Sequence record: LC739534.1
Reading direction: 5' to 3' (one strand)
Length of the DNA stretch: 64,000 nucleotides
Source: Escherichia phage phiWec181
Shown: positions 1-64,000 of the stretch, piece by piece
How positions within the stretch are numbered: the first letter of the stretch is position 1
Layout of the letters: the number at the start of each line of letters is the position of its first letter
Notes under the pieces: generated by a model
What the model was told of the DNA's origin: nothing
Databases searched by the model: none
What the model saw: the letters and a program-made list of their open reading frames with translations, nothing else
Program-made: the position numbers and the translations under genes

Positions 1-2
1 CC

Positions 3-194
3 TTAATACACATCACCTACAAACCAGATTTCTGGATCGCCATACTGATCCTTCTCGTAAGATTTGTAGACACTACAGCAATATTTCAAAACACCGTCCA
101 CAAGGATTGTTGATCTTTCTTCTGGAATCTCTGTGATCTCCCCTTTGCGGGTTTCGAAGATGGTATCACCCTTTTCAATTAGTCGGATTTTCAT
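3..194 (-). CDS. hypothetical protein (63+ aa, 3' end beyond window start)
   Basis: ATG at 194 preceded by GAGGGAGG RBS; ORF runs off window edge without stop. Confidence 0.45.
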   Translation of the reverse strand: MKIRLIEKGDTIFETRKGEITEIPEERSTILVDGVLKYCCSVYKSYEKDQYGDPEIWFVGDVY

Positions 195-195
195 A

Positions 196-393
196 TCATA
201 CCTCCCTCAATGCGATTAGTGCGTTCACCAGATTATCAACACCTTGAGCATCCAGGGCAATAACATCAAAGTTAAACCCTGTATCAGTTGGGACTTTACG
301 TGTTATGGTGTAATAATCCTCTGCATGACGTTCAACATATGCGTATGGGTAACTGGTGTTCGGATCATGTTTTACGCGAATAGATGTTTTCAT
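196..393 (-). CDS. hypothetical protein (65 aa)
   Basis: ATG at 393 with AAGAGGAG RBS; tightly packed with neighbours. Confidence 0.5.
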   Translation of the reverse strand: MKTSIRVKHDPNTSYPYAYVERHAEDYYTITRKVPTDTGFNFDVIALDAQGVDNLVNALIALREV

Positions 394-863
394 GTTTTGT
401 TCTCCTCTTTAGTTGCAACACGGAACTTATTAGCTTCTCTCACCTGGAACATGAAGTCTTTCTTCTTCATAATCCCGATGGACATTTCATCCAGTTCTTC
501 TGGATGGATCTGGAGATTACGGCGATCGGACAGGAACCAAGATTTCTCCCACCAGAAGCGTTGATCCTCCTCCTTGTGGTGCTTGTATTCCTCTTTTTCT
601 TTTTCTGTGAGGATCTTGAAGCGATTCTTTCCTTCCCAACGCATTGCTGTGTTAAAAGGAATACCGTTATCCCCATTATACACTGCGGAAGTAGGAAGGC
701 AATAGCCAGTTTCTGCGTCGATCATTTGGTAGTGAAATTCACATTCCAGTTCAACGTACTCTAAATCCCCATAAAAATCACTGATCAAGAAAGCAATGTA
801 AGTTTCACCATGTTCGGGAACAAATTCTTGCTTTGTCAACATCTCCAGTTTCAAACCTGCCAT
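390..863 (-). CDS. hypothetical protein (157 aa)
   Basis: ATG at 863 with AAAGGAGAAAG RBS; stop overlaps next start as ATGA. Confidence 0.6.
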   Translation of the reverse strand: MAGLKLEMLTKQEFVPEHGETYIAFLISDFYGDLEYVELECEFHYQMIDAETGYCLPTSAVYNGDNGIPFNTAMRWEGKNRFKILTEKEKEEYKHHKEEDQRFWWEKSWFLSDRRNLQIHPEELDEMSIGIMKKKDFMFQVREANKFRVATKEENKT

Positions 864-875
864 TGCTTTCTCCTT

Positions 876-1109
876 TTAGTCGAACCAGTTATATTCAGAA
901 GGGTAACGCGCATAGTTTGGCTTATACCCCAGCCTTTTCATCTTAACAGACATACGAGTGAAGCCAAAGGTTTTTTTGCCCTTAGACATAAACTTCTTCC
1001 CACTCTTCATTGGCTTCTTAGGGTCTTTGATCGCCTGGTTTAACGCTCGCGCAAGCCACAAAGTGTATGCGCTCGGTGCTTGGTTAACTTTCATCTTGTT
1101 ACCCTTCAT
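876..1109 (-). CDS. lysine-rich basic small protein (77 aa)
   Basis: ATG at 1109 with AGAGGAG RBS; very K/R-rich translation. Confidence 0.55.
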   Translation of the reverse strand: MKGNKMKVNQAPSAYTLWLARALNQAIKDPKKPMKSGKKFMSKGKKTFGFTRMSVKMKRLGYKPNYARYPSEYNWFD

Positions 1110-1120
1110 ACGATCTCCTC

Positions 1121-1333
1121 TTATAAAATTTCAAGTTCTTCGAGTGTTTCTTTCAGGGAAACTGGCAAATCACACTCCACATCCAGCATCGAAACCAACC
1201 AAGAGGTGGCTTCGGCTAACTTCTGGTAATCATCATACAACACATAACCCCCTTCGTCAACCTCTACGATGCAACGATAAGATGCAAAAGGGTTTTTGCT
1301 CATTTCTTCAATGTCATAACGTTCAACAACCAT
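1121..1333 (-). CDS. hypothetical acidic protein (70 aa)
   Basis: ATG at 1333 with GAGGTGA RBS (ORF-track TTG start at 1351 judged over-extended); start overlaps upstream stop. Confidence 0.5.
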   Translation of the reverse strand: MVVERYDIEEMSKNPFASYRCIVEVDEGGYVLYDDYQKLAEATSWLVSMLDVECDLPVSLKETLEELEIL

Positions 1334-1635
1334 TATTTCACCTCTGACCAATCAACAGTAATACATTGATAAGCTTGATGATTTATGTCCAATTCAATAT
1401 AAACCACAAGCCCACGCTCGCGGAGTGCTGTTACCACCATATACATTAACTCGCGCTGTCTGGCGATCCCATCTTGGGAAAGAGGACGATTACAGAAGCC
1501 AAAATCAGAGGGCGTGAAATCCCGTTGGTAATTTCCCGCCCGTGCTTCTGAAAAACACGTCTCAATAACCTCTTCAATAGGAAAACCGATGGAAGCTTCT
1601 TTGGCAATACTGCGTAACTGTTCGGTCAAATTCAT
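1333..1635 (-). CDS. hypothetical protein (100 aa)
   Basis: ATG at 1635 with GAGAGGAG RBS. Confidence 0.55.
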   Translation of the reverse strand: MNLTEQLRSIAKEASIGFPIEEVIETCFSEARAGNYQRDFTPSDFGFCNRPLSQDGIARQRELMYMVVTALRERGLVVYIELDINHQAYQCITVDWSEVK

Positions 1636-1700
1636 TTCATTTCTCCTCTCGTCTGTGTATGCAAAGATTATCTACCAACGTGATCCTTATGTCAAGCTAT

Positions 1701-2213
1701 TTATTCAAAATAAACTTTAACTTGTGCCGTGCTGTAGCGATTGTAAATCTCGACCACGGCTTTAGCATTATCTTCTTTATAGGATTCTGCCAGATCTTCC
1801 GCATCTCGGATATTTCCGGCAACACCTACGAGAACAAGATCCACCATTACAAGATATTTTTTATCTTCTGGACTCTCTTGAGAAGGCTCTTGCACTGGTT
1901 CTTCCTTTGGTTCTGGTGGCAAACCAACCTCTGCCTCAACATAAGAGTCAAACCAAGTGATATCGTTAAAATGCTTTAACTCGTGTTTGGACAGCAGCAT
2001 ACCACAATCAACGAAAGCACCTGCATCAGCTTCAAAGACATGCCCTTCAAATGTTTGGAACTTAACCACATCCCCTTTTTCTGTTGTCTCCAACACCAGG
2101 AAGTGTTTTGGCCCCAGCAGATCTGAAATCTTTCGGTTCAGATTGACAGCTTCACGGAACGCATTGTACTCTTTTGTATTTTTGAATTTATAAGAATGCC
2201 CTTGAATAAACAT
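1701..2213 (-). CDS. hypothetical protein (170 aa), paralog of 2226-2744
   Basis: Long ORF; shares domain order and C-terminal KxxVEIYxxxSTAxxKV motif with neighbour. Confidence 0.6.
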   Translation of the reverse strand: MFIQGHSYKFKNTKEYNAFREAVNLNRKISDLLGPKHFLVLETTEKGDVVKFQTFEGHVFEADAGAFVDCGMLLSKHELKHFNDITWFDSYVEAEVGLPPEPKEEPVQEPSQESPEDKKYLVMVDLVLVGVAGNIRDAEDLAESYKEDNAKAVVEIYNRYSTAQVKVYFE

Positions 2214-2225
2214 AGTAGTCTCCTC

Positions 2226-2744
2226 TTAGTCAAATATCACATTACTTACGAGTTTCGCTGTGCTACGCAGAGTATAAATCTCCACAAGCTTCCCTGGACT
2301 CTCTTTCTTCGCTTTCGTGGCTCTTTCTTGTGCCTCTGAAAAAGATGATACAGTATGCACTACTACGTAGTCAACAATAACTGCAAACTTTTTAGGCACA
2401 ATATCGGCATCAGGACGATCGTCGTGCGCAGAAACATCCTTACCTGGCTGTGGTGCCAGCGGCGGCAAGCCTGTCATTAACAGTGCACCTCCATCAAAGA
2501 AATATCCGATTTCATCGTGTGCAATAAGGAAGCGATCCATTTGAGCATCACCTACTCCCTGATCCCAGAACACTTTCCTATCTTCTACGAAGATGATAAG
2601 GGACAGGACATTCCCATGAACATCCGTGTTAACTGGTTGGAACCAGTGATCCCCAATCGCTTCAGCCAATTGTTTAGAGATTGATTGAAACAACTCTTGG
2701 TACGTGCCTTGTCTGAAACGATATACATTATTTGTTTTAAACAT
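2226..2744 (-). CDS. hypothetical protein (172 aa), paralog of 1701-2213
   Basis: Long ORF; Pro-rich linker and conserved C-terminal motif shared with neighbour. Confidence 0.6.
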   Translation of the reverse strand: MFKTNNVYRFRQGTYQELFQSISKQLAEAIGDHWFQPVNTDVHGNVLSLIIFVEDRKVFWDQGVGDAQMDRFLIAHDEIGYFFDGGALLMTGLPPLAPQPGKDVSAHDDRPDADIVPKKFAVIVDYVVVHTVSSFSEAQERATKAKKESPGKLVEIYTLRSTAKLVSNVIFD

Positions 2745-2766
2745 TAGTGTCTCCTCTTGTATTAAA

Positions 2767-3225
2767 TTATTGTTCTACTTCACGCAGCCACGCTAAAGCC
2801 TCTTCTGGGGATTTATCGAAGTCGTTGAGCAGTTCCTGCTCCAACTCCTCTTTCATTTCATTCAGCACTTGTAGTTGACGTGCCTTTTTCCACAAGGCTA
2901 CACGATAATCAACACCTTGTGGTGCTTCTTCTGCCACTTTTACATTACCTGTCGGGCAGCGAGGAAGATAGTCTTCAATATCTTCCAAGGCACGGCGATA
3001 ATTGGGGTCCATGTAGTTCACACGAACACGATTACATTCTAACAAAGTGGCACGGAACACTTCATAACGTGTTTCGGATAGAATGTGTTTCACACAGACA
3101 GCACCAGTATCTTCTGAAATTACGCTATACACTTCCAGTAGGCTGGAGTTTCTCTTGACATAATCTGTAACGCATTGCACATATGCTCCCAATATTGTGG
3201 AAGCTCTCGCTGGTTTTTCGCTCAT
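2767..3225 (-). CDS. hypothetical protein (152 aa)
   Basis: ATG at 3225 overlapping upstream stop (ATGA). Confidence 0.6.
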   Translation of the reverse strand: MSEKPARASTILGAYVQCVTDYVKRNSSLLEVYSVISEDTGAVCVKHILSETRYEVFRATLLECNRVRVNYMDPNYRRALEDIEDYLPRCPTGNVKVAEEAPQGVDYRVALWKKARQLQVLNEMKEELEQELLNDFDKSPEEALAWLREVEQ

Positions 3226-3461
3226 TTTCTACCTCCCCATAATGCCACCATTTTATTAAAGATGGAAGCGCGTCGTGCACGAGATGCTAACATACGATTG
3301 GCTTCTTCGTAGCCATAGAACAAACGATCTGTCAATACCAACGCCAGTGTCTTCTCTTGCAGAGACTGGCAATTATGTTCAGGACGACAGTCGTGCCCTG
3401 CATCGAAGTACAGATTGTTCAGATAGTTGTTTGCTCTCTCATTCTGCTTTGCAGTGATCAC
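3222..3461 (-). CDS. hypothetical protein (79 aa)
   Basis: GTG start at 3461 with AAGGAGGG RBS 4 nt upstream. Confidence 0.45.
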   Translation of the reverse strand: MITAKQNERANNYLNNLYFDAGHDCRPEHNCQSLQEKTLALVLTDRLFYGYEEANRMLASRARRASIFNKMVALWGGRK

Positions 3462-3470
3462 GATCCCTCC

Positions 3471-3701
3471 TTAATGAACAATTTCATATTCGTGAGGAAG
3501 GAAAACATAATCTTCCCCTTCACCTGCATCTTCTTCATCCCAGAAGAAACCTGGTATCTCAATCATCTTCGAAAAGCGCACATGCGCCAACCCACTATAC
3601 CCTATCTGTGCATTCAGCACAACGGGTAACTCTGCACCAATCAGACCTACATACCCGCAAGCGGTTTCAATACGAATTTTCATACGTTTTATGTTATGCA
3701 T
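3471..3701 (-). CDS. hypothetical protein (76 aa)
   Basis: ORF with ATG at 3701; weak RBS. Confidence 0.45.
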   Translation of the reverse strand: MHNIKRMKIRIETACGYVGLIGAELPVVLNAQIGYSGLAHVRFSKMIEIPGFFWDEEDAGEGEDYVFLPHEYEIVH

Positions 3702-3903
3702 CTTTCATATTCTCCACGAAGTGACGAGCAACAGGATTCCCGTAGAAATATTCATTGATGAAATCGATCACACAGGTTTCACTGCCTGTCACAACGGACG
3801 GTGCGAAGTTTCGGAACTGCACGAGTACACGACTTGCGTTAGCAAGGGCGTTCACACGATCAGTATTAGCTAAATACAAGGATACAGTTTTCATATTCGA
3901 CAT
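3694..3903 (-). CDS. hypothetical protein (69 aa)
   Basis: ATG at 3903 with GAGGAG RBS. Confidence 0.5.
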   Translation of the reverse strand: MSNMKTVSLYLANTDRVNALANASRVLVQFRNFAPSVVTGSETCVIDFINEYFYGNPVARHFVENMKDA

Positions 3904-3974
3904 TTCAATCTCCTCATTGGCTATCTGTTATGCGCGGTATTGCGCCTCTCATGCAAACAAGTATACAGACATTT

Positions 3975-4343
3975 TTATTCAATGCAAGCATTATTTGCAT
4001 CTTCGATGCGATCTTTCACCCATTGAAGACGTAACGTGTTGGTATGACACGCCAAGTCTATACACTCTGAAAGGTAATCCATGCAATCTGCATTGAACGG
4101 AAGATTGTAGTCCAGTTTTGCACATGTAAATTGTTTCCTCATTTCGTATTTCAAACTATCCAACAAACGATCACGCCATCTTTTATCTTCTTCTCTAATT
4201 ACCTCACCAACAAAATCATCTACATAATCTACCAGACAACCACACAAGCCACTCGTTGTGCGATTCATTGCCGGATGGTTGGCAATCCATGCTTTATAGA
4301 ATCGTATTAATGTTGCACTGCTCAACGGAATGTTACTTTTCAT
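3975..4343 (-). CDS. hypothetical protein (122 aa), member of tandem 3-paralog family
   Basis: ATG at 4343 with AAGGAGG RBS; shares PLSSxxLxxFYxxWxxxxxxxxxxxGLCxCL motif with two neighbours. Confidence 0.6.
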   Translation of the reverse strand: MKSNIPLSSATLIRFYKAWIANHPAMNRTTSGLCGCLVDYVDDFVGEVIREEDKRWRDRLLDSLKYEMRKQFTCAKLDYNLPFNADCMDYLSECIDLACHTNTLRLQWVKDRIEDANNACIE

Positions 4344-4698
4344 TATTGCCTCCTTCACAATCCTGGATACGATCTTCTACCCATTGCACACGCAGTCGGT
4401 TGAGATGACATTTTCTGTTTTCACATTCTTCCTCGTAGTCGAAGAAGTTGGTATTGAAAGGTGTGGTTTTAGACAACCCTGCATACATAAACTGTACCAG
4501 CATTTCATCAGCTAAAGCTTCACGCATCTCCCAAAACTGATCCACATCGGCACCATGTATCGGACACAATACGTCCCATGCAAAATTGCCTAAACATACG
4601 CACAAGCCATTCGCTGTGTTCACCAACTCACTACGGTGAGCCATCCAATTCTTATAGAACATCAGAAGAGTATCACTACTCAAGGGAATATTTTTCAT
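4333..4698 (-). CDS. hypothetical protein (121 aa), member of tandem 3-paralog family
   Basis: ATG at 4698 with AAGGAG RBS; conserved PLSS/GLCVCL motif. Confidence 0.6.
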   Translation of the reverse strand: MKNIPLSSDTLLMFYKNWMAHRSELVNTANGLCVCLGNFAWDVLCPIHGADVDQFWEMREALADEMLVQFMYAGLSKTTPFNTNFFDYEEECENRKCHLNRLRVQWVEDRIQDCEGGNNEK

Positions 4699-4699
4699 A

Positions 4700-5080
4700 T
4701 CAGGCTCCTTTACGATTATGGAAACAATCTTTCACTCGCTCTTGCACCCACTCTACACGAAGCTTGTTTTCATGCGCTCTGTTGTGGTTATGCTCTTGCA
4801 CATAGTCTTCGTAGTTCACATTAAAGGGAACACTGACAGACAATCCTGCACAACGAAATTGTTTCTTCATTTCTTTTAATGTCGCATCACTTAGGGCACA
4901 AAGCTGATTTGCCTGTTCCTCACTGAAGTTACTGTCCCACATCTCATCCCAGATAAAACTATCCAAGCATACACATAACCCATGCCTTGTGCGCTCTTTA
5001 GTATGATGATCAGCAAGCCAACTTTCATAGAAAGCTAACAACACCGGACTACTCAACGGAACATTTTTACTCTCTTGCAT
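4700..5080 (-). CDS. hypothetical protein (126 aa), member of tandem 3-paralog family
   Basis: ATG at 5080 with AGAGGAG RBS (ORF-track start 5167 judged over-extended); conserved motif. Confidence 0.6.
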   Translation of the reverse strand: MQESKNVPLSSPVLLAFYESWLADHHTKERTRHGLCVCLDSFIWDEMWDSNFSEEQANQLCALSDATLKEMKKQFRCAGLSVSVPFNVNYEDYVQEHNHNRAHENKLRVEWVQERVKDCFHNRKGA

Positions 5081-5169
5081 GATAATCTCCTCTCTTGGTT
5101 TCATGACAAACATCCTAATTCTCAACGAGGAACATCTTACGATCAATCCTCGGCAATTACAATTCATTT

Positions 5170-6581
5170 ATCATCGCTTTTCCCTATCAATTATTCTATA
5201 TATACCTGTTATTTTTGACACCCCCTTTGGTCAAATATTAATCGGCAAAATATCTGGGGGTACTCTATAAAATGATGCCCCCTGTTCCTGCAATTTATCG
5301 AGGAGAATATCATTCGACTATCATCGGCAAAGAGACAGAAAAGCCTTTGGTAGCAAGGATTTATGGCGAGTACGTCAGGACTGCTTAACGCGAATTTTTC
5401 GGCCCCTCCACTTCTGCGAGCCGGAATCCTCAAATATCAATGAGAATAATTATCATTATCATTCGTATTCAATAACTTAGGCGATCTTTTCCCCTGCTAT
5501 AAGGTCGGGCCTAACTTAACCATCACTTTTCAAACAATCCTTTATCAATCAACTACTTAACAACCTAAACATATGATTACTACGGTGTAAAGGTGCCGCC
5601 CATAACAGACTACCTATAAAATAGATGAGAATGATTATTATTCAGACAATTCTTACAACAAATCGACCAACAAATCAAGAATTTTCTTATTTTTATTCAC
5701 GTTTAAGAGAACGTGCTCAACATTCCGCTACGCGTAACGGTTCGCCCCCAAAAGATTAGCCTTTGCTTTCCTGTATATTTATACACTATGTGCAAGGTGT
5801 CGCTACACGCTCGCCTTGCCCCGCATAATCCTTCACTGTGCTAATGATTTCATAGTGCAACAATAACACTTATTATTATATTACGCTTAATTATTCTTAC
5901 ATACAATGCTAATAATAAGCCAGCGTAATTAGTGTAAGCGTAATACGCTTGCAATAATTGCAAGCTACATAATCACAAGAAATAACTATCACCGATAGTT
6001 ATGATTGTGGGGGTGTAGTTGGCTTATTATTAGCTCGCTACGTGTCCGGCGTAGCGTGCTAATGATGAGGCTTGGAATGATTCATTTTGCAATTATTACA
6101 GTCTTCACTATTTTGATAATAGTTGTTCTTTTAATGGTTTCATTTGTTATCGTTAGTTAGTTGGTTGTTTTGTAGTGTTATCGTTATCTTGCTTAGTATT
6201 CATCACGGTTTGATTGTTTGTCGTTATCAATCATCTTTCTATTATTCCTTTGATTATGATTAGTTTGCTTATTGTTTTAGGTTGTTGGTTGGTTAGTTGT
6301 TGCGAACTATTATCAACATTATAGTTATGCACTTATATTGCATAGATACGCAAGGGTAGATGATAATGGTTATCATTGCACTGGAAAGGAAGAAAACAGC
6401 CTTTTTCGGTTGTTTGTTGTTGGTTGTTGATCTATTTTAACCGCTCTAAATAGCTCTCTAACAGCCTGTTTACCTGGGGTGTATGGTTATTCGTTTGCTG
6501 GTTGATTAGCTCGATACCGCGATTTATTCAGTTTTGTTCTGTGTCGGTTTTTCATAGGCGGAATCTATCAACATTGTTCGG
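5170..6581. other. 1.4 kb non-coding region rich in palindromes and G/T-skewed short repeats
   Basis: No credible ORF; perfect inverted repeats (ATAACTATCACCGATAGTTAT, TTGCAATAATTGCAA, AGCGTAAT/ATTACGCT) and GTTATCGTTA-type repeats on one strand. Confidence 0.6.
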
Positions 6582-6621
6582 GCAAAAAGAAAGGGCGCTT
6601 GGTGCGCCCCTTGTTTTGTTG
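6582..6621 (-). terminator. intrinsic terminator (GGGCGC-N5-GCGCCC hairpin with U-run)
   Basis: GC hairpin 6593-6609 followed on minus strand by TTTCTTTTT; lies just 3' of gene 6626-7045. Confidence 0.6.
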
Positions 6622-6625
6622 TCGA

Positions 6626-7045
6626 TTATAACGCTTCATAGATTGAGTAGATCCGGTTCGCCAGGTCATTACGAAAGCGGAATTTTTCATCACGTTTAAT
6701 CATCAGATCCTTAAAACCGCATTCTTTCAAGGCTTCATTAACTTTACTGCGGCATACTTTCATATTGTCCTGCGCGTCACCAATAAACTTATTGCTATGA
6801 TGCATTGCTTTGATCTCTTCCTCCAGGACCAGGGCAACTACACGGATCGGATCAAGCTGATACGCGGTAACATCCATGCGGCATTGTAAACGGCTTTTAA
6901 CATCGTTTACCGGATACACTGCAACCTCTTCCCCGTCAACGTTCACGATAACCAGTTTGCCATCAATTTCGAAGCCTTTAGCGGCGCTACCGTGACAAAA
7001 AGCGTTATCGAAGGAGTAAGCCGGATTATTTGATTTAATGTTCAT
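6626..7045 (-). CDS. hypothetical protein (139 aa)
   Basis: ATG at 7045; promoter upstream, terminator downstream. Confidence 0.6.
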   Translation of the reverse strand: MNIKSNNPAYSFDNAFCHGSAAKGFEIDGKLVIVNVDGEEVAVYPVNDVKSRLQCRMDVTAYQLDPIRVVALVLEEEIKAMHHSNKFIGDAQDNMKVCRSKVNEALKECGFKDLMIKRDEKFRFRNDLANRIYSIYEAL

Positions 7046-7087
7046 GTTGTTGTCCTTTGTTTGGTTGCGTTGTTTGCTGCCAGTGAG

Positions 7088-7122
7088 TTAAATATAATAT
7101 AACGCCGATCCCCTGTCAATAG
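7088..7122 (-). promoter_or_regulatory. sigma70-like promoter (TTGACA, ~18 nt spacer, TATATT) inside CCCCTATTGACAGGGG palindrome
   Basis: Hexamers read on minus strand upstream of gene 6626-7045. Confidence 0.45.
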
Positions 7123-7154
7123 GGGATAGCGTATTATTTACATTTCTTTACGTT

Positions 7155-7178
7155 AAAGGGCGCTTAGTGCGCCCTTGT
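7155..7178 (-). terminator. terminator/attenuator-like hairpin (GGGCGC-N5-GCGCCC)
   Basis: Hairpin directly 3' of gene 7185-7553; only a short U tract follows. Confidence 0.35.
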
Positions 7179-7184
7179 ATAATC

Positions 7185-7553
7185 TTACTTTGTGCGGTTG
7201 TGAACGTTATCGCGTTCAACCATCAAGGCAAGGCGGATCAGTTGATCAGTTGTATCGCGTAAGCTGTCAGGCCATGTCTTATAGTTCCAGCTATCCAGGT
7301 TTGATTGTATATAGGTTTCAATCGCTTGATCCATATTATCAAACAAGTTTTCCTCCAAGCTCTCGGCTGTTTCACACTGGAAAGCATCAGCGACACTATT
7401 AATCAATAAGCAAGCCAGTAAATCAGCGTTGCGCCAATTTTTACGGATAGTTTCATCTGTCAGATAACCAACGAGATTAACCTTTGCGCCAGTGGTGGAC
7501 GTTGCGATCACTTCTTGCGCTTTTTCAACTGCTTTAATTGCTGATTTGCTCAT
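7185..7553 (-). CDS. hypothetical protein (122 aa)
   Basis: ATG at 7553 with AAGAGGAAAAG RBS. Confidence 0.6.
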   Translation of the reverse strand: MSKSAIKAVEKAQEVIATSTTGAKVNLVGYLTDETIRKNWRNADLLACLLINSVADAFQCETAESLEENLFDNMDQAIETYIQSNLDSWNYKTWPDSLRDTTDQLIRLALMVERDNVHNRTK

Positions 7554-7631
7554 CTTCTTTTCCTCTTTGTGGGCTTGCTGTATTGCTTGCCCTACGCAAT
7601 AACTATAAGTTAACAGGGTGTATAAAGCAAG

Positions 7632-7865
7632 CTATTTTTTATAAAATTTTTCTGCTGTGATATTCTTCCCTGTAGGCTTAACCGCTTGCAAAATCTTATC
7701 ATGTGCCGAACGTCCAAAGGAATAAGATCCGTAAACGGTAAACCAATAATCGCCATTGGGTTGCACGGTTACGGCGGCGTATGGTGTACCTCTCTCATTA
7801 TCACCGATAAAGTGTGAAACATTGCCGTTAACGTTCGATTTAGTGCTTTTAATTTGTCCGATCAT
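7632..7865 (-). CDS. hypothetical protein (77 aa)
   Basis: ORF with promoter-hairpin cassette upstream. Confidence 0.5.
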   Translation of the reverse strand: MIGQIKSTKSNVNGNVSHFIGDNERGTPYAAVTVQPNGDYWFTVYGSYSFGRSAHDKILQAVKPTGKNITAEKFYKK

Positions 7866-7945
7866 GGTGTTATTCCTATATTAGACGGGAAACATTCCCG
7901 CCCTACGTGATAAATAATAATATAAGCGTGATCCGGTGTCAATAG
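7866..7945 (-). promoter_or_regulatory. promoter + 5'-UTR hairpin cassette (GGGAA-loop-TTCCC variant)
   Basis: -35 TTGACA, -10-like hexamer, GC hairpin, GA-rich RBS, all read on minus strand. Confidence 0.5.
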
Positions 7946-8081
7946 GTAGAATTGTAAAGATTTGATAGTTTGTCTCTTTGTTGTTTTGTTGTTTGATAGA
8001 TGTTAGCTATCAATATATAGCGGGGTCGTCCGGTGATTACCTCCCCCGTTGCCAGTGCCGCCCGTTCAATAAGCATAACAA

Positions 8082-8112
8082 AAAACAGGACAAAAGCAAG
8101 CCCTGTTTTGTA
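8082..8112 (-). terminator. candidate intrinsic terminator
   Basis: ACAGG/CCTGT hairpin followed by TTTTTGTT on minus strand, 3' of gene 8117-8320. Confidence 0.35.
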
Positions 8113-8116
8113 AAGA

Positions 8117-8320
8117 TTAGATGATCTGCATATCCTCCACGATAATTTCTAATTTCCAAACAAGATGATCTAAGCTCCCTGATAAAAATGATTCCGATAC
8201 ATAACCGCCATCGGACACCGTAGCAAGGATCTCGCCATTTGCTTGCTCTTTGATTTGAACATCCAGGCGGTTAGCCTTTGCTTTGTTCAGGACGGCGATC
8301 AGGCGGTTAGCTGTAGTCAT
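8117..8320 (-). CDS. hypothetical protein (67 aa)
   Basis: ORF with cassette upstream. Confidence 0.5.
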   Translation of the reverse strand: MTTANRLIAVLNKAKANRLDVQIKEQANGEILATVSDGGYVSESFLSGSLDHLVWKLEIIVEDMQII

Positions 8321-8404
8321 GGTGTTTTCCTTTCAGTTGTGAGCGGCACCATTGCCGCCCTACGTGATACATCTTACACTATCAGATACATTGTGCAAGC
8401 TATT
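8321..8404 (-). promoter_or_regulatory. promoter + 5'-UTR hairpin cassette (GCGGCA-CCAT-TGCCGC)
   Basis: Minus strand reads TTGCAC, 16 nt, TAAGAT, hairpin, GGAAAACACC, ATG. Confidence 0.55.
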
Positions 8405-8596
8405 TTAGATCTCGTCACCTATATAATCAGATCTGTTCTTCTCTGTCATACGTTTTAATAATTCTTGCATATCGCTTATAGCTTGCAATGTGTCTTCTTC
8501 CAGGCTTGAATCCACATAGTCAGGATCATTCTTTACCTTGCTATGGTTATGATAGCGCAACGCTGCTAATACCTTTCTAACTTGTTCCACGTTCAT
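8405..8596 (-). CDS. hypothetical protein (63 aa)
   Basis: ATG at 8596. Confidence 0.5.
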   Translation of the reverse strand: MNVEQVRKVLAALRYHNHSKVKNDPDYVDSSLEEDTLQAISDMQELLKRMTEKNRSDYIGDEI

Positions 8597-8605
8597 GATG
8601 TACCC

Positions 8606-8740
8606 TTAAAATAGTGTGCCGATGGAAGATAGCAGGTCACTAATAACCAGGACCAGATCTACTATCACATATCTAATCAGGAAGGGGATTAGCGCCAGCG
8701 TCGCTACTATGATCCCCATTGTCATGATTACCTTTCTCAT
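8606..8740 (-). CDS. small hydrophobic peptide (44 aa, predicted membrane)
   Basis: Below ORF-track cutoff; ATG overlaps upstream stop as ATGA; hydrophobic core IIVATLALIPFLI. Confidence 0.4.
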   Translation of the reverse strand: MRKVIMTMGIIVATLALIPFLIRYVIVDLVLVISDLLSSIGTLF

Positions 8741-9027
8741 TGTTGGCGGTTTACATAAGCTTTACCGTTTACGGTCATCGGTATGGCCTCAAGGTCTGGA
8801 TCTTCCTTAAGGTCGCGTGCAAGCTCACCGCACCGGACACCCTCGAATCCGTGGTATTCTGTTTCCCCGTTCTTAAAAGTTTTAGCGGCAAGGCATAGGC
8901 GATAATTAACACCGATCCGGTTTACTGCGTTGATATCGGTTAACGTGATCGATTCCGGCAAATCGTTAGCCATTACAGGCGCGTTAATACCAACAACCAG
9001 GGCAACTACTGCGATCATCTTTTTCAT
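8737..9027 (-). CDS. secreted/periplasmic protein (96 aa, N-terminal signal peptide)
   Basis: N-terminus MKKMIAVVALVVGINAPVMA is a typical Sec signal peptide. Confidence 0.6.
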   Translation of the reverse strand: MKKMIAVVALVVGINAPVMANDLPESITLTDINAVNRIGVNYRLCLAAKTFKNGETEYHGFEGVRCGELARDLKEDPDLEAIPMTVNGKAYVNRQQ

Positions 9028-9062
9028 GTGTCTATCCTCTTCCTATTGCGTTTAATGGGGCG

Positions 9063-9299
9063 TTATTGATTGATGTTATGATGAAAGTTATTTTCTTCAA
9101 CGGCTTTTAAAATAAAGGCTGTTACCGCTTTCGTGTCTACTTGTTCGAACGTATCAGAATAAGCCCAATAATAATCATCCCCTACTTTAGGCGGGTAAAC
9201 CTGGACAAGGAGATCGCCACCTGGTTGATCTATAAGCTCAACATGTAAGCCGGATGATTCAGCGGTTTTAACGGCGTTTAATACTGTTGCAATACTCAT
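9063..9299 (-). CDS. hypothetical protein (78 aa)
   Basis: ATG at 9299 with AAAGGAAAAG RBS. Confidence 0.5.
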   Translation of the reverse strand: MSIATVLNAVKTAESSGLHVELIDQPGGDLLVQVYPPKVGDDYYWAYSDTFEQVDTKAVTAFILKAVEENNFHHNINQ

Positions 9300-9343
9300 A
9301 ATCTTTTCCTTTCTAATGTGGGGCGTTGCCGCCCCTTTGTTGA

Positions 9344-9643
9344 TTAGATCGCTGTTTCCAGTAGTTCGGCTAACGTCTTACCGCCTGATAGTTGGTCTAA
9401 CGTTTGCTCTTCTGACAAGAAATTAGCGGATATTAAACCGACCTGGTTCCCTTTGTGCCAGTTAGCCTGGCGGGTGATTCCATCCTTTAAGGATTTTACC
9501 GCCATTGTGCAACCATCACCAAATGATTCATTTTTATGGTCCATCACTTCATAAGCGCCCAGCTTGCTGCTGTTAGGCACCATTAACGCGAATACATCAC
9601 CAACAACCAGTTTTTCTACGGTAACAATAGCGATAGTTTCCAT
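9344..9643 (-). CDS. hypothetical protein (99 aa)
   Basis: ATG at 9643 with GAGGAAAAC RBS; cassette upstream. Confidence 0.55.
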   Translation of the reverse strand: METIAIVTVEKLVVGDVFALMVPNSSKLGAYEVMDHKNESFGDGCTMAVKSLKDGITRQANWHKGNQVGLISANFLSEEQTLDQLSGGKTLAELLETAI

Positions 9644-9724
9644 TTTGTTTTCCTCATTATCGGCGGCACCATTGCCGCCCTACGTGGTAAATATTATCAC
9701 ACTGGCGATCTGTGTCAATACTTT
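9644..9724 (-). promoter_or_regulatory. promoter + 5'-UTR hairpin cassette (GGCGGCACCATTGCCGCC)
   Basis: TTGACA -35 and hairpin ahead of gene 9344-9643. Confidence 0.55.
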
Positions 9725-10111
9725 TTATTCAATATAAATCAAATTATCTTCACCAATGTAAGCCGACACGTCCGGCATGAATTTAGCGGCATTTGTTAGG
9801 CGGTTGGCTGTGTTAGTAGTGTATATTTCAGGGCGATCCCAAAATCCTACGCCGTGACCGTTACGGGTAAAATGTAAATCATTCCCGATCTGGTTGGCTG
9901 TAGCGCCGTCGCTCATTGCTTCCGCAATAGCGGCAACGTTAGCATTACAAAATGATGTAACATCGTCCGCGATACGGTCCAGGGCTTGAGAAGAAAAATC
10001 ATAATCGTCTAAGTTATCAATAAAATCACCTTCGTGATCCCTGGCTGATTCAGCAAAAATAAAAACGTCTTTATAACCGTTGATGATTTCGTTAATGATT
10101 TCTGTTTTCAT
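9725..10111 (-). CDS. hypothetical acidic protein (128 aa)
   Basis: ATG at 10111 with GA-rich RBS. Confidence 0.55.
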   Translation of the reverse strand: MKTEIINEIINGYKDVFIFAESARDHEGDFIDNLDDYDFSSQALDRIADDVTSFCNANVAAIAEAMSDGATANQIGNDLHFTRNGHGVGFWDRPEIYTTNTANRLTNAAKFMPDVSAYIGEDNLIYIE

Positions 10112-10125
10112 GTTGTGTCTCTCTT

Positions 10126-10230
10126 TTAACCGATACCGTGGGAAGATAGGATCATATTAGCCATAGTTGCAACCACTCCAACCGATAACGCCAGGCCAAC
10201 TACTGCAACCGTGAAAATTTTCTCTAACAT
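10126..10230 (-). CDS. small hydrophobic peptide (34 aa)
   Basis: Below ORF-track cutoff; has its own cassette upstream (10233-10311); hydrophobic translation. Confidence 0.4.
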   Translation of the reverse strand: MLEKIFTVAVVGLALSVGVVATMANMILSSHGIG

Positions 10231-10232
10231 GA

Positions 10233-10311
10233 TGCTACCCTCATTAATGGGCGTTGCCTTATTGCCCCGCCCTACGTAATACAGTTTACCCGATTTATAA
10301 TTGTTGTCAAA
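10233..10311 (-). promoter_or_regulatory. promoter + 5'-UTR hairpin cassette (imperfect GGGCGGGGC variant)
   Basis: TTGACA, 17 nt, AAACTG, then GC hairpin, read on minus strand. Confidence 0.45.
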
Positions 10312-10581
10312 TTATTTTTTCAAGCTTGACCACTCAAAACACGGCGGGATCTCGTTAAAACTTGCACCCTGTAAAGCACATAATTTTTTAGCAATAGCCG
10401 CCGTAACCTGGCGTTGTACGCGCGGATCTGCTACTGATTGGAGAAAGTAGGCGGCTTTATATGTGATCATGCTTTCGCCTGTTTCCTTGTTAACGTGGTG
10501 CACTATTTTAGCCTTATCATCTTTAACCAGGGTGTAACCGGATTCGATGGCCTTGATTGCAACGTCCAATGATATTTTCAT
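10312..10581 (-). CDS. hypothetical protein (89 aa)
   Basis: Second in-frame ATG (10581) has GA-rich leader; ATG at 10593 abuts the hairpin. Confidence 0.5.
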   Translation of the reverse strand: MKISLDVAIKAIESGYTLVKDDKAKIVHHVNKETGESMITYKAAYFLQSVADPRVQRQVTAAIAKKLCALQGASFNEIPPCFEWSSLKK

Positions 10582-10593
10582 GATTTGTCTCAT

Positions 10594-10665
10594 CTGATAA
10601 GCGGGGCGGTTGTCGCCCCTGTAAAATGAATACTACGCGCTTATTTTGCTGTTGTCAACAACGGG
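10594..10665 (-). promoter_or_regulatory. promoter + 5'-UTR hairpin cassette (GGGGCGGTTGTCGCCCC)
   Basis: Cassette; -35 overlaps the 3' end of upstream gene. Confidence 0.5.
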
Positions 10666-10823
10666 CGAAAAAACTTTTTGATCTGGTTTGCTGTTAGGCG
10701 CATATCTGCTTTGAGCGTTGCCAGGCGATAAGCTTTACCCTTGATCAGTTTATGGTGTCCGGTGCCGTTGCCGATGATAACATCGATTTCACACAATACG
10801 CGGGAAGCATCAATCTTTTTCAT
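10641..10823 (-). CDS. hypothetical protein (60 aa)
   Basis: ATG at 10823 with AAAGGTAA RBS. Confidence 0.5.
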   Translation of the reverse strand: MKKIDASRVLCEIDVIIGNGTGHHKLIKGKAYRLATLKADMRLTANQIKKFFRPLLTTAK

Positions 10824-10905
10824 GTTGTTACCTTTCGTGTTATGGGGCGCTTGTCGCCCCCTGTCTGATAAAGATAATCCCTTTCGGGATATCTGTCAAC
10901 TATTT
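10824..10905 (-). promoter_or_regulatory. promoter + 5'-UTR hairpin cassette (GGGGCGCTTGTCGCCCC)
   Basis: TTGACA -35 and hairpin. Confidence 0.5.
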
Positions 10906-11091
10906 TTATTGTACGGTGTGGCGATCGCTGTATTCAGCGTAAAACTCACATCCATCGTCACGGCTATCAAGTTTAACGATGTACCCGCTATTCCAACGTT
11001 CAACTGATACTACCGGATAATACTTCCCGTTAAGGATATTTTTCACCAGGTCGCCTTTTACCAGTTCTTTCGTTTTCTTGTAAGTAGTCAT
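10906..11091 (-). CDS. hypothetical protein (61 aa)
   Basis: ATG at 11091 downstream of cassette (ORF-track start 11172 runs through the promoter). Confidence 0.5.
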   Translation of the reverse strand: MTTYKKTKELVKGDLVKNILNGKYYPVVSVERWNSGYIVKLDSRDDGCEFYAEYSDRHTVQ

Positions 11092-11175
11092 GATGTTTTC
11101 TCTTCTGTTTTGCGGTGGACCGTTCCGCCGCCCTATGTAATAAACTATACGCGCCAACGTTCCAGGCGTCAAGTA
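11092..11175 (-). promoter_or_regulatory. promoter + 5'-UTR hairpin cassette (GGCGGCGGAACGGTCCACCGC)
   Basis: TTGACG, 17 nt, TATAGT, hairpin, GA-rich RBS. Confidence 0.5.
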
Positions 11176-11289
11176 TATTTTTAAAATTATTTTCTACAAC
11201 GTAAAACGCCCCAGCATAAGCCAGGGCGCACTAATTAAATCAGGTAGGGGATTGCATTGCCTTACACCTTTTAGGCTGTTAGCTGGCGA

Positions 11290-11517
11290 TTAGTAGCGTA
11301 GGATGTTTACACGCTCATCCCGCCCCAAGATATCTTCATATCTGTTTCCCCTTCCTTCGTACCAGATGATCACGGTGTCAGGATCAAACGGATTGTTTTC
11401 GATAGCCGTTACCTTACAAAAATCATAAAACGGGAACGGATAAACGCCAACCTGTAAACGCGCCCGATCTCCTGGGCGAATGGTAGCGGCACGATCTGCA
11501 ATGACATTGTTATACAT
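11290..11517 (-). CDS. hypothetical protein (75 aa)
   Basis: ATG at 11517 with AAGGGG RBS. Confidence 0.5.
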   Translation of the reverse strand: MYNNVIADRAATIRPGDRARLQVGVYPFPFYDFCKVTAIENNPFDPDTVIIWYEGRGNRYEDILGRDERVNILRY

Positions 11518-11527
11518 AGTAAGCCCC

Positions 11528-11806
11528 TTAACGATTATAAACATTGTGGATGGCATCGAAAGCAAGCCGACCATAAGCCGCCAAATCGGGATTGATCCAG
11601 GCGTTATCTAACATCGTTTCAAGGACTGTGGAATCATCGTATAAAGCATCATAAAAATCTGCACGGATGATCGTTTCAATATCGTCCGGTGTTAGTTCCC
11701 TGTTAAGGTTGCAAACCGCTAAAACGTCCACCAATAATTTCCAATCTTGCAAATTAGTGGTTAATACTGTTTTCATTTCTTCGGTTGTGAGTTTAACGAT
11801 GGTCAT
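11528..11806 (-). CDS. hypothetical protein (92 aa)
   Basis: ATG at 11806; cassette upstream. Confidence 0.55.
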   Translation of the reverse strand: MTIVKLTTEEMKTVLTTNLQDWKLLVDVLAVCNLNRELTPDDIETIIRADFYDALYDDSTVLETMLDNAWINPDLAAYGRLAFDAIHNVYNR

Positions 11807-11883
11807 GATTTTATCTCTCTGTTAGGCGGGGCGCTTGTCGCCCCTATGTGATACACTTTATCAGATTGGTTGGGCTTGTCAAA
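11807..11883 (-). promoter_or_regulatory. promoter + 5'-UTR hairpin cassette (GGGGCGCTTGTCGCCCC)
   Basis: TTGACA -35 and hairpin. Confidence 0.5.
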
Positions 11884-11994
11884 CTATTTTTTCTTTTTCT
11901 TTGCTTCCAACCGTCTAAGGTTACGGCTTGACTTATTGCGCAAGGCGCTTAGATCGTCGTACCCTTTCCATGCTTGCATATCTTTCGGATTCAT
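11884..11994 (-). CDS. small basic protein (36 aa)
   Basis: ATG at 11994 with AAGGGGG RBS; K/R-rich. Confidence 0.35.
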   Translation of the reverse strand: MNPKDMQAWKGYDDLSALRNKSSRNLRRLEAKKKKK

Positions 11995-12004
11995 GTTAGC
12001 CCCC

Positions 12005-12211
12005 TTAACGCGTTGCGTAAATAATATGACTTGCCGGACTACTGCAAACCAGGTTAAGCGGCTTGCTGTTATATTGCATCTTGTCGGCTTGTTTGCTTGC
12101 TGCGATGATTCCATCTATTACACGTTGCAAACTAACCTTTACCGCCTTTTTTGCCAACCGTTGACGCTTTACCAGTGCCTGGATCTTTTTCTTGTCTGCG
12201 TTGCTTAACAT
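12005..12211 (-). CDS. basic protein (68 aa)
   Basis: ATG at 12211 with AAGGGCG RBS. Confidence 0.5.
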   Translation of the reverse strand: MLSNADKKKIQALVKRQRLAKKAVKVSLQRVIDGIIAASKQADKMQYNSKPLNLVCSSPASHIIYATR

Positions 12212-12220
12212 GGTGCGCCC

Positions 12221-12400
12221 TTACTTGTTAGCCGGATTGTATGCCAGGATCGCGCCGCTTGCTTTCACGCTTTCATCTTCATAGTTGCGCAGATCGTTTT
12301 CTGTAAGATTGAGCGCGATCACTTCCTCGATCTCAATGCCAGTGGCAAGGGCGATCTCTTTAATGATGTTTGATGATCTGATAACGTTTACTGTTTTCAT
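12221..12400 (-). CDS. hypothetical protein (59 aa)
   Basis: ATG at 12400 with AAGGTG RBS. Confidence 0.45.
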   Translation of the reverse strand: MKTVNVIRSSNIIKEIALATGIEIEEVIALNLTENDLRNYEDESVKASGAILAYNPANK

Positions 12401-12410
12401 GGTGTGCACC

Positions 12411-12530
12411 TTATAAGATGATTGATAAGATAGTGATAACGAAAGCGATAACACCAACGGCGATCGTAGTCTTACGCCCTTCGGATACTGCCGGATTCTC
12501 TACCGTGTATTCTACTGTGTATTTGTTCAT
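12411..12530 (-). CDS. small peptide with C-terminal transmembrane segment (39 aa)
   Basis: Below ORF-track cutoff; cassette upstream; hydrophobic C-terminus. Confidence 0.4.
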   Translation of the reverse strand: MNKYTVEYTVENPAVSEGRKTTIAVGVIAFVITILSIIL

Positions 12531-12629
12531 TGTGTTATCCTCTCGCTTGCTTTGAGAACTATTCCCGCCGCCCTATGAATTAAATATACACTATCCCAAA
12601 ATGATTGCAAGCCTTTTTCTAAATTATTT
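12531..12629 (-). promoter_or_regulatory. promoter + 5'-UTR hairpin cassette (GC hairpin variant)
   Basis: Hairpin and promoter hexamers between genes. Confidence 0.45.
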
Positions 12630-12914
12630 TTATGCAGTAAACAGACCATCATTTACAACGGCGGCGATGATCTCCCGTGCCATTGATTCAGGGAACGGGG
12701 CGCTATAGTCCTGGCTTGTCTCGTCGCTGTCTGTTACCCAATGATAAGCCAACGAGTAAAAGCCTTTACTCCCTGTTTTCAGTGAAACGATGATCACTCG
12801 GTTAAGTCCATCGGTAAACGTTGCCGTTAATGTGTTATCATCTTGCGTCATGTTGGACAAGTAAGCGGCATCATTAACCAGGGAAAACAGTAGCACCGTG
12901 TTAGCTTTAACCAT
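12630..12914 (-). CDS. hypothetical protein (94 aa)
   Basis: ATG at 12914 with GAGGATC RBS; ORF-track start at 12944 is an ATG inside the cassette hairpin. Confidence 0.5.
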   Translation of the reverse strand: MVKANTVLLFSLVNDAAYLSNMTQDDNTLTATFTDGLNRVIIVSLKTGSKGFYSLAYHWVTDSDETSQDYSAPFPESMAREIIAAVVNDGLFTA

Positions 12915-12944
12915 GATTTGATCCTCAAACGGGCGCGGCACCAT

Positions 12945-13015
12945 TGCCGCCCTACGTAATACACTTTACCTTATTTCTTCCAAAAAGCAAGTTTATTTGC
13001 AATTGGTGACAAATA
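12945..13015 (-). promoter_or_regulatory. promoter + 5'-UTR hairpin cassette (GCGGCACCATTGCCGC)
   Basis: -35 TTGCTT lies inside the last codons of upstream gene. Confidence 0.5.
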
Positions 13016-13171
13016 ACGTTTACCCGCGTAAAACAGTACAGCGACACTAACCACGGCGGCGATCTCATGCATAGCCGACGGGAAACGAGTATCATAATAA
13101 GATCCAATAATAGCAATAGCGGCAACGGCTGCAACGTCGATAATGATTTTTTCTTGTTTTGCGGTGATCAT
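12971..13171 (-). CDS. small membrane protein (66 aa)
   Basis: Two hydrophobic segments; ATG at 13171. Confidence 0.55.
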   Translation of the reverse strand: MITAKQEKIIIDVAAVAAIAIIGSYYDTRFPSAMHEIAAVVSVAVLFYAGKRYLSPIANKLAFWKK

Positions 13172-13259
13172 AATATTTACCTTTTTGTATGGTGGGGGGA
13201 ACTATTCCCCGCCCTGATGTAATACAGTTTAACAGATCCGGTTATAGTGTCAACCACTT
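13172..13259 (-). promoter_or_regulatory. promoter + 5'-UTR hairpin cassette (GGGGGGAACTATTCCCCGCC)
   Basis: TTGACA -35 and hairpin. Confidence 0.5.
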
Positions 13260-13445
13260 TTAAAGATATTTTATACTGATAACATTTTCCGGTTTAACCT
13301 GGTTGTGATAAGCATCAATGTAAATCAAACCATCGTTAGAAACGCCCAGGATCACGCCTTGCGCAATAAAACCGTATCGGTCGCGGTAACGTGCCGCCAC
13401 TTTGTTCGCTGCGTTGTAGGCTGTTTTAATCTCGTTTAAGGTCAT
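13260..13445 (-). CDS. hypothetical protein (61 aa)
   Basis: ATG at 13445 with GAGAGG RBS. Confidence 0.5.
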   Translation of the reverse strand: MTLNEIKTAYNAANKVAARYRDRYGFIAQGVILGVSNDGLIYIDAYHNQVKPENVISIKYL

Positions 13446-13469
13446 GTGCTGTTATCCTCTCGTTAGATA

Positions 13470-13500
13470 TAAGAAAGGGCGCTATTTGCGCCCTTGATTT
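13470..13500 (-). terminator. candidate intrinsic terminator (GGGCGC-N5-GCGCCC)
   Basis: Hairpin 13476-13494 followed on minus strand by TTTCTT. Confidence 0.45.
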
Positions 13501-13503
13501 GTT

Positions 13504-13650
13504 TTAGTCTTCCAGGTCCATCCATGCACGTTTCTCGGTGCGGTCGCGCTTAGTTTTGTTGCGCTTGTCGCCCTTGCGGATCACTTCTTCATTCCACGCT
13601 GCGCGTGTTTTAGAAGATTGGATTTTTTCGGCGCGATTAGATGTATTCAT
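13504..13650 (-). CDS. small basic protein (48 aa)
   Basis: Below ORF-track cutoff; ATG at 13650 with cassette upstream; K/R-rich. Confidence 0.4.
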   Translation of the reverse strand: MNTSNRAEKIQSSKTRAAWNEEVIRKGDKRNKTKRDRTEKRAWMDLED

Positions 13651-13748
13651 GATGTTTCCTCTTTTTAGTTGTGAGCGGCACCATTGCCGCCCTACGTGTT
13701 TTAATTTACTTTATTGTTTGATGCCTGTCAACTACTTTTAAAAACTTT
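13651..13748 (-). promoter_or_regulatory. promoter + 5'-UTR hairpin cassette (GCGGCACCATTGCCGC)
   Basis: TTGACA -35 and hairpin. Confidence 0.5.
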
Positions 13749-14102
13749 TTATTCGTGGGAAAGTGTAAGGATCACACCTGCAATATATAACCAATAGTTT
13801 TCCCTTTCTTTCTGGATCTTGTTTTCGCTACTACGCTCGTTAATGTACCCCCAGGATGTTAACAACCGATCTACTTCCCAATACTCGAAAGCTATATTAA
13901 TATTTGACGGTAAACCTTGTAACCATGATGCTATTGCTCTGATAATGTTATGATCGTAACGTTTTTGATTATCGGTGTACCAATATTCAGATTTAAAACA
14001 GCGCATCAATTCCGCGATCTTCTCTTTCTCTTCTGTGATGCCATACTCGCTATAATCAATTGAGGCCAGAATATAAAGTTTAATTGCATTTTGTGCTTTC
14101 AT
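13749..14102 (-). CDS. hypothetical protein (117 aa)
   Basis: ATG at 14102; cassette upstream. Confidence 0.6.
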   Translation of the reverse strand: MKAQNAIKLYILASIDYSEYGITEEKEKIAELMRCFKSEYWYTDNQKRYDHNIIRAIASWLQGLPSNINIAFEYWEVDRLLTSWGYINERSSENKIQKERENYWLYIAGVILTLSHE

Positions 14103-14179
14103 GGTGTCTCTCTTCTGTTGTGAGCGGCACCATTGCCGCCCTATGTGTTACATCTTACCGGATTTTTAAAACTTGTCAA
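14103..14179 (-). promoter_or_regulatory. promoter + 5'-UTR hairpin cassette (GCGGCA-CCAT-TGCCGC)
   Basis: -35 TTGACA (+ strand tgtcaa 14174-14179), 16 nt, -10 TAAGAT (14152-14157), hairpin 14124-14139. Confidence 0.6.
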
Positions 14180-14402
14180 TCATTTTTCTACTATCATTTG
14201 ATAACCTGTTTCAAGGTTAGTAAACACCGTGATCCCGTCCTGGCGTTCACTCATAAGCAAGCAAGGCGCTAACATCCTTCCTACTTCCTTGCACTCGTTA
14301 TAAGCGGCGGTAATGTCTCCCGCTGCTTTGTCTTCTGTGGTGAATGTATCGTTTACGTAAACTTTACCAGCGACAACGGCGACAATAGCAAAAGTGATCA
14401 TG
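14180..14402 (-). CDS. hypothetical protein (74 aa)
   Basis: ATG at 14402 with AAGAGGAAAAC RBS (ORF-track start 14473 judged over-extended). Confidence 0.5.
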
Positions 14403-14479
14403 ATGTTTTCCTCTTTGTGTTTTTCGTTTTGATTAGTTGATAATACAGCAATTCGCAGATTAGTCTTTAGCAATTCATG

Positions 14480-14698
14480 CTATTTACTCACAACAGTATC
14501 GAAAACAAATTTTTCTTTGTTGTCGAAGCTAACATATCCGATTCGACCACGCAAGCCGCCAGTAGTGCCGTATTCGTAACCATCAAGGCCTTTAACCTTC
14601 CAATCCGTACCCATTAAAACCGCATTATATTTCTGACCAACTACAAACGCGCCACCAGTTGATTCAATGCAAACAACTTTAATTTTACGGATTGCCAT
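14480..14698 (-). CDS. hypothetical protein (72 aa)
   Basis: ATG at 14698; promoter TTGACT-TATAAT with hairpin upstream. Confidence 0.5.
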   Translation of the reverse strand: MAIRKIKVVCIESTGGAFVVGQKYNAVLMGTDWKVKGLDGYEYGTTGGLRGRIGYVSFDNKEKFVFDTVVSK

Positions 14699-14776
14699 TT
14701 TCTTTCTCTCTTTGTGGTGATTGGTTTCTCTTCTCTATAGCGCCCATTATAAGGCGCTATAACGAAAAGTCAACGA

Positions 14777-14944
14777 TTATTTTTTACGGCTTAAGGTGCC
14801 CAAGTTATCAGCGTGACGCAGACCAGGGAAGATCCAAGCGCCGGATTCATCTTTTACAGGTGCCTTAACACTTGCGCCCAGGTTGGCGGCGTTAACTTTA
14901 CGTGCTACGTTGCGAGCGGCTTCACGGGTAGTAAAAGTAATCAT
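14777..14944 (-). CDS. small basic protein (55 aa)
   Basis: Below ORF-track cutoff; ATG at 14944 with GAGAAGAGGAAAAC leader; cassette upstream. Confidence 0.45.
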   Translation of the reverse strand: MITFTTREAARNVARKVNAANLGASVKAPVKDESGAWIFPGLRHADNLGTLSRKK

Positions 14945-15016
14945 GATGTTTTCCTCTTCTCTTTGTTAGGCGGTGGACCATTCCGCCGCCTTGATGTAAT
15001 ACAGTTTACTCTATTT
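14945..15016 (-). promoter_or_regulatory. promoter + 5'-UTR hairpin cassette (GGCGGCGGAATGGTCCACCGCC)
   Basis: TTGCAA, 16 nt, TAAACT, hairpin. Confidence 0.5.
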
Positions 15017-15175
15017 TTATTTCTTTGCAACTACTTTTATATTTTCTTTCTTTGCCTCTTCCACCTGGTCCGCCCACTGCTTACCCCACGTTTGAGCGTT
15101 ATAGTGATATTGACAAAGAGCAACACCACGTTTTAAACCAGCGATAGACTTTTTACCACATTGACAAGTTTTCAT
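15017..15175 (-). CDS. small Cys-containing protein (52 aa, possible zinc-binding)
   Basis: Below ORF-track cutoff; translation MKTCQCGKK...LCQYHY has spaced Cys/His. Confidence 0.4.
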   Translation of the reverse strand: MKTCQCGKKSIAGLKRGVALCQYHYNAQTWGKQWADQVEEAKKENIKVVAKK

Positions 15176-15186
15176 TTTGTGATCCC

Positions 15187-15399
15187 TTAGTTGATGATAG
15201 TCAGTGTAAAATTATAATCACCATTCTTATATAACACCATATTACCGAAGGTGCCGACTCGACGCATATCCATACGGATACCTATAACATCTTTAACGTC
15301 TTTAATGTTTTTAACGCCCGTGATATCTTTATTAAAATATTCCTCGTCTGAAAATAAAACTTGACTTGCATTTTTTAACAGTGTGCGGATATTAGCCAT
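15187..15399 (-). CDS. hypothetical protein (70 aa)
   Basis: ATG at 15399; cassette upstream. Confidence 0.5.
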   Translation of the reverse strand: MANIRTLLKNASQVLFSDEEYFNKDITGVKNIKDVKDVIGIRMDMRRVGTFGNMVLYKNGDYNFTLTIIN

Positions 15400-15488
15400 C
15401 GTGATAATCTCTCTTCTGTTGTGAGCGGCACCATTGCCGCCCTACGTAATACAGTTTACTCTTTTTCTTTCCGGTGTCAACAATCTTT
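15400..15488 (-). promoter_or_regulatory. promoter + 5'-UTR hairpin cassette (GCGGCACCATTGCCGC)
   Basis: TTGACA -35 and hairpin. Confidence 0.5.
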
Positions 15489-15716
15489 TTAGATTAATTC
15501 GTCCAGGCATAACAGGCGATCAACGTTGAGATCGGTCAGGCTGATGGTTGGCACCTGATAAGATTCGATGTACTCGACGCTTGCATATTCCCCAAAGTTA
15601 GCAATAGCCCACTTATTCAAGATCTCACATACATCATTAATCTTTTTGTTTGTTACAACTGCAATAACCTGGGAAGTGCCAACGGTGCCGGATACGCGAA
15701 CAATATTGATAGCCAT
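15489..15716 (-). CDS. hypothetical protein (75 aa)
   Basis: ATG at 15716; cassette upstream. Confidence 0.5.
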   Translation of the reverse strand: MAINIVRVSGTVGTSQVIAVVTNKKINDVCEILNKWAIANFGEYASVEYIESYQVPTISLTDLNVDRLLCLDELI

Positions 15717-15795
15717 GATTTTTCTCTCTTCTGTTAGGCGGGGCGCTTGTCGCCCCTATGTGATACATCTTACACTAATTTAAAACTTTGTCAAA
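15717..15795 (-). promoter_or_regulatory. promoter + 5'-UTR hairpin cassette (GGGGCGCTTGTCGCCCC)
   Basis: TTGACA, 16 nt, TAAGAT, hairpin, AGAAGAGAG RBS. Confidence 0.55.
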
Positions 15796-15889
15796 TTATT
15801 TTCTATTTCTTCCGTAATAGCCCAATTTATGATCTAAGCTAAAACGTTTTGTGAGATAGGTCGAACGATGTTTCATTTTTATGTCTCCT

Positions 15890-16129
15890 TTACATTCCAA
15901 CCATAGCGGCGCGGATCGCGGTAGTGCTATACTTGAAACCGTCTGGAGTTTTATCTTGTCCAGTCTGTTCCAGAAAGAGCATCATATCACGCGCCGCATC
16001 GTTACGGTTAGAATTATAACTAATAAATTCTTTCGCGGTGCGGTATAATGATTCATCGTTATTAATCCAAAGGCTTACATTCCAATGAGTTTTGTTTTTG
16101 TGACCTAAGAACATTTTTGATTTAGCCAT
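15890..16129 (-). CDS. hypothetical protein (79 aa)
   Basis: ATG at 16129; cassette upstream. Confidence 0.5.
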   Translation of the reverse strand: MAKSKMFLGHKNKTHWNVSLWINNDESLYRTAKEFISYNSNRNDAARDMMLFLEQTGQDKTPDGFKYSTTAIRAAMVGM

Positions 16130-16218
16130 GATGTTAATCTCTTTTTCAGTGAGGCGGGAACTATTCCCGCGCCCTATGTAATACAGTTTACTCTTTTTAT
16201 TCGTGCTGTCAATGCTTT
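16130..16218 (-). promoter_or_regulatory. promoter + 5'-UTR hairpin cassette (GCGGGAACTATTCCCGC)
   Basis: TTGACA -35 and hairpin. Confidence 0.5.
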
Positions 16219-16572
16219 TTATAAATCTTTTTTACGTTTTACATCGCTTGCATGACTGTATACAGCGATCCCATTATCACGACAAAAACGGGTAAGGTAT
16301 GATCCGCGTGAAAACTCTTTCCCTTCCAGGTCAACAACCTTGCTAAATTCTTCCAGGGCAACGGTATCAAAATGATCACCATAACCATATTGAAACGGCA
16401 CGTTAACAACTTCAATCAATTTACCGCCGATCTCAACGTCCACGCTTAAAGAAAAATATGTGTTACCGTAGGACTGTTGAAACCAGCGACGGGCGCTAAT
16501 GTGAACGGCTTCAATCTCACCAATTTTAAATTGAGTGTTACCCAGGATCGCAACGTTGATATTTTTAGCCAT
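16219..16572 (-). CDS. hypothetical protein (117 aa)
   Basis: ATG at 16572; cassette upstream. Confidence 0.55.
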   Translation of the reverse strand: MAKNINVAILGNTQFKIGEIEAVHISARRWFQQSYGNTYFSLSVDVEIGGKLIEVVNVPFQYGYGDHFDTVALEEFSKVVDLEGKEFSRGSYLTRFCRDNGIAVYSHASDVKRKKDL

Positions 16573-16668
16573 GATTTTTTCTCTCTTTTTGGTTAGTGGG
16601 AAGTGTTCCCGATAAAAGTTATTATGCTTATACTATCGTTTTTTGTCAATAGTATAAGACTAAAACTT
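16573..16668 (-). promoter_or_regulatory. promoter + 5'-UTR hairpin cassette (GGGAACACTTCCC variant)
   Basis: TTGACA -35 and divergent hairpin sequence. Confidence 0.45.
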
Positions 16669-16848
16669 TTAACGATAATCATCGTAGGCTTTATTAACCT
16701 GGCGAATATAACATTCGAAAGCGAGATCAATAGAATCATATTCCCGCACATAATCCCCGTAAGAAACTACATACACACCTTTTTGATCCTCAAACGTCAT
16801 GATGATAGAATCCAGGCCGATGATTTCAGTTTTAGCGATGATAGTCAT
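16669..16848 (-). CDS. hypothetical protein (59 aa)
   Basis: Below ORF-track cutoff; ATG at 16848; cassette upstream. Confidence 0.45.
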   Translation of the reverse strand: MTIIAKTEIIGLDSIIMTFEDQKGVYVVSYGDYVREYDSIDLAFECYIRQVNKAYDDYR

Positions 16849-16936
16849 AATAATAACCTTTTTATTGTTGGCGGCACCATTGCCGCCCTACGTGATAAAC
16901 TATACCAGAATTTTAAACAGTGTCAAACGTTTTTTC
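16849..16936 (-). promoter_or_regulatory. promoter + 5'-UTR hairpin cassette (GGCGGCACCATTGCCGCC)
   Basis: TTGACA -35 and hairpin. Confidence 0.5.
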
Positions 16937-17182
16937 TTAGTTTGCGAAATATGGCGCGGCGGCTGATGCCGTTAATCTCCAAGTGATTTGGCTATCGATC
17001 AAGTATTCTTCATTCTTGATCCGCACGGTATCAATCGAGAAGTTACTGAAAGGCTTGCTCTTGATTTTACGAACAACCGTTACACGACGGTTATTTTTCA
17101 TCTCTTTTAACTGAATCCAGGCGTAACCTTTTTCATTGACAAATATTTCATTGTGATTGGTGATAGATGATAAGTGTTTCAT
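16937..17182 (-). CDS. hypothetical protein (81 aa)
   Basis: ATG at 17182; cassette upstream. Confidence 0.5.
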   Translation of the reverse strand: MKHLSSITNHNEIFVNEKGYAWIQLKEMKNNRRVTVVRKIKSKPFSNFSIDTVRIKNEEYLIDSQITWRLTASAAAPYFAN

Positions 17183-17273
17183 GATTTTTCTCTCTTCTGT
17201 TTTGAGCGGTGGACCATTCCGCCGCCCTATGTGTTACATCTTACTACTTTTTTAAACATTGTCAAGGATATTT
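17183..17273 (-). promoter_or_regulatory. promoter + 5'-UTR hairpin cassette (GGCGGCGGAATGGTCCACCGC)
   Basis: TTGACA -35 and hairpin. Confidence 0.5.
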
Positions 17274-17555
17274 TTAACTATATGATCCACATCGTTCGCA
17301 GTAGTGATCATCGTCGTCATCTGCTACCTGGCTGATAAAATGATCTACCTTTGCTTTCAAATTATTATAATTGCTTTCTACTTCCTGTAGTCGTCGTTGG
17401 TAGTATTCCAGGGCTTGCACATAGGCCATTTGTTCGGTTTTAGCTTGCATAGCTAAATTCATGCCACGCGTTTCATCGTATAACCAATAACCATCATTAC
17501 ATTCACTAATAGATAGTGTAGGGCTTAGTTTTTCGTGACGGATAACCTTGCTCAT
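17274..17555 (-). CDS. hypothetical protein (93 aa) with C-terminal CxxC
   Basis: ATG at 17555 with AAGGGGCAC RBS. Confidence 0.5.
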   Translation of the reverse strand: MSKVIRHEKLSPTLSISECNDGYWLYDETRGMNLAMQAKTEQMAYVQALEYYQRRLQEVESNYNNLKAKVDHFISQVADDDDDHYCERCGSYS

Positions 17556-17565
17556 AGTGTGCCCC

Positions 17566-17676
17566 TTACTTCAAAATGATTGTTGTGATAACTGCTACGG
17601 TGATCCAGAATGGAACAACTAAGATAATAGCGTTAATCGTTCCAACTGTCAAACTATTTTCTTTCTTGATCATCAT
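17566..17676 (-). CDS. small hydrophobic peptide (36 aa)
   Basis: ATG at 17676 with AAGGAAAAC RBS; hydrophobic translation; the 77-aa ORF-track call starts inside the cassette hairpin. Confidence 0.4.
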   Translation of the reverse strand: MMIKKENSLTVGTINAIILVVPFWITVAVITTIILK

Positions 17677-17683
17677 GTTTTCC

Positions 17684-17767
17684 TTACAGTGTCCAAAGAA
17701 TGATTTCAAGTGCAGCACGGAAACCAGGAATAAAATTGATTGCAAAAAACAGGGAAGTAGTAAACAT
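17684..17767 (-). CDS. small hydrophobic peptide (27 aa)
   Basis: ATG at 17767 directly downstream of cassette; hydrophobic. Confidence 0.3.
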   Translation of the reverse strand: MFTTSLFFAINFIPGFRAALEIILWTL

Positions 17768-17772
17768 TTTTC

Positions 17773-17841
17773 TATCCTTTCAGTTGTGAGCGGCACCATT
17801 GCCGCCTGATGAGTTAACTATAAGGGATCACGTTTTACCTG
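17773..17841 (-). promoter_or_regulatory. promoter + 5'-UTR hairpin cassette (GCGGCACCATTGCCGC)
   Basis: TTGACA -35 and hairpin. Confidence 0.5.
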
Positions 17842-18399
17842 TCAACCTAAATCATCAAAATAAAGATAATTTTTTTCGGCTTCTTTCTTCTCTTCCTGTG
17901 ATGCCTCAAAGACTGGGAGAAAGTGATCAAAGGCGACGCACTCAACCGCTTGATCGTCTTCCTCTTCCTGGTCTTCCTCCTGGGCTATGGCTGCAATTTT
18001 GGCTAATTTCCTTTCAGCCTGGATCAGCTTACCATCTAAAACGCTTTTAGCGGTGCTGTACGCCGTCCAAGTGATGCGCTTACTTTCCAGCGCGGCATCA
18101 AGCGCCGCTATCTTGCTGGGGTATTCATCCAGGACACGAAAAGCCGGATCTACCTTGTACAGCGGATTATCTTTCGCGCCGTCGCTATCATCTGCGGCGC
18201 TTGCAATGTCAGCGTTACCATTCGCCAGCCAACCAGGGCGATCGCTGCGTGTTTTGGTATTCCCATGACTACGCGCCGATCTGTTGCCTACTTGCTCGCC
18301 ACTATAGCCAGGAGCATGATCGATCATGTCGTCCGGTATAATGCGCGGATCATTAACGTCATGTTTTACCCAGGACTGGATCACATATTCGCGCCCCAT
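17842..18399 (-). CDS. hypothetical protein (185 aa) with acidic C-terminus
   Basis: ATG at 18399 with AAAGGGGTG RBS; no cassette of its own, so likely in operon with two genes upstream. Confidence 0.6.
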   Translation of the reverse strand: MGREYVIQSWVKHDVNDPRIIPDDMIDHAPGYSGEQVGNRSARSHGNTKTRSDRPGWLANGNADIASAADDSDGAKDNPLYKVDPAFRVLDEYPSKIAALDAALESKRITWTAYSTAKSVLDGKLIQAERKLAKIAAIAQEEDQEEEDDQAVECVAFDHFLPVFEASQEEKKEAEKNYLYFDDLG

Positions 18400-18659
18400 T
18401 ATACACCCCTTTTAACAATCATTTCACACACAAGAAATAAGCTGGCGGAATCACGGCAAGGATAGAAAGATGTACGATAATCTCTCACCCCTGCTTTTAT
18501 GATCTCCGTGGTTTTACCTGATAGCACATTGTAAATAGTGTAACTTGTCGGACTGTTTTTATATACCTTGCCAGGGTAGATCATAACATAACGAGCAAGG
18601 TTATAAAATTCCTCGTTACGAAAGGCTATGATCTTCCCGCATACCTTAAGAAAGTGCAC
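18399..18659 (-). CDS. hypothetical protein (86 aa)
   Basis: GTG start at 18659 with AAGGGGG RBS. Confidence 0.45.
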   Translation of the reverse strand: MHFLKVCGKIIAFRNEEFYNLARYVMIYPGKVYKNSPTSYTIYNVLSGKTTEIIKAGVRDYRTSFYPCRDSASLFLVCEMIVKRGV

Positions 18660-18669
18660 GTTAGCCCCC

Positions 18670-18942
18670 TTACAGCAAAAAGTTTACTTGTCTTGCTGTT
18701 AATGTAGTATCAACCATTTTCGGGCTTTTATAATTGACAAAACGCGCGGTTTTTTCAATAGCGAAGCCGAGATAATCTTGTTTGTTGAAATTACATTCTT
18801 TCTTAAATGTTTCCCGTGCAATGGCGATCGCTGCGTCCAGGGATAAACGCCCGTCAATATTGATATTTGCGAAAGATCCGCCACCGCTCATAGGTTTACC
18901 AGTGGTGCCCGTTACGATCATTGTTGCGCTATATGATGCCAT
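18670..18942 (-). CDS. hypothetical protein (90 aa)
   Basis: ATG at 18942 directly downstream of cassette. Confidence 0.5.
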   Translation of the reverse strand: MASYSATMIVTGTTGKPMSGGGSFANINIDGRLSLDAAIAIARETFKKECNFNKQDYLGFAIEKTARFVNYKSPKMVDTTLTARQVNFLL

Positions 18943-19032
18943 GATGATAATCTCTCTTAGTTGTGAGCGGTGGACCATTCCGCCGCTCTACGTGATACAT
19001 CTTATCAGGTTGTTGCCTGTTGTCAATACTTT
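18943..19032 (-). promoter_or_regulatory. promoter + 5'-UTR hairpin cassette (GCGGTGGACCATTCCGCCGC)
   Basis: TTGACA -35 and hairpin. Confidence 0.5.
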
Positions 19033-19230
19033 TTATTCAAGCCCTACGATATGTAAGACACGGCGATTAGCAATAGCGTGCTGGTCTTCTGTTATAACGC
19101 CCATTTCTACCAGTGAATCAAGAAAGGAAAGCACCGTGATATATTCGTCATCGGGTACACTCATTTCATTAGTACCGTTTACCACTACGTTGATTTGTCC
19201 TGCTTTCGCTACAATGTGCAATGTTGCCAT
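19033..19230 (-). CDS. hypothetical protein (65 aa)
   Basis: ATG at 19230 with GGAG RBS. Confidence 0.5.
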   Translation of the reverse strand: MATLHIVAKAGQINVVVNGTNEMSVPDDEYITVLSFLDSLVEMGVITEDQHAIANRRVLHIVGLE

Positions 19231-19504
19231 GATCTTAACTCCAGGTGATGAATGATGTTTTTTGTTGGTTGACGGTGGATTATGGAGATCCTCACCTTTG
19301 CCCGTCCTGCATTGCGCCCTCCTGTTGTTTATTGTCGTTGTGCCTCGCCCCCCTCGACAAGATTAATACTACGCTACCAGGTGCGGAACGTCAACGACTT
19401 TTTCAATCTTTTTTATTTTCTTTTTGCTTGCTATATATAAAGGAAAGGGCTATCATCTTTCTACCGCGCCAACCAGGGCGCACAACAGAAGAAAGGGCGA
19501 CACC

Positions 19505-19771
19505 ATGACAACTACTACATTACACCTTATGCACTCGTTAGGCTGGCAAGGCGGCACGGTCCACCAGGTAGCAAGCGCAACGGGCTTAAAGGTTGAAACA
19601 GTTCTCAACCTGGGCGATCATAAAGTGGAAGAGATAGACCATTTTGATCCGTTCGCTGATGGTTATCTCTGGGCTTGCAGTGGCGGCGGGGAAAGCAAGA
19701 TACCGCCAGCCGCGCGGGGCGATATGCATTTTTGGTTAGGTGTTCTCTCCTGGCAAGAAAACAAAAAATAA
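19505..19771 (+). CDS. hypothetical protein (88 aa) in GC-rich island
   Basis: Only plus-strand ORF here with ATG start; weak RBS. Confidence 0.35.
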   Translation: MTTTTLHLMHSLGWQGGTVHQVASATGLKVETVLNLGDHKVEEIDHFDPFADGYLWACSGGGESKIPPAARGDMHFWLGVLSWQENKK

Positions 19772-19774
19772 TCT

Positions 19775-19802
19775 TGACAAGCCCAGGGATCGGGCTTATA
19801 CT
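19775..19802 (+). promoter_or_regulatory. near-consensus sigma70 promoter (TTGACA, 16 nt, TATACT) with no downstream ORF
   Basis: Hexamers read directly; no plus-strand ORF over 30 aa for the next 6 kb. Confidence 0.55.
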
Positions 19803-20029
19803 GTTTTACATACAGAAGAGGAAGCGCCACCCCACGGCGTAAAGGCGGGGCTAACATACCAGGGGCACTGGTTGGAAGGTCGATCGCCGGGAGGCTGGGC
19901 GCTATATATTTGTAAAGAAATGTAAAGATAAAATAATCGCTTGCTTTCCTGGCTGGATCTGTTATTCTTATTACATGGCGAGGGGACACGGGAGCGCGAG
20001 ACAATCACCGGACCTGCCCGTCATTCTGC

Positions 20030-20150
20030 AAATGAGAAAAATTCTCATTTGCAAATAAGACTCATTCGCATTTAATAATTGAATGAGAATCATTCTCATT
20101 CTCATTCGTATTTCGATTTTAAGTGAGAATAATTCTCATTTCGGTAATTT
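20030..20150. repeat. three palindromic TGAGAAT-N-ATTCTCA sites (operator-like)
   Basis: TGAGAAAAATTCTCA, ATGAGAATCATTCTCAT, GTGAGAATAATTCTCAT read directly. Confidence 0.6.
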
Positions 20151-20151
20151 T

Positions 20152-20354
20152 CACGTAAACTTTAGAATTTGCTTTTCAACTTTCACTTTTGTAAAAGCAA
20201 AAAAACTTTAAATACCTGGTGCGCGCGACTTTTTAAAAAATTTTTCTCGGTTTTTTGCTTTGAAATCTGGCCCACCAATTTGAGATAGTGTACGTAAACT
20301 TTAGAATTTGGTTTTGGATTCTCACTTTTGTAAACTCGTAAAAAGTTTAAATAA
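20152..20354. repeat. two ~60 bp direct repeats (ACGTAAACTTTAGAATTTG...TTTGTAAA...TTTAAATA), iteron-like
   Basis: Copies at ~20152-20214 and ~20291-20354, ~85% identical, AT-rich; TTGAGATA repeated three times nearby. Confidence 0.6.
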
Positions 20355-20481
20355 TTGTAGGGATTTTGAGATAGTTTGCTTGTAAGGTTTGAGATAATCC
20401 TTCCCGAAGATGTTACGCAGCCTACAGCCTACCTGAATGCTCGTCTAACGAGATTAACTCTAAAAGATGAGTGTTGGTGTA

Positions 20482-20522
20482 GCTAAAGAGAAAAGGCTCT
20501 CTACGGTGTTGTAGGAGCCTTA
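20482..20522 (-). terminator. intrinsic terminator of minus-strand operon
   Basis: Hairpin AAGGCTC...GAGCCTT followed on minus strand by TTCTCTTT, 3' of gene 20592-21119. Confidence 0.5.
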
Positions 20523-20591
20523 TTTCTGTGGCACAAAGTTGACGTATTCTTTTTAAAAACGAATTTTTTCAAAATATCACGAATATCGCCT

Positions 20592-21119
20592 TTATGGTAT
20601 TTTGGCTGGGAACAGGATTTTAATCAGATTGTTGTGGTATTGTCCTAAAAGATTCTGCCCTTTCCAGTTGGCAGGATTAAGCACCCCTGGTTCGTACATA
20701 CCCATTCCAATTCCGTAAACCTTATCATAAGGACTCGCCTCAACGAACGTTTTGAATTGGTACAGTCGCAAGTCAGAATAAAGATCAGGGTTCTGTGTAT
20801 ACTTCAAGCATAAGCCTCGCATTACGATACGCTCTCGGTACTCTTCCCACATGTCATTATTAAAACCAGACACCGCTCGACCCATGCGCTTGTAGTATGC
20901 CTGTCCCTTCTCGTCGTCACGCTTCATTGAGTGATCAAGGATAGCTGCTGCGATTACCTGATCCTTGAACAGCAAAGCCTTACGCCACATCATGTATTGC
21001 TCTACACAACAGAAAGTTTCATTGTACCCTGGTTCCGTCTCTGTGAATGGTGCAATGTACCAATTGCTAAACACATCTTTATGTGAAAAGAAGAATACAT
21101 ATTCATTAGTTATTCGCAT
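20592..21119 (-). CDS. NADAR/YbiA-like domain protein (175 aa)
   Basis: Translation shows FFxxxxxFSNW, CxEQxMMxxKA and VEASPxDxVYGIG with NLLG, matching the YbiA/NADAR pattern as I recall it. Confidence 0.6.
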   Translation of the reverse strand: MRITNEYVFFFSHKDVFSNWYIAPFTETEPGYNETFCCVEQYMMWRKALLFKDQVIAAAILDHSMKRDDEKGQAYYKRMGRAVSGFNNDMWEEYRERIVMRGLCLKYTQNPDLYSDLRLYQFKTFVEASPYDKVYGIGMGMYEPGVLNPANWKGQNLLGQYHNNLIKILFPAKIP

Positions 21120-21330
21120 TTTTCATGCCTCTTAAGACTTCAGCTTGCCCGTCTTGAAAAGCTTTCATCAGAACTATCTTAAGATTGACTTCCAAGCGTT
21201 CTTCATCCTCTTTATAACAATCCAACACTGCCTTAAGTTCATCATAGTGGTTCAGAATAGGTTTAAAGATTTCATGATCTGCTAAACGTGCCATAGTTTC
21301 TCCTTTGTTAGTCCATCCACCAGTAGCCAT
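21106..21330 (-). CDS. hypothetical protein (74 aa)
   Basis: ORF overlapping neighbours, operon context. Confidence 0.5.
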   Translation of the reverse strand: MATGGWTNKGETMARLADHEIFKPILNHYDELKAVLDCYKEDEERLEVNLKIVLMKAFQDGQAEVLRGMKNANN

Positions 21331-21673
21331 AAACTGCGTCTGCGTCGATGAGTTTGTGTTTGTTGTTCCGCATGTAGTCTAAGATAAGTAGACGTTTATT
21401 GTATCTGGAGAGATTATGACCCTCTTTTCCGCCATAGTCAAAATATTTTGCAAGACTTTTACACTCAAACAAAATCAGTTCGGGAGTTTCTTCACATTGG
21501 TCTGTCTGGTACACTTGACGGATGATCATGTATACGTCATCGTCTTCCGCTAAGTGCTCTACTGGTCCACACCCAGCAGGAATAAATTCATAGTCCCATC
21601 GAATCAGATGTTTCTCTACTGCTTCAAAGAAATCCATTTTTTCGCTACGCATGATCTGAACATCAATTAACAT
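21308..21673 (-). CDS. hypothetical protein (121 aa)
   Basis: ORF, operon context. Confidence 0.55.
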   Translation of the reverse strand: MLIDVQIMRSEKMDFFEAVEKHLIRWDYEFIPAGCGPVEHLAEDDDVYMIIRQVYQTDQCEETPELILFECKSLAKYFDYGGKEGHNLSRYNKRLLILDYMRNNKHKLIDADAVYGYWWMD

Positions 21674-22679
21674 AATTTTCCTCCTGTCTCATTATTCCAC
21701 CTGCTTGGTTGATAGCACTTAAGACAACAGCCAAATCCTCACGCAGGAAGGTTTCACTATGACCGTCTTTCATGTGCAACGCTTCCACACAGCCGATAGA
21801 CGGTAGGATCTGATCAGTCTTAGATTTTAGCTTACTCTCTAACGCCCTGCAAGCCTGGTAGGACGGCAGATCAAACAATGCTACACGTTGCATAAAGTAG
21901 TTATTATTTGCATTCTGAATCTTCAAACGTATATCACTATCCTTTGCAATCCCCAGCTTGAAAGCTCCCGTATCTTCTCCATACTCATCAAGGATAACGT
22001 TGATGTAAAATTCTTGCTGTGATCTGCCTTTACATTCAGAACAACCATTCCCACTTAGATACTTATTAGGTGTTATCGTTTGTTCTCCGTGCTCACTACA
22101 TAAATATTTAAACTTAGACATGGTTCCCACCTTACCAACGAACCCTATAAACTGGTCCCCTCGTTCCTGGCAAGCTTCAGTCATACGGAAAATCCATTGC
22201 GCAGGAGTGTAACGATGGTTTTTAGAACAACGGCAAGCAAGCAGCCCATCTCTAAGACTGCTCCTCGTTACTTCAAACCTACCGTTACACACGCCAGCCT
22301 TTACATATTCGTCATGAGAACATACGGAACACTTAACTATCCAATAAGCCGCCCATCCTTTACTATCTAATCTATCACTACGATAATACTCACGCGGAAC
22401 GTTATCAGGACACGCTTTGTTAAAGGTTGTGATATGGATTGAATCATCAATTAAACATGTTTGCCTTATTGCTTCCACCCTACAACCTTTACAACCACTT
22501 CCTATTTTAGCATTATCTATAGAAGTTGTTCTCCATTCCCCATGTATAGAACATTCACAGGTTAGTTTAGTGCGTGCCCCCTTCCATTCACCATGCCACC
22601 CCGTAATGGTCCACGGTTTATCCTGGTAAGCTTGTTCTATTTCTTCCTGATATTCCTCCCAACTTTTAGCCCTCATCAT
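21663..22679 (-). CDS. zinc-ribbon repeat protein with C-terminal T5orf172/GIY-YIG-like domain (338 aa)
   Basis: Multiple CxxC/CxC pairs; C-terminal FKLGIAKDSDIRLKIQ...KDGHSETF shared with paralog 26247-27200. Confidence 0.55.
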   Translation of the reverse strand: MMRAKSWEEYQEEIEQAYQDKPWTITGWHGEWKGARTKLTCECSIHGEWRTTSIDNAKIGSGCKGCRVEAIRQTCLIDDSIHITTFNKACPDNVPREYYRSDRLDSKGWAAYWIVKCSVCSHDEYVKAGVCNGRFEVTRSSLRDGLLACRCSKNHRYTPAQWIFRMTEACQERGDQFIGFVGKVGTMSKFKYLCSEHGEQTITPNKYLSGNGCSECKGRSQQEFYINVILDEYGEDTGAFKLGIAKDSDIRLKIQNANNNYFMQRVALFDLPSYQACRALESKLKSKTDQILPSIGCVEALHMKDGHSETFLREDLAVVLSAINQAGGIMRQEENYVN

Positions 22680-22689
22680 CCCCCCTACA

Positions 22690-22716
22690 ACAAATGCCCC
22701 TTGCGGGGCATCTTTA
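22690..22716 (-). terminator. intergenic hairpin (attenuator/terminator-like)
   Basis: ATGCCCC-TTGC-GGGGCAT stem-loop between genes; modest U tract. Confidence 0.35.
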
Positions 22717-23856
22717 TTAGAACACGCTACTTAAGGTTGCAGATCGTGTAGTGGTTGGTTCCAGAACCACACGGAACGTATCCCCAGGTTTATCGCTCAC
22801 TACTACAATCTTACCACCTTCGATCAGGTCACACTTCAAACCTTCGGCAGTAGCTTTCAGGTCGATGCGTGGATCGCCATCATCATCCAGGATAACGTAG
22901 CTGCTATCTTCGAGAGGCTCCAGTTCTTCGTCTTTCACGGCTTCCAGGTAGATGTTCAGTTCACATGCACCAGACAAGAACTTGGTAGGAGTGAACTCAT
23001 GCCAGTTGTTGACCCAGTTAGGCTTGATAGCTTTACCGTTGACAACAATAGAGCTAATCGTCCAGCGTGCATCGTTACCCAGAGAGATACCCATCATCTC
23101 CAGACAGGTCTTGAACGTCATTTTCGGATAGAAGTTTAACTCTTCTACGATCCCTTGAATAACATCGAAAGACAGTTCAGTGCTAACATCCCACAAACGT
23201 TGGAAGCTTTCAACATGTTTGCGATTCTTCAGATTCTTGTCCAGGTAGTCCAGCATAGTTTCAATAGACAGTTTGTCGTAGTTGAAGCTATAGAAGATAC
23301 GGCTCGGACGGTTGACGAAGTATTCCGAGATGTATCCGCTGTTCTTTGTCAGCATGAACAGTTTGTTACCGCTACCTGTGCCATCCAGCAGAGTCAGCAG
23401 TGCTTCCTGATCTTCCTTCTTGGAATACACTTTGTCGAACTCATCGAACAGTACTACTGCGCGTTCAGAGATCTTACTCATGAACTCCAGGAAATTGGCA
23501 TCAGAATATGGCTGCGTTACCAGAATAGTTGGGATTCCCAGGTCTTCCGCTTCCAACAGAGTGTTACTGATCAGTTTTGCCAGCATTGTCTTGCCACTGC
23601 CTTTTGTACCCGACAACAGGACACCTGTGTTCTTACCTTCTTTACTACGACGAGCGAAGGTACGGATAACGTGGGCTGCACGTTCTTTGGTTTCCCCGTA
23701 CAGGCGATCAGGAATCGTGAACTTATCAGCGCGACTAAGAGAATAGTTACCATGTGGATCACAATTGACAGTCCAAACGCCAGCGGGGAGTTTATCAACC
23801 TCTACACCAAAATCTTTATTAACAATTGCAACATCCCCATAAACTGTGTATTTCAT
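22717..23856 (-). CDS. AAA+ family ATPase (379 aa)
   Basis: Walker A GTKGSGKT and Walker B VVLFDEFD in translation; RBS AGAAGAGGAGAAAG. Confidence 0.7.
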   Translation of the reverse strand: MKYTVYGDVAIVNKDFGVEVDKLPAGVWTVNCDPHGNYSLSRADKFTIPDRLYGETKERAAHVIRTFARRSKEGKNTGVLLSGTKGSGKTMLAKLISNTLLEAEDLGIPTILVTQPYSDANFLEFMSKISERAVVLFDEFDKVYSKKEDQEALLTLLDGTGSGNKLFMLTKNSGYISEYFVNRPSRIFYSFNYDKLSIETMLDYLDKNLKNRKHVESFQRLWDVSTELSFDVIQGIVEELNFYPKMTFKTCLEMMGISLGNDARWTISSIVVNGKAIKPNWVNNWHEFTPTKFLSGACELNIYLEAVKDEELEPLEDSSYVILDDDGDPRIDLKATAEGLKCDLIEGGKIVVVSDKPGDTFRVVLEPTTTRSATLSSVF

Positions 23857-23881
23857 TTACTTTCTCCTCTTCTGTTGGAAT

Positions 23882-23916
23882 AGACGTATTATCTCTTGTC
23901 TAATACGTCTTGTCAA
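23882..23916 (-). promoter_or_regulatory. promoter (TTGACA, 17 nt, GATAAT) overlapped by perfect 10 bp inverted repeat AGACGTATTA/TAATACGTCT
   Basis: Read directly; the IR spans the spacer and -10. Confidence 0.55.
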
Positions 23917-23924
23917 TACTTGTT

Positions 23925-24284
23925 TTAGATCCCTTCGCCTTTAGTGATGATAGCTTCCATCACCACAGCTTTCTTCTTACGTTGAACATCTTGACGGATC
24001 AGGAGGCTACCACCTTGATCATCCTTATACTGCTTCATGATGATGAAGTTGTTGCCACACACAGCGCCGATAGCCACGTATGGGCGATTAGAATTATCCA
24101 CATCCGCAGATGGGGTTACATCCGTGCAAGTAAAGAACTTGCCATCAGGATCAGTATAAGCAAAGTGGCCTTTAGCAGTTACTGCAACTTCTCCGGTGCT
24201 TGTGGACTGTGCAGCCACAAACGGTGCAGCAGATGCTACGAAACTTGCAGACAGCAGGGCTACAGCTAAAATAATCTTTTTCAT
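23925..24284 (-). CDS. secreted protein (119 aa, signal peptide)
   Basis: N-terminus MKKIILAVALLSASFVASA. Confidence 0.6.
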   Translation of the reverse strand: MKKIILAVALLSASFVASAAPFVAAQSTSTGEVAVTAKGHFAYTDPDGKFFTCTDVTPSADVDNSNRPYVAIGAVCGNNFIIMKQYKDDQGGSLLIRQDVQRKKKAVVMEAIITKGEGI

Positions 24285-24296
24285 GGTGATCTCCTC

Positions 24297-24458
24297 TTAT
24301 TCCAACAACATACACAATGCAGCTACAACCAAGAACAGAGTAGCCACGCTTAAAGCGATAAACATTCCTAATTGAGAATGAAATTCGCCTATGATAGGTG
24401 CAGACAACGCACTTAGCAAACAACCTGTCAAACTTGCTTTGATAATAAGATCTAACAT
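24297..24458 (-). CDS. small membrane protein (53 aa)
   Basis: Below ORF-track cutoff; GGAGGTAAT RBS then ATG; two hydrophobic segments. Confidence 0.45.
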   Translation of the reverse strand: MLDLIIKASLTGCLLSALSAPIIGEFHSQLGMFIALSVATLFLVVAALCMLLE

Positions 24459-24466
24459 ATTACCTC

Positions 24467-24718
24467 CTACAATTCCACAATAGTTTTATCTAAGTGGTGT
24501 GCCTCAACTTGAGATAAGGTTAGCACTTCAACCAAACCTCTGTCAATACCTAATTTGATCACTTGCAAATAATCACCGAAAAGATCAGAGATTTCAATCT
24601 GGTGTTCAGTAACCACCACGACCTCGTTACCCTTGGTATACTCTCTCCAGATTCGTCCACACTTATAAATGAAATCTTTCTGGTCTTCACTGATCATCTT
24701 AGGCTTAACGCTTAACAT
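24467..24718 (-). CDS. hypothetical protein (83 aa)
   Basis: ORF, operon context. Confidence 0.5.
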   Translation of the reverse strand: MLSVKPKMISEDQKDFIYKCGRIWREYTKGNEVVVVTEHQIEISDLFGDYLQVIKLGIDRGLVEVLTLSQVEAHHLDKTIVEL

Positions 24719-25086
24719 TACATACTCCCGTAGTCTGGTTCAATATGGTGTTTACGACAAATAGCATCCCAACGTTCACTACCGAAACCCCGTCCGTGTA
24801 GTGCATCGTATGCGAAATGTTCTGCCAACCACAATACTACACCATCTGGTTCAGTGTCAAGCGGAATTCGAAATTCTCGATCATAACGCATACGGAGAAC
24901 AAACTCATTACCGTCTTCCAGGAGATGCATGTGACTTTTCGCTCGTGATGCCAAGTCAAAGAAAGGTGCCTCGTCTTTCCAAACCTGGCGCTCAACCTCA
25001 ATACCGTGATCAACTACCAGGGTAGCAATCACATCTTTCATTTCTTTACTAAACATATTCCCTCCTAATAATGTTTTAAAGTCCAC
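24718..25086 (-). CDS. hypothetical protein (122 aa)
   Basis: ORF, operon context. Confidence 0.55.
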   Translation of the reverse strand: MDFKTLLGGNMFSKEMKDVIATLVVDHGIEVERQVWKDEAPFFDLASRAKSHMHLLEDGNEFVLRMRYDREFRIPLDTEPDGVVLWLAEHFAYDALHGRGFGSERWDAICRKHHIEPDYGSM

Positions 25087-25310
25087 TCAATACCTGACGG
25101 GTAACTGCCTCGACAAATCTTACCATCGGAATGCCAGTTAATGCTATCAGGGAAAGTATGATTTAGTGTTTTTTCATGAGGAAGCCATTCTGTAGGCTTC
25201 TCTCCACCATTGATCCATACAAAACCTTCGTCTTCCAGTAAACCTAAAGCAAACTCCATCTCTTCTGCATCGTGAACCGTTACTTTCTGACCTTTCTGTA
25301 ATTTAATCAT
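25065..25310 (-). CDS. hypothetical protein (81 aa)
   Basis: ORF, operon context. Confidence 0.5.
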   Translation of the reverse strand: MIKLQKGQKVTVHDAEEMEFALGLLEDEGFVWINGGEKPTEWLPHEKTLNHTFPDSINWHSDGKICRGSYPSGIEWTLKHY

Positions 25311-25319
25311 ATTACCCCC

Positions 25320-25505
25320 TTAACCAATTAGTTGGACTGCCTTGCAGATGTAAATCCAAACAGGACTAAGCATAAGTGCTACAATACTGGGGTAAATCCC
25401 TTTTGGCTCTATCTCAATTATTGATAAGATTAAGGTGACAGCACTGATAAACATATAAGCTCCCAAGAAAGCCAGCGTCAAGAATTCAGACATAATTAGC
25501 TCCAC
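25320..25505 (-). CDS. small membrane protein (61 aa)
   Basis: Two hydrophobic helices in translation. Confidence 0.5.
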   Translation of the reverse strand: MELIMSEFLTLAFLGAYMFISAVTLILSIIEIEPKGIYPSIVALMLSPVWIYICKAVQLIG

Positions 25506-25828
25506 AAGTTATGAAAATATTCAGCAAACAGGCAACGACCTTCGATTTTATCCGTTTTGGTCATAACGGATTCAGGTTTAAAACCTTCAATCATTTGATC
25601 AATAATGGATAACCACTCCACTGTAGCTTCCCGCTCCTGCTCTTCTGTTAGTTTACGGTAATCTGACACATATTTAGCCCAAATCTTAGATGGGATAAGG
25701 ATATCCCCTCGTTCCACAATACGTGCCTTGAACGCGTACAGTCCAGCACAGATAATCGCGGAGAACGTATCATCCAGGTCTTGCAGATCTTCTACGCCAA
25801 ATTGTAATTCATCATGGATAATTTTCAT
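25496..25828 (-). CDS. hypothetical protein (110 aa)
   Basis: ORF, operon context. Confidence 0.55.
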   Translation of the reverse strand: MKIIHDELQFGVEDLQDLDDTFSAIICAGLYAFKARIVERGDILIPSKIWAKYVSDYRKLTEEQEREATVEWLSIIDQMIEGFKPESVMTKTDKIEGRCLFAEYFHNLWS

Positions 25829-26112
25829 TTTGTTTCTCCCCGCTCTGCGTCTAATTTCAATAAGAAGGCTGCATACTCTTCCGAACCTTTGTGTAAGAAC
25901 ATACGATAAGAACTCACCAGTTTCTTCGTTGTTGTATAACGCTCCATTCCGCCGACAACCCCTGTACCGAGAGTGTAGAGAACAACACCTTCAACCCCAA
26001 CATGGGTTACGACTTCAACCATGTCCGTGTTATCCCAGTGATATTTAGGGGATACAATAAGATCGCCAACTGCTAATTTGATGTTTGCCGCTTCGTCTTG
26101 TGAATAGTACAT
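25825..26112 (-). CDS. hypothetical protein (95 aa), first gene of minus operon
   Basis: ATG at 26112 with GAGAGGAGAAC RBS; promoter upstream. Confidence 0.55.
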   Translation of the reverse strand: MYYSQDEAANIKLAVGDLIVSPKYHWDNTDMVEVVTHVGVEGVVLYTLGTGVVGGMERYTTTKKLVSSYRMFLHKGSEEYAAFLLKLDAERGETK

Positions 26113-26152
26113 TTTGTTCTCCTCTCACATTAGGACACGTTTTGTGTCGATG

Positions 26153-26187
26153 GGTGTAGATTACGTGAGCACAAAGGGGTTGTCAAC
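26153..26187 (-). promoter_or_regulatory. sigma70-like promoter (TTGACA, 17 nt, TAATCT) for minus operon
   Basis: Read on minus strand; -35 is one arm of TTGTCAA-N7-TTGACAA inverted repeat. Confidence 0.5.
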
Positions 26188-26193
26188 TACTTA

Positions 26194-26222
26194 TTGACAA
26201 AAATTTCTAAACGTTGTAAATT
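26194..26222 (+). promoter_or_regulatory. sigma70-like promoter (TTGACA, 17 nt, TAAATT) for plus block
   Basis: Read directly; back-to-back with the minus promoter. Confidence 0.55.
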
Positions 26223-26246
26223 AAAAACATCTACAAAGGAGGAAAC

Positions 26247-27200
26247 ATGAAATACGAAGATTTTAAACAAATAGTTAAAGACGATGTGGTATTTGAGAAC
26301 TTACAGGAAGGTTGTGAAGTCTTAGGTTGGACAGAAAGAGATAGAAACTTTGCAAAAATATACGTAATACGTTGTAGTGTTTGTGCCAAAGACCCCGAAA
26401 TGTATGGAGATGGTCTTTTTACAGCTACAAAAGGGCGTTTAGTGAAAGGTCAGAAATGTTGCGCGTGCGCTGTATCCTTTAAATACAGTCAAAACCAACA
26501 CCTAATTCTGCTAAACAGGCATTTAAGTGTCGCAGGGTACAGCATAGTTTCTATTGGTGCTTGGGAGTGTTCTAAGACGAGAATAGAGTTTAGTTGTGAG
26601 AATGGACACACGAAGAACAGAACCCTGGCTCAAGCAAAGGTAGTAGAACCTTGTAAACAGTGTCTTGAAGAAGGCTGTACAAAACACAAACAAGATGAGG
26701 CAGAGGCAAAAATTATGAAGATAATAGAAGATAAATGTTTACCTTATGTATTTGTAGGGTGGGATACTTCTTACAAGAATGTAACTTCAAAATTCAACCT
26801 CATCTGTTCGGATCACGGTTTAAAAACAATAAGATACGCTTGTTTCCTAAATGGTCATTTTTGTAACGAGTGTTCTGGTAGAAATTGCCTAAGTCTTTAT
26901 TTATTAGGAGTTTATGATAGAGACTTGTTGGTAGGTTTAAAATTTGGCATCTCTCAGAGTCCAGTAAGAAGGGTTCAACAGTTAAATAAAAGGAACTTAT
27001 TTAAATGTAAAATACTACAGATTTGGACTTTTACATCACATGATCAAGCTGTACGGATGGAAACATTATTAAAGAACACATTGCGAACTGGAATATTTAC
27101 TAAAAGAGAGATGAAAGATGGTCATACAGAAACCACAGAAGTTACTAATTTAGAAACCATAATGGACCTTATGACCTCATCTCATGGATTGGTTAGTTAA
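26247..27200 (+). CDS. zinc-ribbon repeat protein with C-terminal T5orf172/GIY-YIG-like domain (317 aa)
   Basis: RBS AAGGAGGAAAC; Cys pairs; LKFGISQSPVRRVQQL...KDGHTETT, paralog of 21663-22679. Confidence 0.6.
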   Translation: MKYEDFKQIVKDDVVFENLQEGCEVLGWTERDRNFAKIYVIRCSVCAKDPEMYGDGLFTATKGRLVKGQKCCACAVSFKYSQNQHLILLNRHLSVAGYSIVSIGAWECSKTRIEFSCENGHTKNRTLAQAKVVEPCKQCLEEGCTKHKQDEAEAKIMKIIEDKCLPYVFVGWDTSYKNVTSKFNLICSDHGLKTIRYACFLNGHFCNECSGRNCLSLYLLGVYDRDLLVGLKFGISQSPVRRVQQLNKRNLFKCKILQIWTFTSHDQAVRMETLLKNTLRTGIFTKREMKDGHTETTEVTNLETIMDLMTSSHGLVS

Positions 27201-27495
27201 CAAAAACCTTAACATTTCCGATGTTCTTGCTGACTTCTTGTGAGAACATTGAAAGTACCTTGTCAAGCAGTTTTACTAATTCATTTGTAATTTGTTCCTC
27301 TGAACGAGAAGAAGTAAGTACCTTACTCTCACCAACGATGTGCATCACCTTGATAGGAGCATTCAGGATAACATTGTGCTTTTCATCTTCTTCGAAAGAT
27401 GCTAACCACTTCTCATTATTCCCGTGCAAAGCCACGATAACACCAAAACCGTTAATAGTTTGTGAAATGTTCTTAGTTGCTAATGTAATGTTCAT
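27193..27495 (-). CDS. hypothetical protein (100 aa), convergent
   Basis: ATG at 27495 with AGAGAGGTG RBS. Confidence 0.5.
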   Translation of the reverse strand: MNITLATKNISQTINGFGVIVALHGNNEKWLASFEEDEKHNVILNAPIKVMHIVGESKVLTSSRSEEQITNELVKLLDKVLSMFSQEVSKNIGNVKVFVN

Positions 27496-27554
27496 TGTTC
27501 ACCTCTCTTAATAATGTAGGGCTATTGTACACTAAAAATATTTCAGGTCAAGTG

Positions 27555-27582
27555 TTGACAAGCTTTTTGGTTCTGTTATGAT
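27555..27582 (+). promoter_or_regulatory. sigma70-like promoter (TTGACA, 16 nt, TATGAT)
   Basis: Read directly upstream of 27613. Confidence 0.55.
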
Positions 27583-27612
27583 TAGCTCATACTAAATGAG
27601 AGGAGAAAACAA

Positions 27613-28050
27613 ATGCAAAACATCAAACTGACTTGGACCGAAGCTAAAGAAGCAATGAAGGAAGGTAGACGTGTTAAACACGAGTATTTCTGTGGTGGGG
27701 AATGGTTTGAGATGCAATATGGTGTTATTCTGGACGAACATGGTTATAATATGACTGATTGGTATCGTGACGAAGCTTGGCAGGATGATGGTTGGTCTGT
27801 GGTTGAGAAAGAAGGTAATGAGGAAGAAGGACTGTTGTCTAATGTAGAGCGCGAAATGCGGGAAACAAAGGTGCCCGAACTGGACTACCATCACCTGGAA
27901 CTTCTTGTGGCAGCATCTTTCGCTACTGGAGATACAATGTGGCAAACTCCGGTGTCCCGTGTCGATAACCAAAATAAACCGTCTGCCCGTAATCACAAGC
28001 TTTACAAAGGTAAAGGTCATAACAAACTGAAGAAAGGAAAGAAGAAATGA
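27613..28050 (+). CDS. DUF2829-like protein (145 aa)
   Basis: RBS GAGAGGAG; N-terminus TWTEAKEAMKEGRRVKHEY...GEW resembles DUF2829 as I recall it; Lys-rich tail. Confidence 0.5.
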   Translation: MQNIKLTWTEAKEAMKEGRRVKHEYFCGGEWFEMQYGVILDEHGYNMTDWYRDEAWQDDGWSVVEKEGNEEEGLLSNVEREMRETKVPELDYHHLELLVAASFATGDTMWQTPVSRVDNQNKPSARNHKLYKGKGHNKLKKGKKK

Positions 28051-28193
28051 TCTACAAAAACAAGTTCACTGGTTGTCTACGTAAGTTTGTCGATAAAAAA
28101 GGTTATGTTTCGCTTGACAACGGGACTACATGGGTGCAGAATGGGACTTCAGAACAATTGATCAAGGCTCTGCCTTACTACGAGGAGGTTTAA

Positions 28194-28517
28194 ATGTCCA
28201 ACAATCTGTTTAGCGTGTCAATCGCACCGCGTGTTAATATTCGCTGTCAGTTTGTTACCTTGCCAGGCGTGACACACATTACTTTAGAGTATGATCCTCG
28301 TTCACGAGAGAACCCAATTACAGGCAAGATTGATTCAGCCTACGGCGACTTCCTAATGGATCACCAAGCGATCTTATGTTGTGTGCAACGCTTACAGGCA
28401 GGGTCTTTATACATCTTTAAGAAGTCTGTGTTCCAAGAGATTGCTCAAGCAGTTGAAAGCGGTATGGAGACTCTTAACGCTATGATTGAAGCAGCCAACA
28501 AGAAGGAGGTTTTATGA
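28194..28517 (+). CDS. hypothetical protein (107 aa)
   Basis: RBS GGAGG; overlapping stop/start with next genes. Confidence 0.55.
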   Translation: MSNNLFSVSIAPRVNIRCQFVTLPGVTHITLEYDPRSRENPITGKIDSAYGDFLMDHQAILCCVQRLQAGSLYIFKKSVFQEIAQAVESGMETLNAMIEAANKKEVL

Positions 28518-28771
28518 CACTCTATCACGTAACCACTGAAGGCGATACCGAAGGTCGTACTACAAAAGACTTAGGGTATGTTGAAGCAGATTCGCCTGAA
28601 CATGCAATCAAGTATCTGCACTCTATAGGGAAGTATGCAGGGTATAAATATGACATTCAAGAAGTTGAAGTCAACCCTGTACAAGTGGCAACACCTATGG
28701 TAGAGTTGCAGTATCTTAAAGCCAAGGTTACACCTGGGCCTTTGGGCGGTTATAAGGGAGAGGTAAAATGA
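28514..28771 (+). CDS. hypothetical protein (85 aa)
   Basis: ATGA overlap with previous stop. Confidence 0.55.
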   Translation: MTLYHVTTEGDTEGRTTKDLGYVEADSPEHAIKYLHSIGKYAGYKYDIQEVEVNPVQVATPMVELQYLKAKVTPGPLGGYKGEVK

Positions 28772-28977
28772 GCGGTTGGATTAAGGTATCTGGCACCGAA
28801 GATGTTCCTGTAGGAGAGTGGCTTGTCATCATGGCAGACGGCAAGAAGGGCTTCTGTGAGGTGCACAAAGCCGCAAAAGGGACAATAGCAGTCATTAACC
28901 GTTTATTTTACTTTGACTGTGAACCTGTAATAGCGTATCATGCATTACCAACTTATGAAGAGGAGACTAACAAATGA
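28768..28977 (+). CDS. hypothetical protein (69 aa)
   Basis: ATGA overlap. Confidence 0.5.
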   Translation: MSGWIKVSGTEDVPVGEWLVIMADGKKGFCEVHKAAKGTIAVINRLFYFDCEPVIAYHALPTYEEETNK

Positions 28978-29270
28978 GCCTTACCACTATGCACAAAACA
29001 CTGCTCAAACTATTTAACAATCAACGTAATCTTTTGATCGAAGATTTCCGTAGCTTTAAACGTAACAAGGTCAATCGTGCCTACATGCCTCATTCAGCCT
29101 TTGATGCCACGTTAAAAGAGTTTCGTAACCGTATCTCTGAAATGGATGCTTACATCCGTGGCACAAAGCTTGCACGCACAGTAACTATCCAAACAGGATT
29201 GTTGCACTTTTATGATGGAACTACCGGATCGATCTACAATCCAGACAGCATAGAGAATTATTTAAAATAG
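28974..29270 (+). CDS. hypothetical protein (98 aa)
   Basis: ATGA overlap. Confidence 0.55.
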   Translation: MSLTTMHKTLLKLFNNQRNLLIEDFRSFKRNKVNRAYMPHSAFDATLKEFRNRISEMDAYIRGTKLARTVTIQTGLLHFYDGTTGSIYNPDSIENYLK

Positions 29271-29472
29271 TTGTTGACTTTGATATACGAAGTATGCTAC
29301 CCTACCCACGAAGTGCCGAGCGGGAGCGAGGTATAAGTGTTACCCTCCCGTTAGGGTAGAGGGTAGTAATTATAGTTTCTATCGTTAGATTGTTCGAAGA
29401 ACAGAAACTTAGATCTTGTTCTTATCGTTAGATGATCGTAAGATCAAGAACATAATATAGAGGAGATAAAGA
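29271..29472 (+). promoter_or_regulatory. 200 bp structured leader with nested inverted repeats
   Basis: CTACCCTACC...GGTAGAGGGTAG and GAACAGAAACTTAGATCTTGTTC repeats, then AGAGGAG RBS. Confidence 0.4.
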
Positions 29473-30009
29473 ATGAAATTGTTAGACTATGCGATGGTTA
29501 TGGATCTTAGTGTGCTTCGTGACGATGCTCAATACATGACACAGAACCAGGATGGCACCTTAAACCTGTATTCTGCCTATCCACGTAATCATGGTCCAGT
29601 TACAACTTACGGTTGGGGTGATAGCAACTTCCTGGATTACTACCCAGCACCACGTAGCCTGGAAACTGCTGAAGATTGGTTCCACTCTATTATCAACTTG
29701 CAAGCAATCCGTGACTACCAAGAGAGTGGGTCAGATAGCAACCTGGCAAATACATTGGGAACGTTGAATACCATCTCTTACAAAGAGAAGCCGCCTAAGC
29801 TTTACTTCCTGCGGGATATTCCAGAAGGCACTTTCTTTGTCTATGGCGGTGCTGACGCTTCTGGTGAGCCTCCTATCTGGCAGAAAGTAGATGGCGGTTT
29901 AGCAGTTATGTTTGATACAGGGATCACTTCTCCGCAAGATACTTTCTCTCAAGATCGTGTGTGGAAAATCTTGAAAGCGCATCTGACTGTTAGCCCAATC
30001 CGAGAATAA
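29473..30009 (+). CDS. hypothetical protein (178 aa)
   Basis: Strong RBS; long ORF. Confidence 0.65.
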   Translation: MKLLDYAMVMDLSVLRDDAQYMTQNQDGTLNLYSAYPRNHGPVTTYGWGDSNFLDYYPAPRSLETAEDWFHSIINLQAIRDYQESGSDSNLANTLGTLNTISYKEKPPKLYFLRDIPEGTFFVYGGADASGEPPIWQKVDGGLAVMFDTGITSPQDTFSQDRVWKILKAHLTVSPIRE

Positions 30010-30087
30010 TCTTAATCTGCAAATAAGTCTTGATCACAAGGTTGTATTCTGATAGAATGCAATCTCACTAAACAAAAGGAGATTTAA

Positions 30088-30285
30088 ATGGCTACGAAGA
30101 AACAAAAAATGAAATGTCTGTCACTAACTCAACTGGGACACAGTGCAGGTTGTGTGACGATCGGTAAAACCTACTCCACCACTTTGAATAAAGAGAACAA
30201 CAGCTTTACATTCAAAGATGACAATGGTAACATGCAGGTGGGGATTTACCCTGAGTGTGCATTCGGTACTTGGGAAAAAGTTTAA
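30088..30285 (+). CDS. hypothetical protein (65 aa)
   Basis: RBS AAAGGAG. Confidence 0.5.
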   Translation: MATKKQKMKCLSLTQLGHSAGCVTIGKTYSTTLNKENNSFTFKDDNGNMQVGIYPECAFGTWEKV

Positions 30286-30304
30286 TTAACTGATCGGAGG
30301 GAGT

Positions 30305-30478
30305 ATGCAAGACAAGAAAAACAATGTTCGTTATGCTTTGTACGGACGTATGGGCGTAGACTGCGAATGGAGACTTCTGTTACAGCGTATTCCCTCTTAT
30401 CAAGAAGCTATGACGAAGCGAGAACATTATAAGAAGACGTGGAGACACGTTGTTTGCAAACATTACGAGGAGGCATAA
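30305..30478 (+). CDS. hypothetical protein (57 aa)
   Basis: Below ORF-track cutoff; RBS GGAGGGAG; stop overlaps next ATG. Confidence 0.45.
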   Translation: MQDKKNNVRYALYGRMGVDCEWRLLLQRIPSYQEAMTKREHYKKTWRHVVCKHYEEA

Positions 30479-30786
30479 TGAGCACATTATCAACAGCAGT
30501 CAAGTTCCACCAGGATTATGAAGAAGCTGTCAAAGATGCTGACAATCCTTCCTCGTTAGTGTTTGAGGATCGTACAGGTTTGAAGTGGGTTAAATCTTTC
30601 GATGAGATCTATTTCTGGTATCCGCAGGGAGCCACAAGCAATAGTTCTCTGTATAGCTACGAACTGGAATACCGTGGCCCTGTAGATGAAGATGAAAACT
30701 TTATCATGTATTTCGTAAATAATGGTTGCGGTGAAACGTTTAATGTTGTATTCTCTAAAGCAGATGAGTCTGACGAGGAGGTGTAA
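30478..30786 (+). CDS. hypothetical protein (102 aa), paralog of next gene
   Basis: RBS GAGGAGG; shares YELEYRGP..FIMYFV..G.GE..V.F with neighbour. Confidence 0.6.
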   Translation: MSTLSTAVKFHQDYEEAVKDADNPSSLVFEDRTGLKWVKSFDEIYFWYPQGATSNSSLYSYELEYRGPVDEDENFIMYFVNNGCGETFNVVFSKADESDEEV

Positions 30787-31091
30787 TGCAGTACAATACG
30801 ACTTTAAGTTTGGCAGTTGCAGCCCACATGCTGTACAATGATTCTGTGAAGGATGAGTTGTCGCCTGTGAGTTTAGCTTTCTATCTGATAGAAAGGGATT
30901 GGATGTTCTCTGGTGAGGACGAAATCTACTACGTAAATTCGCGCGGTTTTATTGAAAGTTTTGAACTTGAACATCGCGCACCAACAGCAGAAGATGATCG
31001 TTTTATTATGTTCTGTGTAAGTGATGGTTACGGAGAGGTATATGATGTAGTATTCTTCAAAAACCGACAGAAGATTGAAGAGGAATTCTAA
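30786..31091 (+). CDS. hypothetical protein (101 aa), paralog of previous gene
   Basis: ATG overlapping previous stop; conserved motif. Confidence 0.6.
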   Translation: MQYNTTLSLAVAAHMLYNDSVKDELSPVSLAFYLIERDWMFSGEDEIYYVNSRGFIESFELEHRAPTAEDDRFIMFCVSDGYGEVYDVVFFKNRQKIEEEF

Positions 31092-31454
31092 ATGAAAAAG
31101 CTACTTTGTGTCCTGATGTTGATGATTGCCACCAATGCTACAGCCGCCCGTGACGGTTTCAAGATTGGGGTGGAAGGTAGCCAATTCTTCACTTGGTACG
31201 GTGGTGAAGCTGTCTACCAGGTGGATGATAAAAAGTATAACTGTAAGTTTGATCGTATAGATCGTGGAGTAGATAATTGGGGCGACGCTTATAAAGCAAC
31301 AGGTTTTTATTGCACCAAAGAAATCTACATTACGGTCAAAGAACCACAAGACAACAGAAAGGTGTTGTTTATTGTGATAAACCCTGCTAAATTTGAAGAA
31401 CGTAAAGCTTACTATGCAGATATGTTCATTGAATACAAAAAGGAGGAAAAATGA
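31092..31454 (+). CDS. secreted protein (120 aa, signal peptide)
   Basis: N-terminus MKKLLCVLMLMIATNATAA. Confidence 0.6.
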   Translation: MKKLLCVLMLMIATNATAARDGFKIGVEGSQFFTWYGGEAVYQVDDKKYNCKFDRIDRGVDNWGDAYKATGFYCTKEIYITVKEPQDNRKVLFIVINPAKFEERKAYYADMFIEYKKEEK

Positions 31455-31813
31455 GAGAAACAATCGTAGATGTTGTTATTAATGGACAACGTTATGTACC
31501 TGTTATAGAGAAAGCTGAACCAGACGCTTTAGATGTTGTCTTTGAAGATGATGATCTTGGCACTGTTACTGTACGTGAATATTTCAGACGACTACTCTCT
31601 ACACTTTGGGAAGAAGAAGACAGTTTTAGTGGAAAACGACCTTTTGGTAACTCTTGCTGGCAGTTCGATTTGATTATCGGTTTGATCGATGCTGGCTACC
31701 TGGAGGGTAAAGTTTATCGTGACGAAGATGGAGGTATAGAAGATACCGACTATGATCGTGAAGAAGCAGATAAACTCATTCAAGGTCTAATTTCACGTAT
31801 GTGTTTGGGGTAA
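31451..31813 (+). CDS. hypothetical acidic protein (120 aa)
   Basis: ATGA overlap; RBS AAGGAGGAAAA. Confidence 0.55.
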   Translation: MRETIVDVVINGQRYVPVIEKAEPDALDVVFEDDDLGTVTVREYFRRLLSTLWEEEDSFSGKRPFGNSCWQFDLIIGLIDAGYLEGKVYRDEDGGIEDTDYDREEADKLIQGLISRMCLG

Positions 31814-31814
31814 T

Positions 31815-32183
31815 ATGAAAGTCTTGAACTTCTACCATTTAGGTAAAGTTGTTCCCGACACTGCAATATACATTGGACGCGCGATGCCCCACTTCGGGTT
31901 GAAAGCGTCAAAGTTTGCCAACCCGTTCAAACTGAAAGAGGATGAACCAAGAGGTGCTACCATTCAAAGATACAAAGAGTGGTTGTGGGATCAGATCCGT
32001 TCTGGTAAGATAACTCTTGAAGATTTGTTGGAGTTGGAAGGTAAAGATGTAGTCTGCTTTTGCTCGCCCCAGAAATGTCATGGAGATGTGCTCGTTGCAG
32101 CCGTGGCATGGGCGCGAAGGGAATACGATAGACGTAATCCACCGTTTACGGATGGGTATTGGAACTGGGAGGAAAATCTATGA
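31815..32183 (+). CDS. DUF4326-like small protein (122 aa)
   Basis: Motifs YIGR, FANPF, CFCSPQKCHGD resemble DUF4326 as I recall it. Confidence 0.5.
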   Translation: MKVLNFYHLGKVVPDTAIYIGRAMPHFGLKASKFANPFKLKEDEPRGATIQRYKEWLWDQIRSGKITLEDLLELEGKDVVCFCSPQKCHGDVLVAAVAWARREYDRRNPPFTDGYWNWEENL

Positions 32184-32533
32184 AGAATATTATTGCGGTG
32201 GATGTATTTGGTGCAAGCGTCTTGCAAGACAAGCAAGCTATGCTGTACCACTATGAAGAAGATAAGCTTACGTACATTTATGTCGGGTCAGAAAAGTATC
32301 GTATCTTTGATTTGGCTTTGTTGAAAGAGGGTGATCTCCCTTTAACAGAGAAGCTATATGGCTTCAAATTCAGACGAGATGTAAAGCTTGATGGGAAGAT
32401 TGCAGTGATTCAAGTTGACGCGTATTATATCATTACCTTTGTCACCCCTGTGTTCAGCGATCTGAACGGAGAAGGTGCTATTAATGATGTGATCGTCCTG
32501 AAAGTAGGTAATGCATTGCACGATGTGAAATAA
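32180..32533 (+). CDS. hypothetical protein (~117 aa)
   Basis: ATG 32180 with GGGAGG RBS (ORF-track start 32159). Confidence 0.5.
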   Translation: MKNIIAVDVFGASVLQDKQAMLYHYEEDKLTYIYVGSEKYRIFDLALLKEGDLPLTEKLYGFKFRRDVKLDGKIAVIQVDAYYIITFVTPVFSDLNGEGAINDVIVLKVGNALHDVK

Positions 32534-32544
32534 CAGGAGGTAGT

Positions 32545-33054
32545 ATGTTCTTTGACGTAGATTCCTTATTCGTTGCCACTGCTGGACAATCTGCGGTTAA
32601 CGCAGAGTTTGAAGAAAGGGAGGCGTGGATTGATGCTCATAACTATGATCCTACAAACCTAAACTGGTGCTGTATGGATATCAAAGGTATGAGCAGGGAT
32701 AGTGCGTTTAGGGCATACTACGCTGTATATACTCTTGACAATCTTTATCAGTATTTTGTATTCCGTAATATGATTGTCAACCTTAATCTTGCTGGGAGAC
32801 TAAAGAACAAAAAAGAGTTTACTTTAGGGCACTACATACCGTTCAAAAAAGGTGGTGAACATTTTCCTTCCAACTGGACAGTGCAAATAAGAGTTGAAAA
32901 TAACAACGCAGGTGATACAATACCAAAAGTCAAAACAAAATGGTCATGGGAGAAACAGGAACGTTATATACGTTCCCATCTCCCACCAAACCTGAGAGAG
33001 CCGTATGCGAGTCGGGCCTTTCATTTAATGAATATTGTCAAGAGTTTTTACTAA
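32545..33054 (+). CDS. HNH endonuclease-like protein (169 aa)
   Basis: C-terminal H-x5-GGEH-x4-N...N pattern typical of HNH nucleases. Confidence 0.5.
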   Translation: MFFDVDSLFVATAGQSAVNAEFEEREAWIDAHNYDPTNLNWCCMDIKGMSRDSAFRAYYAVYTLDNLYQYFVFRNMIVNLNLAGRLKNKKEFTLGHYIPFKKGGEHFPSNWTVQIRVENNNAGDTIPKVKTKWSWEKQERYIRSHLPPNLREPYASRAFHLMNIVKSFY

Positions 33055-33064
33055 GGAGGATTTA

Positions 33065-34666
33065 GTGTCTAATACTTTGAGTTTCACTCCAACCGAAGAG
33101 CAATTTGCTATTGAGCGTGCTTTCGGGGAAAACCGTTTTGTAACTATTCAAGCAAAATCTGGTTCGGGGAAAACATCTACTCTATACATGTTGGCAAATG
33201 GCACAGACAAGAGCATCCTGTACCTGGCATTCAATAAGAGCATGGCGGAAGAGGCGCGTCGCAAGATGCCGCACAATGTAGAGTGTCGAACTCTGCACTC
33301 AATCTGCTATCAGAAGCTTCCACAAAACTTACGTCACAAACTCTCGCGTCCTGAAGGGAAGTATGTGAATGTGGCGGGAACAGGTAGCGAAATTGCCAAG
33401 AAGTTTAAGATCCAAAACCTTATTGATAAAAACGGAAAGACTTTGGTCACTCGTGCTATGATCGGTTTAATGGTTAAACAAACTTTGGCTAAATATGAGT
33501 TTTCAGATGATGAGCATATCTCTTTGAAACACTTCCCTAAAATGCACATCTCTGATCTGAAACGTAAGAATGTGAATGAGAATAAGCTGATCGCAGAAGT
33601 CGTTAAATATGCAAAACAATTGTGGCGTGAGCGTATTGATCCTAACTCGGAAACGATCATGACTCATGACACCTATGTGAAACTGTTCGAACTATCGGGC
33701 GAAGATTTAGGGTATGATATCATCTTTGGTGATGAGTTCCAGGATGTTAACCCTGCATTCCTGTCTATCCTACGTAACGCAGAAAAGGCCAGTCGTATTG
33801 TGGTTGTAGGCGATGAGTTCCAGAGTATTTATCAGTTCCGAGGTAGTCAGAACATGATGAAAGAGACGGCTCAATATGGTGTAGAATTACCATTGACAGC
33901 ATGTTTCCGTTTTGGTCCTAAAGTGGCAGACATTGCTAATGCGATCCTTAGCGATAAAACTCCACTGGCCCATCCACTGGTAGGGAAAGGGTATAACACG
34001 GTGACAGGTAGCTTCCACTCGGATATAGTGGACTTCTCCAAACCGTACACAATCATCTTCCGTAAAAACCTGACGTTGCTTATGGATGCAATGGATCGTA
34101 TTGCGAACGGAGAAGATATCAATATTAACGTTGACACCAAAGATTTTATTGCTATGGTGGACAGTGTGAATGCGTTGCGTCGAGGAGATATTGACAAAGT
34201 GAAGCATGAAACCGTTCTACCGTATGCAGACTGGCAGGAGTTTGTGGATTGTGCGGAATCAGATCCAGACGCTAAACGTCTACTGAATATTGTTGTTTCA
34301 GGTAAGGCTAACAACATTGCGTACACACTCCGTATGCACCGTAACTCACCTACAGCAAAGGTGACACTGACCACAGCACACAAATCGAAAGGTTTGGAAT
34401 GGGACCAAGTTATTGTTGCAAATGACTTCCCTTCGAACTATGATAAGAAGACACGCGAGTGGGTAGGGCTGGAAGAATCTGAACGTAACCTTCTATATGT
34501 TGCTCACACACGTTGTATTAAATGTTTGCAGTGGAATGAGACAGTGCATGAGATCTTAACCATGCAGCAATTAGGAGGAGACACATCTCCTAAAATGACG
34601 GAAGAAGATGAGATGGTTGCAGCATTGGCTCGTAAGATCAAGCAGATTCGATGCGAGGAGTATTAA
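33065..34666 (+). CDS. SF1 (UvrD/Rep/PcrA-like) DNA helicase
   Basis: GTG start with AAGGAGGA RBS; motifs AKSGSGKT, GDEFQD, VVGDEFQSIYQFRG, TAHKSKGLEWD. Confidence 0.8.
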   Translation: MSNTLSFTPTEEQFAIERAFGENRFVTIQAKSGSGKTSTLYMLANGTDKSILYLAFNKSMAEEARRKMPHNVECRTLHSICYQKLPQNLRHKLSRPEGKYVNVAGTGSEIAKKFKIQNLIDKNGKTLVTRAMIGLMVKQTLAKYEFSDDEHISLKHFPKMHISDLKRKNVNENKLIAEVVKYAKQLWRERIDPNSETIMTHDTYVKLFELSGEDLGYDIIFGDEFQDVNPAFLSILRNAEKASRIVVVGDEFQSIYQFRGSQNMMKETAQYGVELPLTACFRFGPKVADIANAILSDKTPLAHPLVGKGYNTVTGSFHSDIVDFSKPYTIIFRKNLTLLMDAMDRIANGEDININVDTKDFIAMVDSVNALRRGDIDKVKHETVLPYADWQEFVDCAESDPDAKRLLNIVVSGKANNIAYTLRMHRNSPTAKVTLTTAHKSKGLEWDQVIVANDFPSNYDKKTREWVGLEESERNLLYVAHTRCIKCLQWNETVHEILTMQQLGGDTSPKMTEEDEMVAALARKIKQIRCEEY

Positions 34667-34667
34667 T

Positions 34668-34919
34668 ATGGCGGGTTATCATTTAATAGATATTGAGAAA
34701 CAACCTTACGGCAGTATTGAAAAGATTCAGGAAGAAGTTTATGAACTTTTTGATGCTGTCGAACAGGATTGCAAAGTTATGCAATTGGTTGAATTGTCTG
34801 ATATTGTGGGTGCTGTTGAAGGTGTGCTGGAGACACAGTTTCCTGGGATGACGTTGCAAGATTTGATCACCATGTCAGACATTACCAAACGTGCTTTCCG
34901 CACAGGAGGAAGATCATGA
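34668..34919 (+). CDS. small acidic protein (83 aa), possibly MazG-like pyrophosphohydrolase
   Basis: ATG right after helicase stop; EExYELxDAVEQ helix pattern only. Confidence 0.3.
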   Translation: MAGYHLIDIEKQPYGSIEKIQEEVYELFDAVEQDCKVMQLVELSDIVGAVEGVLETQFPGMTLQDLITMSDITKRAFRTGGRS

Positions 34920-35479
34920 ATGGGGAAGTCATTGCCAATGCGATCCACTATTACGGACGCTATGCACAAATGATTCAAGTACCTTACCTGGTAGATGCAG
35001 ATATTCTTGCATACACACTACCAGAAGGTAAAGAGGATCGCCCTTTGGGGCATCCTAATGGGAGATTCTATGTTGCCAGCGCAGAACAATCCTTCCTCCA
35101 GATGGAGAAAGATGGTTTTGAGTTTGTAGCAGAGCATCCTTATATGGCATTGACACCATGTTACCGCACAGAAGATGTTCTTGATGAAAGTCATTTTAAC
35201 ATCTTTCTGAAACTGGAACTAATTGAGTTTTATCCGAAACATGGGCCTATAGCATATGCAAAGGATATGTGTAATTTTCTTTGGACCTATTATAGTCTGG
35301 AAACACGTATAGTAAAAACTGAAATAGGGTTTGACGTGGAAGACAAATATGGGTTAGAATTAGGATCATTCGGGATGAAGAATTCTCCGAAAGGTCATCC
35401 GTACATGTATGCCACAGGCATAGCAGAACCACGAGCATCTATTGCTCTTAACCACAGAGAGGGGTTTATTTATGAATAA
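34916..35479 (+). CDS. hypothetical protein (187 aa)
   Basis: ATGA overlap; YRTED and GIAEPR motifs; fold assignment uncertain. Confidence 0.55.
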   Translation: MNGEVIANAIHYYGRYAQMIQVPYLVDADILAYTLPEGKEDRPLGHPNGRFYVASAEQSFLQMEKDGFEFVAEHPYMALTPCYRTEDVLDESHFNIFLKLELIEFYPKHGPIAYAKDMCNFLWTYYSLETRIVKTEIGFDVEDKYGLELGSFGMKNSPKGHPYMYATGIAEPRASIALNHREGFIYE

Positions 35480-36971
35480 GTCGATGGAAGAATTAGTTAA
35501 ATATTATGTCCACACAGAAGACCTGACAGACGCAGAGTTTACCAAGATTTATGATCTGTGCGAACAGCTTCAACCTGGCCCGTGGAACAGTGAAGAAGAC
35601 TTCCGTGCCGATGTTAATCAAGATACAGGGTTTTTGTTCTTCGATCCTGCTAATGGCATTGATGCCGTACACAACGAAGATTATATCCCAGCAGGTCTTT
35701 CTGTTACCACTACAGAGCATTTCGTTGATCTGCTTTTGGAGACAGCTTGGTGTGATTCCAAACCAATCTACTACTGCATGAAGGATACGCTACGTATGGC
35801 AGCAAGTCGCCTGTATGACGGGAACTCTCGCTTATATACGGCTGTAGCCGAGCTTTATGGTAATGGTTGGACTGCCGATCAACTCCAAAAAGCTTGGGAA
35901 GAAGGGCGTGGTGGGCGTGACGTTGTTATTTTCTCTGAAGTTTTAGGGGTGGATTCTATCGCTTATGAAAATATTCCACGCTTAGGGACAAAACCAGAAA
36001 TCATTGATGGAGAAGAAATGTTAGATCTTATTTTAGCTAAAGTGGCAGGGCGATCTATTCACGAAGTGTGCGTATCTACCAGAAAGATCTCCACAAGTCA
36101 AATGGAATCTCTTTTAAAGATTTTCACCCTGGTGACTGGTGAAGGGTATTGGAAAGATGCTGAACATTTTCTGATGTATAGTCGTGGTCTGTCTGAACAC
36201 TACTCTTTCTATAGTTCTAAGTCGGGGATTGATGGTCACAACAGTCCACAAGGATTAGAAATAGGTGTTGACGAATTTATCAAACTGTTTTTGAAGCATT
36301 TAGGTATTGACAATACCGAGAAATCATTGGAAGATATCCTTGCTGACTTAACAAAAGAAGGAGAAGAAGTGGAAGAGAATACTTTTGAAGTTGAAGAATA
36401 TGTGGAAGAATACCTTCCGAACCCTGGGTTCCCTCCAGAGGGTAATCCTTATGTGAAGATCGTCTGCCGTAACGGGCAAACTTTCACAGGTCCAGCCGAC
36501 GATATGGGTTGGAGGGTCGATGAGAACCATCCCCATGATCTGGATATGGTGAAATATATGATTGTTCCGCGTGTAGCCAAAGTGGAGGCTGCTCCAGATG
36601 AGGTAGTTGCTCCGGTATATGCACCGAAGCCACGTTATCGTAAGACGCGCCAAAAGCCTCCTGTAGGTAAGAAGCCAGTTGTGCGTATTCTCTACACTAC
36701 ACAACAAACGTACATGTTTAAGAATGTGGACAGTGTGCAGGTTACAGGTGAGAAAGTGTATATCCAGTATGCTCGTAATATTGCAGAAGGTATTGTTGAG
36801 TCTGTTGTTTCCGAGATCGACAGCAATCTGCTTCTCGCAGTGGTGATTGAAGAGAATGGACACCGTGATAATTTCTTAGCTAACATCGACGGTTCTTGGG
36901 ATTACCAAGGGCATGATGGTACTGCCGTTAAAGGTGGTAAGCTGATGGGACGACAGTTCCTTTCTAAATAA
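35472..36971 (+). CDS. hypothetical protein (499 aa)
   Basis: Long ORF with RBS GAGGGG; terminator follows. Confidence 0.7.
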   Translation: MNKSMEELVKYYVHTEDLTDAEFTKIYDLCEQLQPGPWNSEEDFRADVNQDTGFLFFDPANGIDAVHNEDYIPAGLSVTTTEHFVDLLLETAWCDSKPIYYCMKDTLRMAASRLYDGNSRLYTAVAELYGNGWTADQLQKAWEEGRGGRDVVIFSEVLGVDSIAYENIPRLGTKPEIIDGEEMLDLILAKVAGRSIHEVCVSTRKISTSQMESLLKIFTLVTGEGYWKDAEHFLMYSRGLSEHYSFYSSKSGIDGHNSPQGLEIGVDEFIKLFLKHLGIDNTEKSLEDILADLTKEGEEVEENTFEVEEYVEEYLPNPGFPPEGNPYVKIVCRNGQTFTGPADDMGWRVDENHPHDLDMVKYMIVPRVAKVEAAPDEVVAPVYAPKPRYRKTRQKPPVGKKPVVRILYTTQQTYMFKNVDSVQVTGEKVYIQYARNIAEGIVESVVSEIDSNLLLAVVIEENGHRDNFLANIDGSWDYQGHDGTAVKGGKLMGRQFLSK

Positions 36972-36977
36972 TAAATA

Positions 36978-37004
36978 AGAAGGCGCTAAGTGCGCCTTTT
37001 TTGA
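36978..37004 (+). terminator. intrinsic terminator
   Basis: AAGGCGC-TAAGT-GCGCCTT hairpin followed by TTTTTT. Confidence 0.7.
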
Positions 37005-37072
37005 TCCTGAACAAAGTCTTTCGATGGATAAATGGTAAAATAGAATCTCAATCTATTAAATAAGGAACCCAC

Positions 37073-38887
37073 ATGCATAATTTATATCAGGACGTATTTT
37101 CTTTTTTGGATAAAACTTGTGACACATATACACGAGAGAACGCAAACAAACCCTCTCACCTCGTTAACACACATAGGGACTTACTGGCGGGGATTTTAAG
37201 TAAGCACATGGCAATGACTCAGATATTACCAAAGAACCTCGCAGAATGGCATACAGAAGGTTTTGGACATATCCATGATCTTGATTATCTGTTGTCTCCT
37301 CTTACGAATTGTTGTCTGGTAAACTACCAAGATATGCTGGAGAATGGCTTTAAAATCGGTGCTGCATATATTGAGAAACCTAAGTCCATTGGTGTAGCCA
37401 CCACAGTGTTGACGCAAATCATCCAGGCTGTTGCTTCAAGCCAGTATGGGGGACAAACTTGTGCTCATATTGATCAGGGGTTAAGTCAGTATGTTGAAGC
37501 TACCTACCTTAAGAATTTGAGAGAAACAGAACTACGTTACGGATACCCAGCCTGTAACGAAGCTTTAGCAGCAACAGATAAGGCTGTATATGATGCTATG
37601 CAGACATTGCTGTACCAGGTGAATACACTGATGAGCGTCAATGGACAATCTCCTTTCATCACTATCAGTATGGGATTAGATACAACAGTTTTTGGGAGAA
37701 TGATCACTAAGAACTATCTTAAGGTACACAGTGAAGGGTTAGGGAAAGATCATGTCACACCTGTGTTCCCTAAAGTTGTGTTCTTCCTGGAGGAAGGTGT
37801 TAACATGGCAACTGAAGATCCTAATTACGATCTGAAAAAACAAGCTTTAGAGTGTTGTGCAGATCGAATCTATCCTGACTTCATTTCTGTGCCTCTTAAC
37901 AAGGAAGTGACAGGCTCTACGAAAGGAAATGTTACCAGTATGGGGTGCCGTTCGTTCCTGTCTTACTACACTACAGAACAGGGAGAGAAGTATGATGGAC
38001 GTTTTAATTTAGGAGTTGTGTCAATAAACTTACCATTAATTGCAGCTAAAGCAAAAACAGAAGGATATTGTTTCTCTGACCTACTTGATGAACATATGCG
38101 TCTGGCTTACGATGCTCATATGCTTCGGGTGGAACGCCTACGTCATACACGCGCATCAGAGAACCCTATCCTGTTTATGGAAGGGGCTTTAGCACGTCTC
38201 AATGCTGACGATGAGATTGGAGTTTTGTTTGAGGGTGGGTATGCTTCAATCAGTATTGGGTATGTAGGATTGTCCGAAGCTTTGGAGATCTTATACTCTG
38301 AAGAAGCGGATAAGAAAGAGATGGGCAAAGCTATTCTGCAATACATGAAAGACACTTGTGCAGAGTTTAAAGAGTTGTCTAATCTGCCTTTCAGTTTGTA
38401 TGGCACTCCTGCGGAATCCTTGTGCTACAAGTTTGCCACAGCTTTAAATAAAAATTATCCTAATCTGCATGTACGGGATTACCTGACCAACTCGTTCCAT
38501 CAACCTGTTTGGGAGGTTACAAATCCTTTTGAGAAGTGGGACTACGAAACAGGTTTTGCTCAAATCAGTAATGGCGGGAATATTAGTTATGTAGAAACTC
38601 CCAACCTGAAGAACAACTTGGAAGCTTTAGAAGCTTTGGTCGATTATGCTTATGAGCGCATCCATTACTTTGGCATCAATCAACCAGTGGATCAATGTTT
38701 CAAATGCAACTTTCATGGGGAGTTTAAAGCTACAGCAAAAGGTTTTGAATGCCCTTCGTGCGGGAATAATGAAGAAGAAACTATCTCCGTTATTCGTCGT
38801 GTTTCCGGTTATCTGTCTGCCCCTAACTCGCGCCCTTACAACAAAGGGAAAATGCAGGAAGTGTTACAAAGGGAGAAACATCTTTGA
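37073..38887 (+). CDS. nrdD: anaerobic ribonucleoside-triphosphate reductase, class III (NrdD)
   Basis: 604 aa; C-terminal zinc ribbon CFKC...CPSCGN and glycyl-radical motif RRVSGYL. Confidence 0.9.
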   Translation: MHNLYQDVFSFLDKTCDTYTRENANKPSHLVNTHRDLLAGILSKHMAMTQILPKNLAEWHTEGFGHIHDLDYLLSPLTNCCLVNYQDMLENGFKIGAAYIEKPKSIGVATTVLTQIIQAVASSQYGGQTCAHIDQGLSQYVEATYLKNLRETELRYGYPACNEALAATDKAVYDAMQTLLYQVNTLMSVNGQSPFITISMGLDTTVFGRMITKNYLKVHSEGLGKDHVTPVFPKVVFFLEEGVNMATEDPNYDLKKQALECCADRIYPDFISVPLNKEVTGSTKGNVTSMGCRSFLSYYTTEQGEKYDGRFNLGVVSINLPLIAAKAKTEGYCFSDLLDEHMRLAYDAHMLRVERLRHTRASENPILFMEGALARLNADDEIGVLFEGGYASISIGYVGLSEALEILYSEEADKKEMGKAILQYMKDTCAEFKELSNLPFSLYGTPAESLCYKFATALNKNYPNLHVRDYLTNSFHQPVWEVTNPFEKWDYETGFAQISNGGNISYVETPNLKNNLEALEALVDYAYERIHYFGINQPVDQCFKCNFHGEFKATAKGFECPSCGNNEEETISVIRRVSGYLSAPNSRPYNKGKMQEVLQREKHL

Positions 38888-39354
38888 ATTGTTCAGGCTA
38901 TGAAGCAACAGACATGCTTAACGGAGAAGGGGTGAGATGCTCTCTATGGGTCAGTGGATGTAGCCACGGATGCAGAGGATGTTTCAATCAGAAAGCCTGG
39001 TCATACTCTTACGGCGCAGCTTTCACAGAAGCAGATGTAGAACGTGTGTTAGCAGATTTGGCACGACCTTTCATTAAAGGTGTAACAATCTTAGGGGGAG
39101 AACCTTTAGACCCACAGAATATTGATGAAGTTTATAAGTTGATACTCCGAATCAAGGAAGTGTACGGGGAAGATAAGGATGTGATGGTGTATACAGGATA
39201 TTTGTTTGAAGACATTCCTTCCCACATCAAGAATGTTGTGGATACAATCATGGATGGTAAATATGATTTAAATCAACCAACAGCAAAGCCATTCAGAGGT
39301 TCTGATAATCAGAGATTATGGAACAAGAAGAATGGTATTTGGCAAGCAGATTAA
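38884..39354 (+). CDS. nrdG: anaerobic RNR activating enzyme, radical SAM (NrdG)
   Basis: CSHGCRGC = CxxxCxxC near N-terminus; directly follows nrdD; start may be TTG 38884 or ATG 38914. Confidence 0.85.
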   Translation: MNCSGYEATDMLNGEGVRCSLWVSGCSHGCRGCFNQKAWSYSYGAAFTEADVERVLADLARPFIKGVTILGGEPLDPQNIDEVYKLILRIKEVYGEDKDVMVYTGYLFEDIPSHIKNVVDTIMDGKYDLNQPTAKPFRGSDNQRLWNKKNGIWQAD

Positions 39355-39367
39355 TACAGGAGATAAT

Positions 39368-39559
39368 ATGGTTACGTATTTTGCAGTTAAAAACGAAGTA
39401 GGGACGGCTGGGAAGCTGATTCTGGACAGCGATCGAGATACCCGTGAGGTTATTTGTACCCTGATTGATATTTTACAAAGAAAAGAGTTGCTTTCTGATC
39501 GGGACATTGCTAATCTATTGGATATCGGCGGTGACGAACTCGAACGACTGCCATTCTAA
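39368..39559 (+). CDS. hypothetical acidic protein (63 aa)
   Basis: ATG 39368 with AGGAGA RBS. Confidence 0.45.
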   Translation: MVTYFAVKNEVGTAGKLILDSDRDTREVICTLIDILQRKELLSDRDIANLLDIGGDELERLPF

Positions 39560-39571
39560 AGGAGACTAACA

Positions 39572-40174
39572 ATGCAACAACTGATCGTTAATATGCCTCG
39601 CACTGGTAATGAAGTTTTTGGCTCACCAGTAGACAAAGTTTGGAAAGCACACTTTCATCTGACCTTAGCCGAGGTAAGTAGTAAAGAGCTTATGCGAGCA
39701 GCAAAGATTATCGGTGCAAAATGCACAACTATCGATCTACATCGGGACACGCAATCACAGCGCGATCGTATGTTAACTAAGTATCAGGGTGGCATTGACA
39801 CAGGCTTAATGTTGGAATGTGTGGCAAAGTTAAAAGCGGCTGGCTTCAAAGTGTTACGCTATAAACTGGAACAAATGTTCAAGGACGTAGAACACGTAAT
39901 GCAGATGAACCTAAGCAAAGAACATTACGGAGAAGTACACATCAAGACTCCTGCCTCTATGCCGGAGATTGATACTGGCTTCTTCCGTATCTCTTCTAAT
40001 GCCGAAGAGGTGGATTATCGTTTCTATAATGCCCGTCTGTATACCGAAGAAGATAAGTTGCAGTTCAAGAAAGCTTATGATATGCTTCTGGCAAATGATG
40101 TTGAAATAAAGGGCTACCATGTAGAACAAGTGGTAGTAGACAGTAATCTTAACTTAGACGCATGGTGGGCTTAA
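39572..40174 (+). CDS. hypothetical protein (200 aa)
   Basis: RBS AAAGGAG. Confidence 0.65.
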   Translation: MQQLIVNMPRTGNEVFGSPVDKVWKAHFHLTLAEVSSKELMRAAKIIGAKCTTIDLHRDTQSQRDRMLTKYQGGIDTGLMLECVAKLKAAGFKVLRYKLEQMFKDVEHVMQMNLSKEHYGEVHIKTPASMPEIDTGFFRISSNAEEVDYRFYNARLYTEEDKLQFKKAYDMLLANDVEIKGYHVEQVVVDSNLNLDAWWA

Positions 40175-40175
40175 T

Positions 40176-40832
40176 ATGACTATTAAACATATCTCTTTTG
40201 ATGTATGGAACACACTGATCACAGCAAACCCCAATTACGCAGATATGCGAGCGTGGACTATCGCAAAATACGGGGATATTACGGAAGTAGAAGCAAGAGC
40301 AGCTTACAAGAAGATCAAAAAGGAACTGGACAATGCCGCACTTCAGGGAACAGCCGAGTGTGCAGCATATGCCTGGGAAAGACTTGGTTACGAACTTGGG
40401 ATAACACCTTTGAAGTCTGCAAAGCTTCGTTTCGAGTGTGAACAGTGGTTCCTTAAGTTTCCACCGCATGTGGCTGTGGATTTACCGATGCACTTGCTGT
40501 ATCTTTCGGGGCGTTATGATTTGAGCATCAAGAGTAATACCAACTTCATATCAGGAGATATCTTGCGACGTGCCTGTAAGTTTGAAGGTTGGAATTGTTT
40601 TGAGTTCACACATTTCTCGGATGAAGCTTTACTTTGTAAACCAGATCCGCGATTCTTTGCTCGCACGATCACTTATTCTCCAATCCCTCTGGTAGGGCAG
40701 GAAGTGTTGCACGTAGGTGATAGTGAAGAATATGATGGAAAATGTGTTGACGTAGGATTTAACTTCTGTCATATTAAGAACCCTAACGACTTGTTAGATA
40801 AACTTGCTAAAGGAGAACTTGTTAATGCGTAA
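40176..40832 (+). CDS. HAD-superfamily hydrolase-like protein (218 aa)
   Basis: N-terminal FDVWNTL resembles HAD motif I; C-terminal HVGDSEEYD resembles motif IV. Confidence 0.55.
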   Translation: MTIKHISFDVWNTLITANPNYADMRAWTIAKYGDITEVEARAAYKKIKKELDNAALQGTAECAAYAWERLGYELGITPLKSAKLRFECEQWFLKFPPHVAVDLPMHLLYLSGRYDLSIKSNTNFISGDILRRACKFEGWNCFEFTHFSDEALLCKPDPRFFARTITYSPIPLVGQEVLHVGDSEEYDGKCVDVGFNFCHIKNPNDLLDKLAKGELVNA

Positions 40833-41652
40833 TCAAACTCAAATCTTTGCTCACAAATTCGATAGTCTGGAAACTGCTCGCTTTGATATTCGTGACTATT
40901 CCAAACTGAAGTTTGGCAGCAACCAGGCGGCTCGCCGTATGGGGCGAACGCTGGCAGTCTCTTTCTATGACTTGGTAGTCAAGAATATGCCGGAAGAAGA
41001 ATTTGTGGTGATTCCTTCACCTTACAACCATGTGCATAACGCAGCAACCATGATGACCAATCAGTTCATCAACTTCCTGAACCTGTTGCTGTTGAATCAC
41101 AAGGGTAGCCGTGCAGTAGAATTGGATACGATCCACCGCAAGGTGAGTTACATTAACGATTATGGTTTCCTGGACAAAGCGAGCCGTAAGAAACTGATTG
41201 ATGGTGACACCTTCTATTGCAACAAAGATTTTTGGGGCAACAAGAAGCTGATCTTCATTGATGATGTGAACATCACGGGAACTCATGAAGACAAACTGAT
41301 TGAGATCCTGGATGAAAATAAAGTTACGAATGATGTTTACTTCCTGTATTTTGCGAAGTATACTGGTAATCAAGCAGACACAGAGGCTAAACTGAACTTC
41401 AACCATATTAACACGACAGATGCTTTTGTTAAGATGATCAATGAAGAATGTGATGCGCAGTGTCTTGTTCGTCCTATCAAGTATTTGATGGGACAAACAC
41501 CGGAAGAGTTTAAAATCATTCTTTCCCGTTTGCCGCACCAATACGTAGAAGCACTGTTCTTTGGGTGTCTTGGGGAAGGTTATGATAAGATCGAGAAGTA
41601 TTCTGAAAACTTCGTCTTCCTGAACCGTTACTTTAACCAGCATATCCTGTAA
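40825..41652 (+). CDS. phosphoribosyltransferase (PRTase)-fold protein (275 aa)
   Basis: ATG 40825 with AAGGAGAAC RBS; KKLIFIDDVNITGTHED matches PRPP-binding loop. Confidence 0.6.
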   Translation: MRNQTQIFAHKFDSLETARFDIRDYSKLKFGSNQAARRMGRTLAVSFYDLVVKNMPEEEFVVIPSPYNHVHNAATMMTNQFINFLNLLLLNHKGSRAVELDTIHRKVSYINDYGFLDKASRKKLIDGDTFYCNKDFWGNKKLIFIDDVNITGTHEDKLIEILDENKVTNDVYFLYFAKYTGNQADTEAKLNFNHINTTDAFVKMINEECDAQCLVRPIKYLMGQTPEEFKIILSRLPHQYVEALFFGCLGEGYDKIEKYSENFVFLNRYFNQHIL

Positions 41653-41661
41653 GGAGGGAAA

Positions 41662-42144
41662 ATGTTGAAGGTTGTTACTGGGAATCTGATCGATGCCGCC
41701 AAGAATGGGAAAGTGAACGTTATAGCCCACTGTTGTAACTGTATGTGTAATATGGGTGCAGGGATTGCTCCGCAAATTAAACGAGCATTTCCTTATGCAT
41801 ATGCAGCCGACTTGGATACAGCGGCAGGTGATCAAAGCAAACTGGGTTCTTTTAGTTTAGGGGTGCCGGAGGAAGTGTCTGACCCACTGGTTTATAACCT
41901 GTACGGACAGTACCGTTACGGGTATAACGGTAAAGGTCGTCAGTTGGACTATGATGCCCTGTACGATGCTCTTGAGGCTATGGCAAAGGATCTCCACAAA
42001 TGGGTGAACACATCTGCCAAACATAAGATTGGTCTACCTATGATCGGAGCAGGGTTGGCAGGAGGTAATTGGGCTATCATTGAAGTGATGATTGAAGAAA
42101 CTTTAGTAAAAACAGGTCACGATGTGACTATTTATAAACTTTAA
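41662..42144 (+). CDS. macrodomain protein (160 aa)
   Basis: N-terminus VVTGNLIDAAKNGKVNVIAHCCNCMCNMGAGIA matches macrodomain GDI...AIVNAAN...GGGV pattern. Confidence 0.7.
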   Translation: MLKVVTGNLIDAAKNGKVNVIAHCCNCMCNMGAGIAPQIKRAFPYAYAADLDTAAGDQSKLGSFSLGVPEEVSDPLVYNLYGQYRYGYNGKGRQLDYDALYDALEAMAKDLHKWVNTSAKHKIGLPMIGAGLAGGNWAIIEVMIEETLVKTGHDVTIYKL

Positions 42145-42157
42145 GAGGAGAAATAAT

Positions 42158-42379
42158 ATGGGTGTTGTTGCAGGTGTTCTGGCAGTAGTTATCGTGTTTG
42201 TTCTGGCTTTCCTGATTAGTATGATTCCAGCATGGCTTCTGCTGCTGGCTTATAACTACGTTGTTGAAATGATGGGTCACACAGATATCACTGTTCCTAT
42301 CACCTTCTGGACTGTGGTGTGTGTGGCATTTATCATGGCTGTACTACGTGGGATCTTTTCCTCAAGTTCTTCAAAATAA
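42158..42379 (+). CDS. small membrane protein (73 aa)
   Basis: Two hydrophobic helices; RBS AAGAGGAG. Confidence 0.6.
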   Translation: MGVVAGVLAVVIVFVLAFLISMIPAWLLLLAYNYVVEMMGHTDITVPITFWTVVCVAFIMAVLRGIFSSSSSK

Positions 42380-42460
42380 GTGTTGACAAGGTTTTAGAAT
42401 AGAGTAAGATGTATCACATGAGGCGGGGAGTGGTTCCCCGCAAAGAGAAAGGAGAAAATA

Positions 42461-43435
42461 ATGCAACTTGGTTTTCCAATCATTGATGTAGTGGTGTTGG
42501 TAGGTATTCTTGTTCTGTCGATCTGTGTTGACTTTTTTGGTCATCGTGAAAACAAGGAGATCTCTTTCAAATCCGCTGTGGCTTGGTCAGTATTCTGGAT
42601 TGGTGTGTCTTTAGCCTACTACGGTTTTGTATACTTCCAGCACGGCGCAGCTTTTGCAAACTTATTCTTGAGTGGATATGTGTTAGAGAAGTCGCTCTCG
42701 GTAGATAACTTGGTAGTGTTTGTAGCAGTGTTCTCCAGTTTCGGGATTAAGAGCACACACTTACAACACAAAATTCTACTCTGGGGTATTGCAGGTGCGA
42801 TTGTCTTCCGAGGTGTGTTTGTAGCAGCAGGGACTTATCTGCTAAGTTTGGGTTGGTTTGTTAATATCATCTTCGGTGCTGTTATCCTGTTCTGTGCTTT
42901 TAAAATGGTAATGGCTGGCGGTGATGATGAAGAAGTGGATTACTCTAAACATTGGGCGACACGCTTTGTACGTAAACTATTCCCAGTATCGGATCAGATG
43001 GATGGCGAGAAGTTCTTCACAATTAAGAATGGTGTTCGTGTAGCAACTCCGGCTCTGGTTTGTGTGTTCGTGATGGAAATGGTGGATGTGATCTTTGCAG
43101 TAGACTCGGTTCCGGCTGTAATTGCAGTGACACAAGAACCACTGCTTGTATTCTCTTCGATGCTCTGTGCAATCTTAGGCTTACGTGCTCTGTTCTTTGT
43201 TCTTAGTGTGGCCCTGAAGTATCTGGTTCACCTGGAAAAAGCAGTTATCGCAGTCCTGGTGTTTGTTGGTGTGAAACTGATGTATCACCCGTTTGCAGAA
43301 ACGCTGCACGCAAAAGTGAGCTTCCTGCCAGCGCATATTGACCCGACGATCAGCATGTATATCGTGCTTGGTACTCTGACCCTGGGCGTGATTGCAAGTT
43401 TCATCTTCCCTGAAAAAGAAGAAGCTACCGCTTAA
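42461..43435 (+). CDS. TerC-family integral membrane protein (324 aa)
   Basis: Multi-pass hydrophobic translation with YVLEKSLSVDNLVVF, which I recognise as the TerC signature. Confidence 0.7.
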   Translation: MQLGFPIIDVVVLVGILVLSICVDFFGHRENKEISFKSAVAWSVFWIGVSLAYYGFVYFQHGAAFANLFLSGYVLEKSLSVDNLVVFVAVFSSFGIKSTHLQHKILLWGIAGAIVFRGVFVAAGTYLLSLGWFVNIIFGAVILFCAFKMVMAGGDDEEVDYSKHWATRFVRKLFPVSDQMDGEKFFTIKNGVRVATPALVCVFVMEMVDVIFAVDSVPAVIAVTQEPLLVFSSMLCAILGLRALFFVLSVALKYLVHLEKAVIAVLVFVGVKLMYHPFAETLHAKVSFLPAHIDPTISMYIVLGTLTLGVIASFIFPEKEEATA

Positions 43436-43443
43436 TACCAATG

Positions 43444-43468
43444 AACCTCCTTCGGGAGGTTTCTTACT
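43444..43468 (+). terminator. candidate intrinsic terminator
   Basis: AACCTCC-TTCG-GGAGGTT hairpin followed by TCTT. Confidence 0.5.
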
Positions 43469-43483
43469 AACATAGGAGGAATT

Positions 43484-43834
43484 ATGTCTGTATATTTTGA
43501 CGATGTTCAGGAATATGTTTGGTGTCTTTCTGGCACAATCTCGGAAGTAGAAGCTGCGATTCAAGAGGTTTTTCCTTACGCTTATGTAGAAGTTAAACAG
43601 GCACCTCCTATGGATCTTCCCCCTAATGTGGAAGCTTGTTGTGGTTCCGGCGAGGGTACAGTCATCCCAGTTCTGCGTTACGAACTACAAGCAGCAAGTG
43701 CAAATGTCGATGATATTATTACAGAAATTAAGGCGTATGGTTTCTGGACCTCTCCTTACGCTAAATGGGATAACTCTGACACTTGGGATTTATTCTTCTG
43801 GGATAATGAGACAGATGACGAGGTATTTCTGTAA
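43484..43834 (+). CDS. hypothetical acidic protein (116 aa)
   Basis: RBS AGGAGG. Confidence 0.6.
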   Translation: MSVYFDDVQEYVWCLSGTISEVEAAIQEVFPYAYVEVKQAPPMDLPPNVEACCGSGEGTVIPVLRYELQAASANVDDIITEIKAYGFWTSPYAKWDNSDTWDLFFWDNETDDEVFL

Positions 43835-44076
43835 TGAAAGTTGTTTGGGTTGTGTTTGAAAATATTTGTTTTGCAATAGGTTTGTTCGTCATACTTTTTG
43901 TGTTGACAAACGTGATCAATGGTAGTAAAGTATCCCTATACAAAGACGGGGAGCAGATTTACTGCTTCTCTGGAGATTTCAAACACACCTGTGTTAATAT
44001 GCAGAAAGAAGAAACTCCACACCAGAAGTCAAGAGAAGATTTTGATTGGTGGTCACTACTTAATAACTTAAGATGA
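43834..44076 (+). CDS. membrane-anchored small protein (80 aa)
   Basis: N-terminal hydrophobic helix. Confidence 0.5.
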   Translation: MKVVWVVFENICFAIGLFVILFVLTNVINGSKVSLYKDGEQIYCFSGDFKHTCVNMQKEETPHQKSREDFDWWSLLNNLR

Positions 44077-44085
44077 GGAGAAAAT

Positions 44086-44955
44086 ATGAAAAATATTCAG
44101 CCATTACCTGTAGTTGGGGATTTGTATTTCTTATCTGGTACGGGTTATTCCCCAGAAGCATTAGAAGTTAACAAGAACGTCTTCCGAGTGAAAGAAATAA
44201 GAGAAGAATGTAATGAAATTGTTTTCGAAGGTATTACTAATGGAGTTCTTCAGTATGCAGAGATGCGTAGCTGCTTCCAGCAACCTTTCCGCCCGTTGGC
44301 AGACGAGTATAAGATTGCGGTAAATATTGATGATCTTAAAAAAGAACCAGGGTTCGAAGCGTTCTCTACTTTTATGGAAGATACGTATGTGGATGTAAAG
44401 AGATCTAACCTTTTCGCGGGGGATAATTTCCCTCACTTTGTGTCAGAGAAAAGTGATGGTTTTTCCGACTACGTGGATGCTGTAAACTATGATGTTTCTG
44501 AATTGACAGGAGAGCAGGATTATCTTCTGCTGTCTCCTAAAGATTTCATGCGCGTAATGTATGCCGTAGCCGAACAGAAAAAGAAGAAAGAAAAGCTTGT
44601 AGCCAAAAAAGTTAAAAAGGTTAAAGGTAAACGTGCCAAAGGTGTTCCAGAACGTAAGCGCACCGTAAATAAGGCGACAGTCTTCTTTACCAGCGGTGAG
44701 CAATATACGATCAAAGGTTTTAAAGAAGTGGGTTACACTGCTGGCGGAAACCTTCTGTTCTTCACAGTTGCAGAAGAAGGAGAAACTTTTATCCGTTTTT
44801 CCAATATGTGGGAAATGTCTGTAGAAGATATTAAAAGTGTTGTTGTTTTAGGTGTACATAAGAGTTTCATTATTAATCAAATCTCTGATTTCAGTGCACA
44901 CTTGACAGCACCAGATTTCGAAACTACCACAACAAGCTTTAACTTCAAGGTGTAA
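44086..44955 (+). CDS. hypothetical protein (289 aa) with Lys-rich segment
   Basis: RBS GAGGAG; internal KKKKEKLVAKKVKKVKGKRAK. Confidence 0.65.
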   Translation: MKNIQPLPVVGDLYFLSGTGYSPEALEVNKNVFRVKEIREECNEIVFEGITNGVLQYAEMRSCFQQPFRPLADEYKIAVNIDDLKKEPGFEAFSTFMEDTYVDVKRSNLFAGDNFPHFVSEKSDGFSDYVDAVNYDVSELTGEQDYLLLSPKDFMRVMYAVAEQKKKKEKLVAKKVKKVKGKRAKGVPERKRTVNKATVFFTSGEQYTIKGFKEVGYTAGGNLLFFTVAEEGETFIRFSNMWEMSVEDIKSVVVLGVHKSFIINQISDFSAHLTAPDFETTTTSFNFKV

Positions 44956-44958
44956 TGC

Positions 44959-45549
44959 ATGAATACCGAGAGAGATTTAAAACTCTTGTGGTGGGAAGTG
45001 ATGCAGGAGATCAAGGAGGATTTCCCTGTTTACTACAACATGCTACGTGAAGCTGGATATACGGCTTGCGTTAGGAACAAAGTGAATAACTCTTTCGGTT
45101 GGTGCAACTACCGAGAAAAGATTGTTGTTGTGAATTGGCACTTGCATAAAAACTCCACAAGGGATATGATAGTGGACACAATGAAGCATGAGATTGCTCA
45201 TGCGATCGACGGTTGTATGGGTAAGTTCAGTCGTCATGGACCACACTGGCAAAAGCTGGCAGCAGAGTTGGGAGCCAATCCTAAAGCTACTTCCAAAGAA
45301 CCGTTAAACCATGAGTACAAATATGTTCTTGTTTTGGTGGACAGATTTGCCACAAGATGTGTTAGAGGGTATAATCGTAAACCTAACCGTATGACTCCAG
45401 GGAAACAACCACATATTTGGTTGAAGAGTGATAAAGAGGGGACAGAAGGAAAAATATGGTTGTATAAATGGGAAGATTGGGTTAAAGTAGCTAAAGAATA
45501 TGGTGTTTCACCTTACACAAGAGAAATAGAAGAGGAGAATGAAGAATGA
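44959..45549 (+). CDS. SprT-like zinc metalloprotease-motif protein (196 aa)
   Basis: HEIAHAI (HExxH) preceded by conserved Cys/Trp region. Confidence 0.5.
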   Translation: MNTERDLKLLWWEVMQEIKEDFPVYYNMLREAGYTACVRNKVNNSFGWCNYREKIVVVNWHLHKNSTRDMIVDTMKHEIAHAIDGCMGKFSRHGPHWQKLAAELGANPKATSKEPLNHEYKYVLVLVDRFATRCVRGYNRKPNRMTPGKQPHIWLKSDKEGTEGKIWLYKWEDWVKVAKEYGVSPYTREIEEENEE

Positions 45550-46658
45550 CAAGTCCATTTTTGAAAGCGGCAACTGGTGGTCAAAAGAAATCTGAAACGA
45601 GTGTACTGACTGCTACTACAGATGCAAGCAAGTCCGTGTTCGCTCCGAGTGTCCTGGATGCAAGTCCAGTGTATGCTCCAGCAGCGCCAAAAGCTGTGCC
45701 TACCTTGCCAACAATGTCTCGTAAAGAGATTGAAGAAGTGGGTGCAGAAGCAGGTTTAACTCTCCGCACGCTGAATGCCGAAGTGTTAAAGCACCAACGT
45801 AGCAATCAAGGCGATGAAATGAGCCAACGCCTTACCGCGCTGATTAAACAAGCCAAACAGCTTGATCCTGCTTCTATCAAGCAGAGCAAAGGTGTAGGCA
45901 AACTTATCAAGAAACTGATGGGTATGAAGGAAGATCTGTTCGGGGAATTCGATAATGTGAACAACCGTATCGAAGAACTCGTTAAGAATCTTCAGATGGA
46001 TATTCGTAAAGAAGAAGATTCTCTGGTGTACCTGGAGAAGCTGCACCAGGCGATCGGACAGTACGCCGCAAGCCTGAATCGTGATATGGAATTACTCACA
46101 GCAGCTTATGAGCAAGAACTGGCTAACTTTGAAGCTACGCCAGAAGATGACGTAGAAGCCCGTCAACGCGTCCGTGACACGCTTGATCTTCTGGAGATAC
46201 GTATTGCTGACTTGAAGGCATTACGCTTGCTGTGCGTGCAAATGGGGCCGCGTGTATTGGGTATGCAGAAAGTATCTGCCAGCCTCATGCGTTCTGCTCG
46301 TAATATTGTGAACAATGTGATTCCTGCTTACTCGGCAAACTTCTCGATGTATATTGAAAGTCTGCGCCAGAAGAAAGCAGCAGAAACACAGAACAACGTT
46401 CTGGACGAGTTCAACCTGGCAATCAAACTGGGTAGCGATCTTGCCACACAGAACCAGATCGAAGCAGCAGCACTGGCTAACCGCCAAGTGTTGGATATCG
46501 AAACTCTGCGTCACGATCAGGAGAACTTGGTTAAGATGTTGGAAGAAACTAACCGCATCAATACGGAAGCCCGTGCTGCCCGTGTTGATTACATCAATGA
46601 AGTTCAATCTCTCGAAGATGGGATGGTTGACGCTGTTAAGAAGGGGTTGGGTAAATGA
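45546..46658 (+). CDS. coiled-coil protein (370 aa), possibly TelA-like
   Basis: Long helical, heptad-rich translation; TelA guess rests on size and Ter neighbourhood only. Confidence 0.6.
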   Translation: MTSPFLKAATGGQKKSETSVLTATTDASKSVFAPSVLDASPVYAPAAPKAVPTLPTMSRKEIEEVGAEAGLTLRTLNAEVLKHQRSNQGDEMSQRLTALIKQAKQLDPASIKQSKGVGKLIKKLMGMKEDLFGEFDNVNNRIEELVKNLQMDIRKEEDSLVYLEKLHQAIGQYAASLNRDMELLTAAYEQELANFEATPEDDVEARQRVRDTLDLLEIRIADLKALRLLCVQMGPRVLGMQKVSASLMRSARNIVNNVIPAYSANFSMYIESLRQKKAAETQNNVLDEFNLAIKLGSDLATQNQIEAAALANRQVLDIETLRHDQENLVKMLEETNRINTEARAARVDYINEVQSLEDGMVDAVKKGLGK

Positions 46659-46861
46659 GAATCCGTGTATACATGCTTGACGAACAAGCTGGAGAAATAG
46701 GTGTTCGTTATGATGAAGAGAAACGCTTTGCCCCAATGACCCAGCTACAAACTCCAGATATTTTTGCAGCTTGTCGTGACGGATATATCTATGAAGGTTG
46801 TCGCAACTTTGGCAGATTTAAAGTTATTTCTGATGTGGAATTTAACGAGGAGGAAGAATGA
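46655..46861 (+). CDS. hypothetical protein (68 aa)
   Basis: ATGA overlap. Confidence 0.5.
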   Translation: MRIRVYMLDEQAGEIGVRYDEEKRFAPMTQLQTPDIFAACRDGYIYEGCRNFGRFKVISDVEFNEEEE

Positions 46862-47028
46862 AAACATTGCGTGTGAACATCGAAACTACCTGGCGAGATT
46901 TCGAGGTTGTTGATATTGAGATTGAAGACGATATGTCTCAAGAAGATATCGAAGATCTTGCAAAAGAAACATTTCAGGACTATTGTAATTACGGGTTCCA
47001 TATTTTAGGGGAGGAAGAAGATGTTTAA
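46858..47028 (+). CDS. hypothetical acidic protein (56 aa)
   Basis: Below ORF-track cutoff; ATG overlaps previous stop; RBS GAGGAGG. Confidence 0.4.
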   Translation: MKTLRVNIETTWRDFEVVDIEIEDDMSQEDIEDLAKETFQDYCNYGFHILGEEEDV

Positions 47029-47419
47029 ACACACAAACGTAAACTTGAAATTAACAGTAACAGATCCGACTCTTTTCATCAATCTTACAAGCGGGGAAGT
47101 TTATGAAGTTATCACAGACGAGGATGGTTCTTGCTTCCTTAAAGGTTATTATCTCTGTGAATCTGATGAGTTGGTATCTATTATCACCTTGGGAGAATAC
47201 GAAGAACCAGGCTTCCGTGTGGAGGTTGTTAAGAATCCCGATATTATCCAGTTGACTCGCCAAGAACTGATCACAATCATGGAAGACGCTTTTATTGATG
47301 GATGGAAGACTCAAAACTATGATTGGAGTGGCCCAGAAGACTTCCTGCGTCTTCATAAAGAGTATGACGATTCCAGCGAAACTACTATTGCCATTGATAG
47401 TATTAAGGCTGGTGTGTAA
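47021..47419 (+). CDS. hypothetical protein (132 aa)
   Basis: RBS GGAGGAAGAAG. Confidence 0.6.
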   Translation: MFKHTNVNLKLTVTDPTLFINLTSGEVYEVITDEDGSCFLKGYYLCESDELVSIITLGEYEEPGFRVEVVKNPDIIQLTRQELITIMEDAFIDGWKTQNYDWSGPEDFLRLHKEYDDSSETTIAIDSIKAGV

Positions 47420-47488
47420 TGAAAAGTGTTGACAACAATCTCCATAAGATGGATAATACCTCCATCGAAAAAACGGGAGGAGATAAGA

Positions 47489-47761
47489 ATGTTTGATTTT
47501 AAAATAAAGGATTCAAAACCCCAAGATGTAGCAGTTCGTTTCGAAGAGTTGGGGATTGGTGAAACTTTCATGTATTATTCAGCATATGAAGAAAATGGTT
47601 TGGATACATTTGCAAACTTAGTATTCCTTAAAAGCGGCGGCGCGACTGCTGTTTGTTTGAATAGTTCATCAAGAGGGAGTGTCCATACCGTATCCCCAGA
47701 TGTGCCGATGGTTGCAGTTCGTTTAGTAGTTACTGATATTACACTTACAGAGGAGAAATAA
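47489..47761 (+). CDS. hypothetical protein (90 aa), paralog of 48783-49064
   Basis: ATG 47489 with GGGAGGAG RBS; both paralogs sit immediately upstream of a TerD-type gene. Confidence 0.55.
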   Translation: MFDFKIKDSKPQDVAVRFEELGIGETFMYYSAYEENGLDTFANLVFLKSGGATAVCLNSSSRGSVHTVSPDVPMVAVRLVVTDITLTEEK

Positions 47762-47762
47762 T

Positions 47763-48563
47763 ATGTCCAATAAAATTAGCCTGAAGAAACGCCAAGACAC
47801 CCTGACCATTTCACTGAAGAAAAAGAAAATTGTCAACGAAGATCAAAAGATCGTTCTGCGTGTTGCAAGCGCACTGGATATCTCCGGCAGCATGTCCAGC
47901 CTGTATCGTAACGGTACTGTAAGTGAGTTTGTTGGTAAGCTGCTTCCGTTTGGTATGCTGTTCGATGATAACGCGCAGATCGATATGTGGGCTTTCAACA
48001 ATAGCTCTCGTGAAATCACTCCAGCAACTGCTGATGTGTATGATGATTACGTTGGTAAATGCATTAATGGTCGTGTAACAGTCCAGGGTGGCACAAGCTA
48101 TGCACCTGTTATGCAGGATATTTACGATTCCTACTTCGGTAGCACCACTAAATATGAAACTGTAGAAACCCCTGTAACCAAAGAAGTTCCTAAGAAAGGT
48201 TTCTTCAACCGTTTACTGGGTAAAACCGAAACTGTAGAAGCTATTGTAGAAAAAACTGTAGCCGTTGCTGTGCCTGGTGTAGACGTTACTCCGGCAGTTG
48301 TGTTCTTCCAGACAGATGGAGAGAACGATGATCCGAGCCGTGTACTCTCCGTACTGGAAAAGAACAAGGGTAAACCTATTTACTGGTTCATGGTGGGTGT
48401 TGGTAGTGCTCGTTTCTCTTTCCTGAAAGATTTGGCTGAAGCTTACGACAACGTAGCATTCATTGGTCTGAACGATCTTTCCTTGACAGACGAGCAGCTT
48501 TACGATAAACTCTTGTCTGAAGAGTTCGGTGAGTGGGTTGAAAAGGTTGGTGCTAAGAAATGA
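47763..48563 (+). CDS. vWA-domain protein with TerD-like N-terminal leader (266 aa)
   Basis: MIDAS-like DISGSM; GGTSYAPV; VVFFQTDGEND; N-terminus KISLKK...ISLKKK like the TerD gene. Confidence 0.65.
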   Translation: MSNKISLKKRQDTLTISLKKKKIVNEDQKIVLRVASALDISGSMSSLYRNGTVSEFVGKLLPFGMLFDDNAQIDMWAFNNSSREITPATADVYDDYVGKCINGRVTVQGGTSYAPVMQDIYDSYFGSTTKYETVETPVTKEVPKKGFFNRLLGKTETVEAIVEKTVAVAVPGVDVTPAVVFFQTDGENDDPSRVLSVLEKNKGKPIYWFMVGVGSARFSFLKDLAEAYDNVAFIGLNDLSLTDEQLYDKLLSEEFGEWVEKVGAKK

Positions 48564-48802
48564 TCGACACGCTGATCTCTCAAACGGTGTTGCAAGTGAT
48601 GCGTGAGAGAGAAGCTTTCATCATGAAGGGTCTTAAAGATTATTTTGGGACTCTTTCTTTGGAAGAACTCAAACTACGCGTTGAGATCCATGCGTATCCT
48701 TCTTATGAAGAATGGATTGACAAAGCAAATAAAGCTGTTATAATGCGTATCAACAAACCAGAAATCACGACAGGAGGACAAGATGTTAAATTTCGCCATT
48801 AA
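48560..48802 (+). CDS. hypothetical protein (80 aa)
   Basis: ATGA overlap. Confidence 0.5.
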   Translation: MIDTLISQTVLQVMREREAFIMKGLKDYFGTLSLEELKLRVEIHAYPSYEEWIDKANKAVIMRINKPEITTGGQDVKFRH

Positions 48803-49064
48803 GAAAGATAGCAAACCAAAGATTCAGACTTGTCGCATTGCAAATCTTACACATGGTGATTTGTTTGTTCTGAAAAGTGCCTACGACGAAGACGGTCTTG
48901 ATCCAGAAGCAGTCGTCGTTTATATGGTGTTGCGGCGAGATGAAGACACCAAGCACCCATACAATGCGGTAGAGATGAATTACAATGCAATGTTGTGCTC
49001 AATACACTATACGGCAGAGTTGGTGCAGGTAGAGTTAACAGTTAACGAAATTAAACTTAAATAA
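48783..49064 (+). CDS. hypothetical protein (93 aa), paralog of 47489-47761
   Basis: RBS CAGGAGGA. Confidence 0.55.
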   Translation: MLNFAIKKDSKPKIQTCRIANLTHGDLFVLKSAYDEDGLDPEAVVVYMVLRRDEDTKHPYNAVEMNYNAMLCSIHYTAELVQVELTVNEIKLK

Positions 49065-49079
49065 TAGAGGAGACACATA

Positions 49080-49682
49080 ATGAGCGATAAAATTTCCCTG
49101 AAAAAAGGTTCCACCGAGAAGATTTCCCTGAAGAAAGTTGCTCCGGCACTGAAAGAACTGCGTCTGGAGTTCTCCTGGAAATCAAACTCTAAACTGGATC
49201 TGGATGTAAGCGCACTTGTATGCCGACACAACGCCTCTGGCAACCCTGAAATGCTGTCTGCACGTCATCTGGTTTGTTATGCTAACAAGTTTGATCCAGA
49301 ACGTTCTGTATTCGCAGGTGATGATGTTCGTGACGGTACTGGTCAAATGGAACAAATCGATGTAACCTTGGCTAAGATCTCCGATAAAGCCGAAGAGATT
49401 GCTTTTGTCCTAACTATTGATGATGAAACGGGTCAGAAACGTCTGGGTCACGCTACTGAAGGTATGCTGAAGATCTTTGATGCCGAGCGTAACGTTGAGA
49501 TCCTGGACTTCGACTTCTTGGCTCCTGAAGTGGCTGGTAATACCATCTGCCACGTAGCTTCCCTGGTTCGTGAAGACGGTGAATGGAAACTGAAAGCTTA
49601 CGGTGTTGGTAAAGCAGGTATGGATATCTGTGATGTGGTTATGGCCTTCGGTGGTCAGAAAGAATGGTACGATTGCCCGTAA
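49080..49682 (+). CDS. TerD-domain protein (200 aa)
   Basis: Translation aligns by eye to E. coli TerD: ISLKKG, DLDVSAL, GDDVRDGTG, IAFVLTIDD, REDGEWKLKAYGVG. Confidence 0.8.
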   Translation: MSDKISLKKGSTEKISLKKVAPALKELRLEFSWKSNSKLDLDVSALVCRHNASGNPEMLSARHLVCYANKFDPERSVFAGDDVRDGTGQMEQIDVTLAKISDKAEEIAFVLTIDDETGQKRLGHATEGMLKIFDAERNVEILDFDFLAPEVAGNTICHVASLVREDGEWKLKAYGVGKAGMDICDVVMAFGGQKEWYDCP

Positions 49683-49779
49683 GATTTAACTGAAATGTTG
49701 TTGGGGGAGAAATCCCCCATTGCAAAAACGCCTCTCATGTGTTATACTGGTAGTTCATTCACCCAAAAGGAGGCAAAAT

Positions 49780-50301
49780 TTGCTGATAAAAAACTTTGTA
49801 ACAGTTGCGTTACTATCCTTAACTGCTTTTACATTTACACCTGTCACGGCAACCGCCGAAGCTGCAAACGTAAAGACTGCTAAAGTAGTTCACAAATGTG
49901 CAAAGCAAGATACTAAAGAAAATCTCTTGGCTTGTGCAATTTACGCTGAAAGTCGTAATCAGGGTAAACGTGGGATGTATGCTGTAGGTAATGTAGTATT
50001 GAACAGGAAAGGTGATGATTACTTCCCTGATAATATTAAAGATATTCTCTTCCAACGAGGACAATTCTCTTACAGGAAGAAGTTTAACGTTACCGAAGCA
50101 GAGCGATGGAAAGAAGCTAAAGCTATCGCAAAACGACTTATATACCTGGATACACACTTCCCTACACTTAGAGAAGCCCAGGACATGACAAAAGGTGCGA
50201 CATTTTTTAAGAAAGTAAAAACCCGTGCACACTGGACAAAAGATATGGTCTTAGTGTATCGTTATAAAGAACATCAGTTCTACCTACCGACAAGGAGCTA
50301 A
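49780..50301 (+). CDS. SleB/CwlJ-like cell-wall hydrolase with signal peptide (~173 aa)
   Basis: LLACAIYAESRNQG...AVGNVVLNR motif; TTG start 49780 after AAAGGAGG gives a signal peptide, whereas ATG 49720 has no RBS. Confidence 0.65.
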   Translation: MLIKNFVTVALLSLTAFTFTPVTATAEAANVKTAKVVHKCAKQDTKENLLACAIYAESRNQGKRGMYAVGNVVLNRKGDDYFPDNIKDILFQRGQFSYRKKFNVTEAERWKEAKAIAKRLIYLDTHFPTLREAQDMTKGATFFKKVKTRAHWTKDMVLVYRYKEHQFYLPTRS

Positions 50302-50302
50302 T

Positions 50303-50587
50303 ATGCGAGAAGATAATACTGTTGTTGTTGCGAGCTATCTCGTTATCGGTTTAACCGAAGAAGATGTGTACTACATTCGTAAAGGTTTGGAAGCTTACGC
50401 TACCCTCTTCATGGAAGACGAAAGCGATGTTGATAAATATTCCGTGGAGTTGATCAACGACAGTATTTATCCTTGCATAGCTCTTAAAGTAGATGCTGTT
50501 CTGTGGGAGCGTTTTGCAAGAAGTCACGATGCTATTGAATCTTCAATGGTTATGACACAAAACAACATTTTGGGGGTGATTCACTAA
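50303..50587 (+). CDS. hypothetical acidic protein (94 aa)
   Basis: RBS AAGGAG. Confidence 0.55.
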   Translation: MREDNTVVVASYLVIGLTEEDVYYIRKGLEAYATLFMEDESDVDKYSVELINDSIYPCIALKVDAVLWERFARSHDAIESSMVMTQNNILGVIH

Positions 50588-50817
50588 TGGCAGATATCAT
50601 TGAGGTAAACTTCCGTACTCGGAAGAAAGTAGAGAAATATACAATATTGAAAAGTGTTTGCGTTGTTTGTTTCAATAGTGTAATCTACGATTCAAGAAAG
50701 GGCGAAGACGGTAATGAGCCGTATATCGAACTGTCAAAGGGCAACGGTAGTTGCATTTGTAAAGCTTGTGCTGTTCAGATTAAGGGGGTTGTTGATGAAA
50801 ACGAATGGGATAAATAA
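50587..50817 (+). CDS. small zinc-ribbon protein (76 aa)
   Basis: CVVC...CICKAC Cys pairs. Confidence 0.5.
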   Translation: MADIIEVNFRTRKKVEKYTILKSVCVVCFNSVIYDSRKGEDGNEPYIELSKGNGSCICKACAVQIKGVVDENEWDK

Positions 50818-50989
50818 TACAGGGGAACTTTCTCTTGAGAACGTAACAAACGACAAACTGATTAAAATGCGAGATGTAGCTTTGGATCATCTCCAAGACT
50901 CCTTCAAGGAATATATGGAAGCACGGGATCGTGTGCTTGAGATTCGTCAAGCAATGGTTAAACGCGGAATGGTGGTGGATTCTAAATAA
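50795..50989 (+). CDS. hypothetical protein (64 aa)
   Basis: ATG 50795 with AAGGGGG RBS (ORF-track 50714 start judged over-extended). Confidence 0.4.
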   Translation: MKTNGINNTGELSLENVTNDKLIKMRDVALDHLQDSFKEYMEARDRVLEIRQAMVKRGMVVDSK

Positions 50990-50998
50990 GGGGTCAGT

Positions 50999-51562
50999 AT
51001 GATTTATTATATTACCCCCTATCTAAGTGGAGATATCGGCAAAGCAATTAACGATGCTATTGCCGTTCTTCACGAAGATAGTTGGGTCTGTTTACGTGAT
51101 ATCGATACCATGTTCTTACTGCCAGACCAACCTTCTATGTTGGAAGATTTGGTAGCAACCAATCCACCGTTTGATGTGATCGGTGCGTCTTGTAATCGTT
51201 TAGGTAGTGGTTATCAACTTCTCGGTGGAAAGATTGATGATGATCCTAACATTCTGAACCATATTTCTCATGCCAAAGTTGCTCGTGATTACTATGGTGA
51301 TGAAATTGAAGAAGTCCCACAAGGCACTCCCTTAGCAGGTTTCTTTCTATTGTTCAGGAAATCATTATGGAAGGAGATCCCTTTTGAAGAACGTACCATC
51401 CAGTTCGATATAATCTTCTCAAACACTTTACATGAACGAGGAAAAAGGTTAGGATTGATGCGTGGGATGTATCTCTTCCATATTTACCGTTTAGGTCAAA
51501 AAGATCCTCAACGGGCAATATCACACCTTATGCATTGTCATGATCACCGGAAAACTATTTAG
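50999..51562 (+). CDS. glycosyltransferase-like protein (187 aa)
   Basis: DxD-like CLRDIDTMF; tandem with three other glycosyltransferases. Confidence 0.45.
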   Translation: MIYYITPYLSGDIGKAINDAIAVLHEDSWVCLRDIDTMFLLPDQPSMLEDLVATNPPFDVIGASCNRLGSGYQLLGGKIDDDPNILNHISHAKVARDYYGDEIEEVPQGTPLAGFFLLFRKSLWKEIPFEERTIQFDIIFSNTLHERGKRLGLMRGMYLFHIYRLGQKDPQRAISHLMHCHDHRKTI

Positions 51563-51570
51563 GGGGAAAG

Positions 51571-52254
51571 ATGGAAAATATTAAAATTGGGGTTGGCGTT
51601 ATCACTGTAGGTGTTCGTCCACTTAAAGATTACATGGTTGCACCTGGTGTAGACTTCAAAGTGTTTCACGATCCCGATCGTAAAGGTGTAGCTTATGCTC
51701 GCAACCAATTAATGAAACAGTTCTACGATGAAGGTTTTGACTACTGGTTCATTTTTGACGATGATTGCTATCCGGTTAAACGTGGCTGGGAAGAATACTT
51801 CGTTAACCAGGCTGTCGAGAATGGTTGGGACTTCTTCGGTATGCCAGAATACTTCAAAGATACTGTGATAGGTTGTTCTGGAGAAGTAGTCTTCTGGGAA
51901 TTGGCTATGTGTCAGTTTGCAATGTATTCTCGTGCAACTGTTGAGACGATGGGTTATTTCCGTCCTTATACACACGGATATGGTTTCGAAGATGCAGAAT
52001 GGACTAATCGTCTGAAAGCTTCAGGTTTGAATAAAGGACTCCAGGGCGTACCTTGTCCGATGCGCATTATGGCGTACATTCACCCCGACGATGTTTTCGG
52101 TGATAACCCTTTACCTTTTGCTAATCTGACAAAAGAAGAGAAAGAATCAGCAATCGGGATCAATTGGGAAGAATACAAACTGTCTTTGGAGGATATTAAT
52201 AATGGCAAAACACACATCTCTTTTGAAGAGGCTGAAGGATATGGCGTTAAATAA
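51571..52254 (+). CDS. GT-A (family 2-like) glycosyltransferase (227 aa)
   Basis: FIFDDDCYP DxD motif. Confidence 0.55.
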   Translation: MENIKIGVGVITVGVRPLKDYMVAPGVDFKVFHDPDRKGVAYARNQLMKQFYDEGFDYWFIFDDDCYPVKRGWEEYFVNQAVENGWDFFGMPEYFKDTVIGCSGEVVFWELAMCQFAMYSRATVETMGYFRPYTHGYGFEDAEWTNRLKASGLNKGLQGVPCPMRIMAYIHPDDVFGDNPLPFANLTKEEKESAIGINWEEYKLSLEDINNGKTHISFEEAEGYGVK

Positions 52255-53188
52255 GAAACCAACCCTACTGTGTGACAACAAATTCAACAGTGGTTGTGAT
52301 TACCATCGCATTGTCATGCCATTTTCTAACACAGAGATCAAGCCACGTACTGATGTACTGGTCTTTAACCGCATCTTCTCGAAGGGTGCTGATGAAGTAG
52401 CCAAACTTAAGCGCCAAGGTGTTAAGATTGTTGTAGATTTGGATGATTTCTATCAATTGAATCCAGAACACTACCTGGCGCATCTGTACGCGCCAAACAC
52501 CCGCACAATCGTGGAAATGGTTAAAATAGCAGATATTGTCATTGTCACAACCGAATACCTGGCGTACAAAGTTCGTCACTTAAACTCTAACGTTGTTGTG
52601 ATCCGAAATGCTCTACCGTTTGATGATGGTCAATTCACTCTCTCGAATGATCGTACTTCGGGTACGCCTATCATTTGGGCTGGAGGTGCGAGTCATGAAC
52701 CGGATTTACGTTTGCTTTCAAACACTTTTGATGATAGTTTATTGTCTATCGCAGGGTATGAAGCGAGCAGCACAGTGACAGGGCAAGAGTGGGTTAAGAT
52801 CCGCCGTAGTTTGCCTAATGCGCAGTATAAACCTGCTGTAGATTCTTTGAATCATTATATGTCTGCATACGATGGTCATGCTATGGCTGTAGCTCCGTTA
52901 GTAGATAACGACTTCAACCATTGCAAGAGCAACCTGAAAGTATTAGAAGCTGGTGCTAAAGGCATTCCAATCGTTTGTTCTAAGGTATTACCTTACTACA
53001 ACCCGATCGATGCCCGTGCAGTAACCTTCGCAGATAGCAAAGCAGAGTGGCACTATGAAGTTGTAAAACTACTTCGTAATCCAAACTACCGCGAAGATCG
53101 TGGACTGTTCTTGGCTGAACATGTTCGTACTCACTACAACTTGAAGGATGCAAACGAATTGCGTCGTCAAGTGATCGAAAGTCTGTAG
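52241..53188 (+). CDS. GT-B glycosyltransferase (315 aa), paralog of next gene
   Basis: C-terminal KSNLKVLEAGAKGIPIVCS resembles GT1/GT4 nucleotide-sugar-binding motif; shared CDYHR N-terminus. Confidence 0.6.
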   Translation: MALNKKPTLLCDNKFNSGCDYHRIVMPFSNTEIKPRTDVLVFNRIFSKGADEVAKLKRQGVKIVVDLDDFYQLNPEHYLAHLYAPNTRTIVEMVKIADIVIVTTEYLAYKVRHLNSNVVVIRNALPFDDGQFTLSNDRTSGTPIIWAGGASHEPDLRLLSNTFDDSLLSIAGYEASSTVTGQEWVKIRRSLPNAQYKPAVDSLNHYMSAYDGHAMAVAPLVDNDFNHCKSNLKVLEAGAKGIPIVCSKVLPYYNPIDARAVTFADSKAEWHYEVVKLLRNPNYREDRGLFLAEHVRTHYNLKDANELRRQVIESL

Positions 53189-53194
53189 GTGTTT

Positions 53195-54139
53195 ATGGGA
53201 CAAATTATTCTTGACAATCGTGGTGGAAAAGAATATAGTGTCTGTGATTATCACCGAGTAATGCTGCCTTACACAAGGCAGTTCTCGGCCCAACCGTCAC
53301 AGAACGTATATGTCTTTAACGGTGTCCCTACGAAAGGGAAACAAGGCTTCATAGCCCTTAAGAGCATGGGCTTTAAGATGGTAATGGATTTGGATGACTC
53401 TTTAAACATTCCCCAAGGCCATATGCTGGAAGACATTTTTGATGCAGGTATTCGAGAAGACTTGCAATGGTTCCTCGAACGCAGTGATCTTGTAACGACA
53501 ACAACCCCTGCTCTCCAGGTGGAATTGTCCCAGTACAATCCTAACGTGCATATTATCCCAAATGGTTTACCGTTTGACGAGGATCAGTTTACGTTAACTC
53601 GTGATCGCTACTCCAAGTCCCCTGTAGTTTGGGCTGGAAGTGAAACACACAAGCAAGACCTGGCTCTACTACCGAACTTCGGGAGTGACTTAACGATTTG
53701 CGGATTCCGCAGAGATAGTGAAGTGTTAAGTAGTCAGCAATGGACCGATATACGTGAAAAGGTGGCTCCAAGCTGCAAATATGAGGCTGTTAGACCATAT
53801 GAGAGCTATATGGAATCTTACGACGGTCATCAGATAATGCTTGCACCTCTAACAGATAACATGTTTAATAACGCTAAGAGTAACCTGAAGATTCTGGAAG
53901 CAGGTGCCAAGGGTTTACCTTTAGTGTGTTCTCCCCGTGAAAACTACTTCACCGAAGAGTTTAAAGATTTGTTGTTCTTTGCAGAAACAAAAAGCGAGTG
54001 GGAAGATATTGTTAATTACCTGATCCAGTGTCCTGATGTGGGTATTGAAAAGGGATTAGCTTTAGCTAAGTATGTTCGTAAGCATTACCATATTGATGTG
54101 CTGAATGAACGCCGTAGATTATTATTTGAGGAGTTATAA
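53195..54139 (+). CDS. GT-B glycosyltransferase (314 aa), paralog of previous gene
   Basis: KSNLKILEAGAKGLPLVCS; CDYHRVMLPY. Confidence 0.6.
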   Translation: MGQIILDNRGGKEYSVCDYHRVMLPYTRQFSAQPSQNVYVFNGVPTKGKQGFIALKSMGFKMVMDLDDSLNIPQGHMLEDIFDAGIREDLQWFLERSDLVTTTTPALQVELSQYNPNVHIIPNGLPFDEDQFTLTRDRYSKSPVVWAGSETHKQDLALLPNFGSDLTICGFRRDSEVLSSQQWTDIREKVAPSCKYEAVRPYESYMESYDGHQIMLAPLTDNMFNNAKSNLKILEAGAKGLPLVCSPRENYFTEEFKDLLFFAETKSEWEDIVNYLIQCPDVGIEKGLALAKYVRKHYHIDVLNERRRLLFEEL

Positions 54140-54417
54140 TGCTGAATACTTTTGATTTTGAATACACTACGAAAAGTGGTTTTAATGTTGTGGTGGAGGT
54201 TGACTATTACTACGAAGAGCCTGATCCACACTCACGGGAAAGTGATTGGGATTACCACGGCGGGTTACTGATCGACGGTATCCGTTTCTATGCGGGTCTG
54301 GAACAGATTAATGCGGAAGACATTAACGTCACCGTAACAGAAATCGCATACCAATTCAAAAAACATATGGAGGCATTAGAAGCCGAGTACATGATGGAAA
54401 CTAACGAATCATTTTAA
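54139..54417 (+). CDS. hypothetical acidic protein (92 aa)
   Basis: ATG overlapping previous stop. Confidence 0.5.
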   Translation: MLNTFDFEYTTKSGFNVVVEVDYYYEEPDPHSRESDWDYHGGLLIDGIRFYAGLEQINAEDINVTVTEIAYQFKKHMEALEAEYMMETNESF

Positions 54418-54426
54418 CAGGAGAGG

Positions 54427-55071
54427 ATGACCATGAGGTTAGTACAAGGTTGGGGGATTAATGATATAGGTAGTATCCCTAAAACAGGTTTTATCCGAGT
54501 AGCTTACAGGTGTTGGTCAAGAGTTTTAGAAAGATCTCACAGTAAAGCTTGGAAGAATAAGTATCCTACATACAAGGATGTAACATGTTGCGAAGACTGG
54601 AAATATTTTTCAGTATTCATGGACTGGATGGAGACACAACCTTGGGAAGGAAACGATTTGGATAAGGATTTGTTAGGAGATGGTAGCTTATACTCCCCTC
54701 AAACTTGTGTTTTTATACCTCCTGAAATAAATAAAGCTTTAGCTGCAAATAAAAAACAAGGAGAATTCTTATCTGGAGTCTGGTTTCAAACAAAGTCTAA
54801 AACTATGGTTAATAGTTTAAAACGTCCTTGGGCTGTTAAAGCCCATAGACAGGGTAGTAAAAAACCTGTATATTTAGGAAACTATTATTCAGAACAAGAA
54901 GCCCATAATGTGTGGTTGACTACACGCGCAGAGGATATGTTATGGTGGTGCGACCAATGGGAAAACAACGAGAAGTATAATAAATCTTGGAAACCTGTGT
55001 TTAAAGAAGCTTTTAATAAGAAAGCTGAAGCTTATAGAGGGAGGATAAAAAATGTCATACATTGTCACTAA
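54427..55071 (+). CDS. HNH/AP2-type homing endonuclease-like protein (214 aa)
   Basis: W..RC...Y..V..CEDWKxFSxFxxW...YSPxTC then AP2-like Y.SEQEAH..W; paralog of 59542-60138. Confidence 0.6.
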   Translation: MTMRLVQGWGINDIGSIPKTGFIRVAYRCWSRVLERSHSKAWKNKYPTYKDVTCCEDWKYFSVFMDWMETQPWEGNDLDKDLLGDGSLYSPQTCVFIPPEINKALAANKKQGEFLSGVWFQTKSKTMVNSLKRPWAVKAHRQGSKKPVYLGNYYSEQEAHNVWLTTRAEDMLWWCDQWENNEKYNKSWKPVFKEAFNKKAEAYRGRIKNVIHCH

Positions 55072-56833
55072 GTATGGTTTTGATGTAGATTTAAGCAAAG
55101 AGGGGCACACAGGGTGTCCCCGTTGTATGAAGAACGGAAAAGATAGATCGAAGAATAACTTGATGTGTTATGGGTTGGATTCTAACGATGAGCATAAAGG
55201 AGCAAAATGCTTCGCGTGTGAGTACACAATCCCCAGCGTTGAATGGTTACGAGAGAATGGTGAAGTTTTAGAAGAAGAGGAGGATATTGTGGGTTCGGAA
55301 TTTAATAAAGAGATTCATCGTAAGATTGTAGAAGAAACAGGCACTAACCCACGAGGCTACCGTGGGATCAAGGAAGAATATTCTAAATTCTACGGTGTAC
55401 GTTACCAGTACAAACAAGAAGAATCTGGTGTTGTTGTGGAACATACTTTGTATCCAACAACTATCGGTAAAGAACTGGTAGGTTTTAAGCGTCGTATCCA
55501 CCCTAAAGACTTCTCCAAGCCCATTGGTCAAGTAGGTAAAGATGTAGATTTGTTTGGACAAGTTCGTTTCCTTGAGCGTTCCCACACCGTAATCATTACT
55601 GGTGGTGAACATGATGCCTTGGCAGCATATCAAATGTTGGCAGAAGGTCTTGACAGGAAATATGAATTACCAGCAGTAGTTAGTGGCACAACTGGTGAAA
55701 CCAGTATGTACAAACAGGTACAGGCACAGTACCCTTTCTTTGAGAAGTTCAAGAAGATCATCGTCTGCATGGATAATGATAAGGCAGGTAAAGAAGCTTT
55801 TGAGAACATTGTGAAGGTGTTGCCTCGTAATAAAGTTTACCTGATGAAGATGGAACTGAAAGATGCTAATGAATACCTGGTGCAAGATAAAGCAAAAGAT
55901 TTTGTGAAAGCTTATTGGGGTGCAAAACTTTATACCCCAGCGGGTGTTTATGCTTCGAACGAACTTTATGAAGCTGCAATGGACTGTCTGGATGCACAAG
56001 TGATCACCCTCCCTCCGTTCATGCGTACTGCTGCGAACATGTTGGGTGGTGGTCTGGTAGAAGAAGAGATCACAGTTATTCTGGCTAAAACGAGTATCGG
56101 TAAGACGTTGATGGTCAATGAGATCACCAAACACATTATCGTGGCTCATCCAGAACATGTGCTGGGTATTCTGTCTCTGGAGGCAACGTATAAGAAATAC
56201 TCCCGTAACCTTCTTTCTTCGTTCCTGCATATTCCTTTGCATCGTAAGACTAAGGAAGAAAAGGCTGCGATCCTGGAAGAGAACAAGGAAGCTATCAATA
56301 ACTTCTACGTTCGTGAAGATGGTTCTCCTCGCTTCTTTGTTTGTGATGATCGTGGTGCAGACATTGATTCAATCAAGGAGAAAGTGCTGGAGATGATCAT
56401 CTACTTCGGCATTACCATCCTGGTAATTGACCCATACTCGGATCTGTTGTCGGGGATGAGTGTTCAGGAACAAGAAGAGTTGGCAACGTGGTTGAAGCGC
56501 ATCATGAAAGAATACGGCATCACGATCATTGTAATCTCGCACGTTAAGAAAGCTGCCAACAATGGTAACGAACACTTAACAGAAGATGATGCAATGGGTA
56601 GTAGCTTCTTGGCTAAAGGCGCAGGTATTACACTGGCACTGGAACGAGATAAGGCTAACGATGACCCCGTACTTAGAAACACAACTTTTTGTTATATTCT
56701 CAAAAACCGAGAGTTTTCAGAAACTGGTCCGGCTGGGGAGTTTTATTACGATATTAAAACTGCCACGCTACACGACAAAGCACAGTATTTTGCTAACCCT
56801 GATAATGCAGGTGGTGCAGAAGGCGCGTATTGA
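55052..56833 (+). CDS. DNA primase/helicase (593 aa)
   Basis: N-terminal zinc ribbon CPRC...CFAC; TOPRIM (GGEHD, DNDKAG); DnaB-like Walker A AKTSIGKT and Walker B LVIDPYSD. Confidence 0.85.
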   Translation: MSYIVTKYGFDVDLSKEGHTGCPRCMKNGKDRSKNNLMCYGLDSNDEHKGAKCFACEYTIPSVEWLRENGEVLEEEEDIVGSEFNKEIHRKIVEETGTNPRGYRGIKEEYSKFYGVRYQYKQEESGVVVEHTLYPTTIGKELVGFKRRIHPKDFSKPIGQVGKDVDLFGQVRFLERSHTVIITGGEHDALAAYQMLAEGLDRKYELPAVVSGTTGETSMYKQVQAQYPFFEKFKKIIVCMDNDKAGKEAFENIVKVLPRNKVYLMKMELKDANEYLVQDKAKDFVKAYWGAKLYTPAGVYASNELYEAAMDCLDAQVITLPPFMRTAANMLGGGLVEEEITVILAKTSIGKTLMVNEITKHIIVAHPEHVLGILSLEATYKKYSRNLLSSFLHIPLHRKTKEEKAAILEENKEAINNFYVREDGSPRFFVCDDRGADIDSIKEKVLEMIIYFGITILVIDPYSDLLSGMSVQEQEELATWLKRIMKEYGITIIVISHVKKAANNGNEHLTEDDAMGSSFLAKGAGITLALERDKANDDPVLRNTTFCYILKNREFSETGPAGEFYYDIKTATLHDKAQYFANPDNAGGAEGAY

Positions 56834-56838
56834 TTCAG

Positions 56839-56866
56839 AAGGGGCGCAAGCCCCTCTTGACTTTTG
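56839..56866 (+). terminator. candidate terminator/processing hairpin
   Basis: AGGGGC-GCAA-GCCCCT hairpin followed by CTTGACTTTTGATTG. Confidence 0.45.
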
Positions 56867-56916
56867 ATTGAGGAATGTGATACCCTTCAGGTTGAGTTAC
56901 ATAATATGGAGGACTA

Positions 56917-59514
56917 ATGAGTAAGTTTACATGGGATATTGAAGCAACCGCATTACTGAACAATGACACAATTGATTACCTGGCAAGCCCTTATCGATTG
57001 AAAGACACTTTTGGTATGCATTGTATTTGTCTGGAAAACCACGAAACAGGAGAGATCATTGCTTTTCACGATGGTCCTAAGTACATTTTCGATGGTCGTC
57101 CTTATGAAGAGTCTGACGGTAAGTACACTTATGTACTGAAGGAGTATGTGGCACAAGAATACACACACTTTCCTCTGTCAGATTTTCCAGATTTTGTCAA
57201 CCATACAGGCAAGTTCGCAGATAAGCCTGAATACCTCGTAGAAATGGCTGTAGCCCACAACGGCATCAACTATGACCACTTGGCAGTTAAGCTTTACTAC
57301 GGGCTGAATTACAGCGTTAAATACAATACTTGGGGTGATTCGAAAGTTAAGATTATTGATACCCTGATCCTTAGTAAAGTATTGAACCCTGATCGCAAGG
57401 TTGATGGTAAACCTGGGCACAACTTGAATGCTCTTTCTAAAAAAGCTGGCGGTGATGTTAAGATTGATTTCCGTAAAGAGCTTCCAGAAGGAGAACGATT
57501 CAAGACTTTCGCAGCAGATATGTTGTACTACTGTATCTACGACAACAAGGCAACTACAGCAGTATATTATTACCTCATGGAAGAATGGGGCGATTATAAG
57601 AAGTGGCAAGAGCCGTTCGACTTGGAGCAACGTATTGCGGATATCATCACCCGTCAAGAACACCGTGGCTTTAAGTTCAACATGCAACAAGCTGAACAGA
57701 ACCTGGAATTCTTGGACAAAGAAATGGAACGTCTACGTTTGTTGGTAGAGCCTATTCTTCCACCTAAGCCAGCGACTAAAGGTTATCTGAAAGATTTTAT
57801 TCCGCCGAAACTTCAAATCAAGAAGAACGGTGAGCCAACAAACCATATCATCAGGTTTGCGGAGAAACATGGCGGTAGCCTTGAAGAACGTGAAGGTGAT
57901 TGGTGGCTGCTTGTTTTAGATAAAGAGTTTAAGTTACCGATCTCAAGTGAAGAACCTATTTGTGAACCTACCATTCCGTCTACGCTGAATGATACGACAC
58001 ACATTAAAAACTGGCTTGTAGGTTTAGGTTGGGTTCCGTCTGAATATAAAGACAAGGATTTGACGCTTAAATCTGGTTCGAAGATCAAGAAAGATCCTGA
58101 CGACTTAGAGAAAGGTATTCTGTCTTATGTCAAACAGACCTTGGAAAGCAATTTCTGTAATGACCGTTGCGAACACTTACAAGCCGATGCTGAAACACTG
58201 GAGCTTAGAATCCGTGAACGTCTGGCTAAAGGGAAAGGTCGTGGTCTTAAAGTGCTGACCAACCCATGCTTCACGAAGGGGCAGGAGAAAGAGATTTGTC
58301 CTAATCTTGAAGCACTGGGCGAGAAGTTCCCGTATGCCACACAGATTGTGCAGTACCTGACGTACAAACATCGTCGAAACTCTATTTTGGGCGGTGGTGC
58401 AGATTGGGAAGACGATGAGGAAGATCAAGAATACGACAAAGGTTTCTTGGCAGCAGTTCGTGCCGATGGTCGTATAGCGACTCCAGCGGCTACATGTGAC
58501 GCTGCAACATCTCGTATGAAGCATCGCTCTGTTGCTAACGTTCCTCGCGTTACATCGTTGTTTGGGTACGAAATGCGTAACTTGTTTGGGGTAGAAACAC
58601 CGCGTTACTTCCAGATCGGTTATGACTTTGACTCCTTGGAAGCAAAGATTGAGTCGCATTATTGTTGGCGCTACGAACCGGAGCCTCATGAATACTGTAA
58701 CGCTCTCTTGTTGGAGAAGCCTAACGATGTTCATACCATGATGGCAAGACGTATCACAGAAACTATTGGACGTAAGTTTGAACGTAGTCCAGCTAAATCT
58801 GTTAAATACGGGATTACATATGGAGCACAGGCAGACAAAGTTGCTAAGACAATTGGTAGTGATAAGTACACAGGACAACTGGTATTTGATGCGTTCTGGG
58901 AAGCAGCTTTCCCGTTAGCACAACTGAAAGAGAAGTTGAATGCTTTCTGGGTTAACACTGGCAAGCAGTATGTTCTCGGTATTGATGGACGTAAAGTTCC
59001 AACACGATCTGCACATGCAATCTTAAACTCCTTGTTCCAAAGTGGCGGGGTTATCTGTGCCAAGCGTGCAATGGTAATCTATGACGATATGATTGAAGAG
59101 GAAGGTTTAGCTGTTGACTTCTTCGTAGATGACTGGAAGAATAAAGAGTTCGTTCAGCAAATGATTGCTTACCACGATGAAGCGCAGCTTGAAGTATCTC
59201 GTAACTTGGTGGAATTTAAATGGTTCTCCAAAGAGTCTTTAGGTTGGGTTAAAGTGGATGACGAGAAAGAGCAGAAGAAAATAGATGCGGAATGTCTTGC
59301 AAAAGCTAATGAATGGAAGCATAATAAAGAGAAAGAGACAGGGCAGATTTGGGCTAACGTTCACGAATCACCTAAAGGTGGTTGGTTTACCGCTTATAGT
59401 CGTGCCGGAGAACTTGCTTCTCTTGCTGTTATCAAAGCTGGGGAATATTACAAACTAAACGTTCAGCTTACCGCTGGATACGATGTTGGTAGTTCCTGGG
59501 CCAGTTGTCATTGA
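56917..59514 (+). CDS. family A DNA polymerase with 3'-5' exonuclease domain (865 aa)
   Basis: Exo motifs DIEATAL, NGINYDH, YYCIYD; polymerase motif A GYDFDSLE, motif B KSVKYGITYG, motif C YHDE. Confidence 0.9.
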   Translation: MSKFTWDIEATALLNNDTIDYLASPYRLKDTFGMHCICLENHETGEIIAFHDGPKYIFDGRPYEESDGKYTYVLKEYVAQEYTHFPLSDFPDFVNHTGKFADKPEYLVEMAVAHNGINYDHLAVKLYYGLNYSVKYNTWGDSKVKIIDTLILSKVLNPDRKVDGKPGHNLNALSKKAGGDVKIDFRKELPEGERFKTFAADMLYYCIYDNKATTAVYYYLMEEWGDYKKWQEPFDLEQRIADIITRQEHRGFKFNMQQAEQNLEFLDKEMERLRLLVEPILPPKPATKGYLKDFIPPKLQIKKNGEPTNHIIRFAEKHGGSLEEREGDWWLLVLDKEFKLPISSEEPICEPTIPSTLNDTTHIKNWLVGLGWVPSEYKDKDLTLKSGSKIKKDPDDLEKGILSYVKQTLESNFCNDRCEHLQADAETLELRIRERLAKGKGRGLKVLTNPCFTKGQEKEICPNLEALGEKFPYATQIVQYLTYKHRRNSILGGGADWEDDEEDQEYDKGFLAAVRADGRIATPAATCDAATSRMKHRSVANVPRVTSLFGYEMRNLFGVETPRYFQIGYDFDSLEAKIESHYCWRYEPEPHEYCNALLLEKPNDVHTMMARRITETIGRKFERSPAKSVKYGITYGAQADKVAKTIGSDKYTGQLVFDAFWEAAFPLAQLKEKLNAFWVNTGKQYVLGIDGRKVPTRSAHAILNSLFQSGGVICAKRAMVIYDDMIEEEGLAVDFFVDDWKNKEFVQQMIAYHDEAQLEVSRNLVEFKWFSKESLGWVKVDDEKEQKKIDAECLAKANEWKHNKEKETGQIWANVHESPKGGWFTAYSRAGELASLAVIKAGEYYKLNVQLTAGYDVGSSWASCH

Positions 59515-59541
59515 CATTTACTTGATTTTAAAGGAGTTTTT

Positions 59542-60138
59542 ATGCTTACTGTATATGGTGAAGGTATTAATGATCTGGAGGGTGAGAGCACTCTACCTGG
59601 TAGTAAGAAACTGACTCCTCATTATATGAAATGGATGGCTATGTTGGGGAGGTGTTACTCCCCTTGCCAACAAGAACGTGATCCTTGTTATCATGGGGTG
59701 CTGGTCTGTGAAGAATGGAAGCTGTTTTCCAACTTCTATGCTTGGTTAAAAACTTGGGAAGAGTGGGAGAAATTAGAATTAGACAAGGATATTATTGGAG
59801 GGGGAGTTTACTCCCCTAACACCTGCCTTTTAGTAACAGGAGATCTTAACAAGTTCTTAGCTTATAGAGTGAGTAAAAGATCTCATGGAACTATGGTAGG
59901 TTTACATTACGAAAAAGATCGTAAGAAGTATAAAGCCAATATTAAAACAGGCTCACGCATGGTAACACTTGGACGTTTTGATACTGAACTTGAGGCGCAT
60001 CTTTGTTGGTTGAAAGCTAAAGCAGAACAACTTACAAAGTTTTTTGAAACAGAAGACAAAAGAGTTGTTCCACATCTTAAAGCATTGTATAATGATATGC
60101 TTGAACATATTGAACAACGTAAGGAGTGGACACGATAG
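59542..60138 (+). CDS. HNH/AP2-type homing endonuclease-like protein (198 aa)
   Basis: Paralog of 54427-55071; AP2-like GRFDTELEAHLCW. Confidence 0.6.
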   Translation: MLTVYGEGINDLEGESTLPGSKKLTPHYMKWMAMLGRCYSPCQQERDPCYHGVLVCEEWKLFSNFYAWLKTWEEWEKLELDKDIIGGGVYSPNTCLLVTGDLNKFLAYRVSKRSHGTMVGLHYEKDRKKYKANIKTGSRMVTLGRFDTELEAHLCWLKAKAEQLTKFFETEDKRVVPHLKALYNDMLEHIEQRKEWTR

Positions 60139-60341
60139 GAGGGTATATGCGTTACGATTTAGATTACTTTGGTATGCCTTACCTACCCGATGAGTTCGCA
60201 GATGAGGCGGAAGATCGTGAGTGGGATGATGGGGATATCCGTTGTTGGTCTTGTGGTAAAGACATGTCTTACGAACAACACATGCACAACGATGGCTTCT
60301 GTCCGCACTGTCAGAATGAAATAGATTTAGAGGAGGACTAA
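60126..60341 (+). CDS. small zinc-ribbon protein (71 aa)
   Basis: CWSCGK...CPHCQNE. Confidence 0.5.
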   Translation: MDTIGGYMRYDLDYFGMPYLPDEFADEAEDREWDDGDIRCWSCGKDMSYEQHMHNDGFCPHCQNEIDLEED

Positions 60342-60343
60342 TA

Positions 60344-60511
60344 ATGACTTCCGGTATTATGATCTGTTATAAGATCGTTCGTATTGTTGGGGATGAAGTT
60401 ACTACTCGCCACTTTATGATTGAAAATCATGCTGATGAGGTGTATAATGATTGGCTGGAACAAGGCGGATACGACTTCGTATCTAAAGAAACTTTCCACT
60501 TAGAAGTATAA
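60344..60511 (+). CDS. hypothetical protein (55 aa)
   Basis: Below ORF-track cutoff; RBS GAGGAGGA. Confidence 0.4.
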   Translation: MTSGIMICYKIVRIVGDEVTTRHFMIENHADEVYNDWLEQGGYDFVSKETFHLEV

Positions 60512-60520
60512 GGAGAAGAA

Positions 60521-60739
60521 ATGCGTAAATTAGTGAGTTTTAATGTTTCAATTCTGATTGATGAACAAAATGAAGATGTTATTAAAGGTCTTGCAAATAA
60601 GATTGAAGGTGGAATGACGGAAGCAGAAGTATGGGAAGAATGTGCTCGACTTTATGAAGCAGGTGTTCTTGAAGTCTTGGAAGATGAGATTAATATGGAT
60701 GATGTTGTTAAAGTAACTGTGGAGCGTATCAATGACTAA
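60521..60739 (+). CDS. hypothetical acidic protein (72 aa)
   Basis: RBS AAGGAGAAG. Confidence 0.5.
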   Translation: MRKLVSFNVSILIDEQNEDVIKGLANKIEGGMTEAEVWEECARLYEAGVLEVLEDEINMDDVVKVTVERIND

Positions 60740-61337
60740 ATCAAGCCAGATTACCCTTGCCCGTGAGATCCTTACTGTTCTTAAGATTGCTGATCCTCGT
60801 TCAATCCTGGCAGGTGGCGCGGTCCGTGATTGGTACATGCTGGACATTGCAGGGCGAGATCTGGACTTCTATACATCATTCCAGCCACACCGAAACATAG
60901 ATCAGGTGATTACGTTTATCAAAGAGAATCTTAAAGGCACCAATGTAACCGTGTTAGGTCAGGAGGAAATGGGTGACAACTATGAGTCTATGATCGGACT
61001 GAAACATGTGTTTGAGTTTATCCGTGATGATCAGGTTTGCAATCTCATGATCATGGAACCATGCTACATGAGCAACATCCTGAAAAACTTTGATCTTTCT
61101 GTTTGCAAAGCTTCGTTTGATGGTGTAGAATATTACTTCGATCCTGACTTCCTGGTAACAGATGCAACAAATATTTGCTTCGTGCATAAGGATGTTAAAG
61201 TGGATGCGAAACACGTCCGTAAGATCGCGGATCGCTTCCCGCACATGCGTTTTGTACGTGACTTGGATGTGCAGCGTCGCACGCAAGATAAGGCTCTACC
61301 AAAGTTCGAAGATACTGATGAAGATATTCCTTGGTAA
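60732..61337 (+). CDS. Pol-beta-type nucleotidyltransferase, CCA-adding-enzyme head-like (201 aa)
   Basis: ILAGGAVRDWYMLDIAGRDLDF matches GGxVRD...DxD signature. Confidence 0.55.
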   Translation: MTKSSQITLAREILTVLKIADPRSILAGGAVRDWYMLDIAGRDLDFYTSFQPHRNIDQVITFIKENLKGTNVTVLGQEEMGDNYESMIGLKHVFEFIRDDQVCNLMIMEPCYMSNILKNFDLSVCKASFDGVEYYFDPDFLVTDATNICFVHKDVKVDAKHVRKIADRFPHMRFVRDLDVQRRTQDKALPKFEDTDEDIPW

Positions 61338-61381
61338 TAAAGCTTGACTTTCACTAATCTTTTATGATAGGATGACAATCA

Positions 61382-61777
61382 ATGACTGAACGTTCAAAAG
61401 TAAGTGTTGAAACTGAATACAGCGAATACCTGAACAGTTTGATACTTGTTGAAAAAGATGTAATAGGTCTGGATAACTCGTTCTTCTTTCAAATCCTGAT
61501 AGGTAAGGGTGGACACCGAAAGTTATTCTCTCGCGTGGAAGACTCTGACCTATCCGAAACTGAAATAACGGTTAAAGAACTTATTAGCCTACAGGATAAC
61601 ATCCGAAAAGTTATTGACACAGCCGGGAACGCTGTTACAATAAAACTCGACATGCATTCTGTGCAATTTGTTCATTTTCCGAATGGAGAAATTGGAGTTG
61701 GAATAGGTAAAGGTAAGTACCTTTTAGAAAAAGAAAACGCAGAGCTTCTTCGTGAGTTCTGTGCAAAAACAATGTGA
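61382..61777 (+). CDS. hypothetical protein (131 aa)
   Basis: ORF. Confidence 0.55.
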   Translation: MTERSKVSVETEYSEYLNSLILVEKDVIGLDNSFFFQILIGKGGHRKLFSRVEDSDLSETEITVKELISLQDNIRKVIDTAGNAVTIKLDMHSVQFVHFPNGEIGVGIGKGKYLLEKENAELLREFCAKTM

Positions 61778-61794
61778 ATATAGAGGAGATAATA

Positions 61795-62703
61795 ATGTCC
61801 GTAATTAATACTGAAACTGATCGTAAAGGCAAAACTGTAACTTATGCAACTGGTGTTGTAGACTACGTTAAACTGGATAAATTCGCAGAGCCTAAAACCT
61901 TCCAATGGGATGGTAAGTCGATTGTTTCTACTCACCGTGCTTCACTCGTTCTGAAAGAAAAGGGTGCCAAGCAGGATGCAAAAGGGACGTGGATTAGCCT
62001 GGGTGATATTGAACTGAAAGAAGGTTACGAAAATCTTCAGGTTAAAGATGGTGATACTTGGATCACTATCGAAAAAGGTGTTGAAGTTAGTATTGATATC
62101 GACAAAGTTGATACCAAAGGCGACAAAACTTACTACAATACCAAGAAATCTCGTATCACTGTTCTTTCTACTGAAGGTGTTCAGAAGAAAGAAAATAAAT
62201 CTGGTGGGACTGGCGTTTCAGGTAATACTGGAAACAAACAATCCTTCAAAAAACGTGATACCGTAGGTCTTGAGACTGGTCATGCAGTTAACGGAGCTTT
62301 GGAACTGATTCGTAATGGTGTGAAAGGTGAAGCGTTTGATATTGCAGGTGTGGTTCAGTCTGCTACTGTGACTCTGAAAGCTGAAGTGGCTAAAGAGCGT
62401 GGCGTAGATATCAGTGATTATGATCTGGGGGCTTCTGTTGGTCACGCTGTTCTGAATGCCTGTAAAGATCATTCCGGTAAGACTGTTTCGGTAGAAGATT
62501 TGATTGAAACTGCTCGTGAAGTTCTGGCACTTTCTGACAAGGTAGCTAATGCCATTCGTGGCGCAGCAGAACAACCTAAGAAAGAAGAAGCCAAGAAAGA
62601 GCCTAAGAAGGAAGAACCGAAGCAGGAGCCTAAACAAGAACCTGCTCCTCAACAAAATCCAGAAGAACCTCCAATGGACTTCGATGATGATATTCCATTC
62701 TGA
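61795..62703 (+). CDS. ssb: single-stranded DNA-binding protein (302 aa)
   Basis: ATG 61795 with AGAGGAG RBS; Lys/Glu/Pro-rich linker and acidic tail ending DFDDDIPF. Confidence 0.75.
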   Translation: MSVINTETDRKGKTVTYATGVVDYVKLDKFAEPKTFQWDGKSIVSTHRASLVLKEKGAKQDAKGTWISLGDIELKEGYENLQVKDGDTWITIEKGVEVSIDIDKVDTKGDKTYYNTKKSRITVLSTEGVQKKENKSGGTGVSGNTGNKQSFKKRDTVGLETGHAVNGALELIRNGVKGEAFDIAGVVQSATVTLKAEVAKERGVDISDYDLGASVGHAVLNACKDHSGKTVSVEDLIETAREVLALSDKVANAIRGAAEQPKKEEAKKEPKKEEPKQEPKQEPAPQQNPEEPPMDFDDDIPF

Positions 62704-62730
62704 TCTTATTGATTTATAAAGAGTTTTTAT

Positions 62731-62766
62731 AAAAGAAAAGGGAACCTTTGCGGGTTCCCTTTTTTA
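62731..62766. terminator. bidirectional intrinsic terminator
   Basis: A-run, GGGAACC-TTTGC-GGGTTCCC hairpin, T-run, between convergent genes. Confidence 0.8.
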
Positions 62767-64000
62767 TTAGTCGTAATATTTCAAACCTGTAATAAACTTC
62801 GATCCCCAATCCGCACTTGCGGCGGTGAACGTCAACATCCAAGTTGTAGCTGTACCAGTGAAGACCTCTCGTTGCACAGTACCATCAGTGTGGTAAATGT
62901 CCACGCCAGTATGTCCATTCTTAGGAATAGTGAAGGTAACAGCACTGGTAGTGTCTCGTGCATAAGAACAAACAAATGGTGTCCCCGCCCAGACTGGATT
63001 TGTCAAATCACCCATCTCAAGTTGTGGAACCCAAGCAATAAGACCTGCCGTACCATCTCCTGCGAAAGTGTCTGATCCACTTGCATTCAAAGCTATAATC
63101 TCATAGGTTATAGATGCTTGTTTGGCAACTGTCACTTTGTGTAGAATTACACGATACCAACCATTCCCCATATCGATTATGTTTGCATCTGCACCTGTAA
63201 ATGTTCCAGCTACAAGATCATAAGTCCCTTCGTTAATCTCATCTCCTGAAGTCAATTTGAGTTTCACTTTAGTGATCCCGTCTGGCTTCAAGAATACGGA
63301 TGCCGCCCAGTGCTTACCTGCTGTAATATCAGAAGCTGTATTCACTGCTGATAAAATATGTTGTCCTGAAGTTGTAGAAGGTGTTAACTTGTAAGTGTTA
63401 GCCGTAGTTCCAATCGGAGAGTTGATTGTTGATGCTGTGACTGTCAAGTTCGTCTTCAACCACGGGGAAGCTGTTGTCAAGTTATTGTTGATAAAGATAT
63501 GTGTACGGTTGGCTGCTACAACACGTCTACCTTGTGGAGTTGTACCAACATATTCTAAAGGTGCTACGGGAGCAGAACTCTCTGTAGGTACAAGGATATC
63601 TCCAGAAGTCCTGGCATAACGGTTACTCCTGTTGACCTTTACATCCACCGGAATAGTTTCTTGCGTCAAATCATAGTCCATCACAATCACCACAGCATTC
63701 ACTGCGAGATAAGAACTATCTTCGGCAGTTACCACGCCTTGATAAGTTGCTCTACAACCAATACGACAATCTCCATCAGTAACCGCTGTAATAACGCCTG
63801 TAACGGGGTCAACTGTTGCTACTGTAGGGTCGTTAGAGAAATACTCAACAACCATACCAGGGAGGTTTTCTGCCCCTGCTGGGGTTATTTCTGCCACCAA
63901 TGTTTGCGTTGTCCCTTCATCCATAGCTGAAAGACTTGGAGTATACACTTCCAACGTTGAAGCATAACCTCCAGAGCTATCTGATAAAGTTGTTCCTGCT
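62767..64000 (-). CDS. tail fibre-like structural protein with Ig-like (Big_2-type) domain; 5' end beyond window
   Basis: Open frame continues to window edge; Thr/Ser/Gly-rich beta-type sequence; TVDPVTGVITAVTDGD. Confidence 0.6.
   Translation of the reverse strand, partial: AGTTLSDSSGGYASTLEVYTPSLSAMDEGTTQTLVAEITPAGAENLPGMVVEYFSNDPTVATVDPVTGVITAVTDGDCRIGCRATYQGVVTAEDSSYLAVNAVVIVMDYDLTQETIPVDVKVNRSNRYARTSGDILVPTESSAPVAPLEYVGTTPQGRRVVAANRTHIFINNNLTTASPWLKTNLTVTASTINSPIGTTANTYKLTPSTTSGQHILSAVNTASDITAGKHWAASVFLKPDGITKVKLKLTSGDEINEGTYDLVAGTFTGADANIIDMGNGWYRVILHKVTVAKQASITYEIIALNASGSDTFAGDGTAGLIAWVPQLEMGDLTNPVWAGTPFVCSYARDTTSAVTFTIPKNGHTGVDIYHTDGTVQREVFTGTATTWMLTFTAASADWGSKFITGLKYYD

Follow-up and report, generated by a model that had tools for sequence, protein, structure and literature searches.

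Here we report that a perfect 10-bp inverted repeat in Escherichia phage phiWec181 lies within the promoter of an AAA ATPase gene, and that its location there is non-random. We propose, with a probability of about 0.4, that the palindrome acts as a PeSL-like hairpin, formed only in read-through RNA and helping to insulate a new ATPase transcription unit. The analysis covers a 64,000-nucleotide stretch of sequence record LC739534.1, referred to here as the window. PeSLs (promoter-early stem-loops) have been described in the T4-like phages RB49/phi1, PST and nt-1 (PMC2839356; PMC4122927). Their plan combines an AT-rich stretch holding a stop codon with a sigma-70 promoter, a stem-loop and an SD with its start codon (PMC2839356), and the position of the stem-loop defines five subclasses (PMC2839356; PMC4122927). 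Termination of upstream transcription has been proposed for PeSLs and demonstrated for one of them, and insertions and deletions of small genes are mediated by these elements (PMC2839356; PMC4122927). Judged by analogy, the composite promoter/stem-loop element of phiWec181 is a further case of this already known type. All of the hallmarks of a PeSL that can be read at the sequence level are present: a promoter, an overlapping stem-loop, an upstream stop codon, an SD and start codon, a repeated family of related elements and a link to insertion and deletion.

The palindrome occupies positions 23882-23910, with the plan AGACGTATTA-N9-TAATACGTCT. On the plus strand AGACGTATTA covers 23882-23891, the spacer TCTCTTGTC covers 23892-23900 and TAATACGTCT covers 23901-23910. 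The perfect 10-bp arms and nine-nucleotide centre reported by the initial annotation were borne out by reading the arms directly. That annotation had placed the feature at 23882-23916; the start stands, while the repeat itself ends at 23910 and the longer interval also takes in a -35 hexamer. On the sense (minus) strand the 5′ arm, AGACGTATTA (23901..23910), directly adjoins this hexamer and occupies the spacer's first 10 nt. It is followed by the loop GACAAGAGA (23892..23900), whose final two bases also open the -10 hexamer, and then by the 3′ arm TAATACGTCT (23882..23891), which comprises the TAAT of the -10 and the six nucleotides running down to about -1. The dyad thus spans about -29 to -1 relative to the predicted start of transcription, and the description of the repeat as covering the spacer and -10 of the ATPase promoter holds. 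All stem pairs are Watson-Crick with neither G.U pairs nor bulges, the stem is AT-rich (three of its 10 pairs are G-C) and the loop measures 9 nt. The computed energy of the RNA hairpin is -11.2 kcal/mol (z = -2.4), and the tail after the stem is AUUCCAAC, an AUUCC sequence and no U-tract.

The promoter is made of a -35 hexamer TTGACA (23911..23916, minus strand) and a -10 hexamer GATAAT (23888..23893, minus strand) separated by a 17-nt spacer. With 11 of the 12 sigma-70 consensus positions, TTGACA-17-GATAAT has the joint top score within 19-30 kb, and the earlier proposal of a promoter reading into the ATPase gene is thereby upheld as a consensus-grade match. This promoter-like site lies 32 nt upstream of the ATPase gene; from its sequence, promoter activity is expected and transcription is predicted to start near A 23881. 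The SD GAGGAG follows at 23869-23864 (minus strand) and the ATG at 23856. On the other side, the stop codon TAA of the preceding gene lies at 23927-23925, within TAAAACAAGTA. The minus strand from this stop to the ATPase start therefore reads TAA(stop)-AACAAGTA-TTGACA-AGACGTATTA-GACAAGA-GATAAT-ACGTCT-ATTCCAACAGAAGAGGAGAAAGTAA-ATG. We refer to the 68 bp of intergenic DNA at 23857..23924 (minus strand), which hold the promoter, the stem-loop and the SD, as the cassette.

The genes around the site all lie on the minus strand. The ATPase gene (22717..23856) matches PF00004 (E=3.5e-9) and phrog_2376 (E=6e-109). The upstream gene (23925..24284, minus strand), the last of its operon, encodes a 119-aa protein of phrog_5474 with an apparent N-terminal signal sequence recognised by eye. 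A candidate promoter for this upstream operon, TTGACA-17-TAATCT, is found near 26186, and from there to the repeat the terminator scan gave no terminator-like site on the minus strand. Two pairs of divergent promoters stand back to back nearby, at 26181-26222 and 27524-27582, with their -35 hexamers 7 nt and 4 nt apart; these -35 pairs themselves form short palindromes (TTGTCAA...TTGACAA and GGTCAAGTGTTGACA).

Downstream, a strong intrinsic terminator, ATGCCCC-GCAA-GGGGCAT then TTTGTTGT (22694..22711, minus strand), lies 5 nt past the ATPase stop codons, and the homologous site in phage Schickermooser is an annotated terminator. Because of this terminator the ATPase gene looks like a transcription unit of its own. 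The next gene begins at ATG 22679, just 15 nt further, and its position behind the terminator means that it depends on read-through. A NADAR-domain gene is found at 20592-21119 (minus strand; Pfam E=1e-33). NADAR enzymes reverse ADP-ribosylation of guanine, and the phage protein may counter DarT-type host defence. The initial annotation had joined the ATPase and NADAR genes in one operon. This label is inaccurate, since the 22694-22711 terminator separates the ATPase gene from the CapR-domain and NADAR genes, and it is also contradicted by the promoter cassette, a clade-specific insertion between genes that overlap in other genera.

From this arrangement the following mechanism can be proposed. 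The cassette would be a composite early promoter/stem-loop unit, with the palindrome as its stem-loop module, inserted in the 'Wecvirus' lineage between two formerly translationally coupled genes. Host sigma-70 RNA polymerase would initiate immediately beyond the repeat, at about 23881, and ATPase mRNA made from its own promoter would therefore lack the hairpin. Both arms would be transcribed by polymerases coming in from the upstream operon, launched near 26186. With the predicted start lying past the repeat, the hairpin would be transcribed only in such read-through RNA, where it would fold as a 10-bp stem 14 nt past the upstream stop codon. There, by pausing or attenuating transcription, by protecting the 3′ end, or by both, it could define where the upstream unit ends. 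ATPase expression would be set mainly by its own promoter, and the unit would be closed by the 22694-22711 terminator. The effect of the hairpin on read-through RNA is drawn from the analogy with PeSLs. Efficient termination by this stem is doubtful because it is AT-rich and followed by no U-tract, and the same kind of features argue that any attenuation of upstream transcription is weak at most. An intrinsic terminator in the strict sense was considered and is made unlikely by the three G-C pairs in 10 and the missing U-tract; the site is also unlisted in the terminator scan.

The Wec phages are lytic myoviruses of about 154 kb belonging to the Stephanstirmvirinae, for which the genus "Wecvirus" has recently been proposed; promoters, terminators and repeats go unmentioned in the paper that describes them (PMC12695924). 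The window is 100 % identical to phiWec186 (LC739535.1) when read across the ends of that record, and the region around the cassette is also identical to phiWec179. Window positions ~26521-26668 map to LC739535.1 in a way that makes its first and last 148 nt the same sequence, present as a single copy in the window; an assembly overlap or a terminal repeat in the database record is the probable cause. Copies of the cassette were sought in a phage database at blastn sensitivity (five records), in IMG/VR with the ATPase protein as query (one identical cassette, the remaining relatives having none) and in JGI metagenomes with the upstream protein as query (one identical copy). The 68-bp cassette was found only in phiWec179, phiWec186, phiWec188, phiWec190, PsgM04F, one IMG/VR genome and one metagenome contig. 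'Pseudomonas phage PsgM04F' (OR584014.1) is 93-95 % identical across the region, cassette included; its assignment to a Pseudomonas host looks odd for a Stephanstirmvirinae coliphage lineage.

Outside this lineage the two genes are joined. In Phapecoctavirus proper (ukendt, ZCKP1 and Schickermooser) the TAATG at the end of the upstream gene overlaps the ATPase start, with no intergenic region and no promoter between the two genes. Across the sequenced Phapecoctavirus and Justusliebigvirus relatives the genes overlap or are almost contiguous, and relatives at 66-67 % identity have a short SD spacer only. These comparisons indicate that the 68-bp cassette is a lineage-specific insertion. From the -35 to the end of the SD, palindrome included, the sequence is identical in 8/8 copies; what little variation there is falls immediately 5′ of the -35 and in the SD-to-ATG interval. 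Every copy recovered in the search for diverged versions across the phage database, IMG/VR and JGI metagenomes carried the identical repeat. The carrier lineage is shallow (93-100 % identity), and the invariance of the palindrome is therefore no proof of constraint and leaves no room for a covariation test.

Is the palindrome more than a chance occurrence? With loops of up to 20 nt, the whole 64-kb window holds five loci with a perfect inverted repeat of at least 10 bp, compared with 1.33 +/- 1.1 in Markov-1 shuffles. At least one such repeat occurred in 73 % of the shuffles, so the repeat taken alone is unremarkable; five occurred in none. Its placement is another matter. We took the 30 strong SD-linked promoters and shuffled everything save the two hexamers. 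Two promoter cores contain a 10-bp inverted repeat against 0.01 expected per set of 30 promoters, and repeats of at least 9 bp occur in three of the 30 cores against 0.053 expected, with 0/300 simulations reaching two. The three promoter palindromes of at least 9 bp differ from one another in sequence and position.

The studied cassette belongs with a larger family. At least 18 near-identical cassettes precede small ORFan genes in the window: 17 are on the minus strand at 7.9-19.0 kb (7864-19040), and one is on the plus strand at 42383 (42369-42461). Their plan is an A-rich leader, TTGACA, 16-17 nt, a -10, AC(G/A)TAG (~6 nt), a GC-rich hairpin, CACAACAGAAGAGAGA and ATG. The GC hairpins vary in sequence (GGGCGGCAATGGTGCCGCC, GGGGCGACAAGCGCCCC and other variants). 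The cassette before the ATPase gene has the family's 5′ module AAGTATTGACAA and its 3′ module CAACAGAAGAG followed by GAGGAG; it lacks the GC hairpin, and its middle is unique. Allowing one mismatch, CAACAGAAGAG has 12 matches in the window against 1.4 expected. A search of the genome for a paralogue spanning the whole cassette gave none; the 5′ and 3′ modules alone are shared. RNAalifold predicted no pairs for the 18 canonical cassettes, because the MAFFT alignment left their length-variable hairpins out of register, and the hairpins described here are those of single-sequence folds. A PeSL-like cassette family in Stephanstirmvirinae was not found described in the literature searched. Elsewhere in the window, at 62730-62769, the hairpin AAAAGGGAACC-N6-GGTTCCCTTTT is followed by TTATTA and is likely a bidirectional or intrinsic terminator.

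Beyond these canonical cassettes, at least six further promoters carry promoter-overlapping stems, every one different in sequence. At 7119 (window 7100-7125) ATCCCCT-attgac-AGGGGAT lies over the -35, and at 16649 (window 16615-16670) CTTATACTAT-N12-ATAGTATAAG lies over the -35 and spacer. The promoters at 10899 (window 10880-10899) and 19774 (window 19779-19797) have hairpins in their spacers, and at 14773 (window 14728-14769) the stem TATAGCGCC-ttataatg-GGCGCTATA brackets the -10. Two more come from phiWec179: L009:14779 (14750-14779), where ACACCCTC-TTTG-GAGGGTGT then TATTGTTTGT occupies the spacer and forms a textbook terminator inside a promoter, its U-tract being the -10 region; and L009:9628 (9600-9628), with a stem around the -10.

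Comparison between genomes reveals how some of these stems change. Three genera share the 16649 stem, which has two haplotypes, CTTATACTAT/ATAGTATAAG and CTTGTGCTAT/ATAGTACAAG, and four variants of the loop. In phiWec188, outra and Campylobacter phage C3 it has undergone an A-T to G-C double change plus an A-T to G.U change, and the G.U pairs in sense-strand RNA only. In phiWec188 a T-A to A-T swap preserves the pairing of the 14773 stem, even though the -35 and -10 have both decayed in that genome (TTAGCC; no TATAAT). The 10899 promoter and its hairpin are deleted as a module in phiWec188. The compensatory changes in the 16649 and 14773 stems amount to one event per element; the sibling stems are suggestive of structure, not of protein-specific sequence.

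The alternative favoured by the initial annotation is an operator: a dimeric DNA-binding protein of phage or host would bind the 10-bp half-sites, block RNA polymerase and so time expression of the ATPase gene. The geometry fits, as the dyad is perfectly Watson-Crick with no G.U pairs and is placed non-randomly in a consensus-grade promoter, at ~-29 to -1, a classic position for steric repression; the promoter-to-SD stretch is also invariant in the eight copies while its flanks vary. The search for a regulon speaks against it. Half-sites with at most one mismatch number five in the window against 3.9 expected, sites with up to two mismatches show nothing above chance in the window, and no second inverted pair occurs in the window or in the remaining ~90 kb of the near-identical phiWec179, so that the ~154 kb of phage sequence holds no second copy or near-copy. 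The half-site and the palindrome thus do not recur, and no regulon is indicated. Nor did the 20 flanking ORFs, which made up the screen for a cognate protein, give any DNA-binding match in Pfam; for most of them Pfam gave nothing of any kind. From centre to centre the half-sites are separated by 19 bp, and such spacing is unusual for helix-turn-helix dimers. The exact palindrome, with a spacer of 3-15 nt, has 28 matches in 185,579 bacterial genomes, none of them in Enterobacteria and the whole at about the level estimated for chance, and BLAST gave no match in 5,426 E. coli genomes at its sensitivity. The sibling promoter palindromes each differ in sequence and register, which fits structure better than a set of private repressors, and two of them retain pairing through compensatory or G.U changes, one after loss of its hexamers. 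The reading of the site as timed repression is thus not supported, and we regard an operator as unlikely. Slightly less probable is its evolutionary extension, in which a lytic Stephanstirmvirinae phage acquired with the 68-bp insertion a repressor-controlled promoter that uncoupled and timed the AAA ATPase gene. In a sharper version the repeat may serve twice, as a DNA operator and as a hairpin in read-through RNA.

Several specific candidates were set aside. Resemblance to a Fur box (GATAAT) and to a T7 promoter (TAATACG), noticed by eye, fails beyond 6-7 nt. The MetJ operator consists of tandem 8-bp met boxes with the consensus AGACGTCT. The outer 8 nt of the arms (AGACGTAT and ATACGTCT) match this consensus at 7/8 positions, but the intervening 8-mers do not match, and the boxes begin 21 nt apart instead of forming a contiguous 8-bp tandem; MetJ was rejected. 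In two IMG/VR contigs these arms form ordinary terminator-type hairpins, and as the contigs are unrelated we take this to be coincidence. Rfam 15 gave no gathering-score match in the whole window and, in 23700-24100, only noise (E at least 0.4) with nothing on the repeat.

The repeat could also have no function of its own, being a by-product such as a quasi-palindrome perfected by template switching or a sequence carried along with the cassette, and kept only on account of the youth and general constraint of the promoter region. An inverted repeat of 10 bp is ordinary at the scale of the window (73 % of shuffles), the eight copies represent one shallow lineage whose invariance carries little weight, and the hairpin is weak and without a U-tract. 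Against this stand the chance of ~0.01 that a 10-bp repeat falls in the core of one of 30 promoters, the strong enrichment of the class as a whole, and the conservation of sibling elements across three genera with compensatory change. We judge both this origin and this explanation for the persistence of the repeat to be rather unlikely. A role at the DNA level, with the palindrome or cassette as a crossover or cleavage point for PeSL-type mini-circles or homing-endonuclease-like genes, is very improbable. It would agree with the status of the cassette as an indel relative to other genera, with PeSL crossovers mapped in or beside the stem-loop (PMC2839356) and with variably present CapR/GIY-YIG-like endonuclease genes at 21663-22679 and 26247-27200. 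However, no gene-content breakpoint falls at the palindrome among the sequenced Wecvirus genomes, the flanking genes being collinear in all; the endonuclease-like genes are 1.2-2.3 kb distant; and phiWec188, which has neither of them, carries an identical repeat.

These endonuclease-like genes are paralogues (phrog_681; 21663-22679, minus strand, and 26247-27200, plus strand), each combining an endonuclease region with a CapR homology domain, and one of them having a weak MUG113/GIY-YIG-like match. Both are absent from phiWec188, and in other genera the length of the 21663-22679 gene varies. The pair resembles mobile genes of the homing-endonuclease type on either side of the region. Further along, at 20027-20107, a dense inverted-repeat cluster built on AATGAGAA/TTCTCATT contains 12-bp and 10-bp perfect palindromes and a 19-nt arm pair. 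The surrounding stretch is poor in genes and separates gene blocks of opposite orientation; the cluster could be an origin or another binding array.

The preferred reading, a PeSL-like hairpin, draws on a resemblance that has both strengths and limits. As in PeSLs, a stop codon in A-rich DNA is followed by a strong sigma-70-type promoter, a stem-loop lying between the -35 and -10 or overlapping the -10, an SD and a start codon; such cassettes are repeated among small ORFans and behave as insertion/deletion units between close relatives. Unlike the PeSL phages, which are Straboviridae, the phage here is a member of the Stephanstirmvirinae, and no sequence homology between the elements is established. 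PeSL stems are typically polyG/polyC, whereas this one is AT-rich and perfect, with a 9-nt loop and a unique sequence, and it is weaker than those GC-rich PeSL stems for which termination has been demonstrated. The perfect dyad over the spacer and -10 of a sigma-70 promoter also recalls tetO/TetR, LexA boxes and the lambdoid OR/OL operators. It differs from these classical operators in its lack of recurrence, in the 19 bp from centre to centre, in the want of a cognate protein among 20 flanking ORFs, in its setting in a strictly lytic large myovirus and in the diversity of the sibling promoter palindromes. Overlaps between terminators and promoters are a subject of a preprint (bioRxiv 10.64898/2026.08.19.745784). 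The present element is similar to an overlap of this intrinsic kind in that a hairpin ending the upstream unit would overlap the next promoter, but its stem of three G-C pairs without a following U-tract makes canonical termination unlikely.

PeSL cassettes both regulate small early genes and serve as portable junctions for gene shuffling. If our reading is correct, the composite promoter/stem-loop design extends beyond T4-like phages and is also used in unrelated large coliphages that are under development for therapy. The ATPase locus would then illustrate how such a cassette can split two translationally coupled genes into separate transcription units. The element is small and its general importance is probably modest. 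It also offers a caution, as palindromes over phage promoters should not be taken for operators by default.

Follow-up and report, generated by a model that had tools for sequence, protein, structure and literature searches.

Introduction

In phage T4, the free-standing endonuclease genes of the seg and mob families for the most part share the strand of their neighbors and are expressed from middle or late promoters. Divergent promoters are exemplified by the PR/PRM pair of phage lambda, with starts about 82 bp apart, and the tetA/tetR genes of Tn10 have another back-to-back pair. In both lambda PR/PRM and Tn10 tet, dedicated operators lie apart from the -35 hexamers, and the pair includes the gene of a repressor. 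Insertion sequences can carry outward-facing or hybrid promoters that keep or create the expression of adjacent genes.

The T5orf172 homing endonucleases of phages, which belong to the GIY-YIG superfamily, usually bind DNA through CapR-type zinc fingers (PMC10448857). One characterized CapR protein binds the -35 element of a promoter together with upstream sequence and represses transcription, and the homing endonuclease I-TevI is cited in the same paper as a repressor of the promoter of its own gene (PMC8096241). For rV5-like phages, 'bidirectional promoters' at strand switches have been described in silico, and the promoters of the rV5 genome paper are in silico only (PMC3606486). Our literature search yielded no study that mapped the transcriptome or the start sites of Phapecoctavirus or rV5-like phages.

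Here, we analyzed a stretch of 64,000 nucleotides (hereafter, the window), read as the sequence of phage phiWec179 (LC739533.1, Phapecoctavirus, Stephanstirmvirinae); a window position is the record position minus 74325. The original prediction for this DNA had described an inverted repeat at a switch from minus-strand to plus-strand genes, had read its arms as the -35 boxes of two divergent promoters, and had called it an obvious site for a single dimeric regulator of two operons. The comparison with related phages suggests another origin, in which the palindrome probably came about when a mobile endonuclease gene was inserted into an older promoter.

Results

Gene context of the palindrome

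The repeat TTGTCAA-N7-TTGACAA and both promoters with 17-nt spacing are present in the sequence where the original prediction had placed them. The features that describe the site and its surroundings are as follows.

26180 to 26200, no strand assigned: the palindrome TTGTCAA-CTACTTA-TTGACAA, which appears to span a join, its left arm being duplicated target DNA and its right arm part of the promoter that came with the cassette
26194 to 26222, plus strand: predicted promoter of the endonuclease gene, TTGACA-17 nt-TAAATT, with a predicted start near 26229, followed by an AAGGAGG ribosome-binding site
26158 to 26186, minus strand: predicted promoter TTGACA (26186 to 26181)-17 nt-TAATCT (26163 to 26158), with a predicted start near 26151
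25825 to 26112, minus strand: Phage Tudor-domain gene (Pfam Phage_tudor, 1.4e-24), the first gene downstream of the minus-strand promoter
26247 to 27200, plus strand: free-standing homing-endonuclease-like gene of 317 aa, with CapR zinc-finger repeats and a C-terminal T5orf172/MUG113-like domain
27524 to 27582, no strand assigned: conserved strand switch with the promoters TTGACC-16-TACAAT (minus, 27551 to 27524) and TTGACA-16-TATGAT (plus, 27555 to 27582), their -35 boxes 3 nt apart

The deposited gene map places all genes from 1 to 27495 on the minus strand except for two lone plus-strand ORFs, one of which is the gene at 26247-27200. Directly after it comes the minus-strand DUF7325 gene (27193-27495), with an overlap of 8 nt at the end of the plus-strand gene. 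Neither phiWec188 nor AV126 has the 317-aa ORF, and in both phages the strand switch is flanked by the DUF7325 gene and the plus-strand gene next to it. The corresponding interval of the window is the intergenic stretch 27496-27612, with the -35 core of its two promoters at 27546-27560. These strand-switch promoters are conserved in five phages of two genera, including phiWec188, AV126, phi92, and PHB05, and their -10 boxes vary only within TAnnnT.

The observation as a whole was therefore correct in part, and the proposed switch from minus-strand to plus-strand genes at the palindrome was not confirmed. A single plus-strand gene follows the palindrome, the minus-strand genes resume at 27193-27495, and the conserved switch lies at 27496-27612. 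Nor does the site separate two operons, as the plus side consists of the single inserted homing-endonuclease gene. Judged from this gene order, the palindrome site is a secondary switch created by the insertion and not one of the conserved switches. The conserved switch at 27546-27560 is of the type described in rV5-like phages, with consensus sigma-70 promoters back to back at a change of gene orientation.

The endonuclease gene

The product of the inserted gene matched Pfam CapR in two stretches (1.5e-20) and the 'endonuclease' family phrog_681 over residues 97-311 (5.9e-59). The match to MUG113 was weak (E = 0.0016), at 19.4 bits and thus under the cut-off of 22.3 bits. The protein also has a ..GHTE.. 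motif with a conserved Glu. Homologues were found at up to nine places per phage genome, often annotated as endonuclease, and two of them (P0003 and P0005) carry DUF723 in addition to CapR. The gene combines a CapR DNA-binding module with presence or absence at a fixed locus in collinear relatives, as the members of this family do. By these features, it is a CapR/T5orf172-type homing-endonuclease-like gene, for which cleavage and homing are predicted. A 338-aa paralogue is located at 21663-22679 and is likewise absent from phiWec188.

With its N-terminal CapR repeats and C-terminal T5orf172-like domain, the protein resembles the T5orf172/CapR endonucleases of Vibrio phage ICP1 and other phages (PMC10448857, PMC8096241). 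The resemblance extends to the multi-copy families, to the presence or absence at a fixed locus, and to the position at a boundary of sequence exchange. Unlike in those endonucleases, the nuclease domain is weakly detected here, cleavage and homing are putative, and the cassette lies inside a coding-embedded promoter, accompanied by a duplicate promoter and a replacement gene tail. Like the T4 seg and mob genes, it appears to be a selfish endonuclease gene placed in or between conserved phage genes with its own promoter. It differs from them in being antisense to an early operon and in having a consensus sigma-70 promoter.

Boundaries and distribution of the insertion

The boundaries were defined against L004, an uninterrupted IMG/VR contig that shares the backbone of the window and carries TTGACA-AGGTACTTTCAATGTTT-GATAAT uninterrupted. 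On the left, homology stops after GATGGGTG at 26156; on the right, homology to L004 resumes at 27245, with 97.9% identity. In L004 and AV126, the empty site is the sequence around TTGTCAAGCAG. Four features follow from this comparison.

26157 to 27244, no strand assigned: mobile cassette of 1088 bp relative to the uninterrupted allele, replacing 8 nt (TGATAATG) that held the ancestral -10 box
26125 to 26156, minus strand: remnant of the DUF7325 3' end (..PIDTKRVLM and stop), now a non-coding 5' leader of the Tudor-domain gene, identical to L011 at 42 of 44 positions
27193 to 27244, minus strand: replacement C-terminal tail of 16 residues (SQEVSKNIGNVKVFVN and stop) for the DUF7325 gene, the last 8 nt overlapping the end of the endonuclease gene
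27260 to 27266, minus strand: ancestral -35 TTGACAA, within the L-D-K codons of DUF7325, which remains at the right junction, lacks a -10 box, and is a direct repeat of 26180-26186

We examined six uninterrupted relatives from Phapecoctavirus, Justusliebigvirus, and a Klebsiella phage, namely phiWec188, AV126, phi92, PHB05, Klebsiella phage 05F01, and L004. Every one of them has a minus-strand TTGACA-N17-GA(T/C)AAT within the last codons of the DUF7325 gene (L-D-N/K ... F-D-N), and this embedded promoter lies 35-75 nt upstream of the next gene. In a codon-level test of the embedded promoter, every lineage had CTT-GAC unchanged, and so did the orphaned right-hand copies. Its conservation in the uninterrupted phages, as read from these alignments, cannot be separated from protein-coding constraint.

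At the DNA level, the endonuclease gene was carried by only two of 50,697 phage records, phiWec179 and the identical phiWec186. The cassette is missing from phiWec188, AV126, and most of the 132 phage records that matched the junction (more than 100 related phages), and some of the matching records have a different gene of 163 aa at the junction. A protein search retrieved P0002, an endonuclease with 74% amino-acid identity, on metagenomic contigs with an AV126-like backbone; its locus and orientation are those of the gene in the window. The carriers at this locus are phiWec179, phiWec186, and L016, together with the contigs L011-L015, which have the 74%-identical gene, and FKP3 (Justusliebigvirus), with a 33%-identical gene. 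Protein searches of IMG/VR returned one locus for DUF7325 and one 25%-identical locus for the endonuclease, and no exact match to a 26-mer from the Tudor-gene start was present there.

The replacement tail of the DUF7325 gene has homologous counterparts in L011 (AEEVNNKKNVKVFVN) and FKP3 (..SDVKVYL). The codon differences at the right junction (GAACATTGAAAGTACC) were considered as recoding or immunity driven by the endonuclease. This was rejected since L004 has the same codons, which makes them a backbone polymorphism.

Origin of the two arms

The cassette of L011 has retained more of the junction than that of phiWec179. Left of the L011 insert, the sequence reads GATGGGTG-CATTATCAAACATCCGAAGAAGG-TTGTCAA; on the minus strand, this gives TTGACA-17-GATAAT, the ancestral promoter in full. 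The insert is flanked by a direct repeat of 27 nt with 23 matches. In phiWec179, the sole remainder of this repeat is the heptamer TTGTCAA, at 26180-26186 and 27260-27266, and a search for a -10 box belonging to the right-hand copy (27260-27266) found none. Because the left copy in L011 is the intact ancestral promoter, the left arm of the palindrome is the -35 box of the old promoter on duplicated target DNA. The right arm is the predicted -35 box of the endonuclease's own promoter, at the extreme edge of the cassette.

One tidy detail of this arrangement is that the element, on the L011 comparison, duplicated the promoter that it split. A new outward promoter borne by the cassette was also considered and dropped since L011 shows the left copy to be a duplicate of the ancestral one. 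As in insertion sequences, the element ends with a -35 box facing outward to the downstream host genes. Unlike in insertion sequences, the outward promoter is a duplicate of the split promoter, as seen in L011, and the element has neither a transposase nor terminal inverted repeats.

The palindrome of L011 reads TTGTCAA-CCACCGA-TTGACAA. Its arms agree with those of phiWec179 at 14 of 14 positions and its center at 4 of 7. The endonuclease genes of the two cassettes are 75% identical overall and 57.5% identical at third codon positions. The probability of 14 matches in the 14 arm positions is 4e-4 at the third-position rate; with the local non-coding identity (79%) as the baseline, it is a marginal 0.04. 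The rewritten left spacer of phiWec179 (GTGAGCACAAAG) matches its own right junction (GTGAGAACATTG) at 8 of 12 positions, which is too weak to interpret.

The more distant cassette of FKP3, whose endonuclease gene is 33% identical, agrees in locus and orientation and includes a homologous replacement tail and a strong promoter of its own. On examination, this cassette had no second -35 box, no palindrome, and no downstream-facing promoter. A downstream-facing promoter is thus not indispensable there.

The predicted plus-strand and minus-strand promoters

The plus-strand promoter consists of TTGACA (26194-26199), a 17-nt spacer, and TAAATT (26217-26222), and it is followed by AAGGAGG and the ATG at 26247, which lies 53 nt downstream of the -35 box. 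It has the features of a sigma-70 promoter, with near-consensus hexamers, a spacing within 16-18 nt, A at -11, and T at -7. The consensus scan gave it 10/12 and listed it as the sole promoter of the pair; an identical hexamer pair also occurs at 13731. In L011, the orthologous promoter is TTGACA-17-TAGATT, with 6/6 matches in the -35 box, 5/6 in the -10 box, and 11/16 in the spacer at equal length. The FKP3 cassette has the strong counterpart TTGACA-18-TGtTATACT. The position and orientation upstream of the gene are correct, and relatives have kept the elements and not the spacer.

The minus-strand promoter precedes the Tudor-domain gene, which starts at 26112, with the -35 box 74 nt upstream of the start codon. 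It is in the same register as the TTGACA-N17-GAYAAT of all six uninterrupted relatives and of the left copy in L011. On this shared register, it is the descendant of the ancestral promoter embedded in the DUF7325 gene. Its spacer and -10 box are identical to those of L011 at 8 of 23 positions and equal in length, and the 17-nt spacing and TAnnnT were kept. In phi92, the orthologous promoter at the conserved switch likewise has TAATCT as its -10 box. About 25 strand-concordant TTGACA-N16/17-TAnnnT sites were counted in the window, and they typically precede a start codon by 50-100 nt.

The -10 box TAATCT has 3/6 matches to TATAAT and falls below the threshold of the consensus scan; yet the promoter has an exact TTGACA, T at -12, A at -11, and T at -7. 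We built a -10 profile from 23 of the phage's own promoter-like sites, on which TAATCT scored 4.6 bits against 4.65 for the ancestral GATAAT, within the top 0.9% of all hexamers; the training sites were preselected for xAnnnT, and this result is hence partly circular. In the control set, an equally good -10 box at 16-18 nt was found for 2 of the 22 wrong-strand TTGACA sites.

These values bear on a rival account, which appears rather doubtful. The plus-strand promoter alone might work, the minus-strand TTGACA-17-TAATCT being a decaying relic and the minus-strand genes being fed by read-through from 27551. The low consensus score of the -10 box would agree with decay, as would the 8/23 identity to L011, a divergence greater than that of the neutral proxy (P = 0.02). 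FKP3 manages without a minus-strand promoter, and no terminator-like site between 27500 and 25000 would stop read-through. However, the 23 rewritten nucleotides retain what a promoter needs, with the -35 box exact, the spacing at 17 nt, and T-12, A-11, and T-7 in place. TAATCT also scores as GATAAT does on the phage profile, at a level reached by only 2/22 of the control sites, and read-through would face 1 kb of convergent transcription from the 10/12 promoter.

The reading of the arms as the -35 boxes of two divergent sigma-70-type promoters is thus supported by the comparison, through the ancestral promoter and the counterparts in L011 and FKP3. From these alignments, we regard two real back-to-back promoters as well supported.

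Symmetry of the palindrome and the regulator hypothesis

The left arm TTGTCAA (26180-26186) is followed by the seven nucleotides CTACTTA and by the right arm TTGACAA (26194-26200). The window contains 90 perfect inverted repeats with 7-bp arms and loops of 0-12 nt, against 65 +/- 11 in Markov-1 simulations. Taken as a palindrome alone, the site is not beyond chance. The exact TGTCAA..TTGACA pair is a single case in the 64 kb, and the exact 21-nt palindrome pattern occurs once in the window; taken as a pair of promoter boxes, the palindrome exceeds chance.

When up to two mismatches were allowed, the window had 5 matches to the palindrome, where 0.5 were expected. A recurring regulon motif was considered on this account and rejected, as the extra matches are direct repeats or degenerate sites that stem from the abundance of TTGACA and are not copies of the dyad.

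Whenever a consensus hexamer is matched twice in opposite orientations, the result is an inverted repeat. The sole symmetric base beyond the hexamers is one A, and about half of the promoter-like sites of the phage likewise have an A directly after TTGACA. The view of the palindrome as an obvious site for a single dimeric regulator loses its basis here, since the symmetry ends at the -35 boxes and this one A, the center varies, and FKP3 has no dyad. Operator pairs of the lambda OR or Tn10 tet type would call for a dyad beyond the hexamers, and the 7-nt center is asymmetric and variable (4/7). The operator geometry does not recur at homologous or analogous sites either: in FKP3 the second arm is missing, at the true switch the gap is 3 nt, and the window contains no further copy. 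L011 alone shares the palindrome geometry, by descent. Like lambda PR/PRM and Tn10 tetA/tetR, the locus has overlapping upstream regions, with predicted starts about 78 bp apart, and the polymerases probably influence each other. Unlike in both systems, the sole symmetry is that of the -35 boxes, and operators are absent.

The palindrome might still double as an operator, at which a protein shuts both promoters. The most plausible protein would be the endonuclease, acting through its tandem CapR domains. We consider this decidedly unlikely. The arms and the 7-nt spacing are conserved between the cassettes, and the adjacent gene, which encodes the sole regulator candidate in the pair, specifies two CapR DNA-binding repeats. 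The insertion site abuts TTGTCAA, and the homing site may thus include the heptamer. Precedents exist in the characterized CapR protein that binds a -35 element with upstream sequence as a repressor and in I-TevI (PMC8096241). Nevertheless, the symmetry is no more than two -35 boxes give, with 4/7 agreement in the center, and the arms appear to be of separate origin, one from target DNA and the other from cassette DNA. The homologous FKP3 cassette has a single -35 box and no palindrome, the motif is not repeated in the window, and the half-site centers are 14 bp apart, which would not correspond to the usual one helical turn.

A more specific version of the operator idea seems very unlikely to us. 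The endonuclease would home to the embedded promoter through the -35 heptamer TTGACAA, read by its tandem CapR zinc fingers, and, in the occupied allele, would bind the double -35 as an autorepressor of its strong early promoter and as a brake on the neighboring promoter. I-TevI provides the precedent for an endonuclease that binds its own promoter, and autorepression at the present locus is hypothetical. If true, this would be a self-regulating selfish gene with an operator assembled from target and cassette DNA at insertion.

It is extremely improbable that the inverted repeat acts as an RNA hairpin in read-through transcripts, through termination, processing, or stability: a 41-nt minus-strand fold reaches -7.0 kcal/mol (z = -2.4), but the stem is short and A/U-rich (-6 to -7 kcal/mol), neither strand has a U-tract, the plus-strand fold is not significant (z = -1.35), and both predicted starts lie outside the hairpin, which is consequently in neither primary transcript. 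A terminator at this place was rejected on the same grounds, and a scan of 25000-27500 found no intrinsic terminator, that is, no G+C-rich stem with a U-tract. The Rfam and tRNA scans of the window returned no match.

Discussion

We consider it likely, from the comparison of occupied and empty sites, that the palindrome is a junction artefact, kept because both of its halves work as promoter elements. At the level of DNA sequence, the alignments with relatives demonstrate that the cassette was inserted and where it begins and ends, that target DNA was duplicated, and which elements were conserved. The order of events may be reconstructed as follows. An early sigma-70-type promoter, TTGACA-N17-GAYAAT, would have been present in the last DUF7325 codons of the ancestor and would have transcribed the Tudor-domain gene and the later minus-strand genes. 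A CapR/T5orf172-type endonuclease gene would have been inserted there in the opposite orientation, bringing along a promoter at its leftmost edge and a short substitute tail for the interrupted gene. The insertion would have duplicated about 25 nt of target DNA, leaving a full copy of the old promoter on the downstream side. The -35 box of the old promoter would thereby have come to lie 7 nt from that of the endonuclease promoter. Two opposed TTGACA(A) boxes 7 nt apart necessarily read TTGTCAA-N7-TTGACAA.

In the present arrangement, host RNA polymerase with sigma-70 would start near 26229 on the plus strand to make the endonuclease mRNA; on the minus strand, it would start near 26151 and transcribe the Tudor-domain gene and the genes beyond it. 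At this distance of about 78 bp, the two polymerases may interfere with each other. The minus-strand promoter is probably more important here than in the relatives because read-through from 27551 would have to cross 1 kb of a convergently transcribed endonuclease gene. The same obstacle would be a reason to retain the duplicate.

The finding leaves the current understanding of transcription and of homing endonucleases unchanged. Its use lies in the annotation of therapeutically used rV5-like coliphages, in which a strand switch at this palindrome would be read as the scar of a mobile endonuclease gene and not as a regulatory hub. The cassettes of phiWec179 and L011 may also serve as a natural mutagenesis experiment, since the promoter copy, once it was non-coding, appears to have retained nothing but its -35 box, the spacing of 17 nt, and a -10 box of the form TAnnnT. 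The locus would be a natural example of a mobile gene that limits its own damage, in which the promoter survives as a duplicate and the interrupted gene gets a substitute tail.

Conserved strand switch and a possible repeated promoter module

A conserved switch from minus-strand to plus-strand genes carries back-to-back -35 boxes with a gap of only 3 nt.
27524-27582, minus/plus strand switch: GGTCAA-gtg-TTGACA
This arrangement is kept in Phapecoctavirus and Justusliebigvirus, and the -10 boxes drift within TAnnnT.

The motif ACRTAGGGCGG occurs at 14 sites against 0.65 expected, all of them on the minus strand (window 7898-18993).
10267-10277, 13687-13697 and 15437-15447, minus strand: example sites of ACRTAGGGCGG
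In most copies examined, the motif lies a few nt 3' of the -10 box of a TTGACA-N16/17-TAAnnT promoter, which is itself preceded by an A-rich stretch. The combination looks like a repeated promoter-plus-leader module ahead of many small early genes. Both promoters of the back-to-back pair at 26158-26222 lack the motif.

Gene-free stretches

Two stretches of the window contain no annotated gene and gave no Rfam or tRNA match: 5188-6731 (1.5 kb) and 19772-20591. The latter holds a plus-strand promoter located within a minus-strand region.
19774-19912, plus strand: orphan promoter (TTGACA-17-TATACT, 11/12, A-rich upstream stretch) and GC-rich stretch
The GC-rich sequence that follows the promoter spans about 95 nt (fold -36.9 kcal/mol, z = -1.9) and could be a small non-coding RNA. 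Further on in this gene-free stretch, at 20020-20110, the sequence TGCAAATGAGAAaaaTTCTCATTTGCA forms a long inverted repeat, and GAGAATCATTCTCATTC units repeat one after another behind it.

Mobile inserts

Besides the CapR endonuclease-like gene at 26247-27200, the window encodes a second one.
21663-22679, minus strand: CapR-domain endonuclease-like gene, 338 aa (CapR 1.1e-26 in 3 stretches; phrog_681 3.6e-57)
It has the same orientation as its neighbours and is missing in the related phage phiWec188, which marks it as a second mobile insert of the early region.

The junction between the Tudor-domain and DUF7325 genes, where the endonuclease cassette resides, holds a different insert in several relatives. 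In phiWec188 (locus L002, own coordinates), this is a minus-strand gene.
L002 3900-4391, minus strand: 163-aa gene (phrog_11258)
For phAPEC8, tuntematon, Mt1B1_P17, SKA64 and WPEC1, a different insert was called from match geometry. The occurrence of different inserts at one junction marks it as an insertion hot spot.

What the first reader, a model, noticed from the sequence alone, without database searches (positions are those of the whole stretch)
27613..28050. DUF2829-like protein as a possible immune-signal sponge
The N-terminal ~50 residues (TWTEAKEAMKEGRRVKHEY...GEW) resemble DUF2829, the family that I recall includes the Thoeris anti-defence protein Tad2; it has its own near-consensus promoter and a Lys-rich tail.
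Basis: inference. Interest (0 to 1): 0.5.

Follow-up and report, generated by a model that had tools for sequence, protein, structure and literature searches.

The report
Mini-Tad2 phage protein with basic tail
This early gene of a large E. coli phage encodes a stripped-down relative of the Tad2 "immune-signal sponge" fold joined to a highly conserved lysine-rich tail, which makes it a good but unproven candidate for a new kind of phage counter-defence protein.

The parts
27555..27582 (+). Sigma-70 early-type promoter: TTGACA, 16-nt spacer ending in TGT, then TATGAT (extended -10)
   Evidence: 11 of 12 consensus matches with TG. The -35, TG and -10 are invariant in 8 orthologous intergenic regions.
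27524..27551 (-). Divergent promoter-like site facing the DUF7325 gene (27193-27495, -)
   Evidence: TTGACC-16-TACAAT, 10 of 12. The divergent arrangement DUF7325(-) | this gene(+) is conserved. Consensus match only.
27598..27606 (+). Shine-Dalgarno GAGAGGAGA, 6 nt upstream of the ATG
   Evidence: Read from the sequence. GAGGAGA is invariant in all 8 orthologues.
27613..28050 (+). Coding sequence, 145 aa plus stop; member of phrog_22208
   Evidence: E=1.8e-79, full length. 21 close homologues. Purifying selection in every region.
27613..27813 (+). N-terminal 'mini-Tad2' domain, residues 1-67 (alpha1 8-16, strands 20-23, 32-35, 38-41, short helix 55-58, strand 61-64); net charge -7
27814..27885 (+). 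Acidic, indel-rich linker, residues 68-91 (net charge -5), with a predicted helix at 73-84
   Evidence: Alignments A1 and the orthologue set. Low pLDDT. Charge.
27886..27948 (+). Conserved helix segment D[FY]xxLExx[VI]xA, residues 90-104, followed by a variable stretch
   Evidence: D91, E96 and A101 are invariant across 9 diverse orthologues. Helix 92-104 in the model.
27949..28047 (+). Polybasic C-terminal tail, residues 113-145 (net charge +11). Core motif KGKGHNKLKKGKKK at the extreme C-terminus (core codons 27988-28047).
   Evidence: Invariant in 21 homologues. Window versus phAPEC8 core: 5 synonymous and 0 nonsynonymous differences. The same tail ends the unrelated phrog_27594 proteins.
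28047..28193 (+). Downstream 48-aa ORF (phrog_2381) whose ATG overlaps the stop codon (ATGA). Its likely Shine-Dalgarno AAGGAA (28034-28039) lies inside the tail codons K141-G142-K143.
   Evidence: The overlap is conserved in orthologues. The ORF is not annotated in the phiWec179 record. The SD assignment is inference.

Best explanation
This is a genuine early gene and the first gene of the rightward block of small early genes in a Phapecoctavirus. It is transcribed from its own conserved strong sigma-70 promoter and encodes a two-module protein. Module 1 (residues 1-67) is a minimal version of the Tad2/DUF2829 fold: helix alpha1 plus the antiparallel sheet, without the beta2-beta3 insertion. 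Module 2 is an acidic linker and helix ending in a portable polybasic tail, KGKGHNKLKKGKKK. The most likely function (inferred, not shown) is early counter-defence or host takeover. The mini-Tad2 domain would oligomerise and bind a small molecule in the same place as Tad2's pocket, because the family's conserved residues lie in the beta1-beta2 loop, the beta3-beta4 turn and the segment before the last helix. The chemistry is remodelled, with aromatic walls (Y25, F26, Y45, W50, W56, W61) plus H23, E30 and E42 in place of R22, N26, K28, S76, T78 and D79. That points to a ligand other than canonical 3'cADPR/gcADPR. The tail would tether the protein to a polyanion (nucleic acid, ribosome or membrane). 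Shown: gene, promoter, fold, remote homology, purifying selection, portability of the tail. Inferred: oligomerisation, ligand binding, anti-defence role, tethering.
Against: Pfam's Tad2-like model does not recognise the protein. The polar and basic residues that bind the ligand in SPO1 Tad2 (N26, S76, T78, D79; also R22 and K28, invariant in my DUF2829 set) are not conserved. The literature says the gcADPR site is conserved in about 99% of Tad2 proteins. The beta2-beta3 insertion with helix alpha2, which builds the V-shaped dimer of the tetramer and the cyclic-dinucleotide site, is absent, so the quaternary structure is uncertain. Known sponges have positively charged pockets, whereas this family's invariant polar residues are His, Glu and Glu, and the domain has net charge -7. 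This is a weak argument, since SPO1 Tad2 is itself -5. No known sponge carries an 80-residue extension with a polybasic tail. There are no experimental data for any member of the mini-family or for Phapecoctavirus early genes. The C-terminal half of the profile alignment is of low confidence.
Confidence: 0.38

Rival explanations
1. A tail-centred host-takeover factor. The conserved polybasic tail, with the preceding helix, is the effector and binds DNA, RNA, ribosomes or anionic membrane early in infection. The mini-Tad2 domain serves only as an oligomerisation or regulatory module, or as a cation- or peptide-binding module. An acidic, aromatic surface could even dock Lys-rich tails head-to-tail. 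No immune signal is sequestered.
For: The tail is the most constrained part of the protein: it is invariant in 21 homologues, and the 20-codon core shows 0 nonsynonymous against 5 synonymous changes. It is portable, ending the unrelated phrog_27594 protein in about 31 Klebsiella, Proteus and Raoultella myoviruses and matching the C-terminus of phrog_21279. Other mini-Tad2 family members end in SEC-C zinc motifs or short basic patches. The protein has a strong charge dipole, -14 then +11. The N-domain's invariant residues are acidic and aromatic rather than basic.
Against: Most family members are standalone 59-70 aa proteins without any tail, so the domain has a function of its own. The tail has no detectable relative of known function in the PDB, Pfam or NCBIfam. 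The one specific lead, the ribosome-binding tail of ArfA, failed (E=7.2). Part of the constraint on the last codons may come from the overlapping Shine-Dalgarno and start of the next gene.
Confidence: 0.28
2. A canonical Tad2. It forms a tetramer, binds 3'cADPR/2'cADPR (gcADPR) in the same way as SPO1 Tad2 and blocks type I Thoeris.
For: Same fold. The aromatic positions equivalent to W25, W73 and W85 are retained. Early expression.
Against: The equivalents of N26, S76, T78 and D79 are lost, and R22 and K28 are replaced. The alpha2 insertion needed for the V-shaped dimer is absent. PF11195 does not hit.
Confidence: 0.07
3. A protein-binding inhibitor built on the DUF2829 fold. It would block a host defence or housekeeping protein by direct binding, as once proposed for the DUF2829 protein AcrIIA7 against Cas9, and would not sequester a small molecule.
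Against: Direct binding of AcrIIA7 to Cas9 was never shown, and the family is now regarded as sponges. Tad2 and AcrIIA7 are grouped as one anti-defence family. E. coli hosts of this phage do not carry type II CRISPR-Cas (general knowledge, not tested here).
Confidence: 0.12
4. Not a functional gene: a chance ORF, or a decaying remnant of a DUF2829 gene.
For: There is no Pfam or NCBIfam hit for the protein itself.
Against: Promoter and Shine-Dalgarno are conserved. Synteny and architecture are conserved across the Stephanstirmvirinae. dN/dS is well below 1 in all regions. The domain model is of high confidence. The domain has 354 representative clusters.
Confidence: 0.01

Closest known systems
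Tad2 (SPO1 gp34.65) / Pfam PF11195 'Tad2-like' (formerly DUF2829)
   Same: Same core fold: N-terminal helix alpha1 packed on an antiparallel sheet, with a short helix before the last strand. Demonstrable remote homology (hhalign 94%). Aromatic residues are retained at the positions of W25, W73 and W85. It is a phage-encoded, small, early-expressed domain.
   Different: About 65 aa instead of 85-105 aa. The beta2-beta3 insertion (SPO1 residues 36-59, helix alpha2, dimer interface) is missing. The hallmark motifs R-x-G-W-N-G-K-G-M and W-x-x-S-x-T-D-x-L-A-x-D-W are replaced by H-x-Y-F-[TSC]-x-x-E and [FW][WF]...W..GW. Pfam's model does not reach it. It carries an extra linker and polybasic tail of about 80 aa.
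ModTad2 (Myroides odoratus prophage Tad2, PDB 9eib, His-ADPR complex)
   Different: ModTad2 keeps the canonical GWNGKGM and W..S.SD.LAEDW motifs. The query does not.
AcrIIA7 / HgmTad2 (PDB 8kbi)
   Different: It has the longest beta2-beta5 insertion (residues 32-72), which forms the cyclic-dinucleotide site. The query has none.
phrog_3474 standalone mini-proteins (59-70 aa) of T5-like, T4-like, Felix-O1-like and rV5-like enterobacterial phages
   Same: The same mini-Tad2 domain (E=2.7e-30), with the same invariant residues A11, G18, H23, F26, E30, E42, G44 and W61. A few are named DUF2829 in UniProt.
   Different: They have no linker, helix or polybasic tail. All are uncharacterised.
phrog_27594 (e.g. 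Proteus phage Mydo gp025; Klebsiella phage KB57 type)
   Same: The same extreme C-terminal tail, F[KR]I.KGRGHNKLKKKKKKRK. It is also a small protein in an early-type gene block, and its Lys codons also overlap the RBS and start of the next gene.
   Different: The N-terminal 75 residues are unrelated, with no Tad2-like domain and no Pfam match.

Membership tests
Pfam PF11195 Tad2-like (DUF2829) | Match to the family HMM at or above Pfam's gathering score | tested here: not met
   No Pfam family is reported for the protein, even at E<=10. 54 of 141 relatives hit PF11195 only sub-threshold, best E=2.9e-4.
Pfam PF11195 Tad2-like (DUF2829) | Tad2 fold (alpha1 plus antiparallel beta-sheet plus short helix before the last strand) | tested here: met
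Pfam PF11195 Tad2-like (DUF2829) | Detectable common ancestry (profile-profile) | tested here: met
   hhalign 94.2%, P=1.1e-7, score 41.1, against at most 15.1 in reversed and shuffled controls. Reciprocal HMM best E=2.3e-8.
Tad2 (functional family: gcADPR sponge) | beta1-beta2 loop motif R-x-G-W-N-G-K-[GN]-M with ligand contacts W25 and N26 | tested here: not met
   The query has H23-E-Y-F26-C27-G-G-E30-W. The aromatic is kept (F26), but Asn is replaced by Cys (T/S/C/A in the family), R22 by His, and K28/N29 by Gly/Glu.
Tad2 (functional family: gcADPR sponge) | C-terminal motif W73-x-x-S76-x-T78-D79...W85 (ligand and water contacts) | tested here: not met
   W50 and W61 align with W73 and W85, but the positions of S76, T78 and D79 are occupied by variable residues (query R52/D53, E54, A55). 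This part of the alignment is of low confidence.
Tad2 (functional family: gcADPR sponge) | beta2-beta3 insertion with helix alpha2 forming the V-shaped dimer of the homotetramer | tested here: not met
   The family is 25-30 residues shorter exactly here. In the model, beta2 (32-35) joins beta3 (38-41) by a 2-residue turn.
Tad2 (functional family: gcADPR sponge) | Homotetramer with two inter-protomer pockets | not testable with these tools
   Only monomer prediction was available. It needs AlphaFold-Multimer/AlphaFold3 or SEC-MALS.
Tad2 (functional family: gcADPR sponge) | Binds and sequesters 3'cADPR/2'cADPR (or His-ADPR, N7-cADPR, cNMP, CDN) and rescues phage from Thoeris, CBASS or Pycsar | not testable with these tools
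   Biochemical and genetic assays are required. No published data on this family were found.
Phage immune-signal sponges (general class, traits listed in PMC12265669) | Short protein (often <100 aa), homo-oligomer, positively charged pockets at protomer interfaces | tested here: inconclusive
   The domain is sponge-sized, and most relatives are 59-70 aa, but this protein is 145 aa. Oligomer and pocket were not testable. The invariant polar residues are His, Glu and Glu, and the domain has net charge -7, though SPO1 Tad2 is -5 overall.
PHROG phrog_22208 | Full-length match to the family profile | tested here: met
   E=1.8e-79, residues 1-145 on profile positions 4-147 of 147. Function unknown.

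The most novel reading that the evidence does not exclude
The mini-Tad2 family (at least 354 clusters, common in virulent enterobacterial phages) is a new specificity class of the Tad2 scaffold. Its acidic and aromatic pocket (H23, E30, E42 plus Tyr, Phe and Trp) would capture a signal or metabolite that no known sponge binds, for example a cationic or metal-bridged ligand. In Stephanstirmvirinae it has been fused to a portable localisation tail, KGxGHNKLxKxKKK, which unrelated early proteins of rV5-like phages share and which docks them onto one cellular polyanionic target such as the ribosome or the incoming DNA. That would make it a 'tethered sponge' acting at the site where the immune signal is made.
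Probability: 0.13. Interest if true: 0.78.

Novelty: new variant of a known kind. Interest (0 to 1): 0.52.

Why it matters
Tad2-type sponges are among the most widespread phage counter-defences, and their scaffold is being found to bind ever more immune signals. A large, uncharacterised sister family would be an obvious place to look for a new sponge specificity, or for a non-sponge use of the fold. This one keeps the fold and the location of the conserved site but swaps the ligand-contact chemistry and drops the oligomerisation insert. It is present in many therapeutic-type coliphages and Klebsiella phages (rV5-like, T5-like, T4-like, Felix-O1-like), so its function bears on phage host range. 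The portable polybasic tail is a separate small discovery: a conserved C-terminal module shared by unrelated early proteins, which suggests a common cellular docking site. All of this can be tested directly with standard co-expression, binding and localisation assays.

Tried and rejected
(1) A direct Pfam, NCBIfam or PDB sequence match of the protein: none. The only PDB phmmer hits were influenza HA2 coiled-coil segments at E>=0.12 against the linker and helix, which I take as chance. (2) Word-indexed protein searches with the 67-aa domain or the 60-aa C-terminal module returned almost nothing, so the exhaustive HMMER search was needed. (3) Three very long proteins high in that search (P0024, P0055, P0079) are repeat proteins with Tudor/Agenet-like GDRVEARYkGGskWYkGkI units. 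Each repeat matches only weakly (per-repeat E 0.002-6), so I rejected them as family members. (4) Tail homologues by tblastn in phages gave only Phapecoctavirus orthologues, because the low-complexity filter masks the Lys run. The exact back-translated motif in IMG/VR gave only one locus. A generalised motif in metagenomes succeeded. (5) A profile of the C-terminal module against the PDB and Pfam found nothing. (6) The ArfA-like ribosome-channel tail, recalled from memory, gave BLASTP E=7.2 and is a compositional resemblance only. (7) 'An acidic domain argues against nucleotide binding': the family mean net charge is -4.2 against -1.3 for DUF2829, but SPO1 Tad2 is itself -5, so overall charge does not discriminate. 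(8) 'Tail invariance is a DNA-level element or recent transfer': rejected in general, because synonymous sites vary. However, the window and L092 do share an identical tail at the DNA level, which points to mosaicism, and the last codons double as the RBS of the next gene. (9) The afdb50 fold library was unavailable. (10) There is no canonical DUF2829 gene and no paralogue of the mini-domain in the 64-kb window. (11) My DUF2829 comparison set was collected using the two hallmark motifs, so its near-100% conservation at those motifs is partly ascertainment. The claim that the site is conserved rests on the literature.

Full report
OBSERVATION. The window is 99.8-100% identical to Escherichia phages phiWec179 and phiWec186 (Stephanstirmvirinae, Phapecoctavirus; E. 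coli myoviruses of about 154 kb), where the gene is annotated only as 'hypothetical protein'. The promoter is real as a consensus match: TTGACA, a 16-nt spacer ending in TGT, then TATGAT, at 27555-27582, 11 of 12 with an extended -10 TG, the best site in the surrounding 5 kb. It is also phylogenetically footprinted. In 8 orthologous intergenic regions the -35, the TG, the -10 and the Shine-Dalgarno GAGGAGA are invariant, including in one locus (L094) whose upstream sequence is otherwise unrelated. The tail is strongly basic: residues 113-145 have 12 K/R against 1 D/E.

GENE AND SELECTION. The gene is the first of the rightward block of small early-type genes that runs to the DNA helicase at 33065. 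It sits at a divergent junction opposite a DUF7325 gene (27193-27495, -). This arrangement, with a 48-aa ORF whose ATG overlaps the stop codon (ATGA), is conserved in every orthologous locus fetched. A Nei-Gojobori codon analysis shows purifying selection throughout. N-domain dN/dS is 0.17-0.41, and the tail is 0.02-0.23 within Phapecoctavirus. It is a real, expressed, functional gene.

HOW IT DIFFERS FROM TAD2. I recovered the sequences of the solved Tad2 proteins and verified the SPO1 numbering against the ligand residues named in the structure paper: W25, N26, I63, T65, D67, H71, W73, S76, T78 and D79 (10.1101/2023.05.01.538930). In my DUF2829 set R22, W25, N26, G27, K28, M30, W73, S76, D79 and W85 are nearly invariant. 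That set was collected using those same motifs, so this is partly ascertainment. However, Li et al. independently state that the gcADPR site is conserved in about 99% of Tad2 proteins (10.1101/2023.11.15.567273). The query family has a different signature: EA..AM..G.KV.H.YF...E...M..G.I.DE.GY..[FW][WF]...W..GW.I. Its near-invariant residues are A11, G18, H23, F26, E30, E42, G44 and W61. Mapped onto Tad2, F26 takes the place of W25, W50 of W73 and W61 of W85, so the aromatic 'walls' persist. N26 becomes C/T/S/A, R22 becomes His, K28/N29 become Gly/Glu, and the S76, T78 and D79 positions are variable. The family is also 25-30 residues shorter, exactly at the beta2-beta3 insertion (SPO1 residues 36-59). 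That insertion carries helix alpha2, which forms the V-shaped dimer of the Tad2 tetramer and, in HgmTad2 and SptTad2, the cyclic-dinucleotide site. The family's own conserved residues fall in the beta1-beta2 loop, the beta3-beta4 turn and the segment before the last helix. The structure paper lists these same elements as lining the Tad2 pocket. This suggests, by inference, the same site with different chemistry.

THE C-TERMINAL MODULE. In 21 homologues whose N-domains fall to about 60% identity, residues ~95-145 are almost invariant. Across Stephanstirmvirinae, including Klebsiella phage 05F01 and two metagenomic lineages, the architecture holds: mini-Tad2, acidic linker, D[FY]xxLExx[VI]xA helix, variable stretch, then a terminal [HY]x[KL]xKG[KRN]GHNKL[KQ]K[GR]KKK. 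Window versus phAPEC8 shows 5 synonymous and 0 nonsynonymous differences in the 20-codon core. Distant lineages keep the peptide with different codons. Selection therefore acts on the peptide. The last codons (AAG AAA GGA AAG AAG AAA TGA) also provide the likely Shine-Dalgarno and the overlapping start of the next gene. The tail is portable. PHROG profiles of two unrelated families match it at their C-termini. A metagenome scan for the back-translated motif recovered the expected orthologues and also a 102-111 aa protein with an unrelated N-terminus and the ending F[KR]I.KGRGHNKLKKKKKKRK. This is phrog_27594 (E=6e-69). It has no Pfam domain and is conserved in about 31 Klebsiella, Proteus and Raoultella myoviruses such as KB57 and Mydo (gp025), again in an early-type gene block and again overlapping the next gene's RBS. 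Other mini-Tad2 proteins end in SEC-C zinc motifs or short basic patches. The module has no relative in the PDB, Pfam or NCBIfam, and a remembered resemblance to the ArfA tail failed the test (E=7.2). The whole protein is a charge dipole, -14 over residues 1-112 and +11 over the last 33.

CONTEXT. The window has no canonical DUF2829 gene and no paralogue. Distant tail-bearing homologues (P0029, P0031) occupy the same kind of junction in other phages of about 150 kb, whose early regions carry Gad2 (anti-Gabija), NADAR, an NMN transporter, AAA_28 and RNA ligase. The mini-domain occurs in at least 500 phage records (probably a cap). These are almost all virulent enterobacterial phages: rV5-like, T4-like Klebsiella phages, Felix-O1-like and T5-like. 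In the T5-like phage SH9 it lies in a small-gene block divergent from the A1 'DNA transfer protein' block, which is suggestive of early timing but not decisive. The literature shows that the Tad2 scaffold has been re-targeted to 3'cADPR, His-ADPR, N7-cADPR, cUMP/cCMP and cyclic dinucleotides (PMC12393519). It also shows that known sponges are short homo-oligomers with positively charged inter-protomer pockets (PMC12265669). I found no study of this mini-family or of Phapecoctavirus early genes. AntiDefenseFinder lists only the MazG-like Atd1 for Phapecoctavirus.

MECHANISM. My best-supported reading (confidence 0.38) is an early counter-defence or host-takeover protein. Its mini-Tad2 domain would oligomerise and bind a small ligand at the Tad2-equivalent site with remodelled chemistry, so not canonical gcADPR. 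Its tail would tether it to a polyanion. Gene, promoter, fold, homology, selection and tail portability are shown. Oligomerisation, ligand binding, the anti-defence role and tethering are inferred. Four rivals remain: a tail-centred nucleic-acid, ribosome or membrane factor in which the domain is accessory (0.28); a protein-binding inhibitor on the DUF2829 fold (0.12); a canonical gcADPR Tad2 (0.07); and a non-functional ORF (0.01).

MEMBERSHIP AND NOVELTY. It shares fold and ancestry with PF11195 but fails that family's HMM threshold. It also fails three sequence and structure hallmarks of functional Tad2: both ligand motifs and the alpha2 insertion. I therefore do not file it as a Tad2. It is a divergent sister subfamily, 'mini-Tad2', that grades into PF11195 at its edge, here fused to a novel portable tail. 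That makes it a new variant of a known kind. Interest is moderate (0.52). It is a concrete, testable candidate for a new sponge specificity in clinically relevant phage groups, and it comes with an unexplained conserved tail module, but there is no functional evidence yet.

Noticed in passing
window 26247-27200 (+): A 317-aa gene with a CapR-homology domain and a GIY-YIG/T5orf172-like (MUG113) region, phrog_681 'endonuclease'. It looks like a homing endonuclease inserted between the Phage_tudor gene and the DUF7325 gene. It is absent from the same junction in L092, L095 and phAPEC8, and it overlaps the convergent DUF7325 gene by 8 bp.
   Followed up: partly
window 28047-28193 (+): A conserved 48-aa ORF (phrog_2381) whose ATG overlaps the stop of the studied gene (ATGA). 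It is annotated in phAPEC8, phiWec188 and TSP7_1 but missing from the phiWec179 record. Its likely Shine-Dalgarno AAGGAA (28034-28039) lies within the Lys/Gly codons of the tail, so the two genes are probably translationally coupled.
   Followed up: partly
window ~5190-6620: About 1.4 kb with no ORF of 75 aa or more in an otherwise tightly packed genome. It has no annotated CDS, no tRNA and no Rfam family, only weak repeats, and a terminator-like hairpin at 6590-6612. Its nature is unknown.
   Followed up: partly
P0024, P0079 (proteins from the representative search): Giant eukaryote-like proteins (about 2,500 aa) with 8-18 Tudor/Agenet-like repeats (GDRVEARYkGGskWYkGkI...) score highly against the mini-Tad2 profile through many weak repeat matches. 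This is probably analogy between small beta-rich modules and not homology.
   Followed up: partly
L089 1-363 and 12292-12429; L090 1-327, 10813-11880, 12376-12468: Early regions of related myoviruses of about 150 kb that carry tail-bearing homologues also encode Gad2 (anti-Gabija), NADAR, an NMN transporter, an AAA_28 (NadR-like) protein and an RNA ligase. This looks like an anti-defence and NAD-related gene neighbourhood.
   Followed up: no
window 27988-28047 versus L092 3400-3459: The tail-core DNA is identical between the window and the L092 phage, while the N-domains of the same two genes differ at 76% of synonymous sites. This indicates a recombination breakpoint inside the gene (mosaicism).
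   Followed up: partly
Klebsiella phage vB_KpnM_KB57 (KT934943.1) 137321-137506 and 138552-138827: In KB57-type Vequintavirinae a standalone mini-Tad2 gene and the unrelated tail-carrier gene (phrog_27594) lie about 1 kb apart in the same early region. In Stephanstirmvirinae the domain and the tail are in one protein.
   Followed up: no
window 25825-26112 (-): A 95-aa protein matching Pfam Phage_tudor (PF24144, E=1.4e-24), two genes upstream of the finding on the opposite strand.
   Followed up: no
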